A stretch of 64,000 nt of DNA from Anaerotignum sp. (GTDB lineage: Bacteria; Bacillota; Clostridia; Lachnospirales; Anaerotignaceae), in NCBI GenBank assembly GCA_017483025.1, contig JAFUMA010000124.1, positions 2,486 to 66,485 of the forward strand, given 5' to 3'. How positions within the stretch are numbered: the stretch's first letter is position 1; each line of letters opens with the position of its first letter. The notes below the pieces were generated by a model. The model did not search any database and was not told where the DNA came from. It saw only the letters and a list, made by a program, of their open reading frames with translations. Shown piece after piece: positions 1 to 64,000 of this stretch. The translations under genes were made by a program, and so were the position numbers.

Positions 1-285
1 TGCTGCAATACCAACGAAAACAGCAATCACAGCACTGATGACGGAAGCAGCAATGCCTACAGTGATACTGACGGACAATCCTTTCAGTGTCCGCATCAGC
101 AGGTCTCGCCCCAATGCATCTGTTCCAAAAGGATGTTCCCACGAAGGCGCCTTTTTTGCATTGAGGAAACTGCCGGCAACTGCTTCCTCGGGAATGAATA
201 TCCCAAAAAGATAGATGGCAACAAAAACAATCGCCATGATGACAGTTAAAATCAAAACTTTGGTGCGGCGATTTATCTTTTTCAT
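1..285 (-). CDS. ABC transporter permease, NikC/DppC-like (N-terminal part; gene continues past the left edge)
   Basis: My own translation of the minus strand gives MKKINRRTKVLILTVIMAIVFVAIYLFG...FGTDALGRDLLMRTLKGLSVS, typical of an Opp/Dpp/Nik C-type permease N-terminus. The ATG at 285 overlaps the upstream stop (ATGA). Confidence 0.75.
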   Translation of the reverse strand, partial: MKKINRRTKVLILTVIMAIVFVAIYLFGIFIPEEAVAGSFLNAKKAPSWEHPFGTDALGRDLLMRTLKGLSVSITVGIAASVISAVIAVFVGIAA

Positions 286-1277
286 TCGCCCACCTCCCGA
301 ATCTGCGGGTCAATAATGCCGTAAAGCAGGTTGGCGATCATGTTACCCACACAAACAAACAATGCCGAAAACAGCGTGACACCCAAAAGCAATGGTACAT
401 CTGAATTAAGACCGGCTGCTGCAACCGCACTGCCAAGCCCAGGATAGCTGAACACATTTTCTGCCATAACCGAACCGCCAAACAACTCTGCAAAAGAAGC
501 AAACTGCAAGGTCAATGCAGGAAGCAAGATATTCCGCAAACCGTGTCGGCACAGGATTGTCCATCTGCCTTCGCCTCGTGCTTTAGCAAACAATACATAT
601 TCGCTGTTCAATACATCCACCAGTTTTTGGCGGGTATGTAATGCGATATTGGCAAAGGACATCAGGCTTAATGTAAATGCCGGTAAAATCAGATGATGCA
701 GCTTTTGCCAAATGGTGACATCTTTGCTGAGTACACCGATAGGACTGGAAAATCCAATAGGAAACCATCTGAATCCCACAGCAAAAATCAACAGAAATAC
801 AAGTCCCAACCAAAATGTCGGAACCGAACTCAAAATATAACATATCTTTTTCAGAATACGGTCCGGAAGCTTGTCCTTGTACATTCCCATGATACAGCCA
901 AGACTGAAACCTATGATTGCTGACAAAATCCATGCACACAGCATCAATGCAAGAGAATTGACAAAGCGTTCCCCGATAATATCGGCAACCGGTCTGCGGT
1001 AAATTGCCGACTCTCCGAGATTGCCTTTAAGCAGCTCGGAAAGCCAGCTGAAATAGCGTTCGATCGGCGGTTCGTTTACGCCCCAATAATCTTCTATTTC
1101 AGCTCGCTGTTCCGGCGAAACTGCCGTTCCCAAGCCGAGAATATACTGCTGCACCGGATCTACCGGCGATGCACTGACCAACACAAAGGAAATGATGCTG
1201 ACAGCCAATAACAGTGATATTATTTTTATACTGTATGTAAAGAAAATACGGATAACCCGTTTTAAGGTTCCGCTCAT
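282..1277 (-). CDS. ABC transporter permease, NikB/DppB-like
   Basis: 331-aa multi-TM ORF of the binding-protein-dependent transport family 1 (LGESAIYRRPV..., EAA-like loop). Translationally coupled to the next permease. Confidence 0.85.
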   Translation of the reverse strand: MSGTLKRVIRIFFTYSIKIISLLLAVSIISFVLVSASPVDPVQQYILGLGTAVSPEQRAEIEDYWGVNEPPIERYFSWLSELLKGNLGESAIYRRPVADIIGERFVNSLALMLCAWILSAIIGFSLGCIMGMYKDKLPDRILKKICYILSSVPTFWLGLVFLLIFAVGFRWFPIGFSSPIGVLSKDVTIWQKLHHLILPAFTLSLMSFANIALHTRQKLVDVLNSEYVLFAKARGEGRWTILCRHGLRNILLPALTLQFASFAELFGGSVMAENVFSYPGLGSAVAAAGLNSDVPLLLGVTLFSALFVCVGNMIANLLYGIIDPQIREVGE

Positions 1278-1410
1278 AAAAACACCTCACATTCTATCGG
1301 TTTTTATAAAGAAACGAGCCCCATTCCCTCATAAAAGCCGATAGAAAAATTTTAGAACAGCCTGCCACACCGTTTGTAATGCGGCAGGCTGTCCATTTGC
1401 TGATTCTAAT

Positions 1411-2997
1411 TTATTTTTCCCAAGCCCAATCCTGCAGATTCTGAATCAGAGGCAGACCGTGACCATGACCGTGAATCGGCTGATCACCAATGGACAGACC
1501 GTCACGGACGTAGGTGACATGGTCAAGGTTGACGATCCATACCCAAGGGCATTCACCCTGCATAGCTGTGCCGGTAGTGCCGTCCCACTGAGCCTTCTGC
1601 CAGTTTTCATTCGCTTTTTCAACAGTGAGAGCTTCCATTGCAGCGTTCAAATAGCCGTCGGTCACCTCGTTCATGTAGCCTTCCGGATTATAGAAATCGT
1701 CCAGCAAAGCTCCCTCAGAGCGATACAGATAGTAGGTCTCATTCGGGATAGCAGAACCCCAACCCATCAGTACAGCTTCGGAGAACATGACATTCATGAT
1801 TTCATCCCAGCCCATACCTTTGATGTTGACCTTGATACCGATCTCAAGCAACTGCTCAGCAGCAGCCATACCCACCGTCTGACGGACAGAGTCACCGGAA
1901 GGATATACGCAGTCAAACTCTGCTTTCAGGCCGTCTTTTTCAACGATTCCATCACCGTCAGTGTCTTTCCAACCTGCATCTGCAAGCAGTTTTTTGGCGT
2001 GCTCAACATCTGTTTCAATCTTAACTTCGGGGTTATTCCAAGGCATACCATCATTCTCGGAGTAAGCAGGACGACCAAAGCCGTTCAGAACAACATCAGC
2101 AATTAACTGACGGTCAATGGCATAAGCAATCGCCTGACGGATTTCAATGTTGCAGGTTACATCGTTGCCGATCGGAGCACCGCTCTCCGTAGTCTTACCT
2201 TCGGCAGGCAGAACAGGAAGTGTGAAACCACGGTTATCGGCAGAGGTAATTGCTTCTACATGATAACCTTCCACTTCCGTGGTGCCGAGAGTAGCAGTAG
2301 AGTAAGCAACATCAACCTGTCCGGCCTGTACAGCAGCCAGAGCAGCATCTTCGGACATAAAGACTACAGTTACATTCTTGATCGCAGGAACGCCGTCATA
2401 GTAATCTTCGTTGGCAGTGAAAATGATCTGTTCCTGTGCTTTCCACTCGACAAACTTGTAAGGGCCGGAACCGATCGGATTCATTCCGTAATCATCGCCG
2501 TAGGCATGCTCGGGAACGATACCCACAGAAGCAAGCGTGTTGAGGAAGATAGATGTGGGCTTGGACAGGGTGATCACAACTGTTTTGTCATCCTGAGCCA
2601 CTGCACTTTCCATATATGTAAGGTCAACGGCACCTTGTGCAGCCTTTGCAGTCTCAAGCGTGAATGCAACATCGGAAGCGGTCAGCTTCTCGCCATCGGT
2701 GAATTTGACATCATCACGAATGGTAAAGGTCCAGGTCAATCCGTCAGGGGAAAGCTCATATCCGGTTGCCAGATCGTTTTCGAAAGACAGGTCGGAAGTA
2801 TATCTGACCAATGTACTCTGCACGATCGGTGCGTTTCCGTGTCCCCATCCCTGTGTGGGGTCAAGGGTCTCCGGCTCAGATCCGATAGCGATCACTACGC
2901 TATCTTTGGTTTCTGCGGCTTCATTGCCGCAGGCTGCAAGGCTAAAGCACATAAGAACTGCCAGAAGCATTGCAATTAATTTTCTTGTGGTTTTCAT
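1411..2997 (-). CDS. ABC substrate-binding lipoprotein, family 5 (nickel/peptide)
   Basis: 528 aa with a signal peptide and lipobox (FSLAAC). SBP_bac_5-like sequence. Sits directly downstream of larC. Confidence 0.85.
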   Translation of the reverse strand: MKTTRKLIAMLLAVLMCFSLAACGNEAAETKDSVVIAIGSEPETLDPTQGWGHGNAPIVQSTLVRYTSDLSFENDLATGYELSPDGLTWTFTIRDDVKFTDGEKLTASDVAFTLETAKAAQGAVDLTYMESAVAQDDKTVVITLSKPTSIFLNTLASVGIVPEHAYGDDYGMNPIGSGPYKFVEWKAQEQIIFTANEDYYDGVPAIKNVTVVFMSEDAALAAVQAGQVDVAYSTATLGTTEVEGYHVEAITSADNRGFTLPVLPAEGKTTESGAPIGNDVTCNIEIRQAIAYAIDRQLIADVVLNGFGRPAYSENDGMPWNNPEVKIETDVEHAKKLLADAGWKDTDGDGIVEKDGLKAEFDCVYPSGDSVRQTVGMAAAEQLLEIGIKVNIKGMGWDEIMNVMFSEAVLMGWGSAIPNETYYLYRSEGALLDDFYNPEGYMNEVTDGYLNAAMEALTVEKANENWQKAQWDGTTGTAMQGECPWVWIVNLDHVTYVRDGLSIGDQPIHGHGHGLPLIQNLQDWAWEK

Positions 2998-3125
2998 GGG
3001 AATACTCCTTTCATTTTCAGGCAGTATCCACTATAATATAAGTGTCCGCCTGTTTTTGTTGTGATTTCGGGTGCGACAGCCCCGGTTTGGTGCCAGCCAG
3101 CCGGGGCATTTTTGCTTGTATATCG

Positions 3126-4490
3126 TCAGTTCTCGCCAATATCAGAAAGAATATCTGCAATTGAAATATCTTTGTTACGGGCAATATCAGCAAGATCCTC
3201 ATACTCATATTTTTCTCGACGTACGCCATACCCACTGGATATCTTTTTTCTTACCGTGCCATGACTTGTCTCGACCGATTCAATGCTGCGTTTTAATGTG
3301 TAGCGATAGCTAATCTGTTCCCGTATACCGATGGTTGTGGTGTGCTTGAAAATAAGACGGATCATCTTGTCCTTATCGTCCACACGGCACATCGTACAAA
3401 GCAAGGTTCCCGGTCTTGATTTTTTCATGCCGACAGGAACGGTATAGACTTCCAAAGCCCCGGCAGAAAATAGTGCTTCCATTGCAAAGCTGATAGCTTC
3501 TGCTGTCATATCGTCAACATTGCAGGAAAGCTCAGCTATCGTATCTCCAGTGTCAGCAGTTTCACCGAGAAGAACACGGACACAGTTGGCGGCTTCAAAA
3601 TCTTTTTTACCCATACCGTAGCCGATGGCCTTAGTGGTCATAACCGGCATATCGCCGAAGCGAGCCGCAAAGTGCTTGAGCAGGGCGGCGCCTGTTGGGG
3701 TACAAAGTTCTCCGCGGATATGTCCTCCGTAAATCGGTACATCACGCAGGATGTGTGCAGTTGCCGGAGCAGGCACGGGCAGAATACCGTGAGCGCATTT
3801 GACCTGTCCACTGCCTACATGAACAGGAGAAACCACTACCTGGTCAGGTGCGATCTTATTCATCAGCATACAGACTGCCGTAATATCCGCAATAGCATCC
3901 ATCGTCCCAACTTCATGGAAATGTACTTCTGTGACAGGCTTGCCATGCGCCTTGCTTTCAGCCTCGGCTATCAGCATGTAGACGGCCATAATATCATCCT
4001 GCACCTTTTGAGGAAGATTCAGATGACCTCTGACGATATGCTCAATGTCATGAAGCCCACTATGATGGTGATGCCCATGGTCATGACTGTGCTCATGGTC
4101 GTGATGGTGGTGTTCGTGGTCATGACTGTGTTCATGGTCGTGGTGGTAATGTTCATGCTCATGGTCACCGCCGTGTTCATGGTCGTGGTGGTGGTGTTCA
4201 TGCTCATGGTGATGGTGTTCATACTCATGGTCATGACTGTGCTCATGCTCGTGGTGGTGATGAACATCCATGCTTTCTTCTTCCTCACCGTGAACAGTCA
4301 CAGAAATGTGCGTTCCGGTAATACCGCATTTCACCGATGTCTCTTTCTTCACATGAACACCCGGAATGCCAAGAGCGTTAAGTTCTTCGATAAAAGCTTC
4401 CTGATCGGGGATTAACTCAAGGAGAGCTGCGGTAAGCATATCACCGGCTGCACCCATTGAACAATCAAGGTATAAGGTTTTCATTGTCAT
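3126..4490 (-). CDS. larC: LarC, nickel insertase for the nickel-pincer (NPN) cofactor, with an expanded His-rich insert
   Basis: N-terminus MKTLYLDCSMGAAGDMLTAALLEL is LarC/DUF111-like. A His/Asp/Glu-rich tract is present, and the C-terminal domain is conserved. Confidence 0.85.
   Translation of the reverse strand: MTMKTLYLDCSMGAAGDMLTAALLELIPDQEAFIEELNALGIPGVHVKKETSVKCGITGTHISVTVHGEEEESMDVHHHHEHEHSHDHEYEHHHHEHEHHHHDHEHGGDHEHEHYHHDHEHSHDHEHHHHDHEHSHDHGHHHHSGLHDIEHIVRGHLNLPQKVQDDIMAVYMLIAEAESKAHGKPVTEVHFHEVGTMDAIADITAVCMLMNKIAPDQVVVSPVHVGSGQVKCAHGILPVPAPATAHILRDVPIYGGHIRGELCTPTGAALLKHFAARFGDMPVMTTKAIGYGMGKKDFEAANCVRVLLGETADTGDTIAELSCNVDDMTAEAISFAMEALFSAGALEVYTVPVGMKKSRPGTLLCTMCRVDDKDKMIRLIFKHTTTIGIREQISYRYTLKRSIESVETSHGTVRKKISSGYGVRREKYEYEDLADIARNKDISIADILSDIGEN
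4055..4268 (-). repeat. Imperfectly repetitive DNA encoding the ~70-aa HxHxH tract inside larC
   Basis: Recurring catggtcatgactgtgctcatg and gttcatggtcgtggtgg units. Translation is HHHHEHEHSHDHEYEHHHHEHEHHHHDHEH... Confidence 0.7.
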
Positions 4491-4496
4491 CCTCCG

Positions 4497-5249
4497 TTAT
4501 TTCTTTGATATATGATTGATCATACTGGCCAGATAGCCTGCACCAAAGCCGTTGTCGATATTGACAACAGAAACACCGCTGGCACAGGAATTAAGCATCG
4601 ACAATAGAGCTGATAAGCCGTTGAACGATGCACCATATCCTACACTGGTAGGAACTGCAATGACCGGGCAATCTGCCAATCCGCCGATAACACTCGCTAA
4701 AGCGCCCTCCATACCGGCGATGGCAACGATAACCCTGGCACTCATGATCTCATCCAGATGAGCCAGTGTACGATGCAATCCGGCAACGCCCACATCGTAC
4801 AGCCGCACCACTTCATTGCCGTGGACTTCCGCAGTCAGGGCAGCTTCCTCTGCAACCGGAATATCGCTTGTCCCTCCGGTAGCGACAATAATTTTGCCAA
4901 TACCGCTTGGCGCAGGTATCTCACCGATAACGCCGCAGCGGGCATCCTGATGATATTGCAACGGATGCGCCGCACTGACGATTCCCGCTGCTTCCGCAGA
5001 CAAGCGGGTGATCAATATGGTTTTCTGCCCGTTTTTCAGCATTGCATCTGCAATACCGATGATCTGTTCCGGCGTTTTGCCCGCACCGTAAATAACTTCT
5101 GCAGCGCCTTGCCGCAGTTTTCGATGCATATCCACTTTGGCATAGCCAATGTCCTCAAAGGGCTTCATTTTCAATTTCAGCAGTGCTTCATCAATAGAAA
5201 CAGTGCCGTCACTGACACCCTCCAGTATGTTTCTGATATCGCTCATCAT
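4497..5249 (-). CDS. larB: LarB, pyridinium-3,5-biscarboxylic acid mononucleotide synthase (PurE-like)
   Basis: 250 aa with an AIR-carboxylase-like C-terminal half (IIVATGGTSDIPVAEEA...AGMEGALASV). Lies between larE and larC. Confidence 0.85.
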   Translation of the reverse strand: MMSDIRNILEGVSDGTVSIDEALLKLKMKPFEDIGYAKVDMHRKLRQGAAEVIYGAGKTPEQIIGIADAMLKNGQKTILITRLSAEAAGIVSAAHPLQYHQDARCGVIGEIPAPSGIGKIIVATGGTSDIPVAEEAALTAEVHGNEVVRLYDVGVAGLHRTLAHLDEIMSARVIVAIAGMEGALASVIGGLADCPVIAVPTSVGYGASFNGLSALLSMLNSCASGVSVVNIDNGFGAGYLASMINHISKK

Positions 5250-5989
5250 CTCACCTCCAAATCGAGAGAAATCGACTTGTAATACGGTTTCAGCTTGTCA
5301 AGAATATCCGTTCGATGGGAAAGTACCGTCTGAATCTGCTTTTCCGGCACCTGCAACCGTGCATGACCGTTTTGGGAACGCACCCGAAAATCCGTAAGTC
5401 CAAGGGAGAACAGGTAGTCCTCCGCAAGCTCGGTGGTTTGCAATTTATCGATTGTGATTTCCTCGCCTGTTGGGATTCTTGTAGCAAGACAGGCATAAGC
5501 CGGTTTGTCCCATGTAAATAACCCGGCTTCCTTGGAAAGTTCACGGATCTGCGCTTTTGTCAGCCCGCACTCACGCAAAGGAGACCGGACGGACATTTCT
5601 TGCAACACTCGCATACCGGGACGATCACCTGCATCGTCCGAAGCGTTTGAGCCGTCTAATATGAGGGAAAAACCATCCTCTGCGGCTGCTTTAACTATGG
5701 CAGAGAATATCTGCTTTTTGCAGTAGTAGCATCGGTCAGAAGGGTTTGCACGGACATTTTGATCGCATAAAACCTGCAAAGGTAGAATCTGCATATCTGC
5801 GCCAAGTTCTTCTGCCAGCCGTAAGGCGTCTCTCTTTTCAAACTCCGGTTGAAACTCCGATGCTACGTAGTAAGCCTTAACTTCTGCACCGAACGTCTTG
5901 GCAGCATACAATAGATAGGCAGAGTCCACGCCTCCGGAAAAAGCAATGGCTGCTTTGTGATTGTTTTTGAAAAAATCTTCAAGCTTCAT
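5246..5989 (-). CDS. larE: LarE, ATP-dependent sacrificial sulfur transferase (PP-loop)
   Basis: PP-loop motif AFSGGVDSAYLL. I chose the start at MKLEDFF (GAGG RBS 5-6 nt upstream) rather than the longer ORF-track start. Overlaps larB (ATGA). Confidence 0.85.
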   Translation of the reverse strand: MKLEDFFKNNHKAAIAFSGGVDSAYLLYAAKTFGAEVKAYYVASEFQPEFEKRDALRLAEELGADMQILPLQVLCDQNVRANPSDRCYYCKKQIFSAIVKAAAEDGFSLILDGSNASDDAGDRPGMRVLQEMSVRSPLRECGLTKAQIRELSKEAGLFTWDKPAYACLATRIPTGEEITIDKLQTTELAEDYLFSLGLTDFRVRSQNGHARLQVPEKQIQTVLSHRTDILDKLKPYYKSISLDLEVR

Positions 5990-6001
5990 ACAAAACCTCA
6001 A

Positions 6002-6048
6002 AAAATAAAAGGTATATGAGCCACCCATTCTGGGAGGTCATATACCTT
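6002..6048 (-). terminator. Intrinsic terminator/attenuator hairpin inside the larE leader, ending about 12 nt before the larE start codon
   Basis: Minus strand reads AAGGTATATGA-(18-nt loop)-TCATATACCTT, an 11-bp perfect stem, followed by ATTTTTG. The larE RBS lies inside or just after the U-tract. Confidence 0.6.
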
Positions 6049-6146
6049 CGTAGTATACATTGAGAAATATAGTTTTCTGAATTATTGAAACCCGATTCTT
6101 CAGAACCGTTTAGCCAACTCGTGTTGGCCTCAAAACCAGATATTTA

Positions 6147-6175
6147 ATTATAACATATTCTGCGTTGAAAGTCAA
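6147..6175 (-). promoter_or_regulatory. Sigma-A type promoter for the lar-nik operon
   Basis: Minus strand reads TTGACT, a 17-nt spacer, then TATAAT (TGt just upstream). The -35 box overlaps the stop of the upstream gene. Confidence 0.6.
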
Positions 6176-6588
6176 TCAGCGCAATCAAGACAGTTTTGAA
6201 TTTCAGTTATAACTGCCTCAATCAGTTTGCTGGTATTCAAGTCTTCAACGCCGACAATAATATTATTACAATGATTAATTGGAATTAAAATGCGTTTTGC
6301 ATTGCTTTGACCAACAGCAGTTGCCATTTTAGGGGTAATTTCACCGAGCAAGGAATCCGCAATGGCAATGCCGACCGGTCCGACAATAATATCTGCTGAT
6401 CGACATCCCACCACAACAGCGTTTTCACCTGTTGCTGCATGATCTGCTCCGGCTTTCAGCATTGAAGATGTTGCAAGACTATTTGCGCCAATAGCTGTAA
6501 TGACCAACTCAGGAAGTCGTTTTTTTACAGCGGCAACAACTTGTTTTCCGATACCGCCGCCTTGTGCATCAATGACTAATATATTCAT
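6172..6588 (-). CDS. DUF3842-like small protein
   Basis: 138 aa, MNILVIDAQGGGIGKQVV... This is a recalled resemblance to DUF3842 and has not been verified. Confidence 0.5.
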   Translation of the reverse strand: MNILVIDAQGGGIGKQVVAAVKKRLPELVITAIGANSLATSSMLKAGADHAATGENAVVVGCRSADIIVGPVGIAIADSLLGEITPKMATAVGQSNAKRILIPINHCNNIIVGVEDLNTSKLIEAVITEIQNCLDCAD

Positions 6589-6702
6589 GGCTACCTCATT
6601 TTGAAAATCTTTTTATCATTATAGCAAAAAAATGTGAATTCTTCTACCTATAAATCCCGTTTGCTCTGTATAAAAGCATGAAACAAGGCAGACGGGATTG
6701 AG

Positions 6703-6948
6703 TTAATCAAGCGGTTTATATTCTGTGACAGTTTTCAGATATGTCTCCGGATCACCGTTCAGTATCAGCTCCGCATACGCCATCGGATCGTTGTAAATCA
6801 GATAATCCAGTTCTGACCGCTGATACATATTGTCGGCAACCTCGTTCTCCACGGTGATAGTATCAATGGCAATCATGCTGCCATCGGTAAATTTCAGCTC
6901 AACGCAAGCAGTATCTATGTTAAACTCACAAGAAATCAAATGCGTCAT
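6703..6948 (-). CDS. Hypothetical small acidic protein (81 aa)
   Basis: Clean ORF 11 nt downstream of the rlmD-like stop. I cannot assign a family with confidence. Confidence 0.4.
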   Translation of the reverse strand: MTHLISCEFNIDTACVELKFTDGSMIAIDTITVENEVADNMYQRSELDYLIYNDPMAYAELILNGDPETYLKTVTEYKPLD

Positions 6949-6959
6949 ATCCGCCCTCC

Positions 6960-8597
6960 TTAAATCATGCCGAAGTGCTGGAGTGCCTCCTTGATTGCTT
7001 TTTCTTTATCCGGCGGGCATTGGGGCTGTTTAGCGTCCTCAGACTTCGGCTTGTTGTAATTCTCTCGCTCAATGATACCGCACTGCTGCTTTACCTGTGC
7101 GATATACAAGCTGCTGACTCTCAAGCCGCTGTGCTCCAGCACATAATCCTTGATTTCTTGATAGGTAGCTTTCTTCTCCGCATCGGTCAGATCCAGCTCG
7201 TCCATATCCAAGTTTATCTCGATATGTTGCTTTGCATTAAGTTTGGACAATAAACATACCGTCTCCACATGGACGGTTCTGGGGAACATGTCCATCAGTT
7301 TCACCTTTTCCACGCGATAGCCTTCCTGTTGGAAGATCTCCAGGTCTCTCGCCAGAGAAGTAGGCTTGCAGGAAACATATACGATCTCAGGAGCGCCAAA
7401 ATCGATGATCTTACCGATGGCTTTGGGATGGATACCATCTCTAGGGGGGTCTACGATGATGAGGTCGGGCTTGTCCTCCAGTTCATCCACCATTTTCAGC
7501 ACATCCCCTGCAATAAATGTGCAGTTTTCCAGACCATTGCGTTTTGCGTTTTCGTTGGCAGCCACAACCGCTTCTTCGATCAGCTCGATGCCGACCACCT
7601 TCTTGGAGCCTGCTTCCGCCATGATCTGACCGATGGTGCCTGTGCCACAGTAAAGGTCAAATACCATCTTGTTTTCCACATCGCCTGCAAATTCCTTTAC
7701 GATGGAATAGAGCTTTTCAGCCCCTGCGGAATTTGTCTGGAAGAAGGAATATACAGAAACCTTAAATTCCAGATCGAAAAGTTTTTCCATGAAAAAGTCT
7801 CTGCCGTAGAGCAGGTGCATTTCATCGCTTTTTACTACGTCCGCCAGACCATCATTCACAGAGTGCAGGATGCCGCCGATCTTGCCTTCCAGTTGCAGCG
7901 CCAGCAGCATATCTTTGAACTCTTCCACAGAGAAATTCACTTCGGAAGAAGTCACCAAATTCACAAGGATCTCGCCCGTTGCTGCGCCTTTTCTGACTAC
8001 CAGATGGCGCAGACAGCCATCGTGGCGGGCTTTATGATAGAAGGGTACGTTTCTTTCCTGGAAGAAAGCCAGTGTCCCTTCGATGACCTTCAAATAATCC
8101 TGATCGATGATATTACAATCTTTCAGGGTAACAACTTCGTAATAGCTCATGCGTTTACGCATACCCAGCGCCAGCGCGCCGTCTTTTTCTTCATCCCCAA
8201 AAGAAAATTCGCACTTATTGCGATAGCCTGTTTCAGAGGGAGCAGGCACGATACCTTCCCAGCTGTCGATATTGATGTTTGCGTTTTCCAGCAGGCGTTT
8301 TACCTGTCTTTCTTTCAGCTTCAGTTCTTCTTCGTGGCGCATGGTCTGATAGGTACAGCCGCCGCAAAGTTCATAATGGGAGCACATGCCTTCTGTCCGT
8401 TCCAAAGGGGATCGTTCGATGACCTCCTGCAGGCGGGCTTCCACCAGATTCGGTTTCTTTTTGAATACCTGGGCCTGTACCTTCTGCCCGGGTACAGCAT
8501 TTTTTACAATGACCTTTTCCCCTTCGCATTCACCGTAGGCCTTATTGGGAAAATTCACATCCTGGATCTCCAGGGTGATGATATCTTTTTTCTTCAT
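6960..8597 (-). CDS. 23S rRNA (uracil-C5)-methyltransferase, RlmD/RumA family, with a ~95-aa C-terminal extension
   Basis: TRAM-like N-terminus and a Cys cluster (CSHYELCGGCTYQ) for 4Fe-4S. SAM motif DLYCGTGTIG. Catalytic region VSCKPTSLARD...DMFPRTVHVE. Start taken at MKKKD (GGAGG 5 nt upstream). Confidence 0.8.
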   Translation of the reverse strand: MKKKDIITLEIQDVNFPNKAYGECEGEKVIVKNAVPGQKVQAQVFKKKPNLVEARLQEVIERSPLERTEGMCSHYELCGGCTYQTMRHEEELKLKERQVKRLLENANINIDSWEGIVPAPSETGYRNKCEFSFGDEEKDGALALGMRKRMSYYEVVTLKDCNIIDQDYLKVIEGTLAFFQERNVPFYHKARHDGCLRHLVVRKGAATGEILVNLVTSSEVNFSVEEFKDMLLALQLEGKIGGILHSVNDGLADVVKSDEMHLLYGRDFFMEKLFDLEFKVSVYSFFQTNSAGAEKLYSIVKEFAGDVENKMVFDLYCGTGTIGQIMAEAGSKKVVGIELIEEAVVAANENAKRNGLENCTFIAGDVLKMVDELEDKPDLIIVDPPRDGIHPKAIGKIIDFGAPEIVYVSCKPTSLARDLEIFQQEGYRVEKVKLMDMFPRTVHVETVCLLSKLNAKQHIEINLDMDELDLTDAEKKATYQEIKDYVLEHSGLRVSSLYIAQVKQQCGIIERENYNKPKSEDAKQPQCPPDKEKAIKEALQHFGMI

Positions 8598-8728
8598 GGT
8601 TGCCTCCAAACTATATTTGAATTTTATTTGTATTCCGATTTCTTATATGGTATAATCAGTCCTGTATGTGATTTCCACATCCGCAATCATAAATCAATTC
8701 ATAATTTCGAACAGGAGTGTATACAGGA

Positions 8729-9184
8729 ATGTCTGAAAAATTAGAAGTAGGCAGTATCGTAGAAGGTAAAGTTGTCCGCGTGAAACCCTTTGGTGCCATC
8801 GTTTCCCTTGGCAATGTACAGGGTCTGGTGCATATCTCTCAGGTAGCCAACAGCTTCGTTCAGGATATCAATGATCATGTAAAGGTTGGCGATATGGTAA
8901 AGGTAAAAATCCTTTCCATCGATGAAGAAAATCATAAAATCGCTCTTTCCATCAGAGATGCTCTGCCGAAAGAAGAACGTCGCCCCAAAAATGACAAACC
9001 CTTCAATAAACCCCGCAGACAGCATAGCGAACAGGGTTCCAGCAATCCCGCTCAGGAATATTTCCGTCCCCAGTCCTCCGTCAATGCTTCTTCCGATTTC
9101 GAAGAAAAGATGAAGGAATGGATGAAACAGGCGAACGACCGCCAGACCAGCCTGAATAAGAGAGCCAACAAACGCTCTTACTGA
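8729..9184 (+). CDS. S1 RNA-binding domain protein (YabR/GSP13-like)
   Basis: S1 fold motif VGSIVEGKVVRVKPFGAIVSL...GLVHISQV, followed by a basic, disordered C-terminus. Confidence 0.75.
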   Translation: MSEKLEVGSIVEGKVVRVKPFGAIVSLGNVQGLVHISQVANSFVQDINDHVKVGDMVKVKILSIDEENHKIALSIRDALPKEERRPKNDKPFNKPRRQHSEQGSSNPAQEYFRPQSSVNASSDFEEKMKEWMKQANDRQTSLNKRANKRSY

Positions 9185-9267
9185 TTCCTGCCACACAATT
9201 ATTTATTTTATCATGAAATAGGCTTGGGTGCAAGGTTTTGCCCCGCCCGAAAGGAGGAAAGAACGTC

Positions 9268-9564
9268 ATGAGTCTGCTGTTTCTCGCAGGTATTTATTTC
9301 TATGCCAGAGGCGTTTTTGCCCTCTTTGGTCAAACAACTTTTTATACCAAACGGAATCTGGAAAACATCACAGAGGAAATGCTCCCCGCTTACCTGAAAG
9401 AAATCGGTCGAATGCATATGGTAGTCGGCACTGTTTTCGTGGGGAAAGCCCTGTTAGACGTGCCCTTTCCCGGCAGCCGTCCCATCCTGTATGGCTGGTT
9501 ATTGCTGCTTTTGGTATGCGTATATTTCTTAAACAAAATCGATACAAAATATAAAAACCAATAA
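9268..9564 (+). CDS. Small membrane protein, unknown function
   Basis: AAAGGAGG RBS 8 nt upstream of the ATG. Two hydrophobic segments. Confidence 0.5.
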   Translation: MSLLFLAGIYFYARGVFALFGQTTFYTKRNLENITEEMLPAYLKEIGRMHMVVGTVFVGKALLDVPFPGSRPILYGWLLLLLVCVYFLNKIDTKYKNQ

Positions 9565-9640
9565 AAATGGAGCATATGGATCATCGGTCCATATGCTCTT
9601 TTTGCATCTATCCAAAAACGCTAAAAAGAATGGAGGTATC

Positions 9641-10828
9641 TCTATGCAAAAAACATTCAAAAAAATATTTGCTGCTCTTCTGACCTTCTCTTTGCTGTTT
9701 ACCGCTTCCTGCGGCAGCGCAGTAAAGATCGAAGAAGAACAGGCACTGACCACCACCGTGGCAGAGATCGAAAAATACGGCAATCTCGTCCTTTCCATTT
9801 CCGGCACGGAATTTATGGCCGAAGGCTATACCTACGGTGACATCATCACCGCCGAAATCAATGACAAATCCTACGACATGCCCGTGGGCTCCAGCTATTC
9901 CGATGTAGACGACGGCGACCCCATCTGCCGCATCAAGATCGATGAAGCAGAAGAAGCCGATCATGTCATCCTCGCCTTTAATATGGGCGACCTGGCTACA
10001 GACACAGGCATTGCCACAAAAACAGAAATCGAAGAAGAGCCCGGCTTTCGCTGGGATTACAATGAAGGCGTGGAAGAGCCTGCAGAAATCACCATTTCCA
10101 TGAAATCCCAGGGCGGCTATTATGAAGAATATGTCATGCATCATCTGGAACGCAGCAATGAAAGAGCCGACTATCCTCACCTGAGCGATGCAGAATTTGC
10201 CAACTTCCGCCCCATCACCACCACAGGCATGGGCGAAGGGAAGCTCTACCGTTCCTCTTCCCCTGTGAACCCCAAAATCGGCAGAAACAGCTACGCTGAC
10301 GCGGAAGTAAGAGCCGCAGGCATCAAAACCATCATCAATCTGGCAGACACTGCCGAAGGCATGAAGGCCTACGAGGGCTGGGCAGATACCTATTACTCCA
10401 CCTGCAATGTGATCGGTCTGAATCTGGGCATCGACCCCGATTCCGATGATTTCCGCCAGGGCTTTGCGGAAGGCATGCGTTTCCTTGCCGCTCAGAAGGA
10501 AGGTCCTTATCTGGTACACTGCACCGAAGGCAAAGACCGCGCAGGCTTCACCAGCGCCCTGCTGGAATGTCTGATGGGCGCTTCCGCCGAAGAAGTGGTT
10601 GCTGATTATATGACCACCTACTACAACTATTACGGCGTAGAAGCAGGCACCACCCAGTATGATGTCATTGCTTCCAGCAATATCGAAAAAACACTGGCGA
10701 CCGCCTTCGAAATCGAGGATATCCACGCAGAAAGCATCGACCTTTCTGTCGAAGCCACAGAATATATGACAGACCGCCTGGGTCTGACAGCGGATGAAGT
10801 GGCAGCCATCAAAGCAAATCTTTCCTGA
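9641..10828 (+). CDS. Lipoprotein with a C-terminal protein-tyrosine-phosphatase-like domain
   Basis: Signal peptide with lipobox (LFTASC). CX5R active-site motif HCTEGKDRAG. GGAGG RBS. Confidence 0.65.
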   Translation, partial: SMQKTFKKIFAALLTFSLLFTASCGSAVKIEEEQALTTTVAEIEKYGNLVLSISGTEFMAEGYTYGDIITAEINDKSYDMPVGSSYSDVDDGDPICRIKIDEAEEADHVILAFNMGDLATDTGIATKTEIEEEPGFRWDYNEGVEEPAEITISMKSQGGYYEEYVMHHLERSNERADYPHLSDAEFANFRPITTTGMGEGKLYRSSSPVNPKIGRNSYADAEVRAAGIKTIINLADTAEGMKAYEGWADTYYSTCNVIGLNLGIDPDSDDFRQGFAEGMRFLAAQKEGPYLVHCTEGKDRAGFTSALLECLMGASAEEVVADYMTTYYNYYGVEAGTTQYDVIASSNIEKTLATAFEIEDIHAESIDLSVEATEYMTDRLGLTADEVAAIKANLS

Positions 10829-10840
10829 GCAAACAAAAAA

Positions 10841-10869
10841 CCCTCTCCGATTGGAGAGGGTAATTTTTT
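10841..10869. terminator. Bidirectional intrinsic terminator between convergent genes
   Basis: CCCTCTCC-gatt-GGAGAGGG flanked by an A-run and a T-run. Confidence 0.75.
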
Positions 10870-10879
10870 GCTTTTAAAA

Positions 10880-11560
10880 TCAGCCGTTGATGATCTTTGT
10901 CAGTGTTACGGGATCAACATATTTGCCGTCTTTGTAAACACGCATGTTGCCGGATGCGATTTCGTCGATCAGGATAACTTCATCATTGTTGAAACCGAAT
11001 TCATATTTGATATCGTACAGTTCCAGACCCAGTTTTGCCAGTTCAGCAGCAACGATCTTTGTGATCGCCAGTGTCTGTTCTTTCATGCTGTCATACATTT
11101 CAGCGCTCATGATGCCCAGAACTACCAGACCGTCTTTTGTTACCAGGGGATCGCCCAGTGCGTCATTTTTGAATGTTGTTTCAACATAGCCGCCTTCGAT
11201 GGGTGTGCCATCTTCGATATACTGGCCATAACGACGGATGAAGCTGCCTGTTGCTTTCAGTCTGCAGATAACTTCCAGGCCTTTGCCGAATACTGTTGCA
11301 GGCAGAACTTCCATTGTAGCATTATCTAAATCAGCGGAAACATAATGTGTTTTGATACCAGCTTCTTTCAGGATCTCGAAGAATTTGATGGATGTTTCCA
11401 GGTTTGCTTTACCGATGCCTTCGATTGTCAGGCCAACAGAGTTTTCACCGGGATCGAATACGCCGTCTTTACCTGTGCAGTCGTCTTTAAATTTCAGCAG
11501 CACATTGCCGTTTTCCAGTTTATAAACGTCTTTTGTCTTGCCCTGATAGATTTTTTCCAT
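10880..11560 (-). CDS. purC: SAICAR synthetase
   Basis: 226 aa, GKTKDVY...LKFKDD... Typical short-form PurC. Confidence 0.9.
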
Positions 11561-11841
11561 TTTGTTTCCGTCCTTTCATATTCTAAAAAAACACGATTTT
11601 TAGAGGGCTCATTTGCCCTAACATATTTACTGTACTGCAAAATTTCTCTATGTTCAAGCTTTTTTTAACCCTGAAGAAAAATCTTGTCAAATTCAGCAGA
11701 TGATGGGTTTTCAGAAAAAAAAATTTTACAAACTGAAATTTTAAAAACGTCATTTATGCCAAAAAAACCATCAAATGAGGGCCTTTTTTTGTCGAATTCC
11801 AACTATATTATTTTTTCAATTTTTGCCATAAAAAAGGCTTA

Positions 11842-12174
11842 TTACAGGCTCTTTGCGTCGCCCCAGACATGGTCCAGACCATAGAAATCTCTTTCTTCTC
11901 TGTTGAAGAGATGGATCAGCAGATTGCCGAAATCCAGCAAAATCCATGTGCCGCCGCTGTAGCCTTCGCTATGGTGCAGTTTAATGCCTTCCTTAAACAG
12001 CTTCTGTTCCACTTCATCAGCCATGGCGCGCAGCTGGTTCACGTTTTTACCGCTGGCGATGACGAAACAATCGGCGATATTGGACAGACCTCTCAGATCC
12101 AGCACTTTGATATCTTCACCCAGTTTATCTTCCAAAGCAGCCTGCGCCACTTTTGCAGCTTCCAATGCGTTCAT
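11842..12174 (-). CDS. rsfS: Ribosome silencing factor
   Basis: 110 aa. DIKVLDL...ADCFVIASG...WILLDFGNLLIHLF is an RsfS/Iojap signature. Confidence 0.9.
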   Translation of the reverse strand: MNALEAAKVAQAALEDKLGEDIKVLDLRGLSNIADCFVIASGKNVNQLRAMADEVEQKLFKEGIKLHHSEGYSGGTWILLDFGNLLIHLFNREERDFYGLDHVWGDAKSL

Positions 12175-12189
12175 TCTTTTTCCTCCTTC

Positions 12190-13422
12190 TCAACGATTTT
12201 TATAATATTCCAGCGCTTCCAGAGACAGGGGATGCAGCAGTCTGCCCCTTGCCTTCACGTAAGAGATGGTGTTTTCCAGGATATATTCCATTGCCTGATC
12301 CAGATCCAGATAAGCCAGACGTCTTGCTTCATCCAGCCCCGCAAATTTTTCGCGGTTGGGCTCGATATAATCGGCAATGAATACGATTTTTTCCAGCAGG
12401 GACATGCCCGCACGCCCTGTGGTATGGAAACGGATGGCATTCAGGATATCTTCATCCATCACCTGATATTCCCTCTTGGCAACCTCCGCGCCCAGGAAAG
12501 GATGGATCAGATCCGTCTGCTTCTGCATAATCTCGTCCGTTTTCACTTTATATTCCTTACAGAAACGCAGTCGCATGTTTTCGGGATAATCCTTGGCACA
12601 ATCATGCAGCAGGCCGGCAACTCTTGCCTTCTGCTGATCTGCAGATGTACCATAAATTTCCGCCAGCTTCACCGCTTCATCCGCCACGCCCATGGTATGG
12701 ATATAGCGTTTTACGGAAATGGCAGACTGCAGTTTTTCCTGCATTGTTTCAATAGGCAGCATAAATTTCACCTCATCTTTTGCATCATCCTGATACAGCC
12801 CAAATTTATGGATATAATCCTCTACCTCCTGGGGAAGCAGATACTTGATGGGCTCGCCCTTCCGGGCTCTTTCGCGGATATCGGAGGAAGAGATAGCCAA
12901 AGCAGGCACTTCCATATAGTGGATACGTGTGGAAAATTTTTCTCTGATCTCACCGATATCTTCAAACAATTTATTTCTATCGTAACCGGGTCTTGTTACC
13001 GCCACGAAGTCGCACAGGCTCAGCAGACGTTCCGGTTCTTTCCAGGTCATGATCTGATGGATGGCATCGGCACCAGTGATGAAATACAGGCGCACATCGG
13101 GTCTGCACATTTTTTTCAGGGCTTCGATGGTATCAATGGTATAAGTCACGCCGGGGCGGTCGATCTCGATACGGGAAACTTCAAAATTCTCATTTCTCAT
13201 AGTCGCCAGCACCGTCATCAGGTAACGATGTTCGTTATGGGTCACCTTTTTATTGGTCTTATGGGCAGGCTGGCCTGCGGGCATAAAGATCACGCGTTCA
13301 ACCTTGAATCTGTGCCGCACCGCTTCCGCTGTCACCAGGTGGCCATTATGGATCGGGTCAAAGGTGCCGCCCATGATGGCGATACTTTTGCAATCCTTAA
13401 AATTTGCGATTTCATTTCTCAT
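12190..13422 (-). CDS. nadD: Fused nicotinate-nucleotide adenylyltransferase (NadD) and YqeK-type HD phosphohydrolase
   Basis: N-terminal half has [11 protein letters not shown] (the nucleotidyltransferase HxGH motif). C-terminal half has RYIHTMGV...LLHDCAK (HD domain, YqeK-like). One uninterrupted 410-aa ORF. Confidence 0.85.
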
Positions 13423-14539
13423 TTTCGTTCCTTCTTTCCCAATTGCCTAATTTCGGCAGGGTATACTCTTCAACGGTTTTTCTTGCCGCCTGTATCAGCA
13501 GCTTCAAAGAATCCCCAATGAGCTTCTTCGTTTCCACATCCTCATCGCCCCAGGCCCGCAATGCCTGCAAAGCGCCTTTCGGAGAGATCTGTATTTCCCC
13601 AAATTCATCCATGGGCAGGATGGAAATGCCCTCATAAACGGTATCCACAAATTTTTCCCGCTGTTCCTCTGGCAGGCCGTTCAGCCATGCTTTCACCGTT
13701 TTATCCAGCAGACGGCTTTCTTCCGAAAGTGCCTCCAGCCGCACAAAATCCTTCCCGATGATCTTCCAGGAATAAGGATCATGCTGCATGATACCCTTCT
13801 GGCTGCTTTGGATGACGGTATATTCTTCCTCATGCTCCAGCAGCATACCGATGACAGAAGACCGGGGCACAAAGGTCTGCACGCGGGGCAAAATGGCACG
13901 ATATCCTTCCCTTTGCAGCATCCCTTCCCGAAAACCAGGGCCATCATGGTTATAGACTGCCACGATGCGTTCCTGCACATCCTTCGGGCACATCGCCGCC
14001 GCAAAAACCGCCAGATTGCCACCCTTGGAATGGCCGCCTACCCGCAGCTTTCCGCCGAAATGCTCCGCCGCCTGGCAAAGATAGATGCCAGCATCCTGCT
14101 GGGCAGGAACCGTATCCATAAAGCTCATGTTAAAATCCTCTTTCCAACCCACGGAAGAGGAATCTGTTCCGCGATAGGCCACGAAAGCCATATCGTCCCC
14201 TGTCTGAATCGTCAGAGCAGAAAACTGCTTCTCTGCCGCAAAATCCAGCCTGTTCACATAGCCGCATAATTCCATTTTGGAAAAGCGCTCGCTTTCCGCC
14301 AGATAAGCCAGCAGCTCCAGATCCTGCTCCACTCTGGATCTCCAGGCTGTCTGGGGGCGGGCAAAATATAATTCCGATGCCTGGGCAATGGTAATGGTCT
14401 CTTCCCTGCTTTCCGGCACGATACCATCAAAAAATACATATGCCAATGTGGATAAAATCAAAGAATCCACATCCTGAAAGGGAGACTGAGACAATGTCAG
14501 GTCTCCCCGCCAAGTCAGATAGTCAAACATATTTGCCAT
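13412..14539 (-). CDS. DUF2974/Mbeg1-like alpha/beta-hydrolase
   Basis: N-terminus [11 protein letters not shown]...SLILSTLAY and a nucleophile-elbow motif GHSKGGNLA. Overlaps the nadD start by 11 nt. Confidence 0.7.
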
Positions 14540-14564
14540 AGTCTCCCCCTCTTTTCTGCTTTTA

Positions 14565-14864
14565 TTACTTCTTTGCGGGAGGCAGTTCGATCACGGGTTT
14601 CTTTGCAGCTTTATACAGCACGAATTTGTTGCCGATGACCTGAACCACTTCGGCGCCTGTTCTGCTTGCCAGCATTTCAGCCGCTTCTCTTGCGCCCAGC
14701 ATGTTGTTATCCAGCACGCTGATCTTTACCAGTTCTCTTGCTTCCAGTGCATTGAACACTGTGTCTCTCAGTTCAGGTGTTACGCCGTTTTTGCCCACCT
14801 GAAAAATTGCATCGATGCCATTTGCCATTCCGCGCAGGAATGCTCTCTGTTTGCTTGTTAACAT
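14565..14864 (-). CDS. yhbY: YhbY/CRM-domain RNA-binding protein
   Basis: LTSKQRAFLRGMAN...IFQVGKNGVT. Start taken at MLTSKQ, which has a GGAG RBS. Confidence 0.8.
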   Translation of the reverse strand: MLTSKQRAFLRGMANGIDAIFQVGKNGVTPELRDTVFNALEARELVKISVLDNNMLGAREAAEMLASRTGAEVVQVIGNKFVLYKAAKKPVIELPPAKK

Positions 14865-15073
14865 AATATTCTCCTTCTGTACAGTCTTTCTCAATATAAT
14901 CTTTCCTATCATAGCACAGAAATCCCCCATTTGCAACGAAAACAGGGAAAATCCCCCTCTGCCATGTTTCTGTAAATTCCTTCCACCTTCTTATAAAAAA
15001 GAGTTGTTCCGTTTTTTTAAAAGTGATAAAATATCATTAAGCATATTTTACCGAAGACAAGGGGGAGGCATTT

Positions 15074-15625
15074 ATGGAAATTTTAATCGGCGGAAAATTA
15101 AAACAATTACGAACAGAAAAAAAATTGAGCATTGCCGAACTTTCCAGGCTCTCCGATGTCAGCACAGGCCTCATCAGCCAGATTGAACGAGATCTGGTCG
15201 TTCCTTCCGTCACCAGCTTATGGCGACTGGCAAAGGCGCTGGATACCAATATCAACTATTTCTTCCACGAAGAACCCCAGGAAGAGCATTTCATCACCCG
15301 TAAAGGGGAACATCGTACCATCGTCATGCATAACGACAGCAGTTATTATAAACTGCTTCATGCCAATAAGGATGACCGCTCTCTGGATATGATGGTCATT
15401 ACCCTGAAAAGTGGCTATACATACGATCGTAAGCAGATCACCCATGAGGGGGAAGAATGTGGCTATGTGCTGAAAGGCACTCTGACCCTGCTGCTGAACG
15501 GCAAGGACTATATCCTGAACGAAGGAGACAGTATCTATTTTGACAGTACCCTGCCCCATAAATACATCAACAATGGTGAGGAAGACTGTGTCTCCATCTG
15601 GGCTATGACGCCAAAATTTTTCTGA
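15074..15625 (+). CDS. XRE-family HTH regulator with a C-terminal cupin domain
   Basis: HTH_3 motif (LKQLRTEKKLSIAELSRLSDVSTGLISQIERD) plus a cupin domain (GEECGYVLKG...GDSIYFDSTLPHKYIN). Confidence 0.8.
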   Translation: MEILIGGKLKQLRTEKKLSIAELSRLSDVSTGLISQIERDLVVPSVTSLWRLAKALDTNINYFFHEEPQEEHFITRKGEHRTIVMHNDSSYYKLLHANKDDRSLDMMVITLKSGYTYDRKQITHEGEECGYVLKGTLTLLLNGKDYILNEGDSIYFDSTLPHKYINNGEEDCVSIWAMTPKFF

Positions 15626-15635
15626 TATAAAAGCA

Positions 15636-15664
15636 AAGACCTCCGAAATTCGGAGGTCTTTTTT
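15636..15664. terminator. Bidirectional intrinsic terminator
   Basis: AAGACCTCCG-aaatt-CGGAGGTCTT followed by a T-run. Confidence 0.8.
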
Positions 15665-15680
15665 ATGTCTTTTTCGATGC

Positions 15681-16652
15681 TTAGCCCATCACTCTCTGAA
15701 TCAGGTTCAGCCAGTTGCCGCCGCTTACCATTTCCAGATCTTTATCTGTAAAGCCTGCTTTTTTCATCTTTTCGATCAGTACAGGAACTTTGGAGCAGTC
15801 TTCCAGTCCTTTCAGCAGGGAATCATCCTGGTCGCTGTAGCTCTTCATGAAGTCTGTGTTCAGGAATTCGAAGAAGTCAAAGCCGAAGCCCAGATGTTCC
15901 ACACCGATCTTATCTGCGATGTAGGAAGCGTGTCTTACCAGACCGTCTACAGTCTGTTCTTCTCTGATATCGCTGACAAAATCATTGAAAGCATTCAGAC
16001 CAACCAGACCCTTTGTATCTCTGATTGCCAGCAGCTGATCGTCTGTCAGGTTTCTCGCTGCGCTTGCCAGTGCCTTCGCATTGGAATGAGAAGCCAGGAT
16101 AGGGCCATTAGAAACATCCATCACATCCCAGAAGGATTTTTCGTTGATATGGGAAACGTCCAGGATCATTTTCTTATCCTGAATTTTTTTGATAGCCTGT
16201 TTACCCAGTTCTGTTACGCCTCTGTCGGGGTTGCCCTTTACGCCTGTTGCCAGTGCGTTTTCTTCGTTCCATGTCAGCATGGCATGGCGTACGCCCAGAT
16301 CATACAGTTCGTCGATCTTGCTCAGGTCTTCGCCGATACCAGCCAGACCTTCGATACCCAGCAGTACAGCAAATTTGCCTGCTGCTTCTGCCGCTTTGAT
16401 TTCTGCTGTATTATGTACCAGAACGAAATCCTGTGTTTCTGCCATTTCTTCTTTCAGGCCTTTGATGATAGCAGCCATTTCATCCATGGGATCCAGGCCA
16501 TTGAATGTATCTGCCCAGATTACGAAGCATGCGCCGCCGATGCCGCCCTTCTGCAGTCTTTCCAGATGACGGTTTTTCAGAACCTGTGTTTCGCCCGCTT
16601 CTCTTTTATATCTAACGTCACTGAAAATATCGCTATGTCCGTCAAAAATCAT
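15681..16652 (-). CDS. Membrane-dipeptidase family (peptidase M19) protein, copy 1
   Basis: MIFDGHSD..., VRHAMLTWNEEN, DVSH, ASHSN. These are M19 renal-dipeptidase family motifs. Confidence 0.85.
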   Translation of the reverse strand: MIFDGHSDIFSDVRYKREAGETQVLKNRHLERLQKGGIGGACFVIWADTFNGLDPMDEMAAIIKGLKEEMAETQDFVLVHNTAEIKAAEAAGKFAVLLGIEGLAGIGEDLSKIDELYDLGVRHAMLTWNEENALATGVKGNPDRGVTELGKQAIKKIQDKKMILDVSHINEKSFWDVMDVSNGPILASHSNAKALASAARNLTDDQLLAIRDTKGLVGLNAFNDFVSDIREEQTVDGLVRHASYIADKIGVEHLGFGFDFFEFLNTDFMKSYSDQDDSLLKGLEDCSKVPVLIEKMKKAGFTDKDLEMVSGGNWLNLIQRVMG

Positions 16653-16734
16653 ACTTATCCCTCTTTCCTCTTTCGTGTCAAAAAAAGCCGGAAAACAAAA
16701 TTGTTCTCCGGCTTTTGGATTTTGAAGTTATTGC

Positions 16735-17706
16735 TTAGCCAACGACTCTCTTGATCAGATCAAACCAGTTGCCTGTGCAGATCATTTCCAGTTCTTTGTC
16801 GCTGAAGCCGGCTTCTTTCATTTTTTCGATCATGAAAGGAACATGAGATGCGTCTTCCAGACCTTTTGTAAATGTGTTTTCCTGATCGGAAAAAGCACCA
16901 GCAGCTTCATCATCCAGGAATTCACAGAAGTCAAAGCCCAATGCCAGATGTTCTACACCGATCTTGTTTGCGATGTAGTCAGCGTGTCTGATCAGGCCTT
17001 CTACTGTCTGTTCTTCGATTCTATTTGCTACCAGTTCATTGAAGGAATTCAGACCAATGATACCATTTGTATCTCTGATTTCCAAGAGCTGGCAGTCTGT
17101 CAGGTTTCTGGTATGGTTTTTCAGCGCCCATACGTTGGAATGGGAAGCCATCAGAGGGCCGCCGCCGATTTTTGCCATATCCCAGAAAGTACGTTCATTT
17201 GTGTGAGAAACGTCAACGATCATATGCTTATCATGCAGTTTGCGAACTGCTCTTCTGCCCAGTGCAGTCAGACCTCTGTTGGGGTCAGCTTTTGCGCCTG
17301 TTGCCAGATCGTTCTGTTCATTCCATGTCAGCATAGCATGACGTACGCCAAAATCGTACAACTCATCGATCTTATCCAGATCTGTGCCGATACCGGAAAG
17401 ACCTTCCATACCGGGCAGGATATAGAATTTACCTGCTTTTTTCGCTTCTTCGATTTCTTTGTAATTTGTTACGATAACAGCTTCTTCACATTCAGCCATT
17501 TCGTCCTTGATGCACTGCATCAGTTCACCCAATCTCTTGGGAGGATTTGCATCGTGAGGAGGATCGATCCACAGAACGAAGCAGCTGCCTTCGATGTTGC
17601 CCTTTCTCAGACGAGGCAGGTGATGATTTTTCAGTACCTGTGTTTCGCCTTTCAGTCTACGAACGGTCACGTCCGTAAAAATATCACTATGTCCGTCAAA
17701 AATCAT
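16735..17706 (-). CDS. Peptidase M19 dipeptidase, copy 2 (tandem paralogue)
   Basis: About 60% identical to copy 1 by eye alignment. Start taken at MIFDGHSD; an alternative start lies 21 nt upstream at 17727. Confidence 0.85.
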   Translation of the reverse strand: MIFDGHSDIFTDVTVRRLKGETQVLKNHHLPRLRKGNIEGSCFVLWIDPPHDANPPKRLGELMQCIKDEMAECEEAVIVTNYKEIEEAKKAGKFYILPGMEGLSGIGTDLDKIDELYDFGVRHAMLTWNEQNDLATGAKADPNRGLTALGRRAVRKLHDKHMIVDVSHTNERTFWDMAKIGGGPLMASHSNVWALKNHTRNLTDCQLLEIRDTNGIIGLNSFNELVANRIEEQTVEGLIRHADYIANKIGVEHLALGFDFCEFLDDEAAGAFSDQENTFTKGLEDASHVPFMIEKMKEAGFSDKELEMICTGNWFDLIKRVVG

Positions 17707-17751
17707 GTTGCTTGCCTTCTTTCTCATTCAGTCCTGTTGTTCAGCATATGC

Positions 17752-18966
17752 TTATGCGCCCAGGAACTGACCTACGAATGTACCGAAATATGTACCGATT
17801 ACATAGCCCAGTGTACCAACCAGCATGATGGGGCCAATCAGTTTTACCCAGCCTTTGGAGATAGCCAGGGCTGCAGCTGTTGTGGGGCCGCCGATGTTTG
17901 CGTTAGAAGCCAGGATGATGTCTTCCAGGTCGAATTTAAACAGTTTACCGAATACAAAGCAGAACAGCATGTTAACGAATACCATGATTGCACAGAATAC
18001 CAGCAGCAGGGGAGCATTCAGGAAGATCGCTTTGATGGAAGCGGGTGCACCTACTACGAAGAAGAACAGATAGATCAGGTATGTACCGATTTCCTGAGAA
18101 CCGCCCAGGTTTTCCAGAGGTTTGGAGAATGCTGTTGCGATGATCATTGTGATTGTTGTCAGAACCAAGTATTTGTTACCCAGCATACCATTCAGCAGAG
18201 CCAGAACGGGGTTGCTTGTAGGGATCACAGCAGCCAGAACAGCAGCGATTTCTGTGGAAACCCAAACGATGATAACGGAGATTGCGATGTTGATAGCGAT
18301 ATCCTGCAGGGAGATGGGTTTTTTGCCCCAGTATGCAGCAGCCTGTGTTTTTGCTTCTTCATCCACGCCTCTTGCGTTTACTTCGTCAATGTGAGGATGT
18401 GTGAATTTGTTGTAGAAGAATTTGATGCTGGGGATCATGATCAGTACGAAGAAGTACAGAGTCATCAGCAGGTTATCAGCTACTACTGCAGCAGATACTG
18501 TTTCGCCAGGAACTTCGAATGCACTGGACAGAGCAGCAAAGTTTACTGTACCGCCAATGTAGGAACCTGTCATCATCGCAGCTACGCCAGCCAGGTTTTC
18601 AACGTGGTCGCCCAGCAGCGCGAAGCCCAGCAGCGCGCCTACGGTTGTACCAATGGAGCCGAACAGGAAAACGATCAGGATCTTGCCGGCTTCTCTACCG
18701 ATTTTACGGATGTCGCAAGTCAGCAGCAGCAGAGGGATAGCCATAGGAACTACGAAGCCCCATACGATATCATCGAACCATACACAGTTTGTAGGGATGA
18801 TACCCAGGTTTGTCAGGATCAGAGCGCCCAGCAGCGCAACGATCGCACCGGAAATTTTAGATGCCCATGCCCATGTCTGTTCTGCATAGATAGAGAATGC
18901 AGCCCAGCCACATGTGATAGCCATCAGTGCCCATGTGTTGTCAGCACTAATCAGTGGTGTACTCAT
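17752..18966 (-). CDS. DUF819-family polytopic membrane protein (putative transporter)
   Basis: 404 aa with about 10-12 TM segments. The DUF819 assignment is recalled, not verified. Confidence 0.65.
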   Translation of the reverse strand: MSTPLISADNTWALMAITCGWAAFSIYAEQTWAWASKISGAIVALLGALILTNLGIIPTNCVWFDDIVWGFVVPMAIPLLLLTCDIRKIGREAGKILIVFLFGSIGTTVGALLGFALLGDHVENLAGVAAMMTGSYIGGTVNFAALSSAFEVPGETVSAAVVADNLLMTLYFFVLIMIPSIKFFYNKFTHPHIDEVNARGVDEEAKTQAAAYWGKKPISLQDIAINIAISVIIVWVSTEIAAVLAAVIPTSNPVLALLNGMLGNKYLVLTTITMIIATAFSKPLENLGGSQEIGTYLIYLFFFVVGAPASIKAIFLNAPLLLVFCAIMVFVNMLFCFVFGKLFKFDLEDIILASNANIGGPTTAAALAISKGWVKLIGPIMLVGTLGYVIGTYFGTFVGQFLGA

Positions 18967-19224
18967 AATATTACCTCCTTATCAAAATATAAAATTTTTT
19001 GTTGCAGTTCAGGAGATTATGTATAATAGCGCTATTCATTATGTTGAATTTTTTCAATATCCTGAATCTACACACACTATGTTAACATTCCGTAAAGATT
19101 TCGTCAATCCGCCATTTTGACAAAAAACTCTATGAAATATAGTATTTTTGGACAATTCTGCCATTGTGTTTTTTATCTTGTGCTCACAATTCAAAAATTT
19201 ATTCATAATTTTGAACAAAGCAAA

Positions 19225-19247
19225 AGAGACCTCCCAAGGAGGTCTCT
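19225..19247 (-). terminator. Intrinsic terminator after pyk
   Basis: AGAGACCTCC-caa-GGAGGTCTCT with a T-run on the minus strand. Confidence 0.75.
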
Positions 19248-19253
19248 CTATTT

Positions 19254-21011
19254 TTAATCTTCTTTTGGAATACCCTTGTAAACAAAGCCTTTTTCTGCAT
19301 CAACCGTGATCAGGGAATGGGCAGGAATAAAATCCACTACCTTGGCATTACATACGATGACGGGAATATCCAGCGCGCTGCCGGAAACTTCCGCATGGCT
19401 GTTCACGTTCTGATCCAGTGGTCCAACAACGATCGCCCCTGCCTTTCTGATATAGGGCATGAAACTGCTGTCAGTGGCCGTTGTTACCAGAATGTCCCCC
19501 TGATGAAAGGTACGTTCCACGCCGTCACGGGAGGTGATAACTCTGGCTGTGCCGCTGACTTTCTTTGTGCCAACGCCTTTCCCCTTGCAAAGGACATCGC
19601 CTACAATATCCACACGCAGGGTATTTGTAGCACCGCTGAAGCCCAGAGGCATGCCTAAAGCAGATACCACTGTATCGCCATTTTTCAAAAGCCCGCTGCT
19701 GATAGCAATCTTCAGAGCTGTGTCGAATACACCGCCCTTGGGCAGCTCTCCTGTATAGTGCATGGGCTTGCAGCCCCAGATCAGGTTCATCTGTCTCCAT
19801 ACTCTTTCGTCAGATGTGCTGGCGATCAGAGGACAGATAGGGCGATGTTTGGAAATCATTCTGGCTGTAAAGCCGGATCTTGTGATGGTGCTGATGGCTG
19901 CTGTGTTCAGCTCTGCCGCCGTGGCACAGGCTGCCATACTGATGGCATTGGTGATATTCACTCTGGCAGGTTCCGTGTTTACCATCTTTGTAGCATAATC
20001 CACGCCGCTTTCTGCTTTCACAGCAATACGCGCCATAGTTTCCACTGCTTCCAGAGGGTATGCGCCGGCTGCCGTTTCCCCTGAGAGCATGATGGCGTCG
20101 CTGCCATCAAAAATCGCATTGGCAACGTCATTGGCTTCCGCTCTTGTGGGGCGAGGGCTGTGTACCATGCTTTCCAGCATCTGTGTGGCTGTGATAACAG
20201 GCTTGCCGATGCGATTCGCCTTAGCGATCAGCATTTTCTGCACCAGAGGTACTTCTTCAGGGGGGATCTCCACGCCCAGGTCGCCTCTGGCAACCATGAT
20301 ACCGTCGGAAACCTCCAGGATCTTATCGATATTTTCTACCCCCTGCTGGTTTTCGATCTTGGAAATGATATGGATATTTCCGCCGCCGTTTTCCTCCAGC
20401 ACCTTGCGGATCTTCGCAACGTCCTCAGCGGAACGGATGAAGGATGCCGCTACGATATCAAAGCCATTTTCCACACCAAATTTCAAATCTTGGATATCTT
20501 TTTCCATCAGGGAAGGCAGATTCACCTTTACACCGGGCAGATTCACACCCTTACGGGATTTGACAATACCGCCGTTGATAACTTTACAGATTACGTCTGT
20601 TTCCGTGATATTTTCTACCTTCAACTCGATCAGACCATCGTCGATCAGCACGCGGGAGCCCCTGCGCAGATCCTTTGGCAGATCTTCATAGGTCACGGAA
20701 ACAATATTCTCATCCCCTTCCACCTCTCTTGTGGTCAGGGTAAATGTTGCATCCTCTTCCAGTCTTACTTTTTCTTCTTTGAATGTTTTTACACGAATTT
20801 CAGGGCCTTTTGTATCCAAAATCAGAGGGATAGGTGCATTTAATTCCTCTCTGGCCTGCTTCAATTTCGCAATGGTCTCTGCATGGCTTTCATAAGTCCC
20901 GTGAGAAAAGTTGACACGAGCGGCATCCATACCGTTTCGGATCAGCTGTTTCATAGTTTCCACATCGCTTGTGGCGGGACCCAGCGTGCAGACGATTTTC
21001 GTTCTACGCAT
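19254..21011 (-). CDS. pyk: Pyruvate kinase with a C-terminal PEP-utilizer-like domain
   Basis: 585 aa. MRRTKIVCTLGPA..., the MVARGDLGVEIP motif, and an extra ~110-aa C-terminal domain as in Bacillus/Geobacillus pyruvate kinases. Confidence 0.95.
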   Translation of the reverse strand: MRRTKIVCTLGPATSDVETMKQLIRNGMDAARVNFSHGTYESHAETIAKLKQAREELNAPIPLILDTKGPEIRVKTFKEEKVRLEEDATFTLTTREVEGDENIVSVTYEDLPKDLRRGSRVLIDDGLIELKVENITETDVICKVINGGIVKSRKGVNLPGVKVNLPSLMEKDIQDLKFGVENGFDIVAASFIRSAEDVAKIRKVLEENGGGNIHIISKIENQQGVENIDKILEVSDGIMVARGDLGVEIPPEEVPLVQKMLIAKANRIGKPVITATQMLESMVHSPRPTRAEANDVANAIFDGSDAIMLSGETAAGAYPLEAVETMARIAVKAESGVDYATKMVNTEPARVNITNAISMAACATAAELNTAAISTITRSGFTARMISKHRPICPLIASTSDERVWRQMNLIWGCKPMHYTGELPKGGVFDTALKIAISSGLLKNGDTVVSALGMPLGFSGATNTLRVDIVGDVLCKGKGVGTKKVSGTARVITSRDGVERTFHQGDILVTTATDSSFMPYIRKAGAIVVGPLDQNVNSHAEVSGSALDIPVIVCNAKVVDFIPAHSLITVDAEKGFVYKGIPKED

Positions 21012-21046
21012 ATTGCGTTACCTCCTCTTTTCTTCTGTAAATCAAA

Positions 21047-22039
21047 TCAGATAGACAGAATCTTGATTACATCATAGATCTCCTGATCCAGTGTTTTCTT
21101 CATTTCCATGGATTCAAACAGATCCAGTACTTCATACTCCCCTTTGTTGTATGCGATAACAACATTTTCTTTTCCTTCCAGGATGGATTTTACGGCATGA
21201 TAACCCATCATGGAAGCATGCATACGGTCAACAGCTGTAGGGCTGCCGCCTCTCTGCAGATGGCCCAGGATGGTTGCTCTGGTCTGGATACCTGTGATTT
21301 CCTGGATATCCTTTGCCAGTTTCTGTGTGCCGCCTACGCCTTCTGCCACTACTACTAGATTATGGCGTTTCCCGGTGCTTCTATTCTCCAGGATCTGCTG
21401 GATAACTTTGTTACTGTCGATGTTTTCTTTTTCTTCAGGGAACATAACTTCTTCTGCACCACCGCACATACCGCACCATACGGCGATATAGCCTGCATCT
21501 CTGCCCATAACTTCCACAACAGAACATCTTTCGTGGGAGTTGGATGTGTCACGCAGCTTATTCAGAGCATCCATACCGGTATTTACCGCTGTATCGAAAC
21601 CGATGGTATATTCTGTACCTTTCATATCCAGGTCGATGGTGGCAGGGATACCGATGCCGTTTACACCGCGTTTTGCCAGTTCCGCCAGACCACGGTAGGA
21701 ACCATCACCGCCGATGACAACCAGCGCATCCAGACCCAGGATCTTATAGATGGCAGCTGCTTTATTCACGCCTTCTTCTGTCATCATTTCAGGACAGCGT
21801 GCTGTATGCAGGATAGTGCCGCCTAGGTTCATTACGTTGGAAACATCCTTGCTGTGCATTTCCTTGATCTCGCCGCCGATCAGCCCTGCGTAACCCTTGC
21901 GGATGCCTACGACATCAACGCCATAGTATTTTGCTGTTCTGACAACGGCACGGATGGCCGCATTCATACCGGGGGCATCGCCACCGCTGGTCAGTACGCC
22001 GATTTTTTTGATTTTTTTGTCTTTGTTCAATTCTGTCAT
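21047..22039 (-). CDS. pfkA: ATP-dependent 6-phosphofructokinase
   Basis: IGVLTSGGDAPGMNAAIR, GGDGS, and the MGR...TILGHLQRGG motifs. Confidence 0.95.
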   Translation of the reverse strand: MTELNKDKKIKKIGVLTSGGDAPGMNAAIRAVVRTAKYYGVDVVGIRKGYAGLIGGEIKEMHSKDVSNVMNLGGTILHTARCPEMMTEEGVNKAAAIYKILGLDALVVIGGDGSYRGLAELAKRGVNGIGIPATIDLDMKGTEYTIGFDTAVNTGMDALNKLRDTSNSHERCSVVEVMGRDAGYIAVWCGMCGGAEEVMFPEEKENIDSNKVIQQILENRSTGKRHNLVVVAEGVGGTQKLAKDIQEITGIQTRATILGHLQRGGSPTAVDRMHASMMGYHAVKSILEGKENVVIAYNKGEYEVLDLFESMEMKKTLDQEIYDVIKILSI

Positions 22040-22098
22040 AATTTGAAATCCTCCTCAATTGTAAAAGCGTCCCAATATCCGCTTCCCAATAAAATTTC

Positions 22099-22347
22099 TT
22101 ATTTTTTCTCTACATCAATCTCTCCGGCACGGATCACACCGAACTGGGTGTATACTTCCGCATTGCCGCGGATCTTCATAGCAGAGGTATTGTCTGTAAA
22201 CTGGGCGATCAGCACTTCACCCTGATCCAGTTTTTCCGTATGGTGGATCTTTGTCACCTCGCCGCGGGTCACGCCGATGATGTTTACCCCTTTTTCCAAG
22301 GCTTTCACACAGATATAGGATGTATCTGTTCCAATCTTTTCAGCCAT
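22099..22347 (-). CDS. mtrB: TRAP-like protein (trp RNA-binding attenuation protein, MtrB family)
   Basis: 82 aa. The core [48 protein letters not shown] aligns almost residue-for-residue with my recollection of B. subtilis MtrB ([48 protein letters not shown]). GAGGAGG RBS. Confidence 0.75.
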   Translation of the reverse strand: [82 protein letters not shown]

Positions 22348-22359
22348 ACGAATTCCTCC

Positions 22360-25300
22360 TCAATATTTCAACGCAACGTTTTTTTCGCCAAGCAGAAGCC
22401 GCAGCTCCTCACAGAGTTCTTCTTCCCCTGTGACCCAGTTGGCACGGTCTGCCTTCATTTTCTGTTTTGTTTTTTCATCATAGATATATACAGGGATACT
22501 CCCGTGATATTTTCCCAAGATCGCCGTAATCTGCCCGAAAGGCACTTTCTGCCCTGCGGTCAGCTTCAGCCAGACGGATTTTGGCGGCTCTTTTTCCCCC
22601 AGCACCAAAGGCTTCATTTCCTGGGCAATGACTTTGCCTTCCCCATCGGCAGAAACATTGGCTCTGCCCTTTATGAGAAGGACTTCATCCTCCTTCAGGA
22701 AAGAGGCGCATTTTTCATAGACCTTGGGGAAAATGACAATCTCCATGCTGCCCTGGAAATCTTCCAGCGTTACAAATGCCATCTTATCATTGTTTCTGGT
22801 ATATTTCACAGAAATGGCCGCCACCATACCACCAACAATGACCTTGGTTTCTTCTTCCACCTGCAGGCGATCTTCGCCCTCTTCGGGAGGGATAAAATCC
22901 AAGCTGCTGTGGCTGATTTTCCTTCTCAGCTGGTCTTCATATTCCGCCAGAGGATGGCCGCTGACATAAATGCCCAGCACCTCTTTTTCCATAGCCAGTT
23001 TTTCTCTGGGCGGATATTCAGGGATAGGCGGCAGTTCGTCCTGCTGCTGGAAGGCTTCGTCTCCGCCTCCCATATCGAACAGGTTCAGCTGGCCTTCGAT
23101 ATTATTTTTTCTGGACTGAATGATGCCGTCGATAACGCCTTTGTAGGCCACCATATACTGGCTGCGGAAGCCGCCCAGGCTGTCCATGGCGCCCCCTTTG
23201 ATCAGACCCTCGATGCCGCGTTTGTTCCATTCCCCGCCTTCCATGCGGCTGCAGAAATCCGTCAGGGAAGTGAAGGGGCCATTCTTTTCTCTTTCAGAAA
23301 CCAGCGCATCCACCGCGCCCTTGCCGACGTTTTTGATCGCCGCCAGTGCAAAACGGATCTTGCCGTCAGACACAGAGAACTGCCTGTAGCCCTCGTTGAT
23401 ATCGGGGGGCAAAAGCTGGATACCCATCTTTTTACATTCTTCCACATAGCCGGAAACCTTCGTGGCATTATCCATGACGCTGGTCATCAGCGCTGCCATG
23501 AATTCCACGGGATAATGAGCTTTCAGCCATGCTGTCTGATAGCCAACCACCGCATAGCAGGCCGCATGGCTCTTATTGAACGCGTATTTTGCGAAGTCTG
23601 TCATTTCATCGAAGATGGTCTCCGCCGCTTCTGCAGGGATGCCGTTCTTCACACAACCGGGCACTTCATCCCCATCGCCGTAGATGAATTTTTCCCGTTC
23701 TTCCGCCATGACGGAAGCCTTTTTCTTACTCATGGCACGGCGCACCAGGTCGCTTCGGCCAAGGCTGTAGCCCGCCAGATCTCGTACGATCTGCATAACC
23801 TGTTCCTGATACACGATACAGCCGTAGGTGTTTTCCAGGATAGGCTCCAGTTTCGGATGGGTATACTGTACGTTGCCGCCGGCATTTTTCCCCTTGATAT
23901 ATTTGGGGATGAAATCCATGGGGCCGGGACGATACAGGGCGATACCGGCGATCATATCTTCCAGACATCTGGGCTGCAGTTCCTTCATGAACTGCTTCAT
24001 GCCGCCGCTTTCCAGCTGGAACACGCCTTCCGTTTTCCCCTGACAGATCATATCGTAGACCGCAGGGTCATTTTCAGGCAGGTTATCCATATCCAGCTTC
24101 ACGCCATGGATACGTTCGATTTCCTGCACCGCAGACTGGATAACAGTCAGGGTTCTCAAACCAAGGAAATCCATTTTCAGGAGCCCCAGTTCTTCCAGCA
24201 AAGTCATGGTATACTGGGTATTGACCTGCCCGTCATTGGCACGGAGGGGCACATATTCCATAACAGGCTCACGGCAGATAACAACGCCCGCCGCATGGGT
24301 GGAAGAATGTCGAGGCAAGCCTTCCAGACGAAGGGATGTATCGATGAGGCGCTTCGTATCCTCTTCCTCCTCATAAGCCTTTCTTAAATCAGGGTTCATT
24401 TTCAGGGCTTTTTCAATGGTGATGCCCAACTCCGTAGGAATCATTTTGGAAATGCGGTCTACATCCGCATAAGGCATCGCCAGAGCGCGGCCAACGTCCT
24501 TGATGGCCGCCCTTGCCGCCATGGTACCGAATGTGATGATCTGGGCTACGTTGGCTTCGCCGTATTTTCGAATTACATAGTCGATGACTTCCTGTCTTCT
24601 TTCGTAGCAGAAGTCGATGTCGATATCAGGCATGCTGACACGTTCCGGGTTCAGGAAACGTTCGAAGATCAGGTCATATTTCAAAGGATCGATGGTCGTG
24701 ATGGAAAGGCAGTAGGAAACCATACTGCCCGCCGCAGAGCCACGGCCGGGGCCAACGATGATACCGTTATCTTTTGCATATTTAATAAAATCCCAAACGA
24801 TGAGGAAATAATCCACATAGCCCATGTTTTCGATGGTGGAAAGTTCATATTCCAGACGATCTTTCCATTCTTCCTTGGGTTCAGGATATTTTTCTTTGAA
24901 GCCTTTATAGCAAATTTCTCTTAAATATTCCTTTGCTGTTTTGCCGTCAGGCACGTCAAAACGAGGCAATTTCAAATCGTGGAAGGTGAATGTCACATTA
25001 CAGCGTTCCGCGATCTTTGCCGTATTTTCGCAGGCTTCAGGGGCATAGGAGAAAAGATCATACATCTCCTCTGGGCTTTTCACATAGAACTGCCCCCCCT
25101 CATAGCGCATGCGGTCTTCGTCCAGAATGGTCTTGCCTGTCTGGATACAAAGCAGGATATCGTGGGGGTCTGCGTCCTCTTTATAGATATAATGGCTGTC
25201 ATTGGTGCAGATGAGAGGAATGCCTGTTTCCTTGCTCAGCTTTACCAATGCCTGATTGACCACTTTCTGCTCTCGCATACCATGGTCCTGCAATTCCAGA

Positions 25301-25824
25301 AAGTAATTGCCTTCGCCGAAGATTTCCAGATGCTCCAGGGCCGCTTCCTTCGCCTTTTCGTAGGAAACATTCAGAATATTTCTGGGGACTTCCCCTGCAA
25401 GGCAGGCACTGGAAGCGATGAGCCCTTTACTATATTTCCGCAAAAGTTCCTTATCCACACGGGGTTTGTAATAAAAGCCTTCCGTGAAGCCATAGGAAAC
25501 CAGTTTGATCAGATTCTGATAGCCCTCGTTATTTTCTGCCAGAAGCACCAGATGATAATATCCGCCGCCCTTGCCTTCTTTTTTGAAACGAGAACCTTCC
25601 GCCACATAGACCTCACAACCGATGATAGGTTTGATGCCTGCATCCAGCGCCGCTTTGTAAAACTCAACAGCACCATACATGGCGCCATGGTCCGTGATAG
25701 CAATGCTGTCCATCCCCAGCTCCTTAACCCGTTGCACCAGTTCCTTGATTTTTGCAGAACCGTCTAGCAGGCTATATTCTGTATGGACATGAAGATGCGT
25801 AAATGGTCTGATTTCCATATTCAT
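22360..25824 (-). CDS. dnaE: DNA polymerase III alpha subunit (DnaE type)
   Basis: PHP domain (FTHLHVHTEYSLLDG), pol III alpha core and an OB fold. Start taken at MNMEIRPF (GGAG 9 nt upstream). Confidence 0.95.
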   Translation of the reverse strand: MNMEIRPFTHLHVHTEYSLLDGSAKIKELVQRVKELGMDSIAITDHGAMYGAVEFYKAALDAGIKPIIGCEVYVAEGSRFKKEGKGGGYYHLVLLAENNEGYQNLIKLVSYGFTEGFYYKPRVDKELLRKYSKGLIASSACLAGEVPRNILNVSYEKAKEAALEHLEIFGEGNYFLELQDHGMREQKVVNQALVKLSKETGIPLICTNDSHYIYKEDADPHDILLCIQTGKTILDEDRMRYEGGQFYVKSPEEMYDLFSYAPEACENTAKIAERCNVTFTFHDLKLPRFDVPDGKTAKEYLREICYKGFKEKYPEPKEEWKDRLEYELSTIENMGYVDYFLIVWDFIKYAKDNGIIVGPGRGSAAGSMVSYCLSITTIDPLKYDLIFERFLNPERVSMPDIDIDFCYERRQEVIDYVIRKYGEANVAQIITFGTMAARAAIKDVGRALAMPYADVDRISKMIPTELGITIEKALKMNPDLRKAYEEEEDTKRLIDTSLRLEGLPRHSSTHAAGVVICREPVMEYVPLRANDGQVNTQYTMTLLEELGLLKMDFLGLRTLTVIQSAVQEIERIHGVKLDMDNLPENDPAVYDMICQGKTEGVFQLESGGMKQFMKELQPRCLEDMIAGIALYRPGPMDFIPKYIKGKNAGGNVQYTHPKLEPILENTYGCIVYQEQVMQIVRDLAGYSLGRSDLVRRAMSKKKASVMAEEREKFIYGDGDEVPGCVKNGIPAEAAETIFDEMTDFAKYAFNKSHAACYAVVGYQTAWLKAHYPVEFMAALMTSVMDNATKVSGYVEECKKMGIQLLPPDINEGYRQFSVSDGKIRFALAAIKNVGKGAVDALVSEREKNGPFTSLTDFCSRMEGGEWNKRGIEGLIKGGAMDSLGGFRSQYMVAYKGVIDGIIQSRKNNIEGQLNLFDMGGGDEAFQQQDELPPIPEYPPREKLAMEKEVLGIYVSGHPLAEYEDQLRRKISHSSLDFIPPEEGEDRLQVEEETKVIVGGMVAAISVKYTRNNDKMAFVTLEDFQGSMEIVIFPKVYEKCASFLKEDEVLLIKGRANVSADGEGKVIAQEMKPLVLGEKEPPKSVWLKLTAGQKVPFGQITAILGKYHGSIPVYIYDEKTKQKMKADRANWVTGEEELCEELRLLLGEKNVALKY

Positions 25825-26084
25825 TTCATCATTCTCCAATTTACGCACCTCCCTTATATACTAAAATTTCCTCTTTTTCAATATATACCAGTATATCATA
25901 ATTTCTTTTCCCACAAAATATAATCGTCTCAAAAACCCCCTTCCAAAACAGAGAATGATTTTTTGAAAATTGCATTTTTTTCAGCAAAACGCATAAAAAA
26001 CAGCCATTTTTAGTCCCATATGGTCAGTTTTTGTCCCACAGTGTAGAGCATGCCACCCTCACGGTATAAATTGCCACGAAATGG

Positions 26085-26112
26085 TTGACAAAATCTTTTG
26101 GAATGCTATAAT
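26085..26112 (+). promoter_or_regulatory. Sigma-A promoter of the T-box leader
   Basis: TTGACA, a 16-nt spacer, then (TGc)TATAAT. Confidence 0.6.
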
Positions 26113-26119
26113 TATTTTC

Positions 26120-26400
26120 AACAACTTCATAACTAAAAGCAATGACGAAGAGGGCTGAGTGCCTGCGTTTTCAGAGAGTCGGCGGTTGCTGCGAGCCGAT
26201 AACAATTTCACTCAATAGCCTATGGCTTCCGAGCTGGAGGTTCGAAAGTGCATCTGCACCGGTAGGCTCCTCCCGTGCCTGCTACGTAAAAGCATAGGGC
26301 TTGTTGGAGCCCGAAGAGGTGGCATATTTTTCAAATATGCAATTTGAGTGGTACCGCGGTTAATATCCGTCTCAAAGGTTTCTTTGAGGCGGTTTTTTTC
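26120..26400 (+). promoter_or_regulatory. T-box riboswitch leader with a probable AUG (Met) specifier
   Basis: AGAGAG box at about 26173. Stem I arms GGCTGAGTG and CACTCAATAGCC. Specifier loop tATGg at 26222-26224. Conserved T-box sequence AATTTGAGTGGTACCGCGG at 26341-26359. Terminator CCGTCTCAAAG-gttt-CTTTGAGGCGG plus T7 at 26367-26399. Confidence 0.8.
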
Positions 26401-26455
26401 TATAAAAAACACGAATCCAATTCAAACAAAGCATTACATTCAAGGAGGCACAATC

Positions 26456-27742
26456 ATGAGCAACTACCGTATCGAAACCAAATGTGTACAGGGCGGCTAT
26501 ACACCCGGAAATGGCGAACCCAGACAGATCCCCATTTATCAGAGCACAACATTTAAATACAGCACCAGCGAAGACATGGGCAAACTTTTCGACCTGGAAG
26601 CAGAAGGTTATTTCTACTCCAGACTGCAGAACCCCACATGCGACTGTGTAGCTGCTAAGATTTGCCAGCTGGAAGGCGGCACAGCTGCTATGCTGACATC
26701 TTCCGGTCAGGCTGCAAACTTCTATGCAATGTTCAATATCGCAAACTGCGGCGACCATGTCGTGGCTTCTTCTACCATTTACGGCGGTACATTCAACCTG
26801 TTTTCCGTAACAATGAAAAAAATGGGCGTTGACTTTACATTTGTAGCGCCCGACTGCTCCGATGAAGAACTGGCAGCCGCTTTTAAGCCCAATACAAAAG
26901 CAGTATTTGGCGAAAGCATTGCAAACCCTTCTCTGACAGTTCTGGATATCGAACGTTTCGCAAAAGCAGCTCACGAACATGGCGTTCATCTGATCGTAGA
27001 CAACACATTCGCAACACCCATCAACTGCAGACCTTTTGAATGGGGCGCTGATATTGTTACACATTCCACAACAAAATACATGGATGGCCACGGCGCTGCA
27101 GTCGGCGGCTGCATCGTTGACAGCGGCAACTTCGACTGGATGGCACATGCAGATAAGTTCCCCGGTCTCTGCACTCCCGACGACAGCTACCACGGCATTA
27201 CATACGCTGAAAAATTCGGCAAAGAAGGCGCATTCATCACAAAAGCAACAGCACAGCTGATGCGCGACTTCGGCTCCACTCCTTCTCCCCAGTCTGCATT
27301 CATCCTGAATCTGGGCCTGGAAAGCCTGCACGTTCGTGTTCCCCGCCATTGCGAAAACGGCCTGGCAGTTGCAAAATATCTGCAGGCTCACGATCAGATC
27401 GAATGGGTTACATACCCCGGTCTGGAAGGCGACAAATATTATGAAGTAGCTAAAAAATACATGCCCAACGGCACATGCGGTGTAGTAAGCTTTGGCGTAA
27501 AAGGCGGCAGAAAAGCAGCAGAAGCTTTCATGGGCCACCTGAAAACAGCCGCTATCGAAACACACGTTGCCGACGCAAGAACATGCTGCCTGCACCCTGC
27601 AAGCTCCACACACAGACAGATGAACGACGCGGAACTGGCCGCTGCCGGCGTTCCCGGCGATATGGTTCGCCTATCCTGCGGTCTGGAAAGCGCTCAGGAT
27701 CTGATCGATGATATTGCTCAGGCTCTGGAAGCAATCAAGTAA
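26456..27742 (+). CDS. metY: O-acetylhomoserine sulfhydrylase/aminocarboxypropyltransferase (PLP, Cys/Met metabolism family)
   Basis: MSNYRIETKCVQGGY..., and a PLP lysine motif STTKYMDGHG. AGGAGG RBS. The N-terminal extension in the ORF track overlaps the T-box and is rejected. Confidence 0.85.
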   Translation: MSNYRIETKCVQGGYTPGNGEPRQIPIYQSTTFKYSTSEDMGKLFDLEAEGYFYSRLQNPTCDCVAAKICQLEGGTAAMLTSSGQAANFYAMFNIANCGDHVVASSTIYGGTFNLFSVTMKKMGVDFTFVAPDCSDEELAAAFKPNTKAVFGESIANPSLTVLDIERFAKAAHEHGVHLIVDNTFATPINCRPFEWGADIVTHSTTKYMDGHGAAVGGCIVDSGNFDWMAHADKFPGLCTPDDSYHGITYAEKFGKEGAFITKATAQLMRDFGSTPSPQSAFILNLGLESLHVRVPRHCENGLAVAKYLQAHDQIEWVTYPGLEGDKYYEVAKKYMPNGTCGVVSFGVKGGRKAAEAFMGHLKTAAIETHVADARTCCLHPASSTHRQMNDAELAAAGVPGDMVRLSCGLESAQDLIDDIAQALEAIK

Positions 27743-27766
27743 GTAAAAGAAACGGAGGACATGCCA

Positions 27767-28693
27767 ATGCCCATTAAAATCCCCAACGAATTACCCGCAG
27801 CCAAAGTGCTGACCGACGAAAATATCTTTATCATGACGGAGACCCGCGCGCTGACCCAGGATATCCGCCCTCTGAAAATCCTGCTGCTGAACCTGATGCC
27901 CACAAAGATTGACACGGAAACACAGCTTTCCCGCCTGCTGGGCAATACAGCACTGCAGATCGAACTGGAATTCATCCATACAAAAAGCCATGAGTCCAAA
28001 AATACACCCGAAGACCACCTGATCTCCTTTTACAAAACCTTTGATGAAGTAAGAGACAAAAACTGGGACGGCCTCATCATCACAGGCGCCCCCGTAGAAC
28101 AGATGCCTTTCGAAGAAGTAGAATATTGGGGGGAACTGGTAGAAATCATGGAATGGAGCAAGACCCATGTACACAGCACCTTCCACATCTGCTGGGGCGC
28201 TCAGGCAGGTCTGTATTACCACTACGGCATCCAGAAACAACAGATGGATGCAAAAATGTTCGGTGTATTCCCTCACAAACTGGATAAGAAAAAATCTATC
28301 CTATTCCGCGGCTCCGATGACATTTTCTATGTACCCCACTCCAGACATACAACTGTGCTGAGAGAAGACATCGAAAAAGAACCCAGACTGAAGATCATCG
28401 CTTCCTCCGAAGAAGCTGGCGTTTATGCGATCCATAACGATGGCGGCAGCCAGGTATTCATTATGGGCCATTCCGAATACGATCCCCGCACATTGGAAAA
28501 AGAATACCTGCGCGATAAAAATGCAGGTCTGGAAATCGCAGTGCCTAAAAACTACTACCCCAACGATGATGACACACAGGAACCTCTGGTAACATGGAGA
28601 GCCCATGCAAACCTTCTCTACTCCAACTGGCTGAACTACTTCGTATACCAGACTTCTCCTTATGACATCACACAGATCAGTAAAGATCAGTAA
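27767..28693 (+). CDS. metA: Homoserine O-acyltransferase (MetA family)
   Basis: [11 protein letters not shown]...[13 protein letters not shown]...HICWGAQ, the MetA signature. Start taken at the second ATG (GGAGG 8 nt upstream). Confidence 0.9.
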
Positions 28694-28701
28694 AATGAAC
28701 A

Positions 28702-28725
28702 AGAGCCTTGCAAATGCAAGGCTCT
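28702..28725. terminator. Bidirectional terminator between metA and barstar
   Basis: AGAGCCTTGCA-aa-TGCAAGGCTCT. Confidence 0.7.
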
Positions 28726-28728
28726 TTC

Positions 28729-28974
28729 TTATTCTTCTATTCCCATTTCCGCTTTAATGAAAACCTTCAGAAGCTTTTCACCATAACTTCCCAATGTTCC
28801 CAACATTTCGTCTACATTGATGAATTCCACTTTCACTTCACCCATCGCCGTCAGGCAGTCATAAAGAGCATCCAAATTGTTACCGTAATACGCAGGAAAA
28901 CCAAATGTTTCTTTCAGATATGCATGCGTTTCATCTTTAGAAACCATCCTTTTTCCATCCAGAACATATTTCAT
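28729..28974 (-). CDS. Barstar-family ribonuclease inhibitor
   Basis: 81 aa. FGFPAYYGNNLDALYDCLT matches the barstar motif (PEYYGENLDALWDCLT). Confidence 0.8.
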   Translation of the reverse strand: MKYVLDGKRMVSKDETHAYLKETFGFPAYYGNNLDALYDCLTAMGEVKVEFINVDEMLGTLGSYGEKLLKVFIKAEMGIEE

Positions 28975-28986
28975 CGACTCACCTCA

Positions 28987-29439
28987 TCAATACAGCTGTT
29001 CAAAGCTTTCATAGTGATCGCCTGTGTAGTAGATATCGCCATCATCGGAAAAGATGATGCGTTCTGCACCACGATAGCCACCCTCATAGTTTACGTCACA
29101 TTCTGTATATTCATCCTCTTCGGGCAGCAGGCCTTCATAATTGCCGAAGTAGTCACCGCCGATACACATGCCATCAGCCACTTCCCACAGGTTGCCTTTT
29201 TTGTTGTCCCAGCCCAGTTCCTGCGCTTCTTTCTTTGTGATAAAGTTATCGGGCAGTTCGCCGTAGGTGTACAGATACAGCGCTACATCTTCTGTGCTGT
29301 AATACCAGCCATCCTCTTCAATAGCATAAACCTCTGTCTGGCTTTCGCCGCCCTGCTCTACTGTGCTGCCGCAACCGCTGATAAAAGCCATGCAAAGCAT
29401 CAGCATCGCCATCAAAAGGGCTGTCCATTTTTTCTTCAT
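28987..29439 (-). CDS. Barnase-family secreted ribonuclease (lipoprotein)
   Basis: YLYTYGELPDNFITKKEAQELGW...GGDYFGNYEGLLP...RGAERIIFS...YYTGDHYESFEQL aligns with barnase. Signal peptide with lipobox FISGC. GGAGGAG RBS at the MKKKW start. Confidence 0.8.
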   Translation of the reverse strand: MKKKWTALLMAMLMLCMAFISGCGSTVEQGGESQTEVYAIEEDGWYYSTEDVALYLYTYGELPDNFITKKEAQELGWDNKKGNLWEVADGMCIGGDYFGNYEGLLPEEDEYTECDVNYEGGYRGAERIIFSDDGDIYYTGDHYESFEQLY

Positions 29440-29504
29440 ATTGCATCTCCTCCTTTTTCTTTGTTCCATCCTAACACGAAAAAGAATTCTTGTCATTAAA
29501 AAAA

Positions 29505-29528
29505 CTCCAGACCCCGAGGGGTCTGGAG
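29505..29528. terminator. Intrinsic terminator after nifJ
   Basis: CTCCAGACCCC-ga-GGGGTCTGGAG flanked by A and T runs. Confidence 0.8.
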
Positions 29529-29569
29529 CAATTTTTTAAATCGCTAAGATAAAACTTTTAGGGTAAGAA

Positions 29570-32500
29570 TTAGCCCTGAGCCAGTTTCTTGTAGCCTTCC
29601 AGTCTTTCTTTTGCTGTCTTTTCTGTCTGTTCGAACAGTTCTTCAGCGATTTCAGGGAATGTTCTCTGCAGGGAGCTGTAACGAACTTCGCTCAGCAGGA
29701 ATTCTCTGAAGTTGCCTGTAGGTTCTTTGGAGTCCAGAGTGAAAGGATTCTGACCTGCTTCTTTCAGTTCAGGGTTGAATCTGTACATCTGCCAGTAACC
29801 TGCTTCAACTGCACGTTTGATTTCGTTCTGAGCACCGGACATGCCGCCTTTCAGACCGTGGTTGATACAAGGAGCGTAAGCGATGATCAGGGAAGGACCA
29901 TGGTATTTTTCAGCTTCTGTCAGAGCTTTTACCAGCTGGTTCTTATCTGCGCCCATAGCTACCTGTGCAACGTATACATAACCATAGGACATAGCGATCA
30001 TGCCCAGGTCTTTTTTCTTCACTCTCTTACCGGATGCAGCGAACTGAGCAACTGCACCAACGGGAGTGGATTTGGATGCCTGACCACCTGTGTTGGAGTA
30101 AACTTCTGTATCGAATACCAGAACGTTTACATCTTCGCCGGAAGCCAGTACGTGGTCCAGACCGCCGAAGCCGATATCGTAAGCCCAGCCGTCACCACCG
30201 AAGATCCACTGGGATTTTTTAACCAGCTGATCTTTATTTTCCAGAACATATGCAACGATGTTCTTAGCTTCTGCATCTGCACCAGCGTAAGCTTCCAGAG
30301 CAGCTACCAGAGCGTCGGATGCTTCTCTGGATTTGTCGCCATCGTTCATTGTTTCTACCCAAGCATCAACAACACCAGCAACGGATGCATCGATTGCTTT
30401 CAGGTTTTCCAGTTTATCTTTCAGACCGTTTCTCATCTGTTTTACAGCGGAAGCCATACCCAGACCATATTCTGCGTTGTCTTCGAACAGGGAGTTTGCC
30501 CAAGCGGGACCACGGCCGTCTTTATTTGTTGTGTAAGGCATAGAAGGTGCGGAACCACCCCAGATGGAGGAGCAGCCTGTTGCGTTTGCAACATACATTC
30601 TATCACCGAACAGCTGAGTTACCAGTTTAGCGTAAGGTGTTTCACCACAACCTGCACAAGCGCCGGAGAACTCAAGCAGAGGCTGTTCGAACTGAGAGCC
30701 TTTTACGGAAGCTTTGCTCATAGGGTTAGCCTTAGAAGCTACTTCATCGATAGCGAAATCCCAGTTAGCAGCTTCAGCTTCCTGAGTTGCCAGAGGTTTC
30801 ATAACCAGAGCTTTGTTAGGAGCAGGACATACTACAGCACAGCTGCCGCAGCCCAGGCAGTCCAGAGAGGATACCTGCATTCTGTATTTCAGGCCAGCAA
30901 ATGCAGCGCCGCCTTTTGCTTCAACTGCTTTGAATGCTTCGGGTGCTTTTGCCAGTTCTTCATCTGTAACCAGAACGGGTCTGATTGCAGCGTGAGGACA
31001 AACATAAGAGCACTGGTTACACTGGATACAGTTTTCAGCCTGCCATTCGGGTACATCAACTGCTACACCACGTTTTTCGTATGCAGCTGTACCGCAAGGG
31101 AATGTACCGTCTTCCATACCGGAGAATGCGGATACGGGCAGTTTGTCACCTTCCTGTGCGTTCATGGGTTCAACGATATTCTTAACGAAATCTGTTGTCT
31201 TTCTTGTGGATGCAACTGCTGTATCTTCAGCTGTTGCCCATGCAGCGGGGATTTCAACCTTAACAGCGCCGTCTACACCACGGTCAACAGCAGCGTAGTT
31301 CATGTTCAGGATTGTGTCACCCTTCTTGCCGTAGGATTTTGTGATAGCTGCTTTCATGTATTCTACAGCCTGATCAATGGGGATGATGTTAGCCAGTTTG
31401 AAGAATGCAGCCTGCAGAACTGTGTTGATTCTGTTGCCCAGACCGATTTCTTTAGCGATTTCTGTACCATTGATGATGTAGAAGTTTGCATTTTTAGCAG
31501 CCAGCTGTCTTTTCAGTTTAGCGGGCAGTTTTTCATCCAGTTCTTCTACGGACCATTCTGTGTTCAGCAGGAATGTACCGTTGGGGTTCAGTTCAGTAAC
31601 CATGTCATACAGGTTTACATATTCCTGTTTGTGGCAAGCTACGAAGTCAGCTGTTTTTACCAGGTATGTAGATCTGATGGGTGTGTCACCGAAACGCAGG
31701 TGGGACTGAGTGATACCACCGGATTTTTTGGAGTCATAGCTGAAGTATGCCTGAGCATATTTGTCAGTATGGTCACCGATGATCTTGATGGAGTTCTTGT
31801 TAGCACCTACTGTACCGTCAGCGCCCAGACCCCAGAATTTGCAGGAGATTGTGCCGTCATCGCCTGTAACGTTCACTTCTTCGCCAACTTCCAGGGATGT
31901 GTTTGTAACGTCATCAACGATACCCAGTGTGAAGTGGTTTTTGGGTTTGTCCAGAGACAGGTTAGCATATACTGCCAGGAACTGTGCAGGTGTAACGTCT
32001 TTGGAACCCAGACCGTAACGGCCGCCAACTACAACAGGAGCTTCTGCAGCTTCGAACAGTGCTGTACATACATCCATGTACAGAGGTTCGCCCTGTGCAC
32101 CGGGTTCTTTTGTTCTGTCCAGAACAGCGATCTTCTTAGCTGTTTTAGGGATTACTTCCAGCAGTTTGGAAGCTACGAAAGGTCTGAACAGGTGTACTTT
32201 AACCAGACCAACTTTTTCGCCTTTTGCTGTCATGTAATCGATTGTTTCTTCGATTGCTTCACAAGCGGAACCCATAGCGATGATTACTCTGTCAGCATCG
32301 GGAGCGCCGTAGTAGTTGAACAGTTTGTAATCTCTGCCTGTGATTCTGCTGATTTCGCCCATGTATTCTTCTACTACTGCGGGCAGAGCTTCATAGAATT
32401 TGTTAGCTGCTTCACGGCCCTGGAAGTAGATGTCGGGGTTCTGTGCTGTACCTCTGATTACGGGATGTTCAGGGTTCAGAGCGTTTCTCTTGAATGTGTT

Positions 32501-33100
32501 AACTGCATCCATGTCGATGATCTTAGCCAGTTCATCATAGTCGATGCATTCGATCTTCTGGATTTCGTGGGATGTACGGAAACCATCGAAGAAGTGAACG
32601 AAAGGAACACGGCCTTTGATTGCGGACAGATGAGCTACGCAAGCCAGGTCCATAACTTCCTGTACGGAGTTGGAAACCAGCATAGCGAAACCTGTCTGAC
32701 GGCAAGCCATAACGTCGGAGTGATCACCGAAGATGGACAGAGCGTGTGCAGCCAGAGCACGTGCTGTTACGTGGAATACGCAAGGCAGCAGTTCGCCGGC
32801 GATTTTGTACATGTTGGGGATCATCAGCAGCAGACCCTGAGATGCTGTGTATGTTGTTGTCAGAGCACCAGCTGCCAGGGAGCCGTGTACTGTACCGGAA
32901 GCACCAGCTTCGGACTGCATTTCTACTACTTTAACTGTCTGACCAAAAAGGTTCTTTTTACCATTCGCTGCCCAGTCGTCTGTTTTTTCAGCCATGGGAG
33001 AGGAAGGTGTGATGGGGAAGATACCAGCTACTTCTGTAAACGCATAGGAAGCGTATGCAGCAGCTTCGTTACCGTCCATCGTTTTCATTACTTTAGACAT
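29570..33100 (-). CDS. nifJ: Pyruvate:ferredoxin (flavodoxin) oxidoreductase
   Basis: 1176 aa. Two ferredoxin-type CxxCxxCxxxCP motifs (CIQCNQCSYVCP, CLGCGSCAVVCP) and a TPP-binding GGDGWAYDIG. Confidence 0.95.
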   Translation of the reverse strand: MSKVMKTMDGNEAAAYASYAFTEVAGIFPITPSSPMAEKTDDWAANGKKNLFGQTVKVVEMQSEAGASGTVHGSLAAGALTTTYTASQGLLLMIPNMYKIAGELLPCVFHVTARALAAHALSIFGDHSDVMACRQTGFAMLVSNSVQEVMDLACVAHLSAIKGRVPFVHFFDGFRTSHEIQKIECIDYDELAKIIDMDAVNTFKRNALNPEHPVIRGTAQNPDIYFQGREAANKFYEALPAVVEEYMGEISRITGRDYKLFNYYGAPDADRVIIAMGSACEAIEETIDYMTAKGEKVGLVKVHLFRPFVASKLLEVIPKTAKKIAVLDRTKEPGAQGEPLYMDVCTALFEAAEAPVVVGGRYGLGSKDVTPAQFLAVYANLSLDKPKNHFTLGIVDDVTNTSLEVGEEVNVTGDDGTISCKFWGLGADGTVGANKNSIKIIGDHTDKYAQAYFSYDSKKSGGITQSHLRFGDTPIRSTYLVKTADFVACHKQEYVNLYDMVTELNPNGTFLLNTEWSVEELDEKLPAKLKRQLAAKNANFYIINGTEIAKEIGLGNRINTVLQAAFFKLANIIPIDQAVEYMKAAITKSYGKKGDTILNMNYAAVDRGVDGAVKVEIPAAWATAEDTAVASTRKTTDFVKNIVEPMNAQEGDKLPVSAFSGMEDGTFPCGTAAYEKRGVAVDVPEWQAENCIQCNQCSYVCPHAAIRPVLVTDEELAKAPEAFKAVEAKGGAAFAGLKYRMQVSSLDCLGCGSCAVVCPAPNKALVMKPLATQEAEAANWDFAIDEVASKANPMSKASVKGSQFEQPLLEFSGACAGCGETPYAKLVTQLFGDRMYVANATGCSSIWGGSAPSMPYTTNKDGRGPAWANSLFEDNAEYGLGMASAVKQMRNGLKDKLENLKAIDASVAGVVDAWVETMNDGDKSREASDALVAALEAYAGADAEAKNIVAYVLENKDQLVKKSQWIFGGDGWAYDIGFGGLDHVLASGEDVNVLVFDTEVYSNTGGQASKSTPVGAVAQFAASGKRVKKKDLGMIAMSYGYVYVAQVAMGADKNQLVKALTEAEKYHGPSLIIAYAPCINHGLKGGMSGAQNEIKRAVEAGYWQMYRFNPELKEAGQNPFTLDSKEPTGNFREFLLSEVRYSSLQRTFPEIAEELFEQTEKTAKERLEGYKKLAQG

Positions 33101-33688
33101 TTCTTTTCCTCCTTTTTTATTAGAGAGTTTTGTTTTTTTGAGGGCAAGCCCTCTTTAATCTTTTGCAGCCATCAAAAATGGCGGCATACCCTTTTTCCGG
33201 CAAAGGGAAAAAGTTTATCAAACTCTTTGTCTGACAAGACCTTTATTCTCATTTGGCCGCAAAACGGGAATTATTACTTGATTATTATACAATCAATTCA
33301 AATCCTTTTCAACAGCAAAATGAAAAAACACCCGTTATGTTTATAACAAGATACCTTTTGTTACTTTTTTCCCCATATTTCGTGTTTTAATAAATATTTT
33401 TATGCATTTTTCATTTCTTTTGCAGTTTTCTCTTCTTTTCGTTGTCCGACAAGATTAAATTTTGTACAAAAATTTGTACTTAAAAATTCTTTCCGCAAAA
33501 TAGTTCGTTAACAAAAAGACAACTAAAGTGTATACAGTGTATCTATATCCAAACAAACCAGAAAAATGTAGCCCTTTTTCTGACAAAATCATACAAAAGA
33601 AGTGGCAAACCAACAAAATCAGATGTCTGATTTCACAAATTTGGTCATTTCTTTTTCGCTTCGTTCATCTCCTTTCAAACAAAAAAAG

Positions 33689-33720
33689 AAGAGAGCGAAT
33701 CCGTTTCCTTCTCGCTCTCT
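33689..33720 (-). terminator. Intrinsic terminator
   Basis: Minus strand reads AGAGAGCGAGAAGG-aaac-GGATTCGCTCTCT followed by a T-run. Confidence 0.7.
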
Positions 33721-33740
33721 TTTCATATGATTCTTCCGTT

Positions 33741-34769
33741 TTATTTATGGAGCAGCGCCTTATAGCTGTCCTTCCAGACGGGTTGTTTGCCCTCTGTTGT
33801 CCAGTGATGCATTTCCAGGCTGCTTTCGTTGCTGCCCTTCAGCAGCACCAGACCACCTTCGGAAGTCAGACAGAATCTATCCTCTGTCCAGCCTTCTCCG
33901 GCAACCGCCTTCATTTCCTCCAAAGAGGCTTCTGTCAGCATATCCGCCAGTGTCACTGTCTTCTGTCCCATCAGGTCGAAGTTTTTCGCAAACTTCACAG
34001 AAACGCCGTCTTTTGTCCCTTCCCACCAGATGGAAAGGAAATCCTTCGTATACATACCGGTTTTTACTCTCAGCTGCAGCAGACCATCGCCATCTTCTTT
34101 TGCTTCTGCCGTCATGAAATCATCGGCATAAGCCTGCATTTCCTGCATATTTTTATCATTCAGGCTGGCTTCATATTTACCATCATTCAGACCAACGATG
34201 ACCGGTACTTCTATCGTATAAGATTTGCCCTCTTTTTTACCGGAAATTTCTTTCATCGCCAGTACAGGTACTGTGTTATCCTTCGTCTGCAGGGTCACCT
34301 GTCTGGTTTCATGGTTGAAATCCACTTCCCCTGTATAGTATGCGGAGATGACCTTTTCATCAGCATACAAGCAACCGTTGATCATTTCCACTGCCTCAGG
34401 CAATGTCACTTCATAGCCATTCAATGTGGCTTCCTTTTCCCCCGGCTGTACCGCCAGCGTTCTGCCGCGATAGGAAACCTCTACAGCTCTTGTTTCCCCG
34501 TTCCATTTTACAGAACCGCCCAAACCTTCCATCACGTTGCGCAAAGGCAACAGCAACTTATCCTGGTCATCAAAATAAATGGGCATGTTTTCCATGTTTT
34601 CCAGGGTCTTGATACCTTCTTCCGTTATTTCCGTTCCCTGCTCCACGGGAGCTTCAGGAACCTCTATTTCCATTTCATTGGGGCTTGTCAGACTCATGGC
34701 GATGCCAATGGCACCTGCCAGCAGGGCCGCCCCCGCGATCGTAATGATCGAAACTTTTTTAAATGTCAT
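33741..34769 (-). CDS. Membrane-anchored protein with a copper-amine-oxidase-N-terminal-like (stalk) domain and a DUF4163/DUF3298-like C-terminus
   Basis: N-terminal TM segment. The stalk-domain pattern LLPLRNVMEGLGGSVKWNGETRAV. The C-terminal assignment is from recollection only. Confidence 0.5.
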   Translation of the reverse strand: MTFKKVSIITIAGAALLAGAIGIAMSLTSPNEMEIEVPEAPVEQGTEITEEGIKTLENMENMPIYFDDQDKLLLPLRNVMEGLGGSVKWNGETRAVEVSYRGRTLAVQPGEKEATLNGYEVTLPEAVEMINGCLYADEKVISAYYTGEVDFNHETRQVTLQTKDNTVPVLAMKEISGKKEGKSYTIEVPVIVGLNDGKYEASLNDKNMQEMQAYADDFMTAEAKEDGDGLLQLRVKTGMYTKDFLSIWWEGTKDGVSVKFAKNFDLMGQKTVTLADMLTEASLEEMKAVAGEGWTEDRFCLTSEGGLVLLKGSNESSLEMHHWTTEGKQPVWKDSYKALLHK

Positions 34770-34843
34770 GTTTCTCCCTCTTTCTGTTTCAACTCAGAAA
34801 GCATACCATAAAGTAGTACAAAATGCAATCTTTCCGCATAAAA

Positions 34844-35848
34844 TCAGCTTTTCTCAAGGAAATAAGATGCAATTTTCATTGGCAGGGATACGGCATCCTT
34901 GACCAAAGGCGCACGGCTGACCGTGATTTCTTTCTCTCCGCAGCTGATACCAATTTCCTTTGTCTCCTTATCCCAGGTCATTTCTGCACCGACCATCGTC
35001 GCCACATCTCTCATTTTGTAATACACTGCCCCATCCTTCACGCGGCAGGTCAGCTGGTATTCTGCCCCTTCATAAGAAACGGTCATTTCATCCTCAACGA
35101 CCTGTTTCGCTTCTTCCGGCAGACTTACAGACACGCCCAGTTTGGAGAACACCTGCTTTGCATCTTCCGCTGTCAGATAATACGTATTATTTTCATGGTA
35201 AGCTTTCACGATGCATTCCAGGAAGGAGGGCTGTACCATCATTTCACGCAGTTCGCCCTTTCTCCAGGGATTTGCAGAATCTGGGTCTGTAGGGTCCCAG
35301 CCGCGGCGGTTTTCGTCACCCGTGTTGAGCTTCTGCACAGCAGCAGGCTGCAGAGGTTCTTCCACCTCCCCGCGGTACATTTTCACCGTTGTGCCGATGG
35401 GACAATTATCATAGATCCATTTTGCATCCTTCACTGTAATACGGATACAGCCTGCGGAGGCAGTTGTCCCTAATTTGTTATATTCTTCATATTCCAATGT
35501 ACTTTTATCCTTTTCAAAATAAGGCACAGAATGGAACAGATAGTGCCCTGTGATGCGTGTGGCATACTGGCCCCATACGTCACCAAACAAATATCTCCAA
35601 TCGTACTTCACCATCGTCTGGAAAGTGCCTTCCGGCGTATCCTCACCAACACTGCAAAGGAACGCTTTGATCGGGACATTGTATTCCCCTGTTTCGTCCT
35701 GTTCATAAACAGTCACGATGTTATCTGTCAGATTTACTGTTACATAATAAGGAAGCTCTTCTTTTTCTGCTGCAAAAGCAGCTGTACCAAAGGCACACAG
35801 CAGCAGGCAGAAAATCAGAATCCCCATGAGTTTTTTCTTCATTTTCAT
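34844..35848 (-). CDS. L,D-transpeptidase (YkuD domain) with a C-terminal stalk-like domain
   Basis: Signal peptide, then the catalytic pattern HYLFHSVP...TASAGCIRI (His...Cys of YkuD). Confidence 0.75.
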   Translation of the reverse strand: MKMKKKLMGILIFCLLLCAFGTAAFAAEKEELPYYVTVNLTDNIVTVYEQDETGEYNVPIKAFLCSVGEDTPEGTFQTMVKYDWRYLFGDVWGQYATRITGHYLFHSVPYFEKDKSTLEYEEYNKLGTTASAGCIRITVKDAKWIYDNCPIGTTVKMYRGEVEEPLQPAAVQKLNTGDENRRGWDPTDPDSANPWRKGELREMMVQPSFLECIVKAYHENNTYYLTAEDAKQVFSKLGVSVSLPEEAKQVVEDEMTVSYEGAEYQLTCRVKDGAVYYKMRDVATMVGAEMTWDKETKEIGISCGEKEITVSRAPLVKDAVSLPMKIASYFLEKS

Positions 35849-35977
35849 TTCCCCTTATACAAAATTCTCTTTTGTGTCAAACTTCGTCTTTCTTCTCATG
35901 GTGTATTATAAGAAAGAAATCTGCCAGATACAAGGGATGTTTTCTTAAGATTTTCTGAACTTTTTTTGAACAAAAAA

Positions 35978-35999
35978 AGAGACCCCTAACGAGGTCTCT
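35978..35999 (-). terminator. Intrinsic terminator after xylB
   Basis: AGAGACC-cctaacga-GGTCTCT with T7 on the minus strand. Confidence 0.7.
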
Positions 36000-36008
36000 T
36001 AAATCACT

Positions 36009-37535
36009 TTACTGAATGTTCTTCAAATCCTTGAAACTGCTGAACAATGTATGATACAGCTCCTTATACAGTGTAAAGAACTTCGCATATTCGCCGTTCG
36101 CCGCCATATCAGGCTGGGAAACATCTTTTTTACGCACCAGTTCATTACAAGCAGATTCCAGATCAGAATAGATGCCTGCGCCTACGCCAGCCAGGATCGC
36201 AGCGCCCAGTGCGCCGCCCTGATCAGACTGTACTGTACTTACAGGACAGCCATACATATCTGCCAGCATCTGTCTCCAGAAGGGGCTTCTGCCGCCGCCG
36301 CCGCAGATCATCATGTCTTCGATGGGTACGCCCATTTCACGGAATACTTCTACACATTCCCACTGGGAGAAGGAGATGCCTTCCATTACGGAACGGATCA
36401 GGTGAGGTCTCTGATGCATTGCAGACAGGCCGAAGAACACACCACGACAATCGGGGTCGGGATGAGGAGAACGTTCCCCCATCAGATAAGGCAGATACAG
36501 CAGTTTTTCGGAGCCGATAGGAACCTGTGCTGCTTCTGCTGTCATAATTTCATAGGGGTCAACGCCTTTTTCTGTTGCTTCTGCCATTTCTTCTGTGCAA
36601 ACGTTATTTCTCAGCCACTGCAGAGACAGGCCAGCCGCCTGTGTACAGCTCATTACCGTCCATTTGCCGGGAACGGATGCACAAAGAGTATGTACTCTGC
36701 CCTTAGGATCCAGCGCCATCTGGTCGGAAACTGCGTATACTACTGCAGATGTACCAATGGTCGTAAAGGCTTTGCCCTGAGAAACGATACCAGTACCGAT
36801 TGCCGCCGCAGGGTTATCGCCAGCACCACCGACAACGATGGTACCTTCTGCCAGACCTGTCAGTGCAGATGCTTCTGCATGAACAGCACCTGTCACATCC
36901 TGGGATTCATACATTTTACCCAGCAGGTTTTTATCGATACCCAGACCTTCCAGGATTTCATCAGACCATGTGCGTTTTGCAACGTCCATCAACTGCATAC
37001 CGGAGGCATCGGAAACTTCTGTGGCATATTCGCCTGTCAGTTTATAACGGATATAGTCCTTAGGCAGCAGGATATGGGCGCATTTTGCATACAGTTCGGG
37101 TTCGTGTTTTTTCACCCACAGGATCTTCGCTGCTGTAAAGCCTGTTACCGCGGGGTTTGCTGTGATCTGGATGATCTTATCCGCGCCGATCATGCGGTTC
37201 ATATCGTCTACTTCTTCGCCTGTTCTCTGGTCACACCAGATGATGGAACGACGCAGGACTTCACCTGCCTCATCCAGCATAACCAGACCGTGCATCTGAC
37301 CGGAAAGACCGATACCCTTGATATCTGCAGGGTCTACACCGGATGCTTCCAGAACACCTTTAACACCGGCTACAGTTGCTTCCCACCAATCATTGGGTTC
37401 CTGTTCTGCCCAGCCGTTCTGTTCCTGATACAGGGGATATTCAAATGTTTTTGCTGTGATTGGATTGGCATCACGGTCGAAAAGAACTGTCTTTGTGCCG
37501 GAAGTGCCAATGTCAATACCCAGTAAATATTCCAT
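36009..37535 (-). CDS. xylB: Xylulokinase (FGGY family)
   Basis: LGIDIGTSGTKTVLF...NGWAEQEP..., and GGGGRS near the C-terminus. Confidence 0.85.
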   Translation of the reverse strand: MEYLLGIDIGTSGTKTVLFDRDANPITAKTFEYPLYQEQNGWAEQEPNDWWEATVAGVKGVLEASGVDPADIKGIGLSGQMHGLVMLDEAGEVLRRSIIWCDQRTGEEVDDMNRMIGADKIIQITANPAVTGFTAAKILWVKKHEPELYAKCAHILLPKDYIRYKLTGEYATEVSDASGMQLMDVAKRTWSDEILEGLGIDKNLLGKMYESQDVTGAVHAEASALTGLAEGTIVVGGAGDNPAAAIGTGIVSQGKAFTTIGTSAVVYAVSDQMALDPKGRVHTLCASVPGKWTVMSCTQAAGLSLQWLRNNVCTEEMAEATEKGVDPYEIMTAEAAQVPIGSEKLLYLPYLMGERSPHPDPDCRGVFFGLSAMHQRPHLIRSVMEGISFSQWECVEVFREMGVPIEDMMICGGGGRSPFWRQMLADMYGCPVSTVQSDQGGALGAAILAGVGAGIYSDLESACNELVRKKDVSQPDMAANGEYAKFFTLYKELYHTLFSSFKDLKNIQ

Positions 37536-37564
37536 AGCTACACCGCCATTCTGTGTAAATCGAA

Positions 37565-38599
37565 TTACAGTTTGATGACTGCTTTTACAACGTTTTCTTT
37601 ATCGTGGATTGCAGTTTCATATGCTTCCTGAATGTTTTCGAAATCGAATTCATGGGTTGCGATTCTGCCAATATCCAGGCCATTTGCAGCTGCTGCGATG
37701 GCTTTTTTGTACAGGTTTCTGTAACGGAATACAGATTCGATTCTAGCTTCTTTCGCCATGATCTGACCGAAGTTGAATGTGATTTCAGGATTTGCGGACA
37801 GACCTACCAGAGTAATGGTACCGCCATTTTTAACCAGATAAGGTGTCTGCGCGATCGTAACAGGAGAACCTGCTGTTTCGAATACTTTTTCAATACCCAT
37901 ACCGCCTGTCAGTTCTTCTACTACTTTCAGAACATCCTGTTCTTTTGCGTTGATGACACGTGTTGCGCCCAGTTCCATAGCGAAATCCAGACGTTTCTGC
38001 GCCATATCTACCACTGTGATATCTGTAGCGCCGCATGCTTTACAAGCCAGCAGAGTCATCAGACCGATGCAGCCGGAGCCCAGAATGATACACTGATCGC
38101 CCATGCCAACCTTGCCCTGATGTGCAGCGTGCAGACCAACTGCGAAGGGTTCGATCAGAGCGCCTTCTTTTGTTGTCATGCCTTCAGGCAGTTTGAAGCA
38201 CATATTTGCAGGGAATGCAATATAATCTTCGTTACAGCCCTGTACGGGAGGTGTAGCCAGGAAAACAACATCAGGACACAGGTTGTATCTGCCGGATTTA
38301 CAGAATTCACACTGACCACATGTGATACCGGGTTCCAGTGCTACTTTATCGCCTACAGCCAGATCTGTTACGCCTTCGCCCTGTTTTACAACTACGCCGC
38401 CAGCTTCATGACCCAGCATCAGTTCGCCATCAACCACGAAGTCACCACATCTGCCGTCTTTGAAATAATGAACGTCAGAACCACAGATGCCAACGTATTC
38501 AACTTTAACCAGAACTTCGCCTTCCTTAGGTTCGGGAACGGGCGCTTCGCGGATTTCCATTTTGTTCAGTCCTACCATATATGCCTGTCTATTTTTCAT
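37565..38599 (-). CDS. Zn-dependent polyol dehydrogenase (sorbitol/xylitol/L-iditol dehydrogenase-like MDR)
   Basis: GICGSDVHY, GHEAGGVV, and the structural Zn cysteines CGQCEFCKSGRYNLC. Rossmann motif GSGCIG. Confidence 0.8.
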   Translation of the reverse strand: MKNRQAYMVGLNKMEIREAPVPEPKEGEVLVKVEYVGICGSDVHYFKDGRCGDFVVDGELMLGHEAGGVVVKQGEGVTDLAVGDKVALEPGITCGQCEFCKSGRYNLCPDVVFLATPPVQGCNEDYIAFPANMCFKLPEGMTTKEGALIEPFAVGLHAAHQGKVGMGDQCIILGSGCIGLMTLLACKACGATDITVVDMAQKRLDFAMELGATRVINAKEQDVLKVVEELTGGMGIEKVFETAGSPVTIAQTPYLVKNGGTITLVGLSANPEITFNFGQIMAKEARIESVFRYRNLYKKAIAAAANGLDIGRIATHEFDFENIQEAYETAIHDKENVVKAVIKL

Positions 38600-38739
38600 G
38601 TTTATCTCCTCGCTTTCGCTTAATAGAAATACATTCTTTTAAATTTGCTTATGCAAATCCTCATTTTTAATCATAACAGTATCGAGGGAATTATGCAATA
38701 TTTACAATCCCTCAAGGGAAAGATTTTCTTTACAAAAAA

Positions 38740-38778
38740 GGAGGTACCACCTCCGACCAAACCGAAGATGGTACCTCT
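38740..38778 (-). terminator. Internal hairpin plus T6 between the binding-protein gene and the dehydrogenase gene
   Basis: Minus strand reads GAGGTACCATCTTCGG-tttggt-CGGAGGTGGTACCTC followed by TTTTTT. Confidence 0.65.
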
Positions 38779-38821
38779 GAAAATTCGAGATTATATCAAT
38801 CTGTCATTACGAGTTTCGTAA

Positions 38822-39796
38822 TTAGATCTGACCTCTTTCTCTGTACATTTCAACATATTCGGAAGCATTTTCTTTTGTGATCAGTACTTCAGCGATATCT
38901 GTGTCGATCTGTGTTTCTTCGCCTGTCAGCAGTTTATGTACTGTATCCAGGTTCAGAGCAGCCAGGTCAATAGCGGACTGCAGGCATGTTGCTGTCATCA
39001 GGCCTTCTTCGATCAGCAGGCAAGCTTCAGCTGTACCATCAACGCCGTATACCAGCAGGTCAGCGTACATATCATTGCCTTTTACTACTTCCAGAGCACC
39101 AGCAGCCATGTTATCGTTTGTGGAGATAACTGCATCGATGTCGCCGTAAGCTACTGTCCAGTCTTCCATCAGAGCCATAGCTTCGTCTTTGTTCCAGTTA
39201 GCGAAGTCTTCAGCCAGGATTGTTACGTCAGGTCTTGCATCGAAGAATACTTCCTGCCATGCAACACGTCTTTCGTCAGCGTGGAAGTTACCGGAAGGAC
39301 CATTGATAACTACTACTCTGCCGTTTTCGGGAACCTGTTCCAGAGCCAGTTCAGCGTTAACCTGAGCCTGTTTGTAAGGGTCAGCATCGACGGAGGATGC
39401 ACCTTCAATGTCTTCGATTCTGGAGTTTGTTGTGATAGCAACGATACCGTTTGCTACGATCTGTTCTACGTAAGGTCTCTGAGCTTCACCGTTGTTGGGC
39501 TGAACGATGATTGCATCATAGCCGTTAGCGATCGCATTTTCGATTGCTGCGTTTTCTTTTGCATCGTCAGCCTGGCCATCGAATACATCCAATGTGATGT
39601 CATCGTATTCTTCTGCTGCTGCGATCATTTCGTTTGCCAGCCATGCTGCGAAGGAGTCAGACTGTGCTCTAGCGATAAACGCTACTTTGTAGCCTTCTGC
39701 TGCATCGTCAGCTGCGGGTTCGGAACCACCGCCACAGCCTGTCAGAGCTGTTGCTGCCATAGCCAGTGCCATAAATGCTGCTAAATACTTTTTCAT
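38822..39796 (-). CDS. Sugar ABC transporter substrate-binding lipoprotein (RbsB/periplasmic-binding-protein family 1)
   Basis: Lipobox LTGCGG. A typical Peripla_BP_4-like sequence. Confidence 0.85.
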   Translation of the reverse strand: MKKYLAAFMALAMAATALTGCGGGSEPAADDAAEGYKVAFIARAQSDSFAAWLANEMIAAAEEYDDITLDVFDGQADDAKENAAIENAIANGYDAIIVQPNNGEAQRPYVEQIVANGIVAITTNSRIEDIEGASSVDADPYKQAQVNAELALEQVPENGRVVVINGPSGNFHADERRVAWQEVFFDARPDVTILAEDFANWNKDEAMALMEDWTVAYGDIDAVISTNDNMAAGALEVVKGNDMYADLLVYGVDGTAEACLLIEEGLMTATCLQSAIDLAALNLDTVHKLLTGEETQIDTDIAEVLITKENASEYVEMYRERGQI

Positions 39797-39896
39797 GTTA
39801 CTCTCTCCCTTTCTTGTTTAAAAATTTTGTGAGAATTTTTTTGCTCTATTTGAATTTGAAAGCTCAAATAAAAGCCTTTTTCATGTTACGAAAAAC

Positions 39897-40904
39897 TTAT
39901 GCCTTTGCTGCAGGCGCTTCATCTTTCTTTTCTTCATCCTTTTTCTGCAGGATCACTTTAGGTGCTTTTTTGTTTTTGAATTTAATATCATACAGTACCG
40001 CTGCTACAATGATGATACCTTTAACGATCTGCTGTACATAGGAGTCTACGCCCTGCAGGTTCATGATATTGTTCAAGCAGCCGATGATGAAGGAACCTAC
40101 CAGAGTACCCAGTGTTGTACCAACACCGCCGGAGAAGCTTGTACCGCCGACGATAGTAGCTGTCAGACCTTCCATTTCGTAGCTGACTGCACCGTTGGGC
40201 AGGCCGGCATTTACACGAGCCATGAACAGTACGCCTGCAATACCAACCAGGATACCATTGATCAGGAATGCCAGATATTTGCTTCTTACAACGTTGATAC
40301 CGGAAGCGATGGATGCTTCTTCGTTACCGCCGATGGCATAGAAGGAACGGCCCAGTTTGGTATGGTTCATGATATATGCGATGATGATCGTTGCAACGAT
40401 CATAAAGATGACAGGGATGGGAATAACGCCGCCGATCTTGCCCTGACCTACAACTGCGTAATCGCCGATCTGAACGATGTTCTGGCCGGATGTATACAGC
40501 AGCGCCGCACCTCTGGCAGCCATCTGCGTCGCCAGTGTTACGATGAAGGCAGGCAGATTACAGTTTGCTACAAAGAATGCATTGATCATATTGAAAGCTA
40601 CTGCAACACCGATGGCTACTGCAAAAGCTATTGCCATGGAACCCGTTGCTTTATACAGGCTGACAGACAATACACCGGCCAGCGCCAGAACCGCACCAGA
40701 GGACAGGTCCAGCAGACCGGATACGATCAGTACCATTTCACCATAAGCCAGAATCGTTGCAACTGCCAGCTGTGTTGCGATATTTGTGATATTTCTTGTA
40801 CTTAAGAAGTTGTCGTTCATCATCATGGAAATCAGAATCAGAACCAACAGTACAAAAAAGATAGAATACTTGGACATTACCTGTCCCAGACTTTTATTTT
40901 TCAC
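39897..40904 (-). CDS. Sugar ABC transporter permease (RbsC/BPD_transp_2 family)
   Basis: 335 aa with about 9-10 TM segments, plus a lysine-rich C-terminal tail. Confidence 0.85.
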   Translation of the reverse strand: MKNKSLGQVMSKYSIFFVLLVLILISMMMNDNFLSTRNITNIATQLAVATILAYGEMVLIVSGLLDLSSGAVLALAGVLSVSLYKATGSMAIAFAVAIGVAVAFNMINAFFVANCNLPAFIVTLATQMAARGAALLYTSGQNIVQIGDYAVVGQGKIGGVIPIPVIFMIVATIIIAYIMNHTKLGRSFYAIGGNEEASIASGINVVRSKYLAFLINGILVGIAGVLFMARVNAGLPNGAVSYEMEGLTATIVGGTSFSGGVGTTLGTLVGSFIIGCLNNIMNLQGVDSYVQQIVKGIIIVAAVLYDIKFKNKKAPKVILQKKDEEKKDEAPAAKA

Positions 40905-40923
40905 GTTTGATCTCCTCCTTTAA

Positions 40924-42432
40924 TTATTCCTGAATAATGCTATGTGTACCAGTTGCATAAACCATGATCGCTTCCTGAGAGAATTCGTCTCTCTTCAGTT
41001 CGCCAGCGATATGTCCCTGGTTCATAACATAGATTCTGTCACACATACCGATCAATTCGGGCAGCTCAGAGGAAACCATTACTACTGCTTTACCTGCCTG
41101 TGCCACTTCAGTCATCAGTTTGTAAATTTCAAATTTTGCACCTACGTCGATACCTCTGGTGGGTTCATCCAGAATCAGCACTTCAGGATCTCTCATCATC
41201 CATTTTGCCAGCAATACCTTCTGCTGGTTACCGCCGGACAGAGACTGGATAGGTGTTTCCAGCGTGGGTGTTTTTACGCTCATTTTCTTGAAATATTCGC
41301 CTACGACCTGTTCTTCTTCTTTTCTATGGGCATGACCGCCATAGAAGAATTTTTCCAGAGCAGACAAGCTGGCATTTTCACGAACGCTTCTCATGGGAAT
41401 GATGCCATAGCGTCTGCGGTCTTCAGACAACATTACCATACCGGCCTTTGTCGCATCGGATACCTTCTTGATCGTCAGTTCCTTGCCGTGTACCTTTACC
41501 GTACCGCCATCGATGGGATCCAGGCCAAACAGACAGCGCATCACTTCTGTACGGCCTGCGCCTACCAGACCGGCAAAACCAACGATTTCACCTTTGCCGA
41601 CATGGAACGTAACGTCTTCGAACAACTGGCCGCTCTTCAGATCTTTTACTTCCAGCAGAGGTTCACCGATTTCAATTTCTTCTTTCGGGTATACATTTTC
41701 CATACGGCGGCCTACCATCAGCGCGATGACTTCGTCGATATCAGTATCTTTCGCTCTCATGCTCTTTACAACAGTACCGTCACGGAATACTGTGATGTCA
41801 TCGGCAATACGGAATACTTCATCCATCTTATGGGAAATATAAACGATAGCACAGCCTTTTGCTTTCAGGATCTCGATCTTTTTGAACAGCAGTTCAACTT
41901 CCTTCTGTGTGATAGAGGAAGTGGGCTCGTCCATTACGATGATGGACGCATCATTGGAGATCGCCTTCATGATCTCCAGCATCTGGATATCAGATGTTGT
42001 CAGTGTTTTCAGTTTATCTGTAGGTTTATAGGGAAGGTGTTCATCGTGCAGCAGTTTTTCTGTTTTTTCACGCACTTCTTTCCATTTTACTCTGCCCATG
42101 CCATCTACAGGCAGACGCCCCAGAAAAATATTTTCTTCTACAGACATTTCGGGGATGTAGTTCAGTTCCTGAGCGATCATAGCGATACCCAGAGATCTTG
42201 CTACAATAGGATCTTTGATTTTTACCGGCTTTTCATCGATAAAAATTTCGCCGGCATCGGGTTTATAGATCCCGTTGATGATTTTCATCAGTGTAGACTT
42301 GCCTGCGCCATTTTCGCCGCAAAGCGCATGCACAGTCCCTTTTCGAACTGTAAAGTCAATTTGATCCAACGCCTTTACACCCGGAAAAGATTTTTCAATT
42401 TTTGAAACCCGAAGTTTGATATCGTCCCCCAT
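40924..42432 (-). CDS. Sugar ABC transporter ATP-binding protein (duplicated ABC domains, RbsA-like)
   Basis: Walker A GENGAGKST, two LSGGNQQK-type signatures, 502 aa. Confidence 0.9.
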   Translation of the reverse strand: MGDDIKLRVSKIEKSFPGVKALDQIDFTVRKGTVHALCGENGAGKSTLMKIINGIYKPDAGEIFIDEKPVKIKDPIVARSLGIAMIAQELNYIPEMSVEENIFLGRLPVDGMGRVKWKEVREKTEKLLHDEHLPYKPTDKLKTLTTSDIQMLEIMKAISNDASIIVMDEPTSSITQKEVELLFKKIEILKAKGCAIVYISHKMDEVFRIADDITVFRDGTVVKSMRAKDTDIDEVIALMVGRRMENVYPKEEIEIGEPLLEVKDLKSGQLFEDVTFHVGKGEIVGFAGLVGAGRTEVMRCLFGLDPIDGGTVKVHGKELTIKKVSDATKAGMVMLSEDRRRYGIIPMRSVRENASLSALEKFFYGGHAHRKEEEQVVGEYFKKMSVKTPTLETPIQSLSGGNQQKVLLAKWMMRDPEVLILDEPTRGIDVGAKFEIYKLMTEVAQAGKAVVMVSSELPELIGMCDRIYVMNQGHIAGELKRDEFSQEAIMVYATGTHSIIQE

Positions 42433-42799
42433 AGGTTCCTCCCTTCCGTAATACAGAGCTTATCAAAGCCCGTTAGTACTTTTTGATGATGCTACTTATA
42501 AATAAAATAAGCTGCTGCAGGTCACGTTTTGCAGGGGCTGCATTTCAACGTTTTCTACATCACGCTTATTTTCGGCAAAATTTTTATATAACATTTAGAA
42601 TTTTTACCTATTTTAATTAAGTATATACTCAAATATGCCAAAATGTCAATACTCTCAGCGAAACATTATATTCAATTTGAATAAAAATTTCCGCCATATC
42701 AACGAGTTATTAGGAACACTTTCTCTATAATAAAAATAGAGTTTTCTTCTTTTATGTGACAATTTTTTCCGGCACATGCTGTCTTTTTTTACAAAAAAA

Positions 42800-42829
42800 A
42801 GCACATATCAACCTCAGTTGATATGCGCT
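42800..42829 (-). terminator. Intrinsic terminator after glcK
   Basis: Minus strand reads AGCGCATATCAAC-tgagg-TTGATATGTGCT followed by T8. Confidence 0.75.
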
Positions 42830-42862
42830 TTCGCGTGAATGTGAAAAAACACATCCTTCATT

Positions 42863-43813
42863 TTATTCTATACCAAATTCATCCAAAGCGAGCTTAAATG
42901 CGCCATAGACCCCCGCATCATTCCCCAATGCTGCCGTCAGGATCTCCGTAGAGCTGCATGCATGGAAAGCATATTTTCGGAAATACCTTGTTGCTCCTTT
43001 GATCAGCGGTTCGCCGGCTTTGCTGACACCGCCCCCCAGAATGATCACTTCCGGATCTGTCACGCAGCACACATTGGCGAGGAAAAGTCCCAGATATCTG
43101 TATACCCGTTCCAGGATCGCCAGAGCAGCCAGGTCTCCCTTTTCCGCAGCTGCAAAAACATCTTTACATTCTATGGTTTCCAGATCACGCAGACCGCTTT
43201 CGTCTGTATAATCCCGCAAATAGCGTTTGGCGACCCGTACCACGCCTGTAGCAGAACAATATTGCTCCGCACAGCCATAATTGCCGCAGTTGCAGGGTTC
43301 CGTCTCGCCGGGATCCAAAATCATATGGCCGATCTCCCCACCGGCTCCATGGGAACCATTGACGATCTTCCCTTTCACTACAATGCCACCACCGATGCCG
43401 GTCCCCAATGTTGCCAGCACCATATTCTGGCAGCCTCGGCCGCTGCCTTTCCAGCATTCCCCCAGGGCAGCCACATTGGCATCGTTGCCGCCTTTAATAC
43501 GAAAACCCGTAAGTGCAGAAAGTTCTGCATGCAAATCCGTAACTCCCCAGCCCAGATTCACACATTTATTCACGATCCCCTCATCACTGACCGGGCCGGG
43601 AACACCGACCCCAATGCCAATGATCTGATTATCACAGATATTTTTGTTTTTCAGAAACGATCTGATGGAAGATGCGATATCCGAAAGAATGGTTCGGCCG
43701 CCATTCCCGGTATTTGTGGCGATTTCCCATTTTTCAAGCATCGTGCCTTCCTGCCCAAAAAAAGCGATCTTGATAGTGGTTCCGCCGATATCTACGCCAA
43801 ATCCATATTTCAT
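42863..43813 (-). CDS. glcK: ROK-family glucokinase
   Basis: FGVDIGGTTIK..., and a Zn motif CNCGNYGCAEQYCS. Confidence 0.85.
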   Translation of the reverse strand: MKYGFGVDIGGTTIKIAFFGQEGTMLEKWEIATNTGNGGRTILSDIASSIRSFLKNKNICDNQIIGIGVGVPGPVSDEGIVNKCVNLGWGVTDLHAELSALTGFRIKGGNDANVAALGECWKGSGRGCQNMVLATLGTGIGGGIVVKGKIVNGSHGAGGEIGHMILDPGETEPCNCGNYGCAEQYCSATGVVRVAKRYLRDYTDESGLRDLETIECKDVFAAAEKGDLAALAILERVYRYLGLFLANVCCVTDPEVIILGGGVSKAGEPLIKGATRYFRKYAFHACSSTEILTAALGNDAGVYGAFKLALDEFGIE

Positions 43814-43837
43814 ATCTATTACCTTCTCTTTTATTTT

Positions 43838-45493
43838 TTAACATTCCAATGCGTCTAATGTGCAGGTTTTTGCAATGGAGCTGCGGATGGCTGCCCGCAG
43901 AGGCAGCACAGCGTTGGGAGAAACGGACAATTCATCCATACCCATGGCAAGGAACGTAGGCAGCATGCTCAGATCCGCCCCCAGTTCGCCGCAGATACCA
44001 ATCCAAATGCCGGCGTTATGGGCTGCATCTGCAGCCATTTTCAGGGCACGCAGCACTGCAGGATGGTGTGGATCGTAGAATTTGCCCAGATCGTTCGCCT
44101 GTCGGTCACAGGCCAGAGTGTACTGGGTCAGGTCGTTGGTACCGACGGAGAAGAAATCCACTTCTCTTGCCAGTTCTTCCGCTACAAAGATGGACGCAGG
44201 CGTTTCCAGCATGATACCGATCTCTGTGTCTTTGTTGAAGGGAATGCCTTCCTTTTCCAGTTCCGCCATGACCTTCTGGCAGGCCCGTTTACATTCCTTT
44301 ACCTCCCAGACGGAAGTGATCATAGGGAACATGATGGCAACCTTGCCGTAGGCAGATGCACGATACAGGGCTCTTAACTGAGGCTTAAATACCTCGGGGC
44401 GATTCAGGCAGATGCGGATGGCACGTACGCCCAGAGCAGGGTTTTCTTCCTTATTCATGTTAAAGTAGCCCACCTGTTTATCTGCGCCGATATCCAGAGT
44501 ACGGATGATGACGCGCTTGCCATTCATGGCAGCAGCAACAGTCTTGTATGCCTGGAACTGTTCCTCTTCCGTAGGGTAATCGGAAGCCGCCAGATAGAGG
44601 AATTCGCTGCGGAACAGGCCGATACCCTGCCCATCGTTGGCAAGGACGGCCGATACATCCTCGGGAGAACCAATATTGCAGTAAACATTGACTTTTTTGC
44701 CGTCCAACGTAATGTCCTCCTGGCCTCTCATGGTCAGCAGCAGTTCTTTCATTTCCTGCTGCTTCGCATATTTTTCATTGAACTGTGCCAGTGTCAGTTC
44801 ATCGGGGTCGATATAAACACAGCCTACTTCGCCGTCTACACAGGCGATTCTGCCTGCATATTCTTCTTTTAATTCTTCCCCCAAGCCGCAAATGGCAGGG
44901 ATGCCCATGGTGCGGGCAAGGATAGCTGTATGGCTGTTGCTGGAACCGCCTTGCGTCACAAAGCCAAGGATCTTGCTCTTATCCAGCTGGATGGTTTCGG
45001 AAGGAGCCAGGTCATCCGCCGCCAGAATAACAGGCACATCGGAATCGATGCCGCCTTCCACAATGCCCATCAGATTATTAAGGATACGCTTGGAAACATC
45101 ACGGATATCTGCCGCGCGAGCCTGCATATAGGCATCATCCATGGCGGCAAACATAGCAGCGAACTGTTCGCCCGCTTCCTGCACAGCATATTCGGCATTA
45201 CACTGTTCCTCTTCCATACAGGAATAAATGCTTTCTACATAATCTTCATCCTCAACAAACATGGCGTGCGTCTCAAAAAGAACAGCTGCTTCATCGCCGG
45301 CCTCTTCCCTGCATTTTTCCGCCAGTGTTTCCAGCTGAGCGATGGTTTTTTCCTGGGCCTGTACCAGGCGTTCTTTCTCTGCCTGCAAATCTTCCACATG
45401 CCACTGCTTTACAGCAGCATCCTGGCGACAGAAGAAATACAAAGGGCCTTTGATGACGCCCTTGGAGACGCCCTTTCCCTGCATCATAATCAT
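43838..45493 (-). CDS. ptsI: PTS Enzyme I
   Basis: GGSSNSHTAILARTMGIPA (active-site His) and a PEP-utilizer TIM domain with the catalytic Cys (GICGELG). Confidence 0.95.
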   Translation of the reverse strand: MIMMQGKGVSKGVIKGPLYFFCRQDAAVKQWHVEDLQAEKERLVQAQEKTIAQLETLAEKCREEAGDEAAVLFETHAMFVEDEDYVESIYSCMEEEQCNAEYAVQEAGEQFAAMFAAMDDAYMQARAADIRDVSKRILNNLMGIVEGGIDSDVPVILAADDLAPSETIQLDKSKILGFVTQGGSSNSHTAILARTMGIPAICGLGEELKEEYAGRIACVDGEVGCVYIDPDELTLAQFNEKYAKQQEMKELLLTMRGQEDITLDGKKVNVYCNIGSPEDVSAVLANDGQGIGLFRSEFLYLAASDYPTEEEQFQAYKTVAAAMNGKRVIIRTLDIGADKQVGYFNMNKEENPALGVRAIRICLNRPEVFKPQLRALYRASAYGKVAIMFPMITSVWEVKECKRACQKVMAELEKEGIPFNKDTEIGIMLETPASIFVAEELAREVDFFSVGTNDLTQYTLACDRQANDLGKFYDPHHPAVLRALKMAADAAHNAGIWIGICGELGADLSMLPTFLAMGMDELSVSPNAVLPLRAAIRSSIAKTCTLDALEC

Positions 45494-45520
45494 ACCGTTA
45501 TCCCCCTCTGTTACTGTTGC

Positions 45521-45781
45521 TTACAGATTTTCTTTAATGGTGTCTTCCATGGCTTCGATGGCCGCATCTTCGGAAGGACCTTCTGCTGTCACGGTGATCA
45601 CATCGCCTTCTTTTACCCCCAGACCCATCAGCTTCATCAGCTGTGTTGCTTTTACGGATTTGCCTTCCTTAGCGATCATTACGGTTGTATCGGCAAAAGT
45701 TTTGGCAGTCTTTGCCAGGATACCTGCGGGACGTGCATGGATCCCCAGGGGATCTGTGATTGTGTAAGTAAACTGTTTCAT
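45521..45781 (-). CDS. ptsH: HPr phosphocarrier protein (His15 present, canonical Ser46 absent)
   Basis: GIHARPA at residues 13-19. The region equivalent to GKxVNxKSIMG reads GKSVKATQLMK. Confidence 0.9.
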   Translation of the reverse strand: MKQFTYTITDPLGIHARPAGILAKTAKTFADTTVMIAKEGKSVKATQLMKLMGLGVKEGDVITVTAEGPSEDAAIEAMEDTIKENL

Positions 45782-45810
45782 AGTAATTTCCTCCTAATAT
45801 TTTTTCAAAA

Positions 45811-47325
45811 TCAACCTTTATAATTGTTCCAGTTCATGCGTCCATAGCGCACGGTTCCTTCTAAAATTTCCTGCTGCAATTCTGCCGTCAGCTGCTCCGC
45901 TGCGACCCTCCAGCGCCAGTTGATGCCGATGGTAGAGGGCGTATTGATGCGGCATTCATTGCCAAGGCCCAGATAGTCCTGCATGGGAATGATACAGGTT
46001 CTGGCTGCGCTGCGCATGGCCAGCGCGATAAAGGATTTATGCAGTAATTTCAGCGGGGTACGTTCATCGCAGAGATACTTTCTTGCAAGCATCTGTTCTT
46101 CTTTTGTAATAGATTTGAACCAGCCGGCCAGTGTTTCGTTGTCATGGGTGCCTGTGTAGACCACGCTGTTTTCTGTATAGTTATGGGGCAGATAGTCGTT
46201 GGCGGAGCCGGAATCGCGAGAGTCGAAGGCAAATTCCAGTACCTTCATGCCGGGGAAGCCACTGTCGCGCACCAGCTGACGCACAGAATCCGTTACATAA
46301 CCCAGATCCTCCGCAATGACCTCATGCCAGCCCAGATTCTGTTCTGCACAACGGAACAGATCGATGCCGGGGCCTTTTTCCCAGTGGCCATCAATGGCAG
46401 AATCTGCGCCGTAGGGGATGGAATAATATTCGTCAAAGCCGCGGAAATGGTCGATGCGTGTTACATCGTAAAGCTGGAACACATACCACAGACGGCTCAT
46501 CCACCATTGATAGCCTGTCTCTCTGTGATATTCCCAGCGATAAAGGGGATTGCCCCAAAGCTGGCCTGTTGCGGAAAAACCATCAGGAGGGCAGCCTGCC
46601 ACCGCCAGAGGAACGTTATTTTCATCCAACTGGAACAGTTCAGGATGTGCCCATGTGTCAGCGGAATCCATGGCAACATAGATAGGGATATCACCAATGA
46701 TCTTGATATTCTGCTGCTGTGCATAATGTTTCAGCTGCCAGTACTGCTGGAAGAATTTGAACTGCAGATACATCTGGAATTCGATCTCGAAATACAGTTC
46801 TCTGCGGTAATAATCCATGGAATAGCCATAGCGCAGGCGAATATCTTCGGGCCATTCGTACCAACACTGCCCATCAAAGAAATTTTTCAAAGCCATAAAC
46901 AGGGCATAATCGGAAAGCCACCAGTTGTTTTCCGCCACAAATCTCTGATAATCAGGGTTTTCGCTGATATTGCTGCGGTCGTAAGCTTTTTTCAGCAGTT
47001 TGTAGCGGCTGTGATACAATGCTTCATAATCAATATCTGTAGCATCCTTCCCAAAGTCCATCTTATCACATTCTTTTTTCGTCAGCACGCCTTCTTCGAT
47101 CAGGGCTTCCAGATCGATGAAATAAGGGTTGCCTGCAAAAGTTGAAAAAGACTGATAGGGAGAATCCCCATAGCTGGTGGGATGGATGGGCAGGATCTGC
47201 CAATAGGTCTGCCCCGCCTCCTTCAGCCAGTCGATAAACTTATATGCTTCCTTTGAAAAACAGCCGATGCCGTATTTGCCCGGCAGGCTTGTAATAGGCA
47301 TCAAAATGCCTGCTTCTCTCTTCAT
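45811..47325 (-). CDS. malQ: 4-alpha-glucanotransferase (amylomaltase, GH77)
   Basis: GILMPITSLPGKYGIG..., DSADTW..., IDHFRGF, EDLG. Start at MKREAG (GGAG 8 nt upstream). An alternative ATG lies at 47331. Confidence 0.9.
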   Translation of the reverse strand: MKREAGILMPITSLPGKYGIGCFSKEAYKFIDWLKEAGQTYWQILPIHPTSYGDSPYQSFSTFAGNPYFIDLEALIEEGVLTKKECDKMDFGKDATDIDYEALYHSRYKLLKKAYDRSNISENPDYQRFVAENNWWLSDYALFMALKNFFDGQCWYEWPEDIRLRYGYSMDYYRRELYFEIEFQMYLQFKFFQQYWQLKHYAQQQNIKIIGDIPIYVAMDSADTWAHPELFQLDENNVPLAVAGCPPDGFSATGQLWGNPLYRWEYHRETGYQWWMSRLWYVFQLYDVTRIDHFRGFDEYYSIPYGADSAIDGHWEKGPGIDLFRCAEQNLGWHEVIAEDLGYVTDSVRQLVRDSGFPGMKVLEFAFDSRDSGSANDYLPHNYTENSVVYTGTHDNETLAGWFKSITKEEQMLARKYLCDERTPLKLLHKSFIALAMRSAARTCIIPMQDYLGLGNECRINTPSTIGINWRWRVAAEQLTAELQQEILEGTVRYGRMNWNNYKG

Positions 47326-47327
47326 AC

Positions 47328-48179
47328 TCATTTCTCCTTTGTATTGATCAGTACACCAAAATGGTCGGACACGACAGGTCTGTTGCTTCCATTGAAGATA
47401 ACACGGAAAGAACGAACACATACATTTCGGCTGCACCAGATATAATCCAGACGCATTCCTGTTCTCTTGATATCGTTCAGCTTATCCCGCCAACCGTCGA
47501 TGACATCGGGAACGGTGATGCCAAAATCTTTTTCAGCTGCAACCTGATAGGTATCTACCCAGCCGCAGTGCAGGATATGCTCGTAGCTCTGGCCGGGAAC
47601 GATATCAGGTGCATTGAAATCGCCCATCAGCCAGACAGCAGCCTGTTTGCGCTTATGCGAAATGCGCTGGGTAAGTCTTTCCCATTGTTCCAGGAAGGGC
47701 TCTTCTGCATCATCCCACCAGCCCATATGGATGGTGTAAAACCAGTCATCCATGCCTTCCACCTGTACGCCCAGCACAGCGCGGGTGCGCCAGTTGTGGT
47801 AATCATTGGCCTTGCTGATGGGAAAGGCTTCTGCTGCGCTGATCTTCTTGCCAAGGCTTAAGATGGCAACGCCTTCGTCATACTTCCCGTAGCCCAACTT
47901 GATGGGCAGCCACGCCCAGCTGCAGTCGATGCCTGCCTGACGCAGGCGGTAAACTACCTGCGCCGCATGGTTGTCCTGACGGACAGGCTTGCTGCCGGGG
48001 ATGGGAACCTGTCCCTCCAGCAGTTCCGCTCCCGCCAGTTCTGCATCAGCTGTCTGATTCACCTCCTGCAAGGCGATGATGTCAGGTCGTTCTTCCAAAA
48101 TGCCCTCAATGAACCAATCCAGCTTTTTTTCATAATTTTCTTCCTGCAGGGAATGGGTATTCAGTGTCAGCAGTTTCAT
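47328..48179 (-). CDS. Endonuclease/exonuclease/phosphatase-family protein, MapP-like (candidate maltose-6'-phosphate phosphatase)
   Basis: EEP fold motifs (LTLNTHS..., DIIALQEV, ...DH). The position between a maltose/glucose-type PTS EII gene and malQ mirrors the Enterococcus malT-mapP arrangement. Confidence 0.6.
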   Translation of the reverse strand: MKLLTLNTHSLQEENYEKKLDWFIEGILEERPDIIALQEVNQTADAELAGAELLEGQVPIPGSKPVRQDNHAAQVVYRLRQAGIDCSWAWLPIKLGYGKYDEGVAILSLGKKISAAEAFPISKANDYHNWRTRAVLGVQVEGMDDWFYTIHMGWWDDAEEPFLEQWERLTQRISHKRKQAAVWLMGDFNAPDIVPGQSYEHILHCGWVDTYQVAAEKDFGITVPDVIDGWRDKLNDIKRTGMRLDYIWCSRNVCVRSFRVIFNGSNRPVVSDHFGVLINTKEK

Positions 48180-48196
48180 AAAAATCCTCCTTCCCC

Positions 48197-50380
48197 TTAC
48201 AGGATGTCGTTGATATCAGATTTCAAAACATCTGCCTTGGGGCCATAGACCGCCTGGATGCCGTTGTCTTTCTTGATGAGGCCCAGGGCGCCTTCCGCCT
48301 TCCATTCAGCCAGTTCGGCAACCTTGCTCAGGTCTTTTACTGTGACACGCAGACGTGTCATGCAGGCATCCACCAGAGTGATGTTTTCACGACCGCCCAG
48401 GAGAGCGATGATTCGTTCTGCCTGTGTGCCGCCTGCTGTTGTGTTGCTTACGGAAGCGGAAGCTTCTTCGCTTTCTGTTTCGTCTGTATAGTTACCCAGT
48501 CGGCCAGGTGTGGCAAATTTAAATTTGCCGATCATAAAGTATGCAACAAAGTAGCCGATGACAAAGAATGCCACGCAGCAGATCAGGAAGTTGACGATAT
48601 CGCCGTTGAGGCCCGCTTTCAGGGACATGGGCACACGTGTCATGAATTCCAGATTACCGAAGGAATGCAGGCGCAGGTCGATGATGCCCGCCATAGCGAA
48701 GGCACAGCCCTGCAGCAGTGCATATACCACATACAGAGGCAGTGCACAGAACATGAACATGAATTCCAGAGGTTCTGTTACGCCTGTCAGGAATACTGCC
48801 AGAACAGTGGAGATGAACATGGAACGGTAGTTTCTGCGTTTATCCGCATCTACACGGCGATACATTGCCAGGGCGATACCCAGCAGCAGACCTGTTGCAC
48901 CGATCATCTGGCCAACTTTGAAACGGGCAGGTGTAACTGTTGCCAGCAGGTTTTCGTATGCTGCCATGTCACCCATATCCTTGAAGTTGATCAAGTCTGT
49001 TACCCATGCCAGCCACAGAGGGTCCTGACCGAATACTTCGGCGCCGGCGTTGATGCCTGTCTGGATGAGGTATGTGCCGCCGAAGGATGTGTAGTTCATG
49101 GGGATGGTCAGCATATGATGCAGACCGAAGGGCAGCAGCAGACGTTCCAGTGTGCCGTAGATAAAAGGCGCCAGAATAGGAGATGTTGTGGAGGAGTTGG
49201 CAATCCAGATGCCAAAAGCATTGATGCCAGCCTGTACCACAGGCCATACGACTGCCATGATCAGGGAAACGATGGTGGAATAGAAGATAACAGCCAGTGG
49301 AACGAAGCGTTTGCCGTTGAAGAAGGCCAGTGCTTCGGGCAGTTTGCGGAAATTATAGTATTTATTGTAGACAGTACCGCCGACGAAACCGGAGATGATG
49401 CCTACGAAAACACCCATATTCAGCGCAGGAGCGCCCAGAACAGAGGTGAAGTAGTTTTCTACCAGCATTTCCTGACCAAAGAAGGAGGAGACCACAGCGC
49501 CTTCTTCGGAAAGCATTGCGCTGTTTACGCCGAATACTGCACCTGTGATGCAGTTGATCAGGATGAACGCGATGATGGCTGCGAATGCGCCGCCTGCTCT
49601 TTCCTTCGCCCAGGAACCACCGATGGCAGCAGCGAAGAGAATGTGCAGGTTATTGATGATGGCCCAGCCGATGTTTTCCATGGTGGAACCTACGATCATC
49701 AGGAAAGAAAGATCTGCCATCTGGAACAGCTTGCCTACGCTCAGCATAATACCTGCGGCAGGCATAACGGCGATAACTGTCATCAGCACCTTGCCAAGCT
49801 TCTGCAGGAAGTCGAAATTGATGCCGCCTTTTTTCTTGGGTTCTTCTTTTACTGTTTCTACTGCGGCGGGCTCTTCTGCTGCAATTTCCGCTGCAGGAGC
49901 TTCACCACCCAATGTGATGACACTGTCTTTACCAGCCACTACATTGCCGCTTGCTGTGTACAAAGGCAGGTCGTCTGCACCATCGCAGATCAGCACGGGA
50001 GTGATAGTAGGAACGTTTTTGCTTTCCAGGAATTTCAGGTCTACTTCTGCAATCAGATCGCCAGCCTTGACCATGTCGCCCACATTGACATGGCTGACGA
50101 AGCCTTCGCCCTTCAGGGCAACGCTGTCCAGACCCACATGGATAAGAATCTCCAGATCGTCTTCGGAGATGAAGCCGTAAGCATGCAGGGTATCTGCCAC
50201 GCTTGCCACTTCGCCGCTTACGGGTGCGTAAATTTTGCCGTCCTCAGGGATGATAGCGATGCCGTCGCCCAGGATCTTCTGGGAAAAAACTGCATCAGGA
50301 ACCTGTTCCAGAGGAACTACTTTGCCGCTCAGCGGCGCCAGGATGGATTTTACCATTTCGGTATTTGTATTGCTGCTCAT
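48197..50380 (-). CDS. PTS glucose/maltose-family permease with domain order EIIA-EIIC-EIIB
   Basis: The N-terminus is EIIA-Glc (VFSQKILGDG...HAYG...IHVGLDSV). A polytopic EIIC follows. The C-terminus is EIIB (ITLVDACMTRLRV). Start taken at MSSNTN (GAAGGGG RBS). Confidence 0.85.
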   Translation of the reverse strand: MSSNTNTEMVKSILAPLSGKVVPLEQVPDAVFSQKILGDGIAIIPEDGKIYAPVSGEVASVADTLHAYGFISEDDLEILIHVGLDSVALKGEGFVSHVNVGDMVKAGDLIAEVDLKFLESKNVPTITPVLICDGADDLPLYTASGNVVAGKDSVITLGGEAPAAEIAAEEPAAVETVKEEPKKKGGINFDFLQKLGKVLMTVIAVMPAAGIMLSVGKLFQMADLSFLMIVGSTMENIGWAIINNLHILFAAAIGGSWAKERAGGAFAAIIAFILINCITGAVFGVNSAMLSEEGAVVSSFFGQEMLVENYFTSVLGAPALNMGVFVGIISGFVGGTVYNKYYNFRKLPEALAFFNGKRFVPLAVIFYSTIVSLIMAVVWPVVQAGINAFGIWIANSSTTSPILAPFIYGTLERLLLPFGLHHMLTIPMNYTSFGGTYLIQTGINAGAEVFGQDPLWLAWVTDLINFKDMGDMAAYENLLATVTPARFKVGQMIGATGLLLGIALAMYRRVDADKRRNYRSMFISTVLAVFLTGVTEPLEFMFMFCALPLYVVYALLQGCAFAMAGIIDLRLHSFGNLEFMTRVPMSLKAGLNGDIVNFLICCVAFFVIGYFVAYFMIGKFKFATPGRLGNYTDETESEEASASVSNTTAGGTQAERIIALLGGRENITLVDACMTRLRVTVKDLSKVAELAEWKAEGALGLIKKDNGIQAVYGPKADVLKSDINDIL

Positions 50381-50592
50381 TTTTTGACCCCTTCTCAATT
50401 TTATTTTTCTGTAATCATTTCAGAAACTTTCTGCAATCATAATATATCTATTGCATAGAAATTTCAAGACGAAATCACTTCTTATTTATAAGGTTCTCCG
50501 TTATACACAAATTCGCCATATCCATTTTGTGCAAAAATCCTCAAGCATTTGCACAAAAGTTGCACAAGAGCACAAACAGAGCCGCCCTTTAT

Positions 50593-50621
50593 TTGACATT
50601 TCGAAAAATCGTCGTTACAAT
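50593..50621 (+). promoter_or_regulatory. Sigma-A promoter of the LacI-family regulator
   Basis: TTGACA, a 17-nt spacer, then TACAAT. Confidence 0.6.
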
Positions 50622-50683
50622 AGAATGAAAAGAAACTATTTGCATAAAACAAATATTATGTTTCATGAAAAGGATGTGCAACT

Positions 50684-51709
50684 ATGGCAGTTACAATAAA
50701 AGACGTAGCAAAACTGGCGGGCGTTTCCCCTTCCACGGTTTCCCGCGTTTGCAACGACAACCCCGCGATCAGCAGAGAGACCCGTGAAAGAGTACAAAAG
50801 GCCATGACACAGCTGGGCTATGAACTTCCTGCGGCAAATGACGCCCAGACATCTACTTCTATGAAGATGGTAGGCATCATTCTGCCCCCTTCTCCCCAGG
50901 ATGCTTATGACAACACTTTTTATCTGAAAGCGATCCGCGGGATCAGCCGCCTTTGCAATCAGCAGCAGGTGGCCAGCAATGTCATCACCGGGAAAGATTA
51001 CGAAGAGATCCTGCAATCTGTCCAAGCCCTTCACCGCAGCGGTATGGCAGATGGGTTTATTATGCTTTATTCTAAAAAAGATGATATCGTAGTGGATTAT
51101 TTATGCGAGCATGGTCTGCTGTATGTGATCGTCGGCAAAGCAAACGAACTGGCAAATCAGACCATCTGTATCGATAACGACAATCTGCTGGCAGGCAGAG
51201 AAGCAACAGATTATCTGTATGATCTGGGACATCGCCGCATAGGATACCTGGGCGGCAGGAGCGACTTCTTATATGCTTCCGACCGAAAATCCGGCTATCA
51301 GCTTTCCCTCCTGCAGCATGAACTGCCCGTTCGGGCAGAGTATTGCTTTGAGCTGGAAAGTATTCATTCTGACACACTGGATACTTTACAGGAGCTGCTG
51401 GCCAGAGAGGATCGCCCCACCGCTTTTGTTGTCAGCGATGATATGCTGGCATTGGCACTGGAAAGAGTGTGCCTACAGATGCAGCTTTCCATCCCTGATG
51501 ATATTTCCATTATTTCCTTCAACAACTCTCTCTATGCTCAGTTGTCCTCCCCCCAACTGACTTCTGTAGATATCAATCCTTTCCAGCTGGGTCACGAAGC
51601 CGCTGCACAAATCATCAATCATGCAGAATACCCCAACTTGATGGCAACGAAAATCGTTGTCCCCCACCGTATTATAGAACGGGACAGCTGTAAAAAAATC
51701 GAATCATAA
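50684..51709 (+). CDS. LacI-family transcriptional regulator (MalR-like by context)
   Basis: HTH motif VTIKDVAKLAGVSPSTVSRV plus a periplasmic-binding-like effector domain. Divergent from the PTS-malQ operon. Confidence 0.9.
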   Translation: MAVTIKDVAKLAGVSPSTVSRVCNDNPAISRETRERVQKAMTQLGYELPAANDAQTSTSMKMVGIILPPSPQDAYDNTFYLKAIRGISRLCNQQQVASNVITGKDYEEILQSVQALHRSGMADGFIMLYSKKDDIVVDYLCEHGLLYVIVGKANELANQTICIDNDNLLAGREATDYLYDLGHRRIGYLGGRSDFLYASDRKSGYQLSLLQHELPVRAEYCFELESIHSDTLDTLQELLAREDRPTAFVVSDDMLALALERVCLQMQLSIPDDISIISFNNSLYAQLSSPQLTSVDINPFQLGHEAAAQIINHAEYPNLMATKIVVPHRIIERDSCKKIES

Positions 51710-51715
51710 CACAAA

Positions 51716-51746
51716 AAGCACATATCAAGTCCTTGATATGTGCTTT
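51716..51746 (+). terminator. Intrinsic terminator after the LacI-family regulator
   Basis: AAGCACATATCAAG-tcc-TTGATATGTGCTT followed by TTTC TTTT. Confidence 0.8.
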
Positions 51747-51771
51747 TCTTTTATATGCATTTTACGCGTAT

Positions 51772-52083
51772 TTATTTATGCATCTGTTCCCTACTCTGTT
51801 CTTTTTCATTGGCACGAGCCATCAGATCCGCTGCAATCGCAGCGGAAATATTATGCCATGCACGGAAGATCGCGCCAGGTAATGTTGCCAGTGCCAGGGA
51901 GGGGAAACAAGAAGCTGCCAGTGTTGTCCCCATGCCGGAGTTCTGCATGCCAACTTCGATGGCGATAGCCTTTCTCTTTGCAACAGACATCTTCACAATC
52001 TTGCCTGCCAGAAAGCCCAGACCATAACCACAGCATATACCTGGATCGCCGCTTCTGCAGTGGTACCTGTATCTGCTTTTTAC
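51772..52083 (-). pseudogene. 5'-truncated remnant of a bile-acid:Na+ symporter (BASS/SBF) family gene
   Basis: Only the last ~100 codons are open (...GYGLGFLAGKIVKMSVAKRKAIAIEVGMQNSGMGTTLA...). The frame closes at a TGA about 20 nt from the stop of the neighbouring gene, and the ~200 N-terminal residues of this family are missing. Confidence 0.5.
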
Positions 52084-52104
52084 GAATCAACTTTCTGCTC
52101 TGAT

Positions 52105-54060
52105 TTATTTTTTCAGATATTTCATCAGCATCTGTGCCGTATGGGCTCTCTGGGCATGCCCATCGGGGTTCAGTGTGCCATCCTCATTGCCGCTGATGAT
52201 GCCTGCGCCACAGGCCCACTGCATGGCAGGGATTGCATATTCGCTGATATCAAAGGCATCCTCGTAGGAAAGGATATTTGTATCTTCGCCTACGCTCACA
52301 TCATAGCCTTTGTATTTTGCATATCTCCAGAGGATGGATGCCAGCTGTTCTCTTGTCACTGCATCCGCTGCGCCGAAAGTATTGCCGTCATAGCCGGACA
52401 TAACGCCGGTTTCTGTTGCCCAGATTATAGCATCTCTGGAAGGATGGGCTTCCCCCACATCCTGGAAAAAACACTGTGTATATGCTTTAGGGTTGCCTTC
52501 TGCCGCCCACAGTGCTTCCGCTATCATGGCGCGGGTAGTCACATCATGGATGCCGAAAGTACCGTCTGCTTTGTTTTTCAAGATGCCGTTTTTCAGACAA
52601 TATGCAACGCCGTCATGATACCACTGCGTATCAGGGAAACCGTACTCCTTGCCGTCCAGTTTCGCATAACAGGGCATAAAGGCTTTGTTCAGGGCTTCCA
52701 TCCATGTTTTGCCATTGGCGCGTTTCACATCCAGCGTATTGATCATGACATCTCTGGTATTCAGCCTGTTGCCTGTGTCGGGGCTCATGATGGTGCCAAC
52801 TGCGCTGACAACATAATATTTCCCATCTACCTTACCCAGATAGATCATTTCATGTCCGGGGAAGCACAGAGCAGAACCCAGAGGCATTTCATCCAGGATC
52901 AGGCATTTCTCTTCAATAGACATATTTGTCATGTCGATTTTTTCCATATTCATGTTCCACTGCCAGTTACCGTTTCTGGCAACTTCCAGACCAAAGCAGG
53001 AATACACCGTACGCACCAGACCGGAGCAATCCTCTACATCCAGCATGCCGCCCCAGCCATAGGCATCGCCCAAATTATTGAAGGTGATCATAGCGATATT
53101 TTCCATGGTCAGAGGCAGATAACCGATATTAACCTTTGCTGTTTCAGGAATCAGCGCCATCTGTTTGCTGTAACTGCCGTCATCATTGCGTACCGGCAGA
53201 TAAACGACATAGTTATGGTAGGGAGAACGGTTGCCGATCATCTGATCGGGGGCCAGCTCTGTCACCAGCTCCAGAGCCGTGCCTGTGGTCAGCATTCTTC
53301 TGGAGGTCTGGGGTGTTTCATAAGAAGCATCGGTATAAACCTTATTGCCGTAAACCACCAGCAGGTCTTCGGAGGGCAGATCCCACGCTGAGAGCCATTC
53401 TTCCTTATTGGCACAGAGGGCTACATCCTCTGCAGGCACCCAGCCGGAACAGCTGGCAATACGCGCCAGATAATATTTCCCGTCAGCAGAAGTATTATAA
53501 ATGATCAGAGGTTCATTGACAGGCACTGCGCTGAGGGCCATATTGTCAGAATCCTTGTCATTGGGGTCATCCAACAGAAGATTTTCGCTGGGGAACACCT
53601 GCACAACAGTCCTGTTGACGGCAATGCCATAACGGGTTGGCATCACTTCCGCCGCATCGGCGTCCTGTGTATTGTCGATCATTTCCTGAAAATACGCCCA
53701 GTCGGTTTTATTGCCATCCTTATCATATGTCCAGCTCAGGTAATACTGGGCATCAGATGCAGCGGACGAAATCAGAGAAGCATTTCGGGAAATGCCATTG
53801 TATGTTTCTGCGGCTGTTTTCAGATCCATCACCATAGTTCCATCGGCAAGAAAAGTGTCCTCATTGAACGCCTTAATCTCTTCCGGTGTCAGGATCACAT
53901 CTCTGTAGCCTTCATGGTAATCCGCCCAGTAAGATGCCTGAGACATTTCCGCCGTTACATCGGGCATATAGGTGACCCCTGCCAGCGCAGGCTGCACCAT
54001 AGACACCGAAAGCGCCAGAGCCAGAGACAGGCTCAGTATTTTTTTCGGTTTATGTAACAT
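52105..54060 (-). CDS. Secreted NlpC/P60 cell-wall hydrolase with three C-terminal SLH domains
   Basis: Signal peptide and the NlpC/P60 catalytic Cys motif DCSGLVRTVY. Three SLH-like repeats follow (FPDTQW...GTF..., FQDVGEAH...GNTF..., YEDAFDIS...GTLNP). Start at MLHKPKK (GGAGGAG RBS). Confidence 0.8.
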   Translation of the reverse strand: MLHKPKKILSLSLALALSVSMVQPALAGVTYMPDVTAEMSQASYWADYHEGYRDVILTPEEIKAFNEDTFLADGTMVMDLKTAAETYNGISRNASLISSAASDAQYYLSWTYDKDGNKTDWAYFQEMIDNTQDADAAEVMPTRYGIAVNRTVVQVFPSENLLLDDPNDKDSDNMALSAVPVNEPLIIYNTSADGKYYLARIASCSGWVPAEDVALCANKEEWLSAWDLPSEDLLVVYGNKVYTDASYETPQTSRRMLTTGTALELVTELAPDQMIGNRSPYHNYVVYLPVRNDDGSYSKQMALIPETAKVNIGYLPLTMENIAMITFNNLGDAYGWGGMLDVEDCSGLVRTVYSCFGLEVARNGNWQWNMNMEKIDMTNMSIEEKCLILDEMPLGSALCFPGHEMIYLGKVDGKYYVVSAVGTIMSPDTGNRLNTRDVMINTLDVKRANGKTWMEALNKAFMPCYAKLDGKEYGFPDTQWYHDGVAYCLKNGILKNKADGTFGIHDVTTRAMIAEALWAAEGNPKAYTQCFFQDVGEAHPSRDAIIWATETGVMSGYDGNTFGAADAVTREQLASILWRYAKYKGYDVSVGEDTNILSYEDAFDISEYAIPAMQWACGAGIISGNEDGTLNPDGHAQRAHTAQMLMKYLKK

Positions 54061-54255
54061 TTCCAACTCCTCCTTTGCAGTCATATCCTGTTTGTATTGT
54101 ACCACCCTTTTACATTGCTGTCATGCAAAAGACAGAAAACCGACGGCGTAGATTGTGTTCCCATGAGAAAACCGAAAAAACGCACTGATGGGGTGCAGTA
54201 TCCGGGCAGGAAAATCCTACACAGCAAAACATACTGAAGAATAAGCAACAAAAAA

Positions 54256-54287
54256 ACACTTTGGCGCAATGGCCAAAGTGTTTTTTT
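54256..54287. terminator. Bidirectional intrinsic terminator
   Basis: A7, then ACACTTTGGC-gcaatg-GCCAAAGTGT, then T7. Confidence 0.8.
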
Positions 54288-54301
54288 ACTTTGAACATCA
54301 A

Positions 54302-55384
54302 TTAAAAATCCGAGGTAAAGTTAACAGGAATTGTCATTGTTGTGGATGTCGTTTCGGAAGTTGCTGTATCAGTTACTGTGATAGTACCTGTCCATTGGCT
54401 GCCGGAAATATCAAAGTCGCCATTGCTGGTCGCTGCTGCGAAAGATGTATCTTCAAAAAGCCATGTAATATCTTCCATGATCGCCGCAGAAACATCTTCT
54501 TCCACAGCGCCGTAATCTACATATACGCCATATGCAATATTTTCCAAAGCCAGATTCATGGCTGTTTCCAGTGTAGGCGCAGTTACAGTCAATGTTGTGG
54601 GAATGATCACATCTTCTTTTGTATCTGCAAACCATTCTGCGGGCAGTGTCCAGGAAATGGGATATGTACCGGGTTTTACAGACAGGCTGGGCTGCAGATC
54701 AGGAATCAGATAACCTTCTTCAAAATCATAGCTCATGCCCTGGCTGAATAATTCAATATCAGCATTCAGTTCATAATGATATTCGAAGAAATCGGGTTCT
54801 TCCTTGAAAGTTACGCCATCTATAGAAATGATCGTGTCCATTTCCACACCGGCTTCTGTTGTAACAGGGAATGCAGAGGCCACTTCTCCTGCGGGAACTT
54901 CGGGCAGTTTGATGGGTTCTTCTTCCTCTTCAAAGCCTTCCGCTTTTACGATGATTACGGATTTTGTCGCTTCTTCCCAGCCAACGTCATAGCCAAAGGC
55001 TTCTGCCAGATATCTGGCAGGGGCGTAGATACGGCTGTCGGCAATCACGGGTGTCGTATCCATTTCGATAAATCCTTCAACGGTTGAATAATCATTGAGG
55101 AAAGCGTGATATTCATCGACACCGACAGTGAACTCAACTGTTCCAATACCATCAGTAAAGGATGCTGTATTAGTATCATCATTCCATACAACTTCCAGTC
55201 CCAGTGCATTGGCAATAGGGCGCAGGGGCACCAGTGTGCGACTGTCTTCATTGATGAAAGGCTTTGCATCTGTCCATGCAACAGGAGTGCCTTCTACAGT
55301 TACATTAAGATCAGCAGCGAAGACTGTGGTACTCATGCCTACTGCCAGCAAAGCAGCGGAAATTATGGAAAGTATTCTTTTCAT
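54302..55384 (-). CDS. Secreted protein with an N-terminal copper-amine-oxidase-like (stalk) domain and an unassigned C-terminal region
   Basis: Signal peptide (VFAADL). Stalk pattern SRTLVPLRPIANALGLEVVWND...SRIYAPARYLAEAFGYDVGW. Confidence 0.6.
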   Translation of the reverse strand: MKRILSIISAALLAVGMSTTVFAADLNVTVEGTPVAWTDAKPFINEDSRTLVPLRPIANALGLEVVWNDDTNTASFTDGIGTVEFTVGVDEYHAFLNDYSTVEGFIEMDTTPVIADSRIYAPARYLAEAFGYDVGWEEATKSVIIVKAEGFEEEEEPIKLPEVPAGEVASAFPVTTEAGVEMDTIISIDGVTFKEEPDFFEYHYELNADIELFSQGMSYDFEEGYLIPDLQPSLSVKPGTYPISWTLPAEWFADTKEDVIIPTTLTVTAPTLETAMNLALENIAYGVYVDYGAVEEDVSAAIMEDITWLFEDTSFAAATSNGDFDISGSQWTGTITVTDTATSETTSTTMTIPVNFTSDF

Positions 55385-55609
55385 TCTTCATTCCTCCTCA
55401 TATTGAAATTCATATCATTAGCATACAATAACACTATGAATATGTCAACCAGAAGCAGACAGTTGCCTTTGCAGAGAACGCAAAAATCCCCACAGGAACC
55501 TTCCTCCCGTCACGGAAGGCAAGGAAACGCAGGGACAAAATTGAACATTTGCAGAGAACATGATAAGGCGATATAGTTTCCCATATCGTCTTTAAATAGA
55601 AACGAAAAA

Positions 55610-55643
55610 GGCATCCCAGCAAGTTTTTTCCTTGCCCGATGCC
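55610..55643 (-). terminator. Intrinsic terminator immediately after direct-repeat copy A
   Basis: Minus strand reads GGCATCGGGCAAG-gaaaaaa-CTTGCTGGGATGCC followed by TTTTT. Confidence 0.7.
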
Positions 55644-55650
55644 TTTTCAT

Positions 55651-55701
55651 AAGTGTTTCAGCCTCGTAATCCTGGTACGTGCCGAAAGAGTATGGAGGTG
55701 A
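55651..55701. repeat. Direct-repeat copy A (51 nt) of the ssrA 3' end plus its downstream flank
   Basis: By hand alignment, 39 of 51 positions are identical to 57593-57643. Both ends match perfectly: AAGTGTTTCAGCC (13 nt) and TGGAGGTGA (9 nt, the reverse complement of the last tmRNA acceptor bases). Confidence 0.65.
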
Positions 55702-56031
55702 TCCATATATCACGATTATCACTTCCAAACCTTAAGGCTATCCTTTGTAACACAGGTCGAACATTGCTTCTGCCTTCTATCGTCATTCGCCGTTTTTTAT
55801 AAGGGACATGTTTGTTATTCACGCCCACTTTCATCATTGCCGTATAGACATTCCAATACCTCTGCCGAACAAAGAACCTTTCTAATATAAATCATTATGG
55901 AGAATTCATTATTGCAGAGCTTCAGCATGAATAATCAACCTCTAAAAGAACGATTTCTTTTCCGCTTCAAAACAACCCCACTTAATGTTCCCAAAAGTTC
56001 CTTCGGATTGGAGGCTGCGGGCTCCTCGCTG

Positions 56032-56235
56032 TCACAGCAACCTTTCCACCTTTGCGATTGTCTCCTGCTCCGACAGTTCCAGATCTAAAATATCCATAAC
56101 ACGGTCTGTCAGATCAGGCTCCTTCAACACGACAGCAAAAATTTTATGACCGCCTTCATTGGAAATTTTACCGCAGCGAATCATATACTCCAACAAATCC
56201 ACCACGGGCTGTATTTTTTTACGTTTTTCTATCAT
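56032..56235 (-). CDS. Hypothetical small protein (~67 aa)
   Basis: Start at MIEKRKKIQ with GGGAG 9 nt upstream. No family recognised. The ORF-track start at 56301 is probably an over-extension. Confidence 0.3.
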   Translation of the reverse strand: MIEKRKKIQPVVDLLEYMIRCGKISNEGGHKIFAVVLKEPDLTDRVMDILDLELSEQETIAKVERLL

Positions 56236-56357
56236 TCTGCATTTCTCCCTTCTCTGACACGCAGCTGCTCTGTCTTTCTGCCTGCCTGTTATCCCTTTCA
56301 TATACTTGTGTCTATTTTACCACTACTAAATAATAAATACAATTCTATGAGATATAG

Positions 56358-57350
56358 CTATTGTTCTTCAACAGCTTCACAGTATTTTGCCAAATCTAGA
56401 TTATATATTTTTAGATTTTCCTTCTCAAATGAAGTTGCCAGCTTCCATACAAATCTATATTCTTTTTCATGAAGAAATTCTTCAGGTTTATTCATTATAA
56501 TGTCGTTCTCAGCGGTATCTTTAATAAATTGTCCAAGTTTTTCTCCCAAGAATAAGCCAGTAGAGTCCATCTCTTTACAAAAGTCCGTTACAAAATTATC
56601 CGTTTCTATAGAAATAACTTTATCGTTATACATACAATAGCCATGTAAAACTTCTGAAACCAAAAGTCCCATTTTATTAAGAGCACATGTAACTTCCTTA
56701 TGAAAGCTATTTACATCTGTTACTCTGATTAATGCTGAACTATCCTTGGCTTCATCTGGCGAAGAAAACGTTGTGCATAATACGAGAAGACTATCATCAA
56801 AACCTATATCCACTTCCATTTTTTTATTATTTTCAATTATTTCAACAATATTTCTCAATTCATACCTATCACGGCGCGCTTCATTCTCCAATGTTCTGCA
56901 TTGTTTAAATGTGGATAAAAGCAACTCCCCTTTTTTAATAAGGGCCTTAACAAAACCAGGCTGACCAAGATCTCTATACAATGCTTTTGGATCTTCAGAA
57001 TTTTTATACACGGTATGTTCTGCAGCCATCCTCCAATTCAAAGATTCTACTTGATTAATTACCCCTACCATTTCATGTGGCGCGACAACCTGATATTCAT
57101 ACTCAAGCACAGATTTCATTCCCTTTATAATTCTAAACTTATATGTAGAAAAAAATGGCTGATACTGCCACACAAATTTACGCGCATCTTCCAAAGAAGA
57201 AAATCCATAAACAATTATCTGTGCAGTTCTTCGAATCTTCATTTCTATTGGCAAATGTGGTATAGCCGTATAGCCTTCAGGCAATTGTTTCTGAATAGCT
57301 TCGTAATCAAATTCTTTAAATCTTAGTTTCTGCTGATTCATATCACTCAT
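56358..57350 (-). CDS. Orphan hypothetical protein (330 aa), AT-rich gene
   Basis: Long clean ORF with GGAGG 7 nt upstream of the ATG at 57350. No TM segment or signal peptide. No motif I can assign with confidence; there is a faint, unverified resemblance to DUF2971 in the C-terminal half (...EKEYRFVW). Confidence 0.6.
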   Translation of the reverse strand: MSDMNQQKLRFKEFDYEAIQKQLPEGYTAIPHLPIEMKIRRTAQIIVYGFSSLEDARKFVWQYQPFFSTYKFRIIKGMKSVLEYEYQVVAPHEMVGVINQVESLNWRMAAEHTVYKNSEDPKALYRDLGQPGFVKALIKKGELLLSTFKQCRTLENEARRDRYELRNIVEIIENNKKMEVDIGFDDSLLVLCTTFSSPDEAKDSSALIRVTDVNSFHKEVTCALNKMGLLVSEVLHGYCMYNDKVISIETDNFVTDFCKEMDSTGLFLGEKLGQFIKDTAENDIIMNKPEEFLHEKEYRFVWKLATSFEKENLKIYNLDLAKYCEAVEEQ

Positions 57351-57551
57351 TGCTATGACCTCCTTGTTCAAGAATCTTCTTACGATTATTGTAACATATT
57401 ACTCATAACAATAAGTCTCGATTTTCCACCTCCATTGTCAACGTGAAAATCATCTGCTGCACCCACCTTATTGAACCCCCGTCCACTGATTTCCCTAATA
57501 GTTCTTCCTGTTGTAACCTTCGTCATTTTCACTAAATTTAAGATAAAAATA

Positions 57552-57587
57552 AGGGCATCTAGCCAGTCTTTACTGGCTAAATGCCCT
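57552..57587 (-). terminator. Intrinsic terminator immediately after direct-repeat copy B (the functional ssrA terminator)
   Basis: Minus strand reads AGGGCATTTAGCCAGT-aaag-ACTGGCTAGATGCCCT followed by TATTTTT. Confidence 0.75.
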
Positions 57588-57592
57588 ATCAC

Positions 57593-57643
57593 AAGTGTTT
57601 CAGCCAGTCAATCCTTTGACGTGCTGAATGATAGTGGAGGTGA
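57593..57643. repeat. Direct-repeat copy B (ssrA 3' end plus flank)
   Basis: See copy A. Confidence 0.65.
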
Positions 57644-57990
57644 GGGGAATTGAACCCCTGTCCGAAAACCCATCCATAAGAACTTCTCCCATCACAGTCA
57701 GTCTTTTAACATTCCCTCGTTACAACGCCGAATGACAGGCTTTGTCCCTCAGTAGCTTCATGAATCTTTTCCTGCCGCAAAGCTTAGGCAGAAAAGTTCC
57801 CCACCAAGTCGATGCCGGACTCTCCGGCGGTGAGAAACCGGAGGCCGACAGGCGCCGTTAATTAGGCAGCCAGTGCAAAATTATTTTTGTCGTTTCTTTT
57901 TAAAAAAGGTTCCAGCTTGATGACGCGGTTCACTGGTCCGCGGATGGCTATCCCTACTTTCAAGACTCCCGTCGAAACCATTGCACCCCC
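57635..57990 (-). ncRNA. ssrA: tmRNA (SsrA)
   Basis: Minus strand starts GGGGGTGCAATGGTTTCGACGGG and ends GGACAGGGGTTCAATTCCCCTCACCTCCA. An internal tag frame reads ...AAT AAT TTT GCA CTG GCT GCC TAA, so the tag ends in ...NNFALAA. Lies directly downstream of smpB. Confidence 0.9.
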
Positions 57991-58034
57991 GCGAGCTTCG
58001 CTCGCAGAGCGAATGAAATATAAACGACAAATCC

Positions 58035-58508
58035 TTACAAAGTAAGATTTCTGATTTTAAAATCTTTTTCCGCCTGACGACGTACATCGTTCTTGGCAAT
58101 GGTATCCCTCTTGTCATAGAGTTTTTTACCTTTTGCCAGCGCCACATCTACTTTCACATAGCTGCGGTCAAAATACACCTTCAGGGGAACCACTGTATAA
58201 CCCGCTGCGCGGACTTCATGGTCCCATTTGCGGATCTGCACCTTATGCAGCAGCAGTCTTCTGGGGCGCAGAGGGTCTTTGTTGAAGATATTGCCCTGTT
58301 CGTAGGGGCTGATGTGCATGTTGTAGATGAAAGCTTCCCCATCCCTGATCTGGATGTAGCTTTCCTTCAGGCTGCACTTGCCCGCACGCAGGCTTTTCAC
58401 CTCTGTCCCAGCCAAAGAAATGCCGGCCTGTATGGTTTCTTCGATGAAGTAATCATGATATGCTTTTTTATTTTGCGCAATCAGCTTTGTTCCCTTCGCC
58501 TTTGCCAT
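58035..58508 (-). CDS. smpB: SsrA-binding protein
   Basis: IAQNKKAYHDYFIEE...GTEVKSLR...RPRRLLLHK, the SmpB signature. Confidence 0.95.
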   Translation of the reverse strand: MAKAKGTKLIAQNKKAYHDYFIEETIQAGISLAGTEVKSLRAGKCSLKESYIQIRDGEAFIYNMHISPYEQGNIFNKDPLRPRRLLLHKVQIRKWDHEVRAAGYTVVPLKVYFDRSYVKVDVALAKGKKLYDKRDTIAKNDVRRQAEKDFKIRNLTL

Positions 58509-58761
58509 ACAGAATCACCTGCCTCTTTGTCCTATTCCTACTGCAGGAATAACTATACCATAGAATATAGAAAAAATCAAATGACGTTTCTATTACAATT
58601 TTTCAATTCTTTTACAGAAACCCTTGAAATTTCGGGCTTTTTTGACTCTATCTCTAAGAAAGCGGCAATTCTTACAGTTTCCTTAAATTCATAGGAACCC
58701 TTTCCCTCATTCTTTTTTTCTGCTATGATAAACAAAAAATTCCTATGAAAGGAGACTATTT

Positions 58762-59049
58762 ATGCTTACAACAAAAACAGTTAAAAGACTTTTTCTGATT
58801 TTTATATTTTTCTTTCTCCTGTGGTTCGCCGCTATGGCCACAGACCTGCTTCGCCTGAATGATTTTGAAAAACCCATTTTTGCCCACCCCACTGTCACAG
58901 CCGATGACGGCGGCTCCGGCACCTACGAGGGCCTGGGCTGGCGCATTGAACTGGAAGGCAATTTTATGCCCGAGGAGGAACTCCCCGGTGTGACTCAGTT
59001 TGAATTTTATCTCTTTGACGACATGGTACACGCAGGTATCCGTGACTAA
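58762..59049 (+). CDS. Hypothetical membrane-anchored small protein (95 aa)
   Basis: AAAGGAG RBS, an N-terminal TM segment, followed by a terminator. Confidence 0.5.
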   Translation: MLTTKTVKRLFLIFIFFFLLWFAAMATDLLRLNDFEKPIFAHPTVTADDGGSGTYEGLGWRIELEGNFMPEEELPGVTQFEFYLFDDMVHAGIRD

Positions 59050-59052
59050 AAA

Positions 59053-59074
59053 AGAACCCTCAAAAGAGGGTTCT
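59053..59074. terminator. Bidirectional terminator (rnr and the small plus-strand ORF)
   Basis: AGAACCCTC-aaaa-GAGGGTTCT flanked by A and T runs. Confidence 0.75.
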
Positions 59075-59079
59075 TTCTT

Positions 59080-61236
59080 TTACGCAAAATCTTCGAAATC
59101 TTCTTCGAAAACAAAATCAATGGTGCCCATCATACGGTCAACCTTTGCCACAGAGACAGTCACCCTGTCCCCCAGACGATAGCTTTTTCTCGTTCTTCTG
59201 CCGAAGACCAGCATATTGTTGTCGTCAAATTCGTAGTAATCATCATCCATCTGCGACAGAGAGACCATCCCTTCGATGGTATTGGGCAATTCCACATAGA
59301 TGCCCCAGTTCGTTACACCTGAGATAATACCTTCGTAAATCTCACCGACCTTGTCTTCCATGTATTCCACTTTTTTCAGGGCATCCGTATCTCTTTCCGC
59401 GTCCTCCGCAATGCGTTCCTGTTTGGAGCAATGCTTTGCCCAATCGGGCATTTTTCTGCGATAGTTCAAAGAGGATTTTTCATCCAACTCACCATGGAGC
59501 ATCTTTTTGATCATACGATGAATCTCCAGGTCGGGATATCTGCGGATGGGAGAAGTAAAGTGGCAATAATATTTTGCTGCCAGGCCAAAATGTCCGCCGT
59601 TTTCCGCTGTATATCTTGCCTGCATCATGCTGCGCAGCACCATACGGGTAATGATGCGTTCCTCATCAGTGCCTTCCGCTGTCCGCAGCACCTTCTGAAT
59701 CTCGCGAGGGTGAATTTCACCATCTTTCTTTCTCAGATGGTAGCCAAACCCCCGCAGGAACTGTTCCATTTTTTCCAGTTTTTCTTCATCAGGCTCCTGA
59801 TGGCTGCGGTACATGAAGGGCATTTCCTGCCAGAAAGAATTTTCCGCGATGGTCTCGTTGCACACCAGCATGAATTCCTCGATCATATTTGTGGCGATGC
59901 TTCTTTCATAAGGCTTGATATCGATGGGCTTGCCGTTTTCATCCAGAATGATTTTGGATTCGGGCAGATCGAAATTCACAGAACCACGTTTTCTTCTCTT
60001 TGTGCCTAAAATCTGACGCAACTCTTCCATATCATCCAGCATGGGCAGAATTTCCGCATACTGTTCCAGCAGTTCAGGGGTTTCATCCTCCAGAATTTCT
60101 CTTACGGCTGTATACGTCATACGATAGTTGGAATTAATGAGCGTTTCCGCAATGCGATGGGCAACCACTTCACCTTTGCGGTCGATTTCCATGATACAGC
60201 TGAGAGCCAGTCTGTCCACATGGGGATTCAGGGAACAGATGCCGTTGCTCAGCTTATGGGGCAGCATAGGAATGACCCTATCCACCAGATACACACTGGT
60301 ACCTCTTGCGTAGGCTTCTTTATCCAATTCTGTATATTCACGCACATAGTGGGAAACATCCGCAATATGCACGCCCAATTCAAAATTGCCGTTGTTCAGC
60401 TTCTGCAGGGAAATGGCGTCGTCCAAATCCTTGGCATCCTCGCCATCAATGGTGATGGTCAGCAGGTCTCGCAGGTCTTCTCTGCCTTTTTTATCTTCCT
60501 CCGCCACCTCTGTGCCCAGATTTTCGATTTCCTTATACACTTCCTCGGGGAATTCCACCGCCAGTTCATACCTGCGAATGACGGAAAGGATATCTACACC
60601 GGGGTCGTTCACATGGCCCAAAATCTCCACAACTTTCCCCTCGGGGTTGCGTCTGTCCTCGCCGTAATCAATGATTTCCACCACAACTTTGTGGCCTGTC
60701 ACAGCCCCTTTGGTATGGTCTCTGGAAACAAAAATATCCTTGGCAATTTTCTTATCATCCGCAACCACGAAGCCATAGCCTTTGCTTCCCGCTTCAAAGG
60801 TACCAACGATGCGCTGCTGTCCTCTTTCCAGAATACGTACAATGACACCATCGGCCTTTTTCCCCTTTTCCGCTTTATGCAGCACTTTATAGAGGACTTT
60901 ATCCTTCTGCATGGCACCCATGGTTTCACTGGCAGGAATAAAGATATCATCGCCTCCTTCATCGGGCGTCACGAAGCCAAACCCTCTGGCATGTCCAATA
61001 AAAGAGCCTGTTGCCATCTGCAGGTCTTTCGGAGAAGCCAGCTTCCCTTTTTTCGTTTCAAAAATACGGCCTTCATTCAGCAGCTCGTCGATCACAGCCT
61101 CAAATTTTTCTCTATCTTCCGCAGGAACAGAAAGCATAGCGCGCATATCCCTGCGCTTCATGGGCACATAATCTTCGCTTTCAATATATGCTAAAATCCG
61201 CTCTTTTCTTTCTTTTAAAATATCAATTTCTTCCAT
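59080..61236 (-). CDS. rnr: Ribonuclease R
   Basis: RNB domain (TIDGEDAKDLDDAIS), cold-shock-like OB folds and a C-terminal S1 domain (GEIYEGIISGVTNWGIYVEL). Start at MEEIDIL (GGAG RBS). Confidence 0.9.
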   Translation of the reverse strand: MEEIDILKERKERILAYIESEDYVPMKRRDMRAMLSVPAEDREKFEAVIDELLNEGRIFETKKGKLASPKDLQMATGSFIGHARGFGFVTPDEGGDDIFIPASETMGAMQKDKVLYKVLHKAEKGKKADGVIVRILERGQQRIVGTFEAGSKGYGFVVADDKKIAKDIFVSRDHTKGAVTGHKVVVEIIDYGEDRRNPEGKVVEILGHVNDPGVDILSVIRRYELAVEFPEEVYKEIENLGTEVAEEDKKGREDLRDLLTITIDGEDAKDLDDAISLQKLNNGNFELGVHIADVSHYVREYTELDKEAYARGTSVYLVDRVIPMLPHKLSNGICSLNPHVDRLALSCIMEIDRKGEVVAHRIAETLINSNYRMTYTAVREILEDETPELLEQYAEILPMLDDMEELRQILGTKRRKRGSVNFDLPESKIILDENGKPIDIKPYERSIATNMIEEFMLVCNETIAENSFWQEMPFMYRSHQEPDEEKLEKMEQFLRGFGYHLRKKDGEIHPREIQKVLRTAEGTDEERIITRMVLRSMMQARYTAENGGHFGLAAKYYCHFTSPIRRYPDLEIHRMIKKMLHGELDEKSSLNYRRKMPDWAKHCSKQERIAEDAERDTDALKKVEYMEDKVGEIYEGIISGVTNWGIYVELPNTIEGMVSLSQMDDDYYEFDDNNMLVFGRRTRKSYRLGDRVTVSVAKVDRMMGTIDFVFEEDFEDFA

Positions 61237-61300
61237 AGAATTTCTCCTTCTATTCTCCTGTTTTGCCTTATCTTTCCCCAAATCTTCTCATTCTATAAAA

Positions 61301-61329
61301 AAAGAGATGTCTGATTCTGACATCTCTTT
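61301..61329 (-). terminator. Intrinsic terminator after secG
   Basis: Minus strand reads AAAGAGATGTC-agaatca-GACATCTCTTT followed by a T-run. Confidence 0.7.
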
Positions 61330-61342
61330 CGTTCGCTTTTTC

Positions 61343-61585
61343 TTAACCTACCAGATTTACGATGAACGCAATGATCATGAACAGTGCGCCGCCGATTTTT
61401 GTGTATTTTTCCAGTGCACCTTCCATAGAATTGCCTTTGTTTTTGCTCCAGTAAGAATCACCGCTGCTGCTGCCACCTACTGCACCCAGACCAGCGGAAC
61501 GTTTGGACTGCATCAGAATGATAGCCGCCAGAACAACTGCCAGGATCATCAAAACAACTGTTAATACTGTACCGATTGTAGACAT
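61343..61585 (-). CDS. secG: Preprotein translocase subunit SecG
   Basis: About 80 aa with two TM segments and a central GGSSSG-type loop. AGGAGG RBS at MSTIG. Conserved secG-rnr-smpB-ssrA synteny. Confidence 0.8.
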   Translation of the reverse strand: MSTIGTVLTVVLMILAVVLAAIILMQSKRSAGLGAVGGSSSGDSYWSKNKGNSMEGALEKYTKIGGALFMIIAFIVNLVG

Positions 61586-61711
61586 ACAAAAACCTCCTGT
61601 ATTTTCACTCATTCAGAGTGTTATCTCATCGAATTTTGGGGACACTCCTCCCCACTATTTGCATATTGTAGCACATTCTACTGCCCTTCGCAACTGTTTT
61701 TTGCCGAAAAG

Positions 61712-63112
61712 TCAGCCTTCCGCCTTTTTCTGCAAAGCCGCCTGCTGTCTGGAAAGGCCGCGGAAATTGATAGCGACCATGGTAATGGAAAGGAGTGCTG
61801 CCAGGGCATCAGAGATCGGCCCCGCAAGTAATACGCCGTTCAAGCCAAATTGCAAAGGAAGCAGCAGCAGCATGGGAATCAGGATAAAGCCCTGCCTGGA
61901 TGCAGAAAGGATGATGCCCTGCTTTACATTGCCGATGCTGGTAAAATAATTCACTGTAATGGGCTGCAGACCAAAAAGAAATACCATAAACAAATAAACA
62001 CGCAGATATTTCTCCGCAAACTGGAAATATAATTCATTCCCCACGCCAAAAATACTGATGACTTCTCTGGGGAAGAACTGGAACAGCAAAAACGCCGCTG
62101 CGCTGAAGCACAACCCGGTTTTTACTGCTTTTTTATACGTAGCTTTCACGCGATCGTAATTTTTTGCCCCCATGTTAAAACCAAGGATGGGCTGGCAGCC
62201 CTGCGCGAGGCCAACAACGAAAGAGATCATAATGCTGTTCAGCTTCGCTGCTACGCCGGAAACCGCCAGAGGGATATCCTTCCCATAGATGGACAGCGCC
62301 CCATAGTATGTCAGAGAATTGTTCAGCACGATATTCACCATCATCATAATCGTATGATTGATAAAGTTACTTGTCCCCAGCTTTGCGATTTTCCCAACAT
62401 AAGCCCATTTCAGGCCCAGCATATCCTTTCGGATAGGAAATGTCTTGAATTTGGGAAAATAACGGATACACCGCAGGAAGGAAAACATCTGGCTGACAAT
62501 GGTCGCCAATGCCGCCCCCTGGATGCCCCAGTCTAATGCAAACAGGAACAACCAGTCCAAAAATACATTTAAAACCGCACCGCTGACCATACAGGTCATA
62601 GAATAAGAAGGACTGCCATCCGCACGGATGATCATACTGGCCGCACTGGTGAACAGCAGAAAAGGAATCCCAATGGCCGCGATGCCAAGGTAATCCTGTG
62701 CCAAAGGCAATACGGTTTCCGTTGCCCCGCAAATCAGCAAAATTGGTGTTTTAAACAGCAAAACCACCGCCATGAACAAAAGCCCGGCCACGCTCATCAT
62801 TGTCAGCCCGGTGCCAATAAACTTCTTTGCTTCTTCCAGTCTCTTTGCCCCCAGATTGATATTGAAGTTTGCCGCTGTACCAACCCCGATCAGCTGAGCA
62901 AAAGCCATCAAAAGGGTCGTCACCGGAAAGGCAACATTCGTTGCCGCATTTCCCAGCATCCCCACTACATGGCCAATAAAAATCTGGTCTGTCATATTAT
63001 AAGCCGCCGTCACCAGCAAGCTGATGATAGACGGTATGGCAAATTTTCGCATCAGGCCACCCAAAGGCGCATAGCCCAAAGGGTTCCCTTGCATATTTTT
63101 CTTTTCTTCCAT
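61712..63112 (-). CDS. MATE-family efflux transporter
   Basis: 466 aa with 12 TM segments. The N-terminal pattern PSIISLLVTAAYNMTDQIFIGH is typical of MatE. Confidence 0.85.
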   Translation of the reverse strand: MEEKKNMQGNPLGYAPLGGLMRKFAIPSIISLLVTAAYNMTDQIFIGHVVGMLGNAATNVAFPVTTLLMAFAQLIGVGTAANFNINLGAKRLEEAKKFIGTGLTMMSVAGLLFMAVVLLFKTPILLICGATETVLPLAQDYLGIAAIGIPFLLFTSAASMIIRADGSPSYSMTCMVSGAVLNVFLDWLFLFALDWGIQGAALATIVSQMFSFLRCIRYFPKFKTFPIRKDMLGLKWAYVGKIAKLGTSNFINHTIMMMVNIVLNNSLTYYGALSIYGKDIPLAVSGVAAKLNSIMISFVVGLAQGCQPILGFNMGAKNYDRVKATYKKAVKTGLCFSAAAFLLFQFFPREVISIFGVGNELYFQFAEKYLRVYLFMVFLFGLQPITVNYFTSIGNVKQGIILSASRQGFILIPMLLLLPLQFGLNGVLLAGPISDALAALLSITMVAINFRGLSRQQAALQKKAEG

Positions 63113-63169
63113 TTCTCTTCTCCTAAAAATGTTATTTTATCTATTTTTAATTGTACCTCTATCTCTCAA

Positions 63170-63208
63170 TAAAAAAAAGACCGAAAACAATCGGATTGTT
63201 TTCAGTCT
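63170..63208 (-). terminator. Intrinsic terminator closing the phage-tail module
   Basis: Minus strand reads AGACTGAAAACAATC/GATTGTTTTCGGTCT hairpin followed by T8. Confidence 0.65.
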
Positions 63209-63213
63209 CTTCT

Positions 63214-63777
63214 TTATTTTTCATAGGGTGTCAAATCTTCAAAAGGGATCTGTCCATAGGTCCAGCCCAGTTCCTTCATCTGCCCGTGGGTCATCACGCC
63301 CACCTTCCCATAAGTATTCGTATTCAGATCCACTTTCAGCGTCAGATTTGCGGGAATGATTTTCCGCAGGTGTTTCTGCAGGAAATCCTTTTTCTCCTTC
63401 ACGCACAGTTCCAGCACCAGATGCAGAAAATAATTCTCTCTTTCCAGTTCCGCCGCATATTTTCCAGCGCCGCAGCACCCATCCAGCCAGTCCTGCAGAT
63501 GAAAATACGTGTAAGGGCTTCGGCTGTTCCAGCGATAAAGGATTTCCTCTCTCAGAGTTTCCGTTTCCATCACTTCCGCTCCCAGAAAGCCCATCATCTT
63601 CGCCAACCGCAGCAGACCGCTTCTCTCTGCTGTCAGAATCCATTGGTTATTCACCACTTCATCTCTTGCCGCCGCTTCTTCCTCCAGAACGGCCCCTTCG
63701 ATTTCTGCCAGCTTCTGAAATTCCTGCAAATCTCTTACGGTGCTAGGTAAGTAATTGCTGTATCTGTTCTCGCTCAT
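63214..63777 (-). CDS. Phage tail/baseplate protein, DUF2313 (XkdU/YmfQ/Mu gp48-like)
   Basis: NYLPSTVRDLQEFQKLAEIEGAVLEE...NQWILTAERSGLLRLAKMMG is the characteristic N-terminal pattern. ATGA overlap with the upstream baseplate gene. Confidence 0.7.
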   Translation of the reverse strand: MSENRYSNYLPSTVRDLQEFQKLAEIEGAVLEEEAAARDEVVNNQWILTAERSGLLRLAKMMGFLGAEVMETETLREEILYRWNSRSPYTYFHLQDWLDGCCGAGKYAAELERENYFLHLVLELCVKEKKDFLQKHLRKIIPANLTLKVDLNTNTYGKVGVMTHGQMKELGWTYGQIPFEDLTPYEK

Positions 63778-64000
63778 GCGCTCACCCCAATCTCACCCAG
63801 CACAGGCACTTCATCCGCCCCCAGCACCATATTCCCGCTGTTGCCATTGATGGTGCAATCAGAAATATCTACCACGCCGTCGGCCTCCAGTGCTCTGCTT
63901 TCCAGATAACTGATACGCACTGTCAGATACTCACTGTCTGCCCAGTTTTTCCGCAATTCTTCAAAATATGTTTCGAATCTGCTCTGGATATCTGCCAGCA
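63774..64000 (-). CDS. Baseplate J-like protein, C-terminal end (gene continues past the right edge)
   Basis: The frame is open to the window edge (LADIQSRFETYFEELRKNWADSEYLTVRISYLES...VPVLGEIGVSA). It sits directly upstream of the DUF2313 gene, as in PBSX-type tail modules. Confidence 0.6.
   Translation of the reverse strand, partial: LADIQSRFETYFEELRKNWADSEYLTVRISYLESRALEADGVVDISDCTINGNSGNMVLGADEVPVLGEIGVSA

Follow-up and report, generated by a model that had tools for sequence, protein, structure and literature searches.

Cis-mobilizable elements (CIMEs) are reportedly known from Streptococcus thermophilus, where they are found at the 3' end of fda. They are thought to be deletion derivatives of larger integrative elements, moved together with an incoming element following tandem accretion. 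In Dehalococcoides, fifteen ssrA islands devoid of an integration module have been read as possible cis-mobilizable elements (PMC3146451). Here, we describe an islet adjoining ssrA in a 64-kb window (the whole stretch of Anaerotignum DNA that was analysed), which we liken to both the Dehalococcoides ssrA islands and the cis-mobilizable elements.

Strain and species variants of the locus were retrieved with smpB as query. The comparison sequences are metagenome contigs or MAGs, the sole exception being L018. The locus comprises the following features, listed in the direction of ssrA transcription:

58035-58508, minus strand: smpB (Pfam SmpB, 7.9e-61), the conserved anchor upstream of ssrA
57635-57990, minus strand: ssrA, the tmRNA gene (ARAGORN, Rfam RF00023 and acceptor-stem pairing)
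57593-57643, minus strand: repeat copy B, made up of the last 9 nt of the tmRNA, a hairpin and a conserved block
57634 to about 56358, minus strand: module 1 (~1.29 kb), comprising hairpin, terminator, leader and the gene for a 330-aa protein
57552-57587, minus strand: terminator B, whose 16-bp stem precedes a T-run (terminator scan and fold)
57351-57551, minus strand: leader of module 1 (repeat search and sequence reading)
56358-57350, minus strand: gene for the 330-aa protein, cargo of module 1 and candidate defence gene
55702 to about 56357, minus strand: module 2, delimited by the limits of homology in L107, L110, L106 and L108
56032-56235, minus strand: gene for a 67-aa protein, with which module 2 opens
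55651-55701, minus strand: repeat copy A, the distal boundary of the islet
55606-55647, minus strand: terminator A, a strong bulged stem followed by UUUUUCGUUU (fold)
54302-55384, minus strand: Cu_amine_oxidN1-domain gene (Pfam 7.5e-27), just past the islet

The extent of ssrA is given as 57634-57990 by ARAGORN and as 57632-57990 by Rfam RF00023 (167 bits). We place its 3' end at 57635, based on the acceptor-stem pairing GGGGGTG/CACCTCC and the discriminator A; the gene specifies the tag peptide DKNNFALAA and does not encode CCA. Positions 57635-57643 (TGGAGGTGA on the plus strand) hence correspond to the final 9 nt of ssrA, as the first-pass annotation had it, and the islet starts at these 9 nt, i.e. 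directly at the 3' end of the gene.

The 51-nt repeat bracketing the islet, proposed earlier from a hand alignment, is real: 55651-55701 and 57593-57643 are identical at 39 of 51 positions, with both end blocks perfect. The runner-up ungapped 51-mer in the window (both strands) reaches 27 identities and the maximum over 300 shuffled queries is 31. A repeat search lengthens the pair to 75 nt (55627-55701 and 57569-57643; 73% identity), and BLAST to about 95 nt at 72.6%. Neither a third copy nor a longer array is present in the window, where the 13-nt block GGCTGAAACACTT occurs exactly twice. Copy B consists of TCACCTCCA (57635-57643), a two-tier hairpin (57599-57628) and GGCTGAAACACTT (57593-57605), folding at -12.6 kcal/mol with z = -3.9. 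The same order is seen in copy A, i.e. TCACCTCCA (55693-55701), a variant of the hairpin (55656-55687) and GGCTGAAACACTT (55651-55663), with a fold of -10.3 kcal/mol. The statement that each copy is followed by a terminator of its own also held (57552-57587 for B, 55606-55647 for A); the full segments of 104 nt and 106 nt fold at -43.4 and -34.5 kcal/mol with z = -7.6 and -4.5, respectively, and ssrA is now terminated by terminator B.

All trailer variants adopt the two-tier hairpin fold. An alignment of the six distinct hairpin sequences has 90.9% of cells paired, with three pairs displaying a one-sided change to wobble and none a two-sided change, and with the inner stem of copy A shifted in register. 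No Rfam family matches the trailer hairpin. Rather than an identical att core of the classical type, the 51-nt similarity comprises the last 9 nt of the tmRNA and, behind them, a hairpin trailer in two versions, a native-looking one in copy A and an imported-looking one in copy B.

The islet (55702-57592) has a GC content of 36.6% compared to a mean of 46.9% (sd 2.7%), the lowest of any 1.9-kb window in the 64 kb, with the gene for the 330-aa protein by itself at 33.6%. This bears out the low GC reported for the islet, and the reported lack of a recombinase was likewise confirmed: none of the islet ORFs has a recombinase match in Pfam, PADLOC or NCBIfam, and tblastn of four recombinases encoded at related loci (three serine, one tyrosine) against the 64-kb window gave nothing better than E = 0.9. 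The description of its genes as orphans holds in part only: the 330-aa protein has 20 homologue clusters (37-100% identity) and 466 remote representatives. That the islet is an inserted element is supported, while its treatment as one unit is not, as two juxtaposed modules were found that occur apart in L101, L107 and L106.

Related loci were inspected for the empty site predicted by the first-pass annotation, and contigs L011, L005 and L091 were indeed found to be free of the islet, with a hairpin next to ssrA in all three. In L011 and L005, the trailer hairpin following ssrA is identical to that of copy B at 47 of 47 and 45 of 47 positions, respectively, followed by a terminator 91% identical to terminator A over 68 nt. 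The L011 and L005 loci equal copy B in their left part and copy A in their right part, the two overlapping in the 13-nt GGCTGAAACACTT. A scan of metagenomes for the 9 nt, 29 N and the 13-nt block recovered only the insert-free site of L091 and a match in L092 that is probably due to chance; when viral contigs were scanned for hairpin plus block, the number of matches was 0. Neither the islet nor the Cu_amine_oxidN1 gene is located downstream of ssrA in L012 and L013. In L012, a sister species, the latter gene is missing from the corresponding position, with homology to the window resuming at 54076. L001 is 99.8% identical to the window upstream, and from the tmRNA end onward contains different DNA, representing another island. 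L013, whose flank resembles that of L001, was considered as an additional island and rejected, as ordinary genes follow the flank. Close relatives are thus polymorphic for presence or absence, with the insert absent (L011, L005 and L091), a single module present (L107 and L101) or another island in its place (L001). Contigs encoding an identical Cu_amine_oxidN1 protein all carry the islet or break off inside or just beyond it; none with this gene and no islet was found among them. Separately, a 69-nt indel polymorphism with a 12-nt direct repeat at its flanks is located at 55479-55559, 100 nt from the islet.

By sequence comparison, the islet appears to be a composite of module 1 and module 2, with the junction at about 56357/56358, where the 330-aa gene has just ended with its stop codon. 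Homology to the window begins at 56358 in L107 and L110, and spans 56354 to 56012 in L106 and L108. Over its left end, module 2 shows 90% identity to the beginning of a larger island in L106 and L108, in which the 67-aa gene comes first and is followed by Band_7_1, DUF4428, NTP_transf_2 and HsdM_N genes; both contigs end within that island, and no recombinase was seen in the part that they cover. Module 2 appears to be the remnant of a larger ssrA island. L110 has an IS21 element upstream of the 67-aa gene, and L107 contains module 2 without module 1, with a different proximal arm and a distal end consisting of TCACCTCCA, hairpin A and terminator A. Copy A is again distal in L107, where it adjoins the Cu_amine_oxidN1 gene and the ssrA-proximal flank lacks the hairpin. 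Its 5' part is furthermore similar to the native trailer of L012. Copy A is therefore probably the native ssrA trailer, displaced. Copy B is probably an arm imported by module 1.

Module 1 is found alone in L101, apparently in tandem: 17 nt past the stop codon, a second unit of 9 nt, hairpin, terminator and leader follows, forming a 243-nt repeat with 95% identity, within which the leader is conserved. This leader contains an AAGGAGG ribosome-binding site (57359-57365), a 15-mer resembling the tmRNA T-arm (57470-57484) and a putative extended -10 promoter (TGTTACAAT, 57388-57396) that was not recovered by a consensus scan. No copy of the 9 nt is present at the junction between modules 1 and 2 (about 56358), such that a further deletion there must be assumed; in the window strain, the repeats bracket at most the whole 1.9 kb.

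Of the 41 smpB-ssrA loci, three have a downstream repeat of the ssrA end and its flank: the window (39/51), L023 (49/51) and L018 (32/51, with 14 nt exact). All three repeats begin exactly at TCAYCTCCA, 9 nt before the tmRNA end, and the same left boundary is seen in L101, L107, L018 and L023. L018 and L023 contain islands of 6-7 kb at the insertion base of the window, delimited by the 9 nt and a diverged or near-identical flank. Each encodes a Resolvase/Recombinase/Zn_ribbon_recom protein (533 aa in L018 and 529 aa in L023, 52% identical to each other) located 0.2-0.6 kb from ssrA. The cargo includes one known or likely defence gene apiece, an OLD-like ATPase-Toprim protein (3.6e-40) in L018 and a viperin-like radical-SAM protein (2.5e-16) in L023. 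A comparison of the arms left of the distal copies with those of L018 and L023 gave no convincing shared motif or dyad symmetry; hence, the link to serine recombinases is made through the insertion point only.

We conclude that the islet is probably a composite remnant, devoid of a recombinase, of two or more site-specific insertions into a single fixed site located 9 nt before the tmRNA 3' end. The ancestral order would have been smpB, ssrA, hairpin A, terminator A and the Cu_amine_oxidN1 gene. Comparison of the loci indicates that an island whose first gene encodes the 67-aa protein entered at the fixed ssrA point and displaced the native trailer (copy A), now headed by the 9-nt duplicate. 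An internal deletion may then have shrunk this island to the approximately 0.65 kb of module 2. The comparison likewise indicates that the 1.29-kb module 1 took the ssrA-proximal position, arriving with the 9 nt, a hairpin trailer and a terminator of its own, the leader with its putative promoter and the 330-aa gene. The 51-nt repeat would be accounted for by the homology, by now diverged, of the module 1 arm to the native trailer. By analogy with L018 and L023, the enzyme was probably a large serine recombinase from full-length islands of the same kind; the modules would now move only with a recombinase supplied in trans, or be lost by recombination between the repeats. The proposal that an element targeted the ssrA 3' end and supplied a replacement flank is supported by the insert-free relatives, the low GC, the significance of the repeat and the L018 and L023 islands. 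Several points count against such an origin, among them the metagenomic nature of the comparison sequences other than L018, the arms without a clear shared motif and the missing 9-nt copy at the module junction. Moreover, the 64-kb window lacks a recombinase, no circular or excised form is known, and the insert-free sites join at GGCTGAAACACTT rather than at the 9 nt, which calls for another round of recombination or else for a crossover located elsewhere than L107, L018 and L023 imply.

This joining at the 13-nt block would fit a scheme in which the 51-nt unit is itself a structured recombination site, with crossover in the block and the enzyme encoded elsewhere, an explanation we consider unlikely. 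The native site would then be ssrA, hairpin B and block as found in L011, and the mobile unit would be a cassette that begins with terminator B, includes all of copy A and has an end that mimics that of ssrA. Hairpin B matches that of L011 throughout although the tmRNA region is only about 94% identical, and the two successive units in L101 fit the same scheme. So do the two-tier fold of every hairpin variant, the compatibility of all three one-sided changes with wobble pairing on the tmRNA-sense strand, and a block variant that is common to both copies within a genome (ACTT in the window, AATT in L101). However, the L107 insertion is bounded by the 9 nt alone, with a proximal arm that has no hairpin, and the repeats of L018 and L023 also begin at the 9 nt in flanks that lack such a hairpin. 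Compensatory two-sided changes were not observed, the inner stem of copy A is register-shifted, and the window holds just two copies; the scans of viral and metagenome sequences provided only one further insert-free site and one chance-like match. Under such a scheme, a unit could consist of an ssrA-trailer mimic, a terminator, a promoter and one defence-type gene. It is decidedly doubtful that the 51-nt unit is the dedicated site of a minimal ssrA cassette system, with recombinase-less 1.3-kb units stacked and exchanged in trans and the 330-aa protein as a new single-gene antiphage effector.

We find it quite unlikely that the insertions were made by tyrosine-integrase islands of the classic tRNA/tmRNA-targeting type, with arm-type repeats and subsequent deletion of the integrase. 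ssrA is well known as a tyrosine-integrase target (PMC3146451), and the relative L026 contains a Phage_integrase-family ORF directly after ssrA (1e-07). Furthermore, the proximal arms of L001, L107 and L013 are mutually homologous, each with a terminator and, beyond it, a pair of short direct repeats (GTTCTCAAA or GGTACTCAA) resembling arm-type sites. In L013, however, the same arm-like flank precedes housekeeping genes and no island, so that it may be just another native trailer type, and the only complete islands at the exact base (L018 and L023) encode large serine recombinases.

It is very unlikely that no dedicated recombinase was involved, and that the hot spot was instead rearranged through general or short-homology recombination, with ssrA, the 9 nt, the 13-nt block and the similar terminators serving as the conserved blocks and DNA from relatives arriving by transformation or conjugation. 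The mosaic breakpoints do sit in short identical blocks, and the 69-nt indel with its 12-nt repeat indicates that short-repeat deletions happen here. In contrast, five independent distal copies start at one exact base with unrelated DNA to their left, two of the five within islands encoding a site-specific recombinase, and target duplications are not produced by homologous exchange. Integron attC or IS200/IS605-type hairpin ends were rejected since an enzyme to match is lacking, the end blocks do not complement each other and insert-free sites also contain hairpin B. A crossover within the loop of the hairpin, the position expected for a serine-recombinase site with the dyad at its centre, was also rejected: copy B equals the L011 trailer over the whole hairpin, leaving no sign of a hybrid.

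The 330-aa protein carried by module 1 has a ferredoxin-like domain at the N-terminus and a conserved domain, about 200 aa long, at the C-terminus. AlphaFold2 models (pLDDT 82 and 86) of the full protein and of the C-terminal domain gave no Foldseek match at E <= 0.001 in either PDB or BFVD; the best E against PDB is 2.1e-3 for the full model, covering the N-terminal ferredoxin-like domain only, and 0.54 for the C-terminal domain model. No significant match was obtained in Pfam, PADLOC or NCBIfam, nor any match in a PDB sequence search or by tblastn against phage and plasmid records, while a PHROGs scan gave one family only, phrog_13198 (1.5e-07), of unknown function. Three of five homologues reside in neighbourhoods rich in defence genes. 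The dN/dS of the gene compared to the L101 allele is 0.18, and inactivating mutations are present in three assemblies. The homologue loci L006 and L008-L010 contain neither a tmRNA gene nor hairpin-type repeats. The two islet genes were also considered as a conserved pair, which was rejected given that the 67-aa protein is unlike the product of the 82-aa gene following the L006 homologue. The 330-aa protein most likely serves a single-gene accessory function, possibly phage defence. It resembles the Aristaios/DUF2971 antiphage proteins in size (330 aa compared to 316 aa) and in being encoded by a single gene (PMC11381338, PMC12522546), and its conserved C-terminal E-x-E-Y-R motif and R...S-T-F pattern are reminiscent of ART motifs. 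Among weak Pfam matches in the wider family, DUF2971 is the most frequent, with sub-threshold matches among remote relatives in 1 of 10 and in 3 of 126 (best E = 9e-4 for the latter set). In contrast to those proteins, the 330-aa protein has no PF11185 match, and an ADP-ribosyltransferase fold is absent from its Foldseek PDB matches.

The comparison of these loci indicates that one exact base of an essential tmRNA gene serves as a landing pad in Anaerotignum and relatives, where small accessory islands are stacked, decay and are swapped among strains of one species, and where incoming elements must each supply a working ssrA terminator. Two leads are provided: a family of large serine recombinases that are specific for ssrA and have short natural att sites, for which L018 (Anaerotignum sp. 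MB30-C6) is available as a cultured source, and a sparse family of proteins of about 330 aa with no recognisable fold that recurs among defence genes.

Compared to integron cassettes, the modules are likewise small, mostly single-gene units, with successive units at one locus in L101, and the hairpin trailers share with attC sites a structured imperfect palindrome with conserved ends and a variable centre. However, the islet has neither IntI nor attI, there is no tyrosine recombinase in the window, and TCACCTCCA and GGCTGAAACACTT are not mutually complementary as R''/R' boxes are. Module 1 moreover has its own putative promoter and its own terminator, and the insertion point lies in the tmRNA gene. 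With CIMEs the islet shares att-like repeats at a specific chromosomal site and the lack of recombination and transfer genes; it differs in that the module junction has no repeat copy, and is only putatively mobile. The Dehalococcoides islands are similarly inserted at the 3' end of a single-copy ssrA, and many are devoid of an integration module, low in GC and strain-variable (PMC3146451). Their large serine recombinase gene, at the ssrA-proximal boundary and on the reverse strand (PMC3146451), has a positional counterpart in L018 and L023, and is absent from the window, whose host is a Bacillota gut anaerobe. The duplicated gene part is 20 bp in Dehalococcoides and 9 nt here, where, unlike in Dehalococcoides, similarity between diverged trailers follows the 9 nt for up to about 95 nt. 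The Dehalococcoides islands measure several kb to tens of kb, compared to 1.3 kb and 0.65 kb for the two modules. The islet is an ordinary kind of element, which leaves the current understanding of genomic islands unchanged.

The tmRNA gene ssrA and its neighbour smpB lie on the minus strand of the window, and a low-GC islet of ~1.9 kb, bracketed by two repeat copies, occupies the DNA 3' of ssrA:

58035-58508, minus strand, smpB
about 57635-57990, minus strand, ssrA

The first-pass annotation described a 51-nt repeat with a separate strong terminator behind each copy, enclosing low-GC DNA that lacks an integrase or recombinase, and this description holds. Copy A (55651-55701, distal) and copy B (57593-57643, ssrA-proximal) are identical at 39/51 positions, compared to 27 for the second-best 51-mer in the window and a maximum of ≤31 from 300 shuffled queries. 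The similarity covers 75 nt at 73% in a repeat search and ~95 nt by BLAST. In the direction of ssrA, each copy runs from TCACCTCCA, the last 9 nt of the tmRNA, through a two-tier hairpin and a 13-nt block (GGCTGAAACACTT) to its own strong terminator. The GC content between the copies is 36.6%, the minimum among 1.9-kb stretches of the window (mean 46.9%, sd 2.7%), and no recombinase was found between them. Copy A with its upstream bases (55693-55705) reads TGGATCACCTCC on the minus strand, the same as the 3' end of 16S rRNA; equivalently, the plus strand displays a strong ribosome-binding-like motif, GGAGGTGA, with no start codon behind it; both matches are taken to be coincidence.

All hairpin variants (that of copy A, that of copy B with four minor variants, and that of the sister species L012) fold into two tiers upstream of a terminator. 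Pairing accounts for 90.9% of cells in an alignment of the six distinct sequences, and three one-sided changes lead to G-U pairs on the tmRNA-sense strand; no double-sided covariation was found in these six. The inner stem of copy A is shifted in register. No Rfam family matches the hairpin, and it is possible that it acts in RNA, as a putative precursor trailer of tmRNA.

Among contigs encoding an identical SmpB and species-level relatives, the DNA 3' of ssrA is highly variable. Empty sites, which the first-pass annotation had proposed to look for, are present in three related contigs (L011, L005 and L091). Here the islet is absent and ssrA is followed by a hairpin (47/47 positions shared with copy B in L011, 45/47 in L005). 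In L011 and L005 the hairpin is joined to a terminator 91% identical to terminator A over 68 nt, the copy-B-like and copy-A-like matches overlapping within the 13-nt block. A HIT-family gene comes next, as read from translated sequence. The hairpin-terminator junction is exactly the product expected of recombination between copies A and B in that block. In L012, a third hairpin variant and terminator lead directly into a homologue of the window gene at 52105-54105, and hence neither the islet nor the Cu_amine_oxidN1 gene (54302-55384) of the window has a counterpart there. Every contig encoding the identical Cu_amine_oxidN1 protein has the islet or ends inside or just beyond it, and none carries the gene without the islet. 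Another contig, L001, matches the window at 99.8% identity across 6.4 kb upstream and, precisely where the tmRNA ends, switches to different AT-rich DNA.

The L001 DNA (6875-7316) is a different element. A terminator and a pair of GTTCTCAAA repeats come first; beyond these, raw translation suggests one truncated HTH gene and the beginning of a second. Homologues of this arm flank ssrA in L107 and L013. Elsewhere in the window, ~16 kb (36044-52096) are absent from the syntenic L012 region and may represent a second, larger variable region, with a LacI-family regulator and PTS transporter at the ssrA-side end according to gene calls on overlapping contigs. A 69-nt segment between 12-nt direct repeats GTTCTCTGCAAA (55479-55559) is missing from L002, L093, L105, L107 and L111; therefore short-repeat deletions occur at this locus.

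The arrangements in five further contigs allow the islet to be divided into two modules, which occur independently. L101 contains, in order, ssrA, the 9 nt, hairpin, terminator, leader and an allele of the islet's 330-aa gene, whose product is 83% identical. The series of 9 nt, hairpin, terminator and leader starts again 17 nt past the stop codon, the two units forming a 243-nt repeat of 95% identity whose second copy reaches the contig end. L107 is without hairpin B, terminator B, leader and 330-aa gene; a different terminator arm of ~170 nt follows ssrA, and the contig rejoins the window at 56358, directly past the 330-aa stop codon, continuing through the 67-aa gene to TCACCTCCA, hairpin A, terminator A and Cu_amine_oxidN1. 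In L106 and L108, Band_7_1, DUF4428, NTP_transf_2 and HsdM_N genes come after the 67-aa region (90% identical to window 56354-56012), and L110 has an IS21 element upstream of its 67-aa gene. On sequence comparison we define module 1 (57634 to ~56358) as a discrete 1.29-kb unit and module 2 (~56357 to 55702) as what is probably left of a larger island after deletion. Copy A and terminator A are most simply a displaced native trailer; the first bases of copy A resemble the native trailer of L012. The leader of the 330-aa gene also repeats 15 nt of the tmRNA T-arm as GGACGGGGGTTCAAT (57470-57484; GGACAGGGGTTCAAT in the tmRNA itself), ~70 nt downstream of terminator B and retained in both L101 leaders (~315-329 and 1605-1619). 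This copy probably accounts for a spurious permuted 'tmRNA*' called by ARAGORN (57087-57728) and a weak Rfam tmRNA_permuted hit, and might be a second recombinase-binding site or the relic of an older insertion.

Only 3 of the 41 smpB-ssrA loci with enough downstream sequence repeat the ssrA end and flank downstream: the window (39/51), L023 (49/51) and L018, the complete genome of Anaerotignum sp. MB30-C6 (32/51, 14 nt exact). All three repeats start exactly at TCAYCTCCA, and the left boundary is the same base in every distal copy; no convincing shared motif was found in the arms to the left of the distal copies. Large serine recombinases (533 aa in L018, 529 aa in L023; 52% identity) are encoded on the reverse strand 0.2-0.6 kb from ssrA. 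Besides a DUF1643 and an HTH protein, the 6.2-kb island of L018 encodes an OLD-like ATPase-Toprim protein (PADLOC 3.6e-40). Its flank copies have diverged to 75% over 36 nt and have one terminator each, the same architecture as in the window. In L023 the 7.3-kb island encodes a PDDEXK_2 protein together with a viperin-like radical-SAM protein (2.5e-16). There, 300 nt that include the 3' end of the recombinase gene are repeated at 99% identity (8858-9157 and 16135-16434), which suggests that this island is present twice in tandem.

Comparison with close relatives shows that the islet was inserted, and that these sequences have recombined in the 13-nt block at least once in the past. We propose that large serine recombinases of the type encoded in L018 and L023 made the insertions, that copy B would have arrived with module 1, copy A being native, and that module 2 lost its proximal arm through a small deletion, either as module 1 came in or later. 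The L011-type sites are either pristine or scars of deletion between repeats, so that either the 9 nt or the 13-nt block may hold the crossover point.

The 330-aa ORF is 100% identical to a 'hypothetical protein [Anaerotignum sp.]', which assigns the window to a species of that genus. The protein is of a sparse family (20 clusters among 5.8 billion), its C-terminal domain (~200 aa) having 466 remote representatives. R126, D161, E164, Y241, K288, E297 and R299 are nearly invariant in the wide family. Structure models are confident (pLDDT 82 and 86), with no PDB or BFVD match at E ≤ 0.001. DUF2971, described as ADP-ribosyltransferase-like and including the antiphage protein Aristaios (PMC12522546, PMC11381338), is a rare, sub-threshold match in the family. 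Defence genes lie beside homologues in 3/5 neighbourhoods examined:

L006, Dnd genes and a SIR2 protein, adjoining a small serine recombinase
L009, an AAA_15/AAA_21 ATPase
L010, Thoeris genes and an AAA_21+RloB pair

The remaining neighbourhoods, L008 (KAP NTPase gene ~2.6 kb off) and L102, are not clearly defence-rich. A role in defence is no more than a reasonable guess. In L006 the homologue (43% identity) adjoins a 380-aa serine recombinase and a SHOCT_2 gene (6471-9433), which may be another small mobile unit with the same cargo family; downstream, inside the Dnd/SIR2 region, are two long-repeat families (77 and 96 nt) with 168-nt spacing. A dN/dS of 0.18 against the L101 allele indicates purifying selection on the gene (56358-57350). 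Three assemblies (L094, L002, L109) have lost 1 nt from an A-run at gene position 525, which shifts the reading frame, and two of the three have a C447T nonsense change as well; the gene is thus inactive in some strains, or possibly phase-variable.

The finding stands, and the original reading of an element at the ssrA 3' end that brought a replacement flank is essentially right. What distinguishes the locus is the fixed insertion base, the trailers brought by incoming elements and the composite structure. The islet is best read as an ssrA-specific island remnant or a cis-mobilizable element, a new example of a kind already known. Its nearest counterpart in the literature is the set of tandem ssrA islands in Dehalococcoides; 15 of those are without an integration module, and the authors considered that they might be cis-mobilizable elements (PMC3146451).

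Follow-up and report, generated by a model that had tools for sequence, protein, structure and literature searches.

The DNA analysed here (64,000 nucleotides in all, referred to below as the window), from an Anaerotignum bacterium of the gut, carries, beside its ssrA gene, a short islet with a gene for a 330-aa protein, which raises the questions of how this gene came to lie there, what it does and whether it acts alone. An earlier note on the same DNA had taken it, together with a ~67-aa ORF downstream, for an uncharacterised two-gene module of defence or toxin type.

The ssrA (tmRNA) gene is located on the minus strand at 57632..57990 and was recognized by Rfam RF00023 (167 bits, E = 1.9e-67) and by ARAGORN, which reads the tag peptide DKNNFALAA. 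The islet lies immediately 3' of the tmRNA, smpB and rnr genes, the 3' end of ssrA being the integration target. The insert is bounded by two imperfect copies of a direct repeat (D1) on the minus strand. The attL-like copy A (57551..57643), defined by the repeat, a three-way alignment with the relative L015 and a terminator scan, contains the last ~10 nt of the tmRNA followed by 50 nt that the empty site of L015 shares without a difference, the 13-nt core GGCTGAAACACTT at 57593-57605 and an element-borne terminator hairpin at 57552-57587, found in the terminator scan. The attR-like copy B (55596..55701), defined by repeat search, the L015 alignment and the core positions, repeats the end of the tmRNA gene in diverged form and has the core at 55651-55663, and the native ssrA terminator lies within it as it does in the empty site of L015. 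The copies of D1, 75 nt long, share 73% identity, the 13-nt core being matched perfectly, and are spaced 1,942 bp start to start. The empty site of L015, a close relative, is a precise attB-like hybrid of copies A and B. That the 1.94-kb islet was inserted at the 3' end of ssrA is proven by comparison with relatives; it has the hallmarks of an ssrA-integrated island, namely its place behind the tmRNA, its flanking direct repeats and an empty site in a relative. The suggestion of the earlier note that this was cargo of an ssrA hot spot is borne out by the empty site and the att-like repeats.

Between the repeats lie the 330-aa gene, the 67-aa gene and short ORFs. No integrase or recombinase was matched in a Pfam scan that covered the 330-aa and 67-aa genes; the 1.9-kb islet of the window holds no phage, plasmid or recombinase genes, and no other defence gene adjoins it within the window. 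The islet combines, as a mosaic, two cassettes whose distributions are independent, and the locus L095 shows a tandem repeat of the att-plus-leader unit, with 95%-identical repeats flanking the cassette.

The 330-aa CDS occupies 56358-57350 on the minus strand (ORF list) and is preceded by a leader (57351..57550, minus strand) that was delimited by reading of the sequence and by repeat D10. The ribosome binding site AAGGAGG is found at 57359-57365, 8 nt ahead of the ATG, and a candidate extended -10 promoter, TGTTACAAT, at 57388-57396. A T-arm-like remnant of tmRNA at 57470-57484 (repeat D10) accounts for the 'permuted tmRNA' called by ARAGORN at 57087-57728, which was discarded as an artefact. 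The leader is conserved in L095, where it is duplicated at 95% identity, and a scan of JGI metagenome contigs with leader 24-mers hit a single contig, L104, which is unrelated. GC content is 0.336 in the 330-aa gene, 0.422 in the small gene and 0.469 in the window. D, E, K and R make up 29% of the 330-aa protein, and no transmembrane segment is expected since its highest Kyte-Doolittle 19-residue window is 0.91. The description of the locus in the earlier note (two ORFs, both on the minus strand, a good GGAGG site before the larger one, a very AT-rich gene of foreign composition and a soluble, charged product that does not span the membrane) proved accurate.

The 330-aa protein has no significant family match in Pfam or NCBIfam and no match in PADLOC-DB v2 at E <= 10; among relatives, 4/126 weakly match PDC-S31 of PADLOC (best E = 2.9e-4). 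It does match phrog_13198, a PHROGs v4 family of unknown function, at E = 1.5e-7 (aa 184-328 aligned with positions 107-227 of a 230-position profile), as do 124 of 126 relatives (best E = 1.1e-17). The close family is rare, with 20 clusters among 5.8 billion proteins, and no confirmed relative of it was found in GTDB species-representative genomes, IMG/VR viral contigs, or phage and plasmid records (tblastn); a profile search gathered 466 representative relatives at E <= 1e-3. The earlier claim that no family can be recognized thus stands for Pfam, NCBIfam and PADLOC and falls for phrog_13198 and these relatives, while the family is indeed uncharacterised. Anti-RecBCD_p2 (E = 0.022, sub-threshold) and weak matches to PilN and POTRA_2 (sub-threshold or incoherent) were rejected as chance or local similarity.

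Two domains are distinguished in the AF2 model. The N-terminal domain (aa 1-115; 57006..57350, minus strand; pLDDT 82) is predicted to adopt a ferredoxin-like beta-alpha-beta-beta-alpha-beta fold, for which Foldseek gave weak matches only, to PII/ACT/E2/RRM-like ferredoxin folds; with 54 of 140 relatives carrying it, it belongs to part of the superfamily only. The C-terminal domain (aa 116-330; 56361..57005, minus strand) is marked by conservation over 140 sequences, an AF2 pLDDT of 95.4 and the phrog_13198 match. Residues conserved in those sequences are [YF]R126, [ST]146, R159/D161/E164, [CS]192-x-[ST]194 (T at the last position in the window protein), G237-x-C239-x-Y241, K288, [EQ]295-x-E297-[YF]-R299 and W302, the ExE codons lying at 56460-56468. 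R126 is kept in 95% of members and Y241, K288, E297 and R299 in 100%; at position 295, E (66%) prevails over Q (30%). In the model, [YF]R126 falls on the first predicted strand, [ST]146 closes the second, [CS]192-x-[ST]194 is on the fifth and [EQ]295-x-E297 opens the ninth.

The [QE]xE pattern is classical for ADP-ribosyltransferases (ARTs), of which an upstream aromatic-Arg combined with [QE]xE is typical, and at the level of sequence the motifs of the family fit the pattern of the R-S-E clade of ARTs, which has an Arg on beta1, S-x-S or STS on a following strand and [QE]xE where a later strand opens. No other weak Pfam match recurs nearly as often as DUF2971 (PF11185), which is seen in 21/140 members at E <= 5 (best E = 9e-4) and in 5/9 subgroup consensus sequences at 13-20 bits. 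These matches are co-linear, running from about position 20 (or 56) of the model to its last position, 89, and ending level with the ExE-[YF]-R motif or shortly ahead of it (position estimated). The gathering threshold of 22 bits was reached by no family sequence or consensus tested, and the window protein gave no DUF2971 match even at E <= 10; the faint DUF2971 flavour perceived in the earlier note is real, though sub-threshold. A published prediction (PMC12522546) places DUF2971 among the ARTs, as a relative of DarT and AbiGi, and describes for it a Tyr that is strictly conserved and an ExE motif. Both features are present in the family, as Y241 and the C-terminal ExE-type motif. From sequence, we infer that the C-domain is a very divergent ADP-ribosyltransferase-like protein of the DUF2971/AbiGi/DarT neighbourhood, with R126 (strand beta1), S146 or C192-x-T194, Y241 and E295-x-E297 as candidate catalytic residues.

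The same domain might instead serve defence by a new chemistry, as a fold or enzyme unrelated to ARTs whose likeness to DUF2971 is a convergent short motif. Foldseek searches of the PDB with the C-domain model (pLDDT 95.4) gave a best E of 0.6 at TM < 0.2, and no ART, a superfamily whose fold is a split beta-sheet NAD+-binding core, is among the best 50 matches listed, so the model stands without a structural neighbour there, and the transferase chemistry is a prediction for that reason. The full-length model retrieved from PDB and BFVD only generic ferredoxin-like matches to the N-domain, and nothing was found among PDB sequences with the 330-aa protein, the family profile or the small-gene profile. 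The similarity to DUF2971 stays below the Pfam threshold throughout, and invariant residues are found outside the ART triad (D161, E164, C239, K288 and R299). Against this, co-linear DUF2971 matches in 21/140 members stand against a chance expectation of ~0.03 for a given family, and the [QE]xE motif with its upstream aromatic-Arg is typical of ARTs. A new chemistry is rated as rather unlikely. Similarly doubtful is the wider proposal that the C-domain represents a new fold or enzyme class and with it an unrecognised single-gene anti-phage system, thinly spread across bacteria and prophages (at least 466 representatives) and brought to this locus by ~1.3-kb integrase-less mini-cassettes, each equipped with an att site, a terminator and a promoter, that stack in tandem at ssrA.

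What points to defence is the company that homologues keep. As the earlier note had asked to be checked, homologues do lie in defence islands: defence genes were found within about 3 kb in 5/5 independent homologue contexts, with DndD, DndE, pAgo, ThsA, ThsB, AbiL and PDC-S49 named from PADLOC HMMs. One locus (L001) carries DndD (E = 2.6e-93), DndE and a SIR2-pAgo fusion (1374 bits), and there and in L002 a serine recombinase adjoins the homologue (Pfam). Another (L004) has ThsB (5e-103) and ThsA (1e-90) of Thoeris as well as AbiLi (1.7e-69) and AbiLii, which end 376 nt upstream of the homologue, while L005 has AbiLi alone (5.7e-30). HsdM and HsdS of a type I RM system are directly upstream in L006/L007, with a relaxase downstream (Pfam), and L003 carries a KAP NTPase, PDC-S49 (3.4e-25). 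Of two remote members, P0254 shares an integrase island with RHS toxin genes and a HATPase_c_3 protein, and P0234 is among metabolic genes; a further member, in a Klebsiella temperate phage, is a moron without annotation that has the terS/HNH genes on one side and the lysis genes on the other. The family is resident in defence islands and mobile elements, with some members at a prophage moron position. An all-against-all comparison of homologue neighbours found no conserved partner, the downstream neighbours being mutually unrelated. The sole recurrent neighbour pair consists of a 139-aa ORF in L004 and a 134-aa ORF in L006 (43% identity), which match no Pfam family and of which neither is in the window. 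Solely by guilt by association, defence is taken as the most likely role of the 330-aa gene.

These neighbourhoods can also be read as those of a gene that serves the mobile element or phage, be it as a host-takeover moron, in anti-defence or superinfection exclusion, or as an addiction or stabilisation toxin of small integrative cassettes. The C-domain family equals phrog_13198, Klebsiella temperate phages hold a member at the moron position, homologues stand beside serine recombinases (L001/L002) and a relaxase (L006), and the L095 cassette lies between its 95%-identical att-plus-leader repeats. However, the close family was not found in IMG/VR viral contigs, phage records or plasmid records, and the islet of the window is 1.9 kb long and has no phage, plasmid or recombinase genes. 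This role is considered improbable on balance, and it overlaps with the preferred, defensive one because morons at the terS/HNH-lysis position are often defence genes themselves.

That the 330-aa gene is decaying or functionless cargo, the remnant of a degraded integrative element, might be supposed from the lack of an integrase in the islet, the tmRNA T-arm remnant in the leader and the great rarity of the family. Yet a strong RBS precedes an uninterrupted reading frame, the fold is predicted confidently, 42 columns are invariant across 20 homologues with identity down to 37%, and dN/dS is 0.13-0.18 in three pairs, a range that indicates purifying selection; decay is very unlikely.

The 67-aa CDS (56032-56235, minus strand) starts 122 nt downstream of the 330-aa gene on the same strand, in line with the ~120 nt reported before, and its product is conserved (33 clusters). 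It belongs to a cassette (55993..56360, minus strand) defined by protein conservation and by a block of DNA shared among relatives, whose start coincides precisely with the stop codon that ends the 330-aa gene and which recurs with the same boundaries, at 88-95% identity, in L011-14, L096 and L097; a putative promoter, TTGTAT-17-TAAAAT, and a probable RBS, GAAGGGAG, are assigned to the small gene. L096 and L097, the closest relatives, have ssrA and the small gene and lack the 330-aa gene. The small gene was also found in three other contexts, including one next to a serine recombinase and one with flavodoxin and EamA genes on either side; it is present at 0/7 loci of 330-aa homologues, and either gene at 0/80 ssrA/smpB loci. 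A JetB match of the small ORF (E = 0.0056) and PF10431 on one of its relatives were put down to chance or local similarity. Forming a cassette of its own, the small gene is an unrelated neighbour with no part in the function of the 330-aa gene. That the two make up one two-component system, toxin with antitoxin or effector with regulator, as their common strand, their 122-nt spacing with no terminator found between them and their place inside one 1.94-kb att-bounded insert could suggest, is hardly credible, since they never co-occur elsewhere, their GC contents differ, the shared block starts at the stop codon of the larger gene with its own promoter-like site and RBS, and the downstream neighbours of homologues are unrelated to each other; with the homologue loci devoid of the small gene and L096 and L097 carrying it alone, the two-gene module of the earlier note is refuted.

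The preferred explanation is that the 330-aa gene acts as a stand-alone, horizontally acquired, single-gene anti-phage effector of abortive-infection type with a DUF2971/ART-like C-domain; it is advanced tentatively, its chances being somewhat short of even, and it makes the gene a plausible new single-gene defence candidate. The ferredoxin-like N-terminal domain would be a sensor or autoinhibitory module, and in infected cells the enzyme would modify either a nucleic acid or some essential protein at the expense of NAD+, a modification that would stop phage transcription or replication, the small downstream gene playing no part. Such a mode of action has been proposed for the DUF2971 protein Aristaios and demonstrated for DarT. 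If the defence role is true, a rare family without annotation (phrog_13198; absent from Pfam, NCBIfam and PADLOC) would be a single-gene anti-phage effector, the putative ARTs of the DUF2971/AbiGi/DarT type would be extended, with a sensor-domain fusion, into gut Lachnospirales, and ~470 representative sequences would gain an annotation, unannotated Klebsiella prophage morons included. The locus also shows that very small recombinase-less cargo cassettes accumulate at ssrA, a pattern that can be used as bait for further accessory genes.

Among known systems, the closest is Aristaios, a validated single-gene lactococcal Abi system with a DUF2971 protein of 316 aa (PMC11381338) that interferes with phage transcription (PMC13064643). 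The two proteins are similar in size (330 vs 316 aa) and reside in mobile elements and defence islands; action by a single gene was shown for Aristaios, and no conserved partner gene accompanies the 330-aa family. With DUF2971 the family shares the C-terminal E-x-E-[YW]-R motif, the strictly conserved Tyr and the recurrent, co-linear, sub-threshold HMM similarity. It differs in staying below the gathering threshold, the window protein having no match; in motif I, which has an Arg in place of a poorly conserved His; in the added N-terminal ferredoxin-like domain; and in the extra invariant residues D161, E164, C239 and K288.

Predicted ART-like families with R-S-E-type motifs, namely Lsan_0116, Lsan_2474 and AbiGi, have been described as distant DUF2971 relatives in bacteria and phages, Lsan_0116 with [RK]Y[ML], [CS]WH and ExE and Lsan_2474 with K, [CS]Mx and QxE (PMC12522546). 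The motifs of the present family are of the same type ([YF]-R-[YF..], [CS]x[ST] and [EQ]xE), motif I being K-Y-M in the member from the Klebsiella phage, whereas motif II fits neither published pattern, the comparison being with published motifs only. PADLOC, whose library is assumed to carry AbiG models, gave no significant match, and AbiGi is not among the Pfam matches listed for the family. The profile of phrog_13198, of ~230 positions and without functional annotation, corresponds to the C-domain only, to which the window protein adds its 115-aa N-domain.

DarT, of the toxin-antitoxin defence system DarTG, blocks phage replication by NAD+-dependent ADP-ribosylation. It is proposed here as a mechanistic analogue, DUF2971 having been reported to be similar to DarT (PMC12522546); unlike DarT, the 330-aa family has no DarG-like macrodomain partner or other conserved partner gene, DarT (PF14487) is not among the Pfam matches listed for the family, and there is no structural match either. 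As regards its setting, the locus resembles the genomic islets known at the ssrA 3' end in its imperfect direct repeats, which include the last tmRNA bases, and in the empty site. It differs from them in an insert of only 1.94 kb without integrase or recombinase, in being a mosaic of two cassettes and in the tandem att-plus-leader arrangement seen in L095.

The 330-aa gene (56358-57350, minus strand) is best read as a stand-alone, horizontally acquired defence-island gene. Defence genes occur within about 3 kb in all five independent homologue contexts recovered (neighbours identified with PADLOC HMMs, except those marked Pfam). These include DndD, DndE and a SIR2-pAgo fusion (1374 bits), together with a serine recombinase and a SHOCT protein (both Pfam), in loci L001/L002; Thoeris ThsB and ThsA, AbiLi and AbiLii (the last two ending 376 nt upstream of the homologue) and a downstream Fic gene (Pfam) in L004; a divergently transcribed AbiLi-like ATPase in L005; type I RM HsdM and HsdS directly upstream and a relaxase downstream (all Pfam) in L006/L007; and a KAP NTPase (PDC-S49) 2.6 kb downstream in L003. 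The homologue loci share no conserved neighbouring gene, which points to a single-gene system. The SIR2-pAgo fusion of L001 (2857-6003) is a single chain of 1048 aa located 2 kb from the homologue, and its gene adjoins dndD, dndE and a 380-aa serine recombinase. The only recurrent neighbour is a pair of ~135-aa ORFs, 43% identical, found downstream of the homologue in L004 (9141-9560) and upstream in L006 (3103-3507); it is missing from the window and has no significant Pfam family.

The close family of the 330-aa protein is tiny, with 20 of the 90%-identity clusters in a set of 5.8 billion proteins; all 20 are unnamed and none has a Pfam domain. No member was found in GTDB representative genomes or IMG/VR, nor in phage or plasmid records. 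The family is unannotated and absent from defence libraries. Searching 1.84 billion representatives with a profile extended it to 466 proteins (E <= 1e-3), many of which are 200-250 aa long and match positions 118-326 only. The AF2 model of the full-length protein, built on the close-family alignment (pLDDT 82, pTM 0.80), predicts an N-terminal ferredoxin-like domain (about aa 30-115), which may act as a sensor or autoinhibitory module, followed by a C-terminal alpha/beta domain; modelled separately with 140 sequences, the C-domain (aa 116-330) reached a pLDDT of 95.4 and a pTM of 0.90.

The window protein itself has no significant match in Pfam, NCBIfam or PADLOC. The earlier note had sensed a faint DUF2971 flavour in its C-terminal half, and this proved real, since the matches are recurrent and co-linear and the motifs conserved. 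DUF2971 was the only recurrent weak Pfam match, recovered for 21 of 140 relatives at E <= 5 (best E 9e-4; chance expectation about 0.03 for any one family) and for 5 of 9 subgroup consensus sequences at 13-20 bits, under the 22-bit threshold, so that the family stays outside PF11185. The consensus matches always run from model position ~20 (or 56) to the last, 89, and by our own estimate of position they end at or just before an E-x-E-[YF]-R motif. Across the 140 sequences the C-domain conserves [YF]-R126 (95%), [ST]146 (94%), R159/D161/E164, [CS]192-x-[ST]194 (100%), G237-x-C239-x-Y241 (Y 100%), K288 (100%), [E 66% / Q 30%]295-x-E297 (100%)-[YF]-R299 (100%) and W302. DUF2971 is a predicted ADP-ribosyltransferase (ART) related to DarT and AbiGi; it has an ExE motif and a Tyr that is strictly conserved, and the neighbouring ART-like families Lsan_0116 and Lsan_2474 show R/K, [CS]xx and [EQ]xE motifs (PMC12522546). 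The C-domain is a putative ART that would act via R126, S146 or C192/T194, Y241 and E295/E297. One rival keeps the defence role and holds the chemistry to be novel. Three results count against the ART reading: a Foldseek search of the PDB with the high-confidence C-domain model returned nothing (best E 0.6), profile searches of PDB sequences were empty, and Foldseek with the full-length model gave generic ferredoxin-fold matches to the N-domain only.

A second rival, in which the gene serves a mobile element or phage, has to be weighed together with the members of the family encoded by phages. By profile, the C-domain family can be equated with phrog_13198, of no known function, which was matched by 124 of 126 relatives. 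An unannotated 231-aa ORF of Klebsiella temperate phages (98 bits against the family HMM; L103 4959-5654, minus strand, equivalent to about 16132-16827 of KY271401.1) belongs to it. It is encoded on the opposite strand, with the HNH/small-terminase genes on one side and the lysis genes on the other, a position typical of morons. A member is also present in OK490430 and in nine further Klebsiella prophage records like it. As to remote stand-alone C-domain members, P0254 resides in an island that also encodes an integrase, a HATPase_c_3 protein and RHS toxins, and P0234 is an orphan amid metabolic genes.

The 330-aa gene lies just downstream of ssrA (tmRNA; 57632-57990, Rfam 167 bits), which is preceded by smpB (58035-58508) and rnr (59080-61281), all on the minus strand. 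The proposed islet downstream was borne out as a real, mosaic insertion by comparison with species-representative genomes, from which 80 smpB-ssrA loci were taken. Closest is L015 (SmpB 97% identical), an empty site in which a terminator comes after ssrA. The left half of this site is identical to window 57643-57593 and the right half matches 55650-55596; relative to it the window insert measures 1,942 bp from repeat start to repeat start. The bounding direct repeats are imperfect, begin with the last ~10 nt of the tmRNA and have in common a perfect 13-nt core, GGCTGAAACACTT (57593-57605 and 55651-55663); no integrase or recombinase gene was found between them. Downstream are encoded, on the minus strand, a 360-aa secreted protein with a Cu_amine_oxidN1 domain (54302-55384) and a 666-aa secreted protein with SH3b, NlpC/P60 and three SLH domains (52105-54105). 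In L016 (SmpB 96%) a homologue of the 666-aa gene directly follows ssrA, therefore the whole 54077-57634 stretch varies between species. The 360-aa gene is missing from L016 too, so the variable region after ssrA reaches ~54077. A similar smpB-ssrA region (SmpB 94%, DNA 83% identical) occurs in L018 (CAVHYX010000006.1), labelled 'Sodaliphilus sp.' (Bacteroidota), probably because this MAG was wrongly binned or labelled.

Contig L095 encodes a homologue 83% identical to the 330-aa protein, directly followed by a second, 95%-identical unit made of the last 9 nt of tmRNA, terminator, leader and promoter, after which the contig ends. With one copy of the unit before the gene and one after it (155-397 and 1445-1687; window counterpart 57643-57388), L095 suggests that small integrase-less cassettes stack in tandem at ssrA. 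That such cassettes deliver a new fold and a new chemistry seems unlikely to us. The unit includes a 15-nt T-arm-like remnant located in the large-gene leader, ATTGAACCCCCGTCC (57470-57484), which explains as an artefact a second, 'permuted' tmRNA called by ARAGORN over the 330-aa gene (57087-57728; Rfam 23.8 bits, under the gathering score of 47).

The view of the 330-aa gene as decaying cargo is contradicted by selection: dN/dS is 0.18 against L095, 0.13 against L003 and 0.13 between the homologues of L001 and L006, hence the ORF is a genuine gene, subject to purifying selection. It reads on the minus strand from an ATG at 57350 to 56358 (337 aa from an alternative TTG seven codons upstream), and an identical protein is deposited as MBQ7759463.1 (Anaerotignum sp., hypothetical protein). 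The good RBS, AT-richness, charged character and lack of transmembrane segments described in the earlier note all hold: AAGGAGG (57359-57365) lies 8 nt 5' of the ATG, GC content is 33.6% vs 46.9% in the window, and the protein (pI 5.3) has 29% charged residues and no hydrophobic segment, the Kyte-Doolittle 19-residue window peaking at 0.91. An extended -10 box candidate read from the same strand, TGTTACAAT (57388-57396), may be its promoter.

The gene had been proposed to form one two-gene system with the 67-aa ORF, a model rejected because L096 and L097 contain only the small gene and 0/7 loci encoding 330-aa homologues contain it. The small gene (56235 to 56032, minus strand, in its conserved 67-aa form) begins 122 nt after the large one and has its own, separate RBS, GAAGGGAG. 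The stretch common to the window and L096/L097 (55993-56360, minus strand) has its left edge exactly at the TAG stop codon of the 330-aa gene; in these loci (763-1129 and 1215-1606, respectively; tmRNA 97-98% identical to that of the window) it follows ssrA. The block is 88% identical with unchanged edges in L011-14, where it adjoins a 521-aa serine recombinase (L011 4884-5238), and in L008/L009 a version of 69% identity is flanked by a flavodoxin gene and an EamA gene (L008 5827-6011). Since each gene occurs without the other and the boundary at the TAG is sharp, the two are independent units, adjacent by chance. The 67-aa gene moves as a ~370-bp block, including promoter and RBS, and keeps the same edges in no fewer than four unrelated contexts (behind ssrA, behind a large serine recombinase, in the flavodoxin/EamA gap and behind the 330-aa gene). 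At the upstream edge of the block there seems to be a hot spot of recombination. The 67-aa protein has 28 invariant residues and no match in Pfam, NCBIfam or PDB.

An anti-phage function of the 330-aa gene would follow from guilt by association and from analogy with Aristaios, a DUF2971 protein of 316 aa which is a validated single-gene abortive-infection system of lactococci (PMC11381338) and affects phage transcription (PMC13064643). To a specialist the gene would be less a surprise than a reasonable candidate to test, its family lying most plausibly at the edge of the recognised DUF2971/AbiGi-like single-gene Abi effectors.
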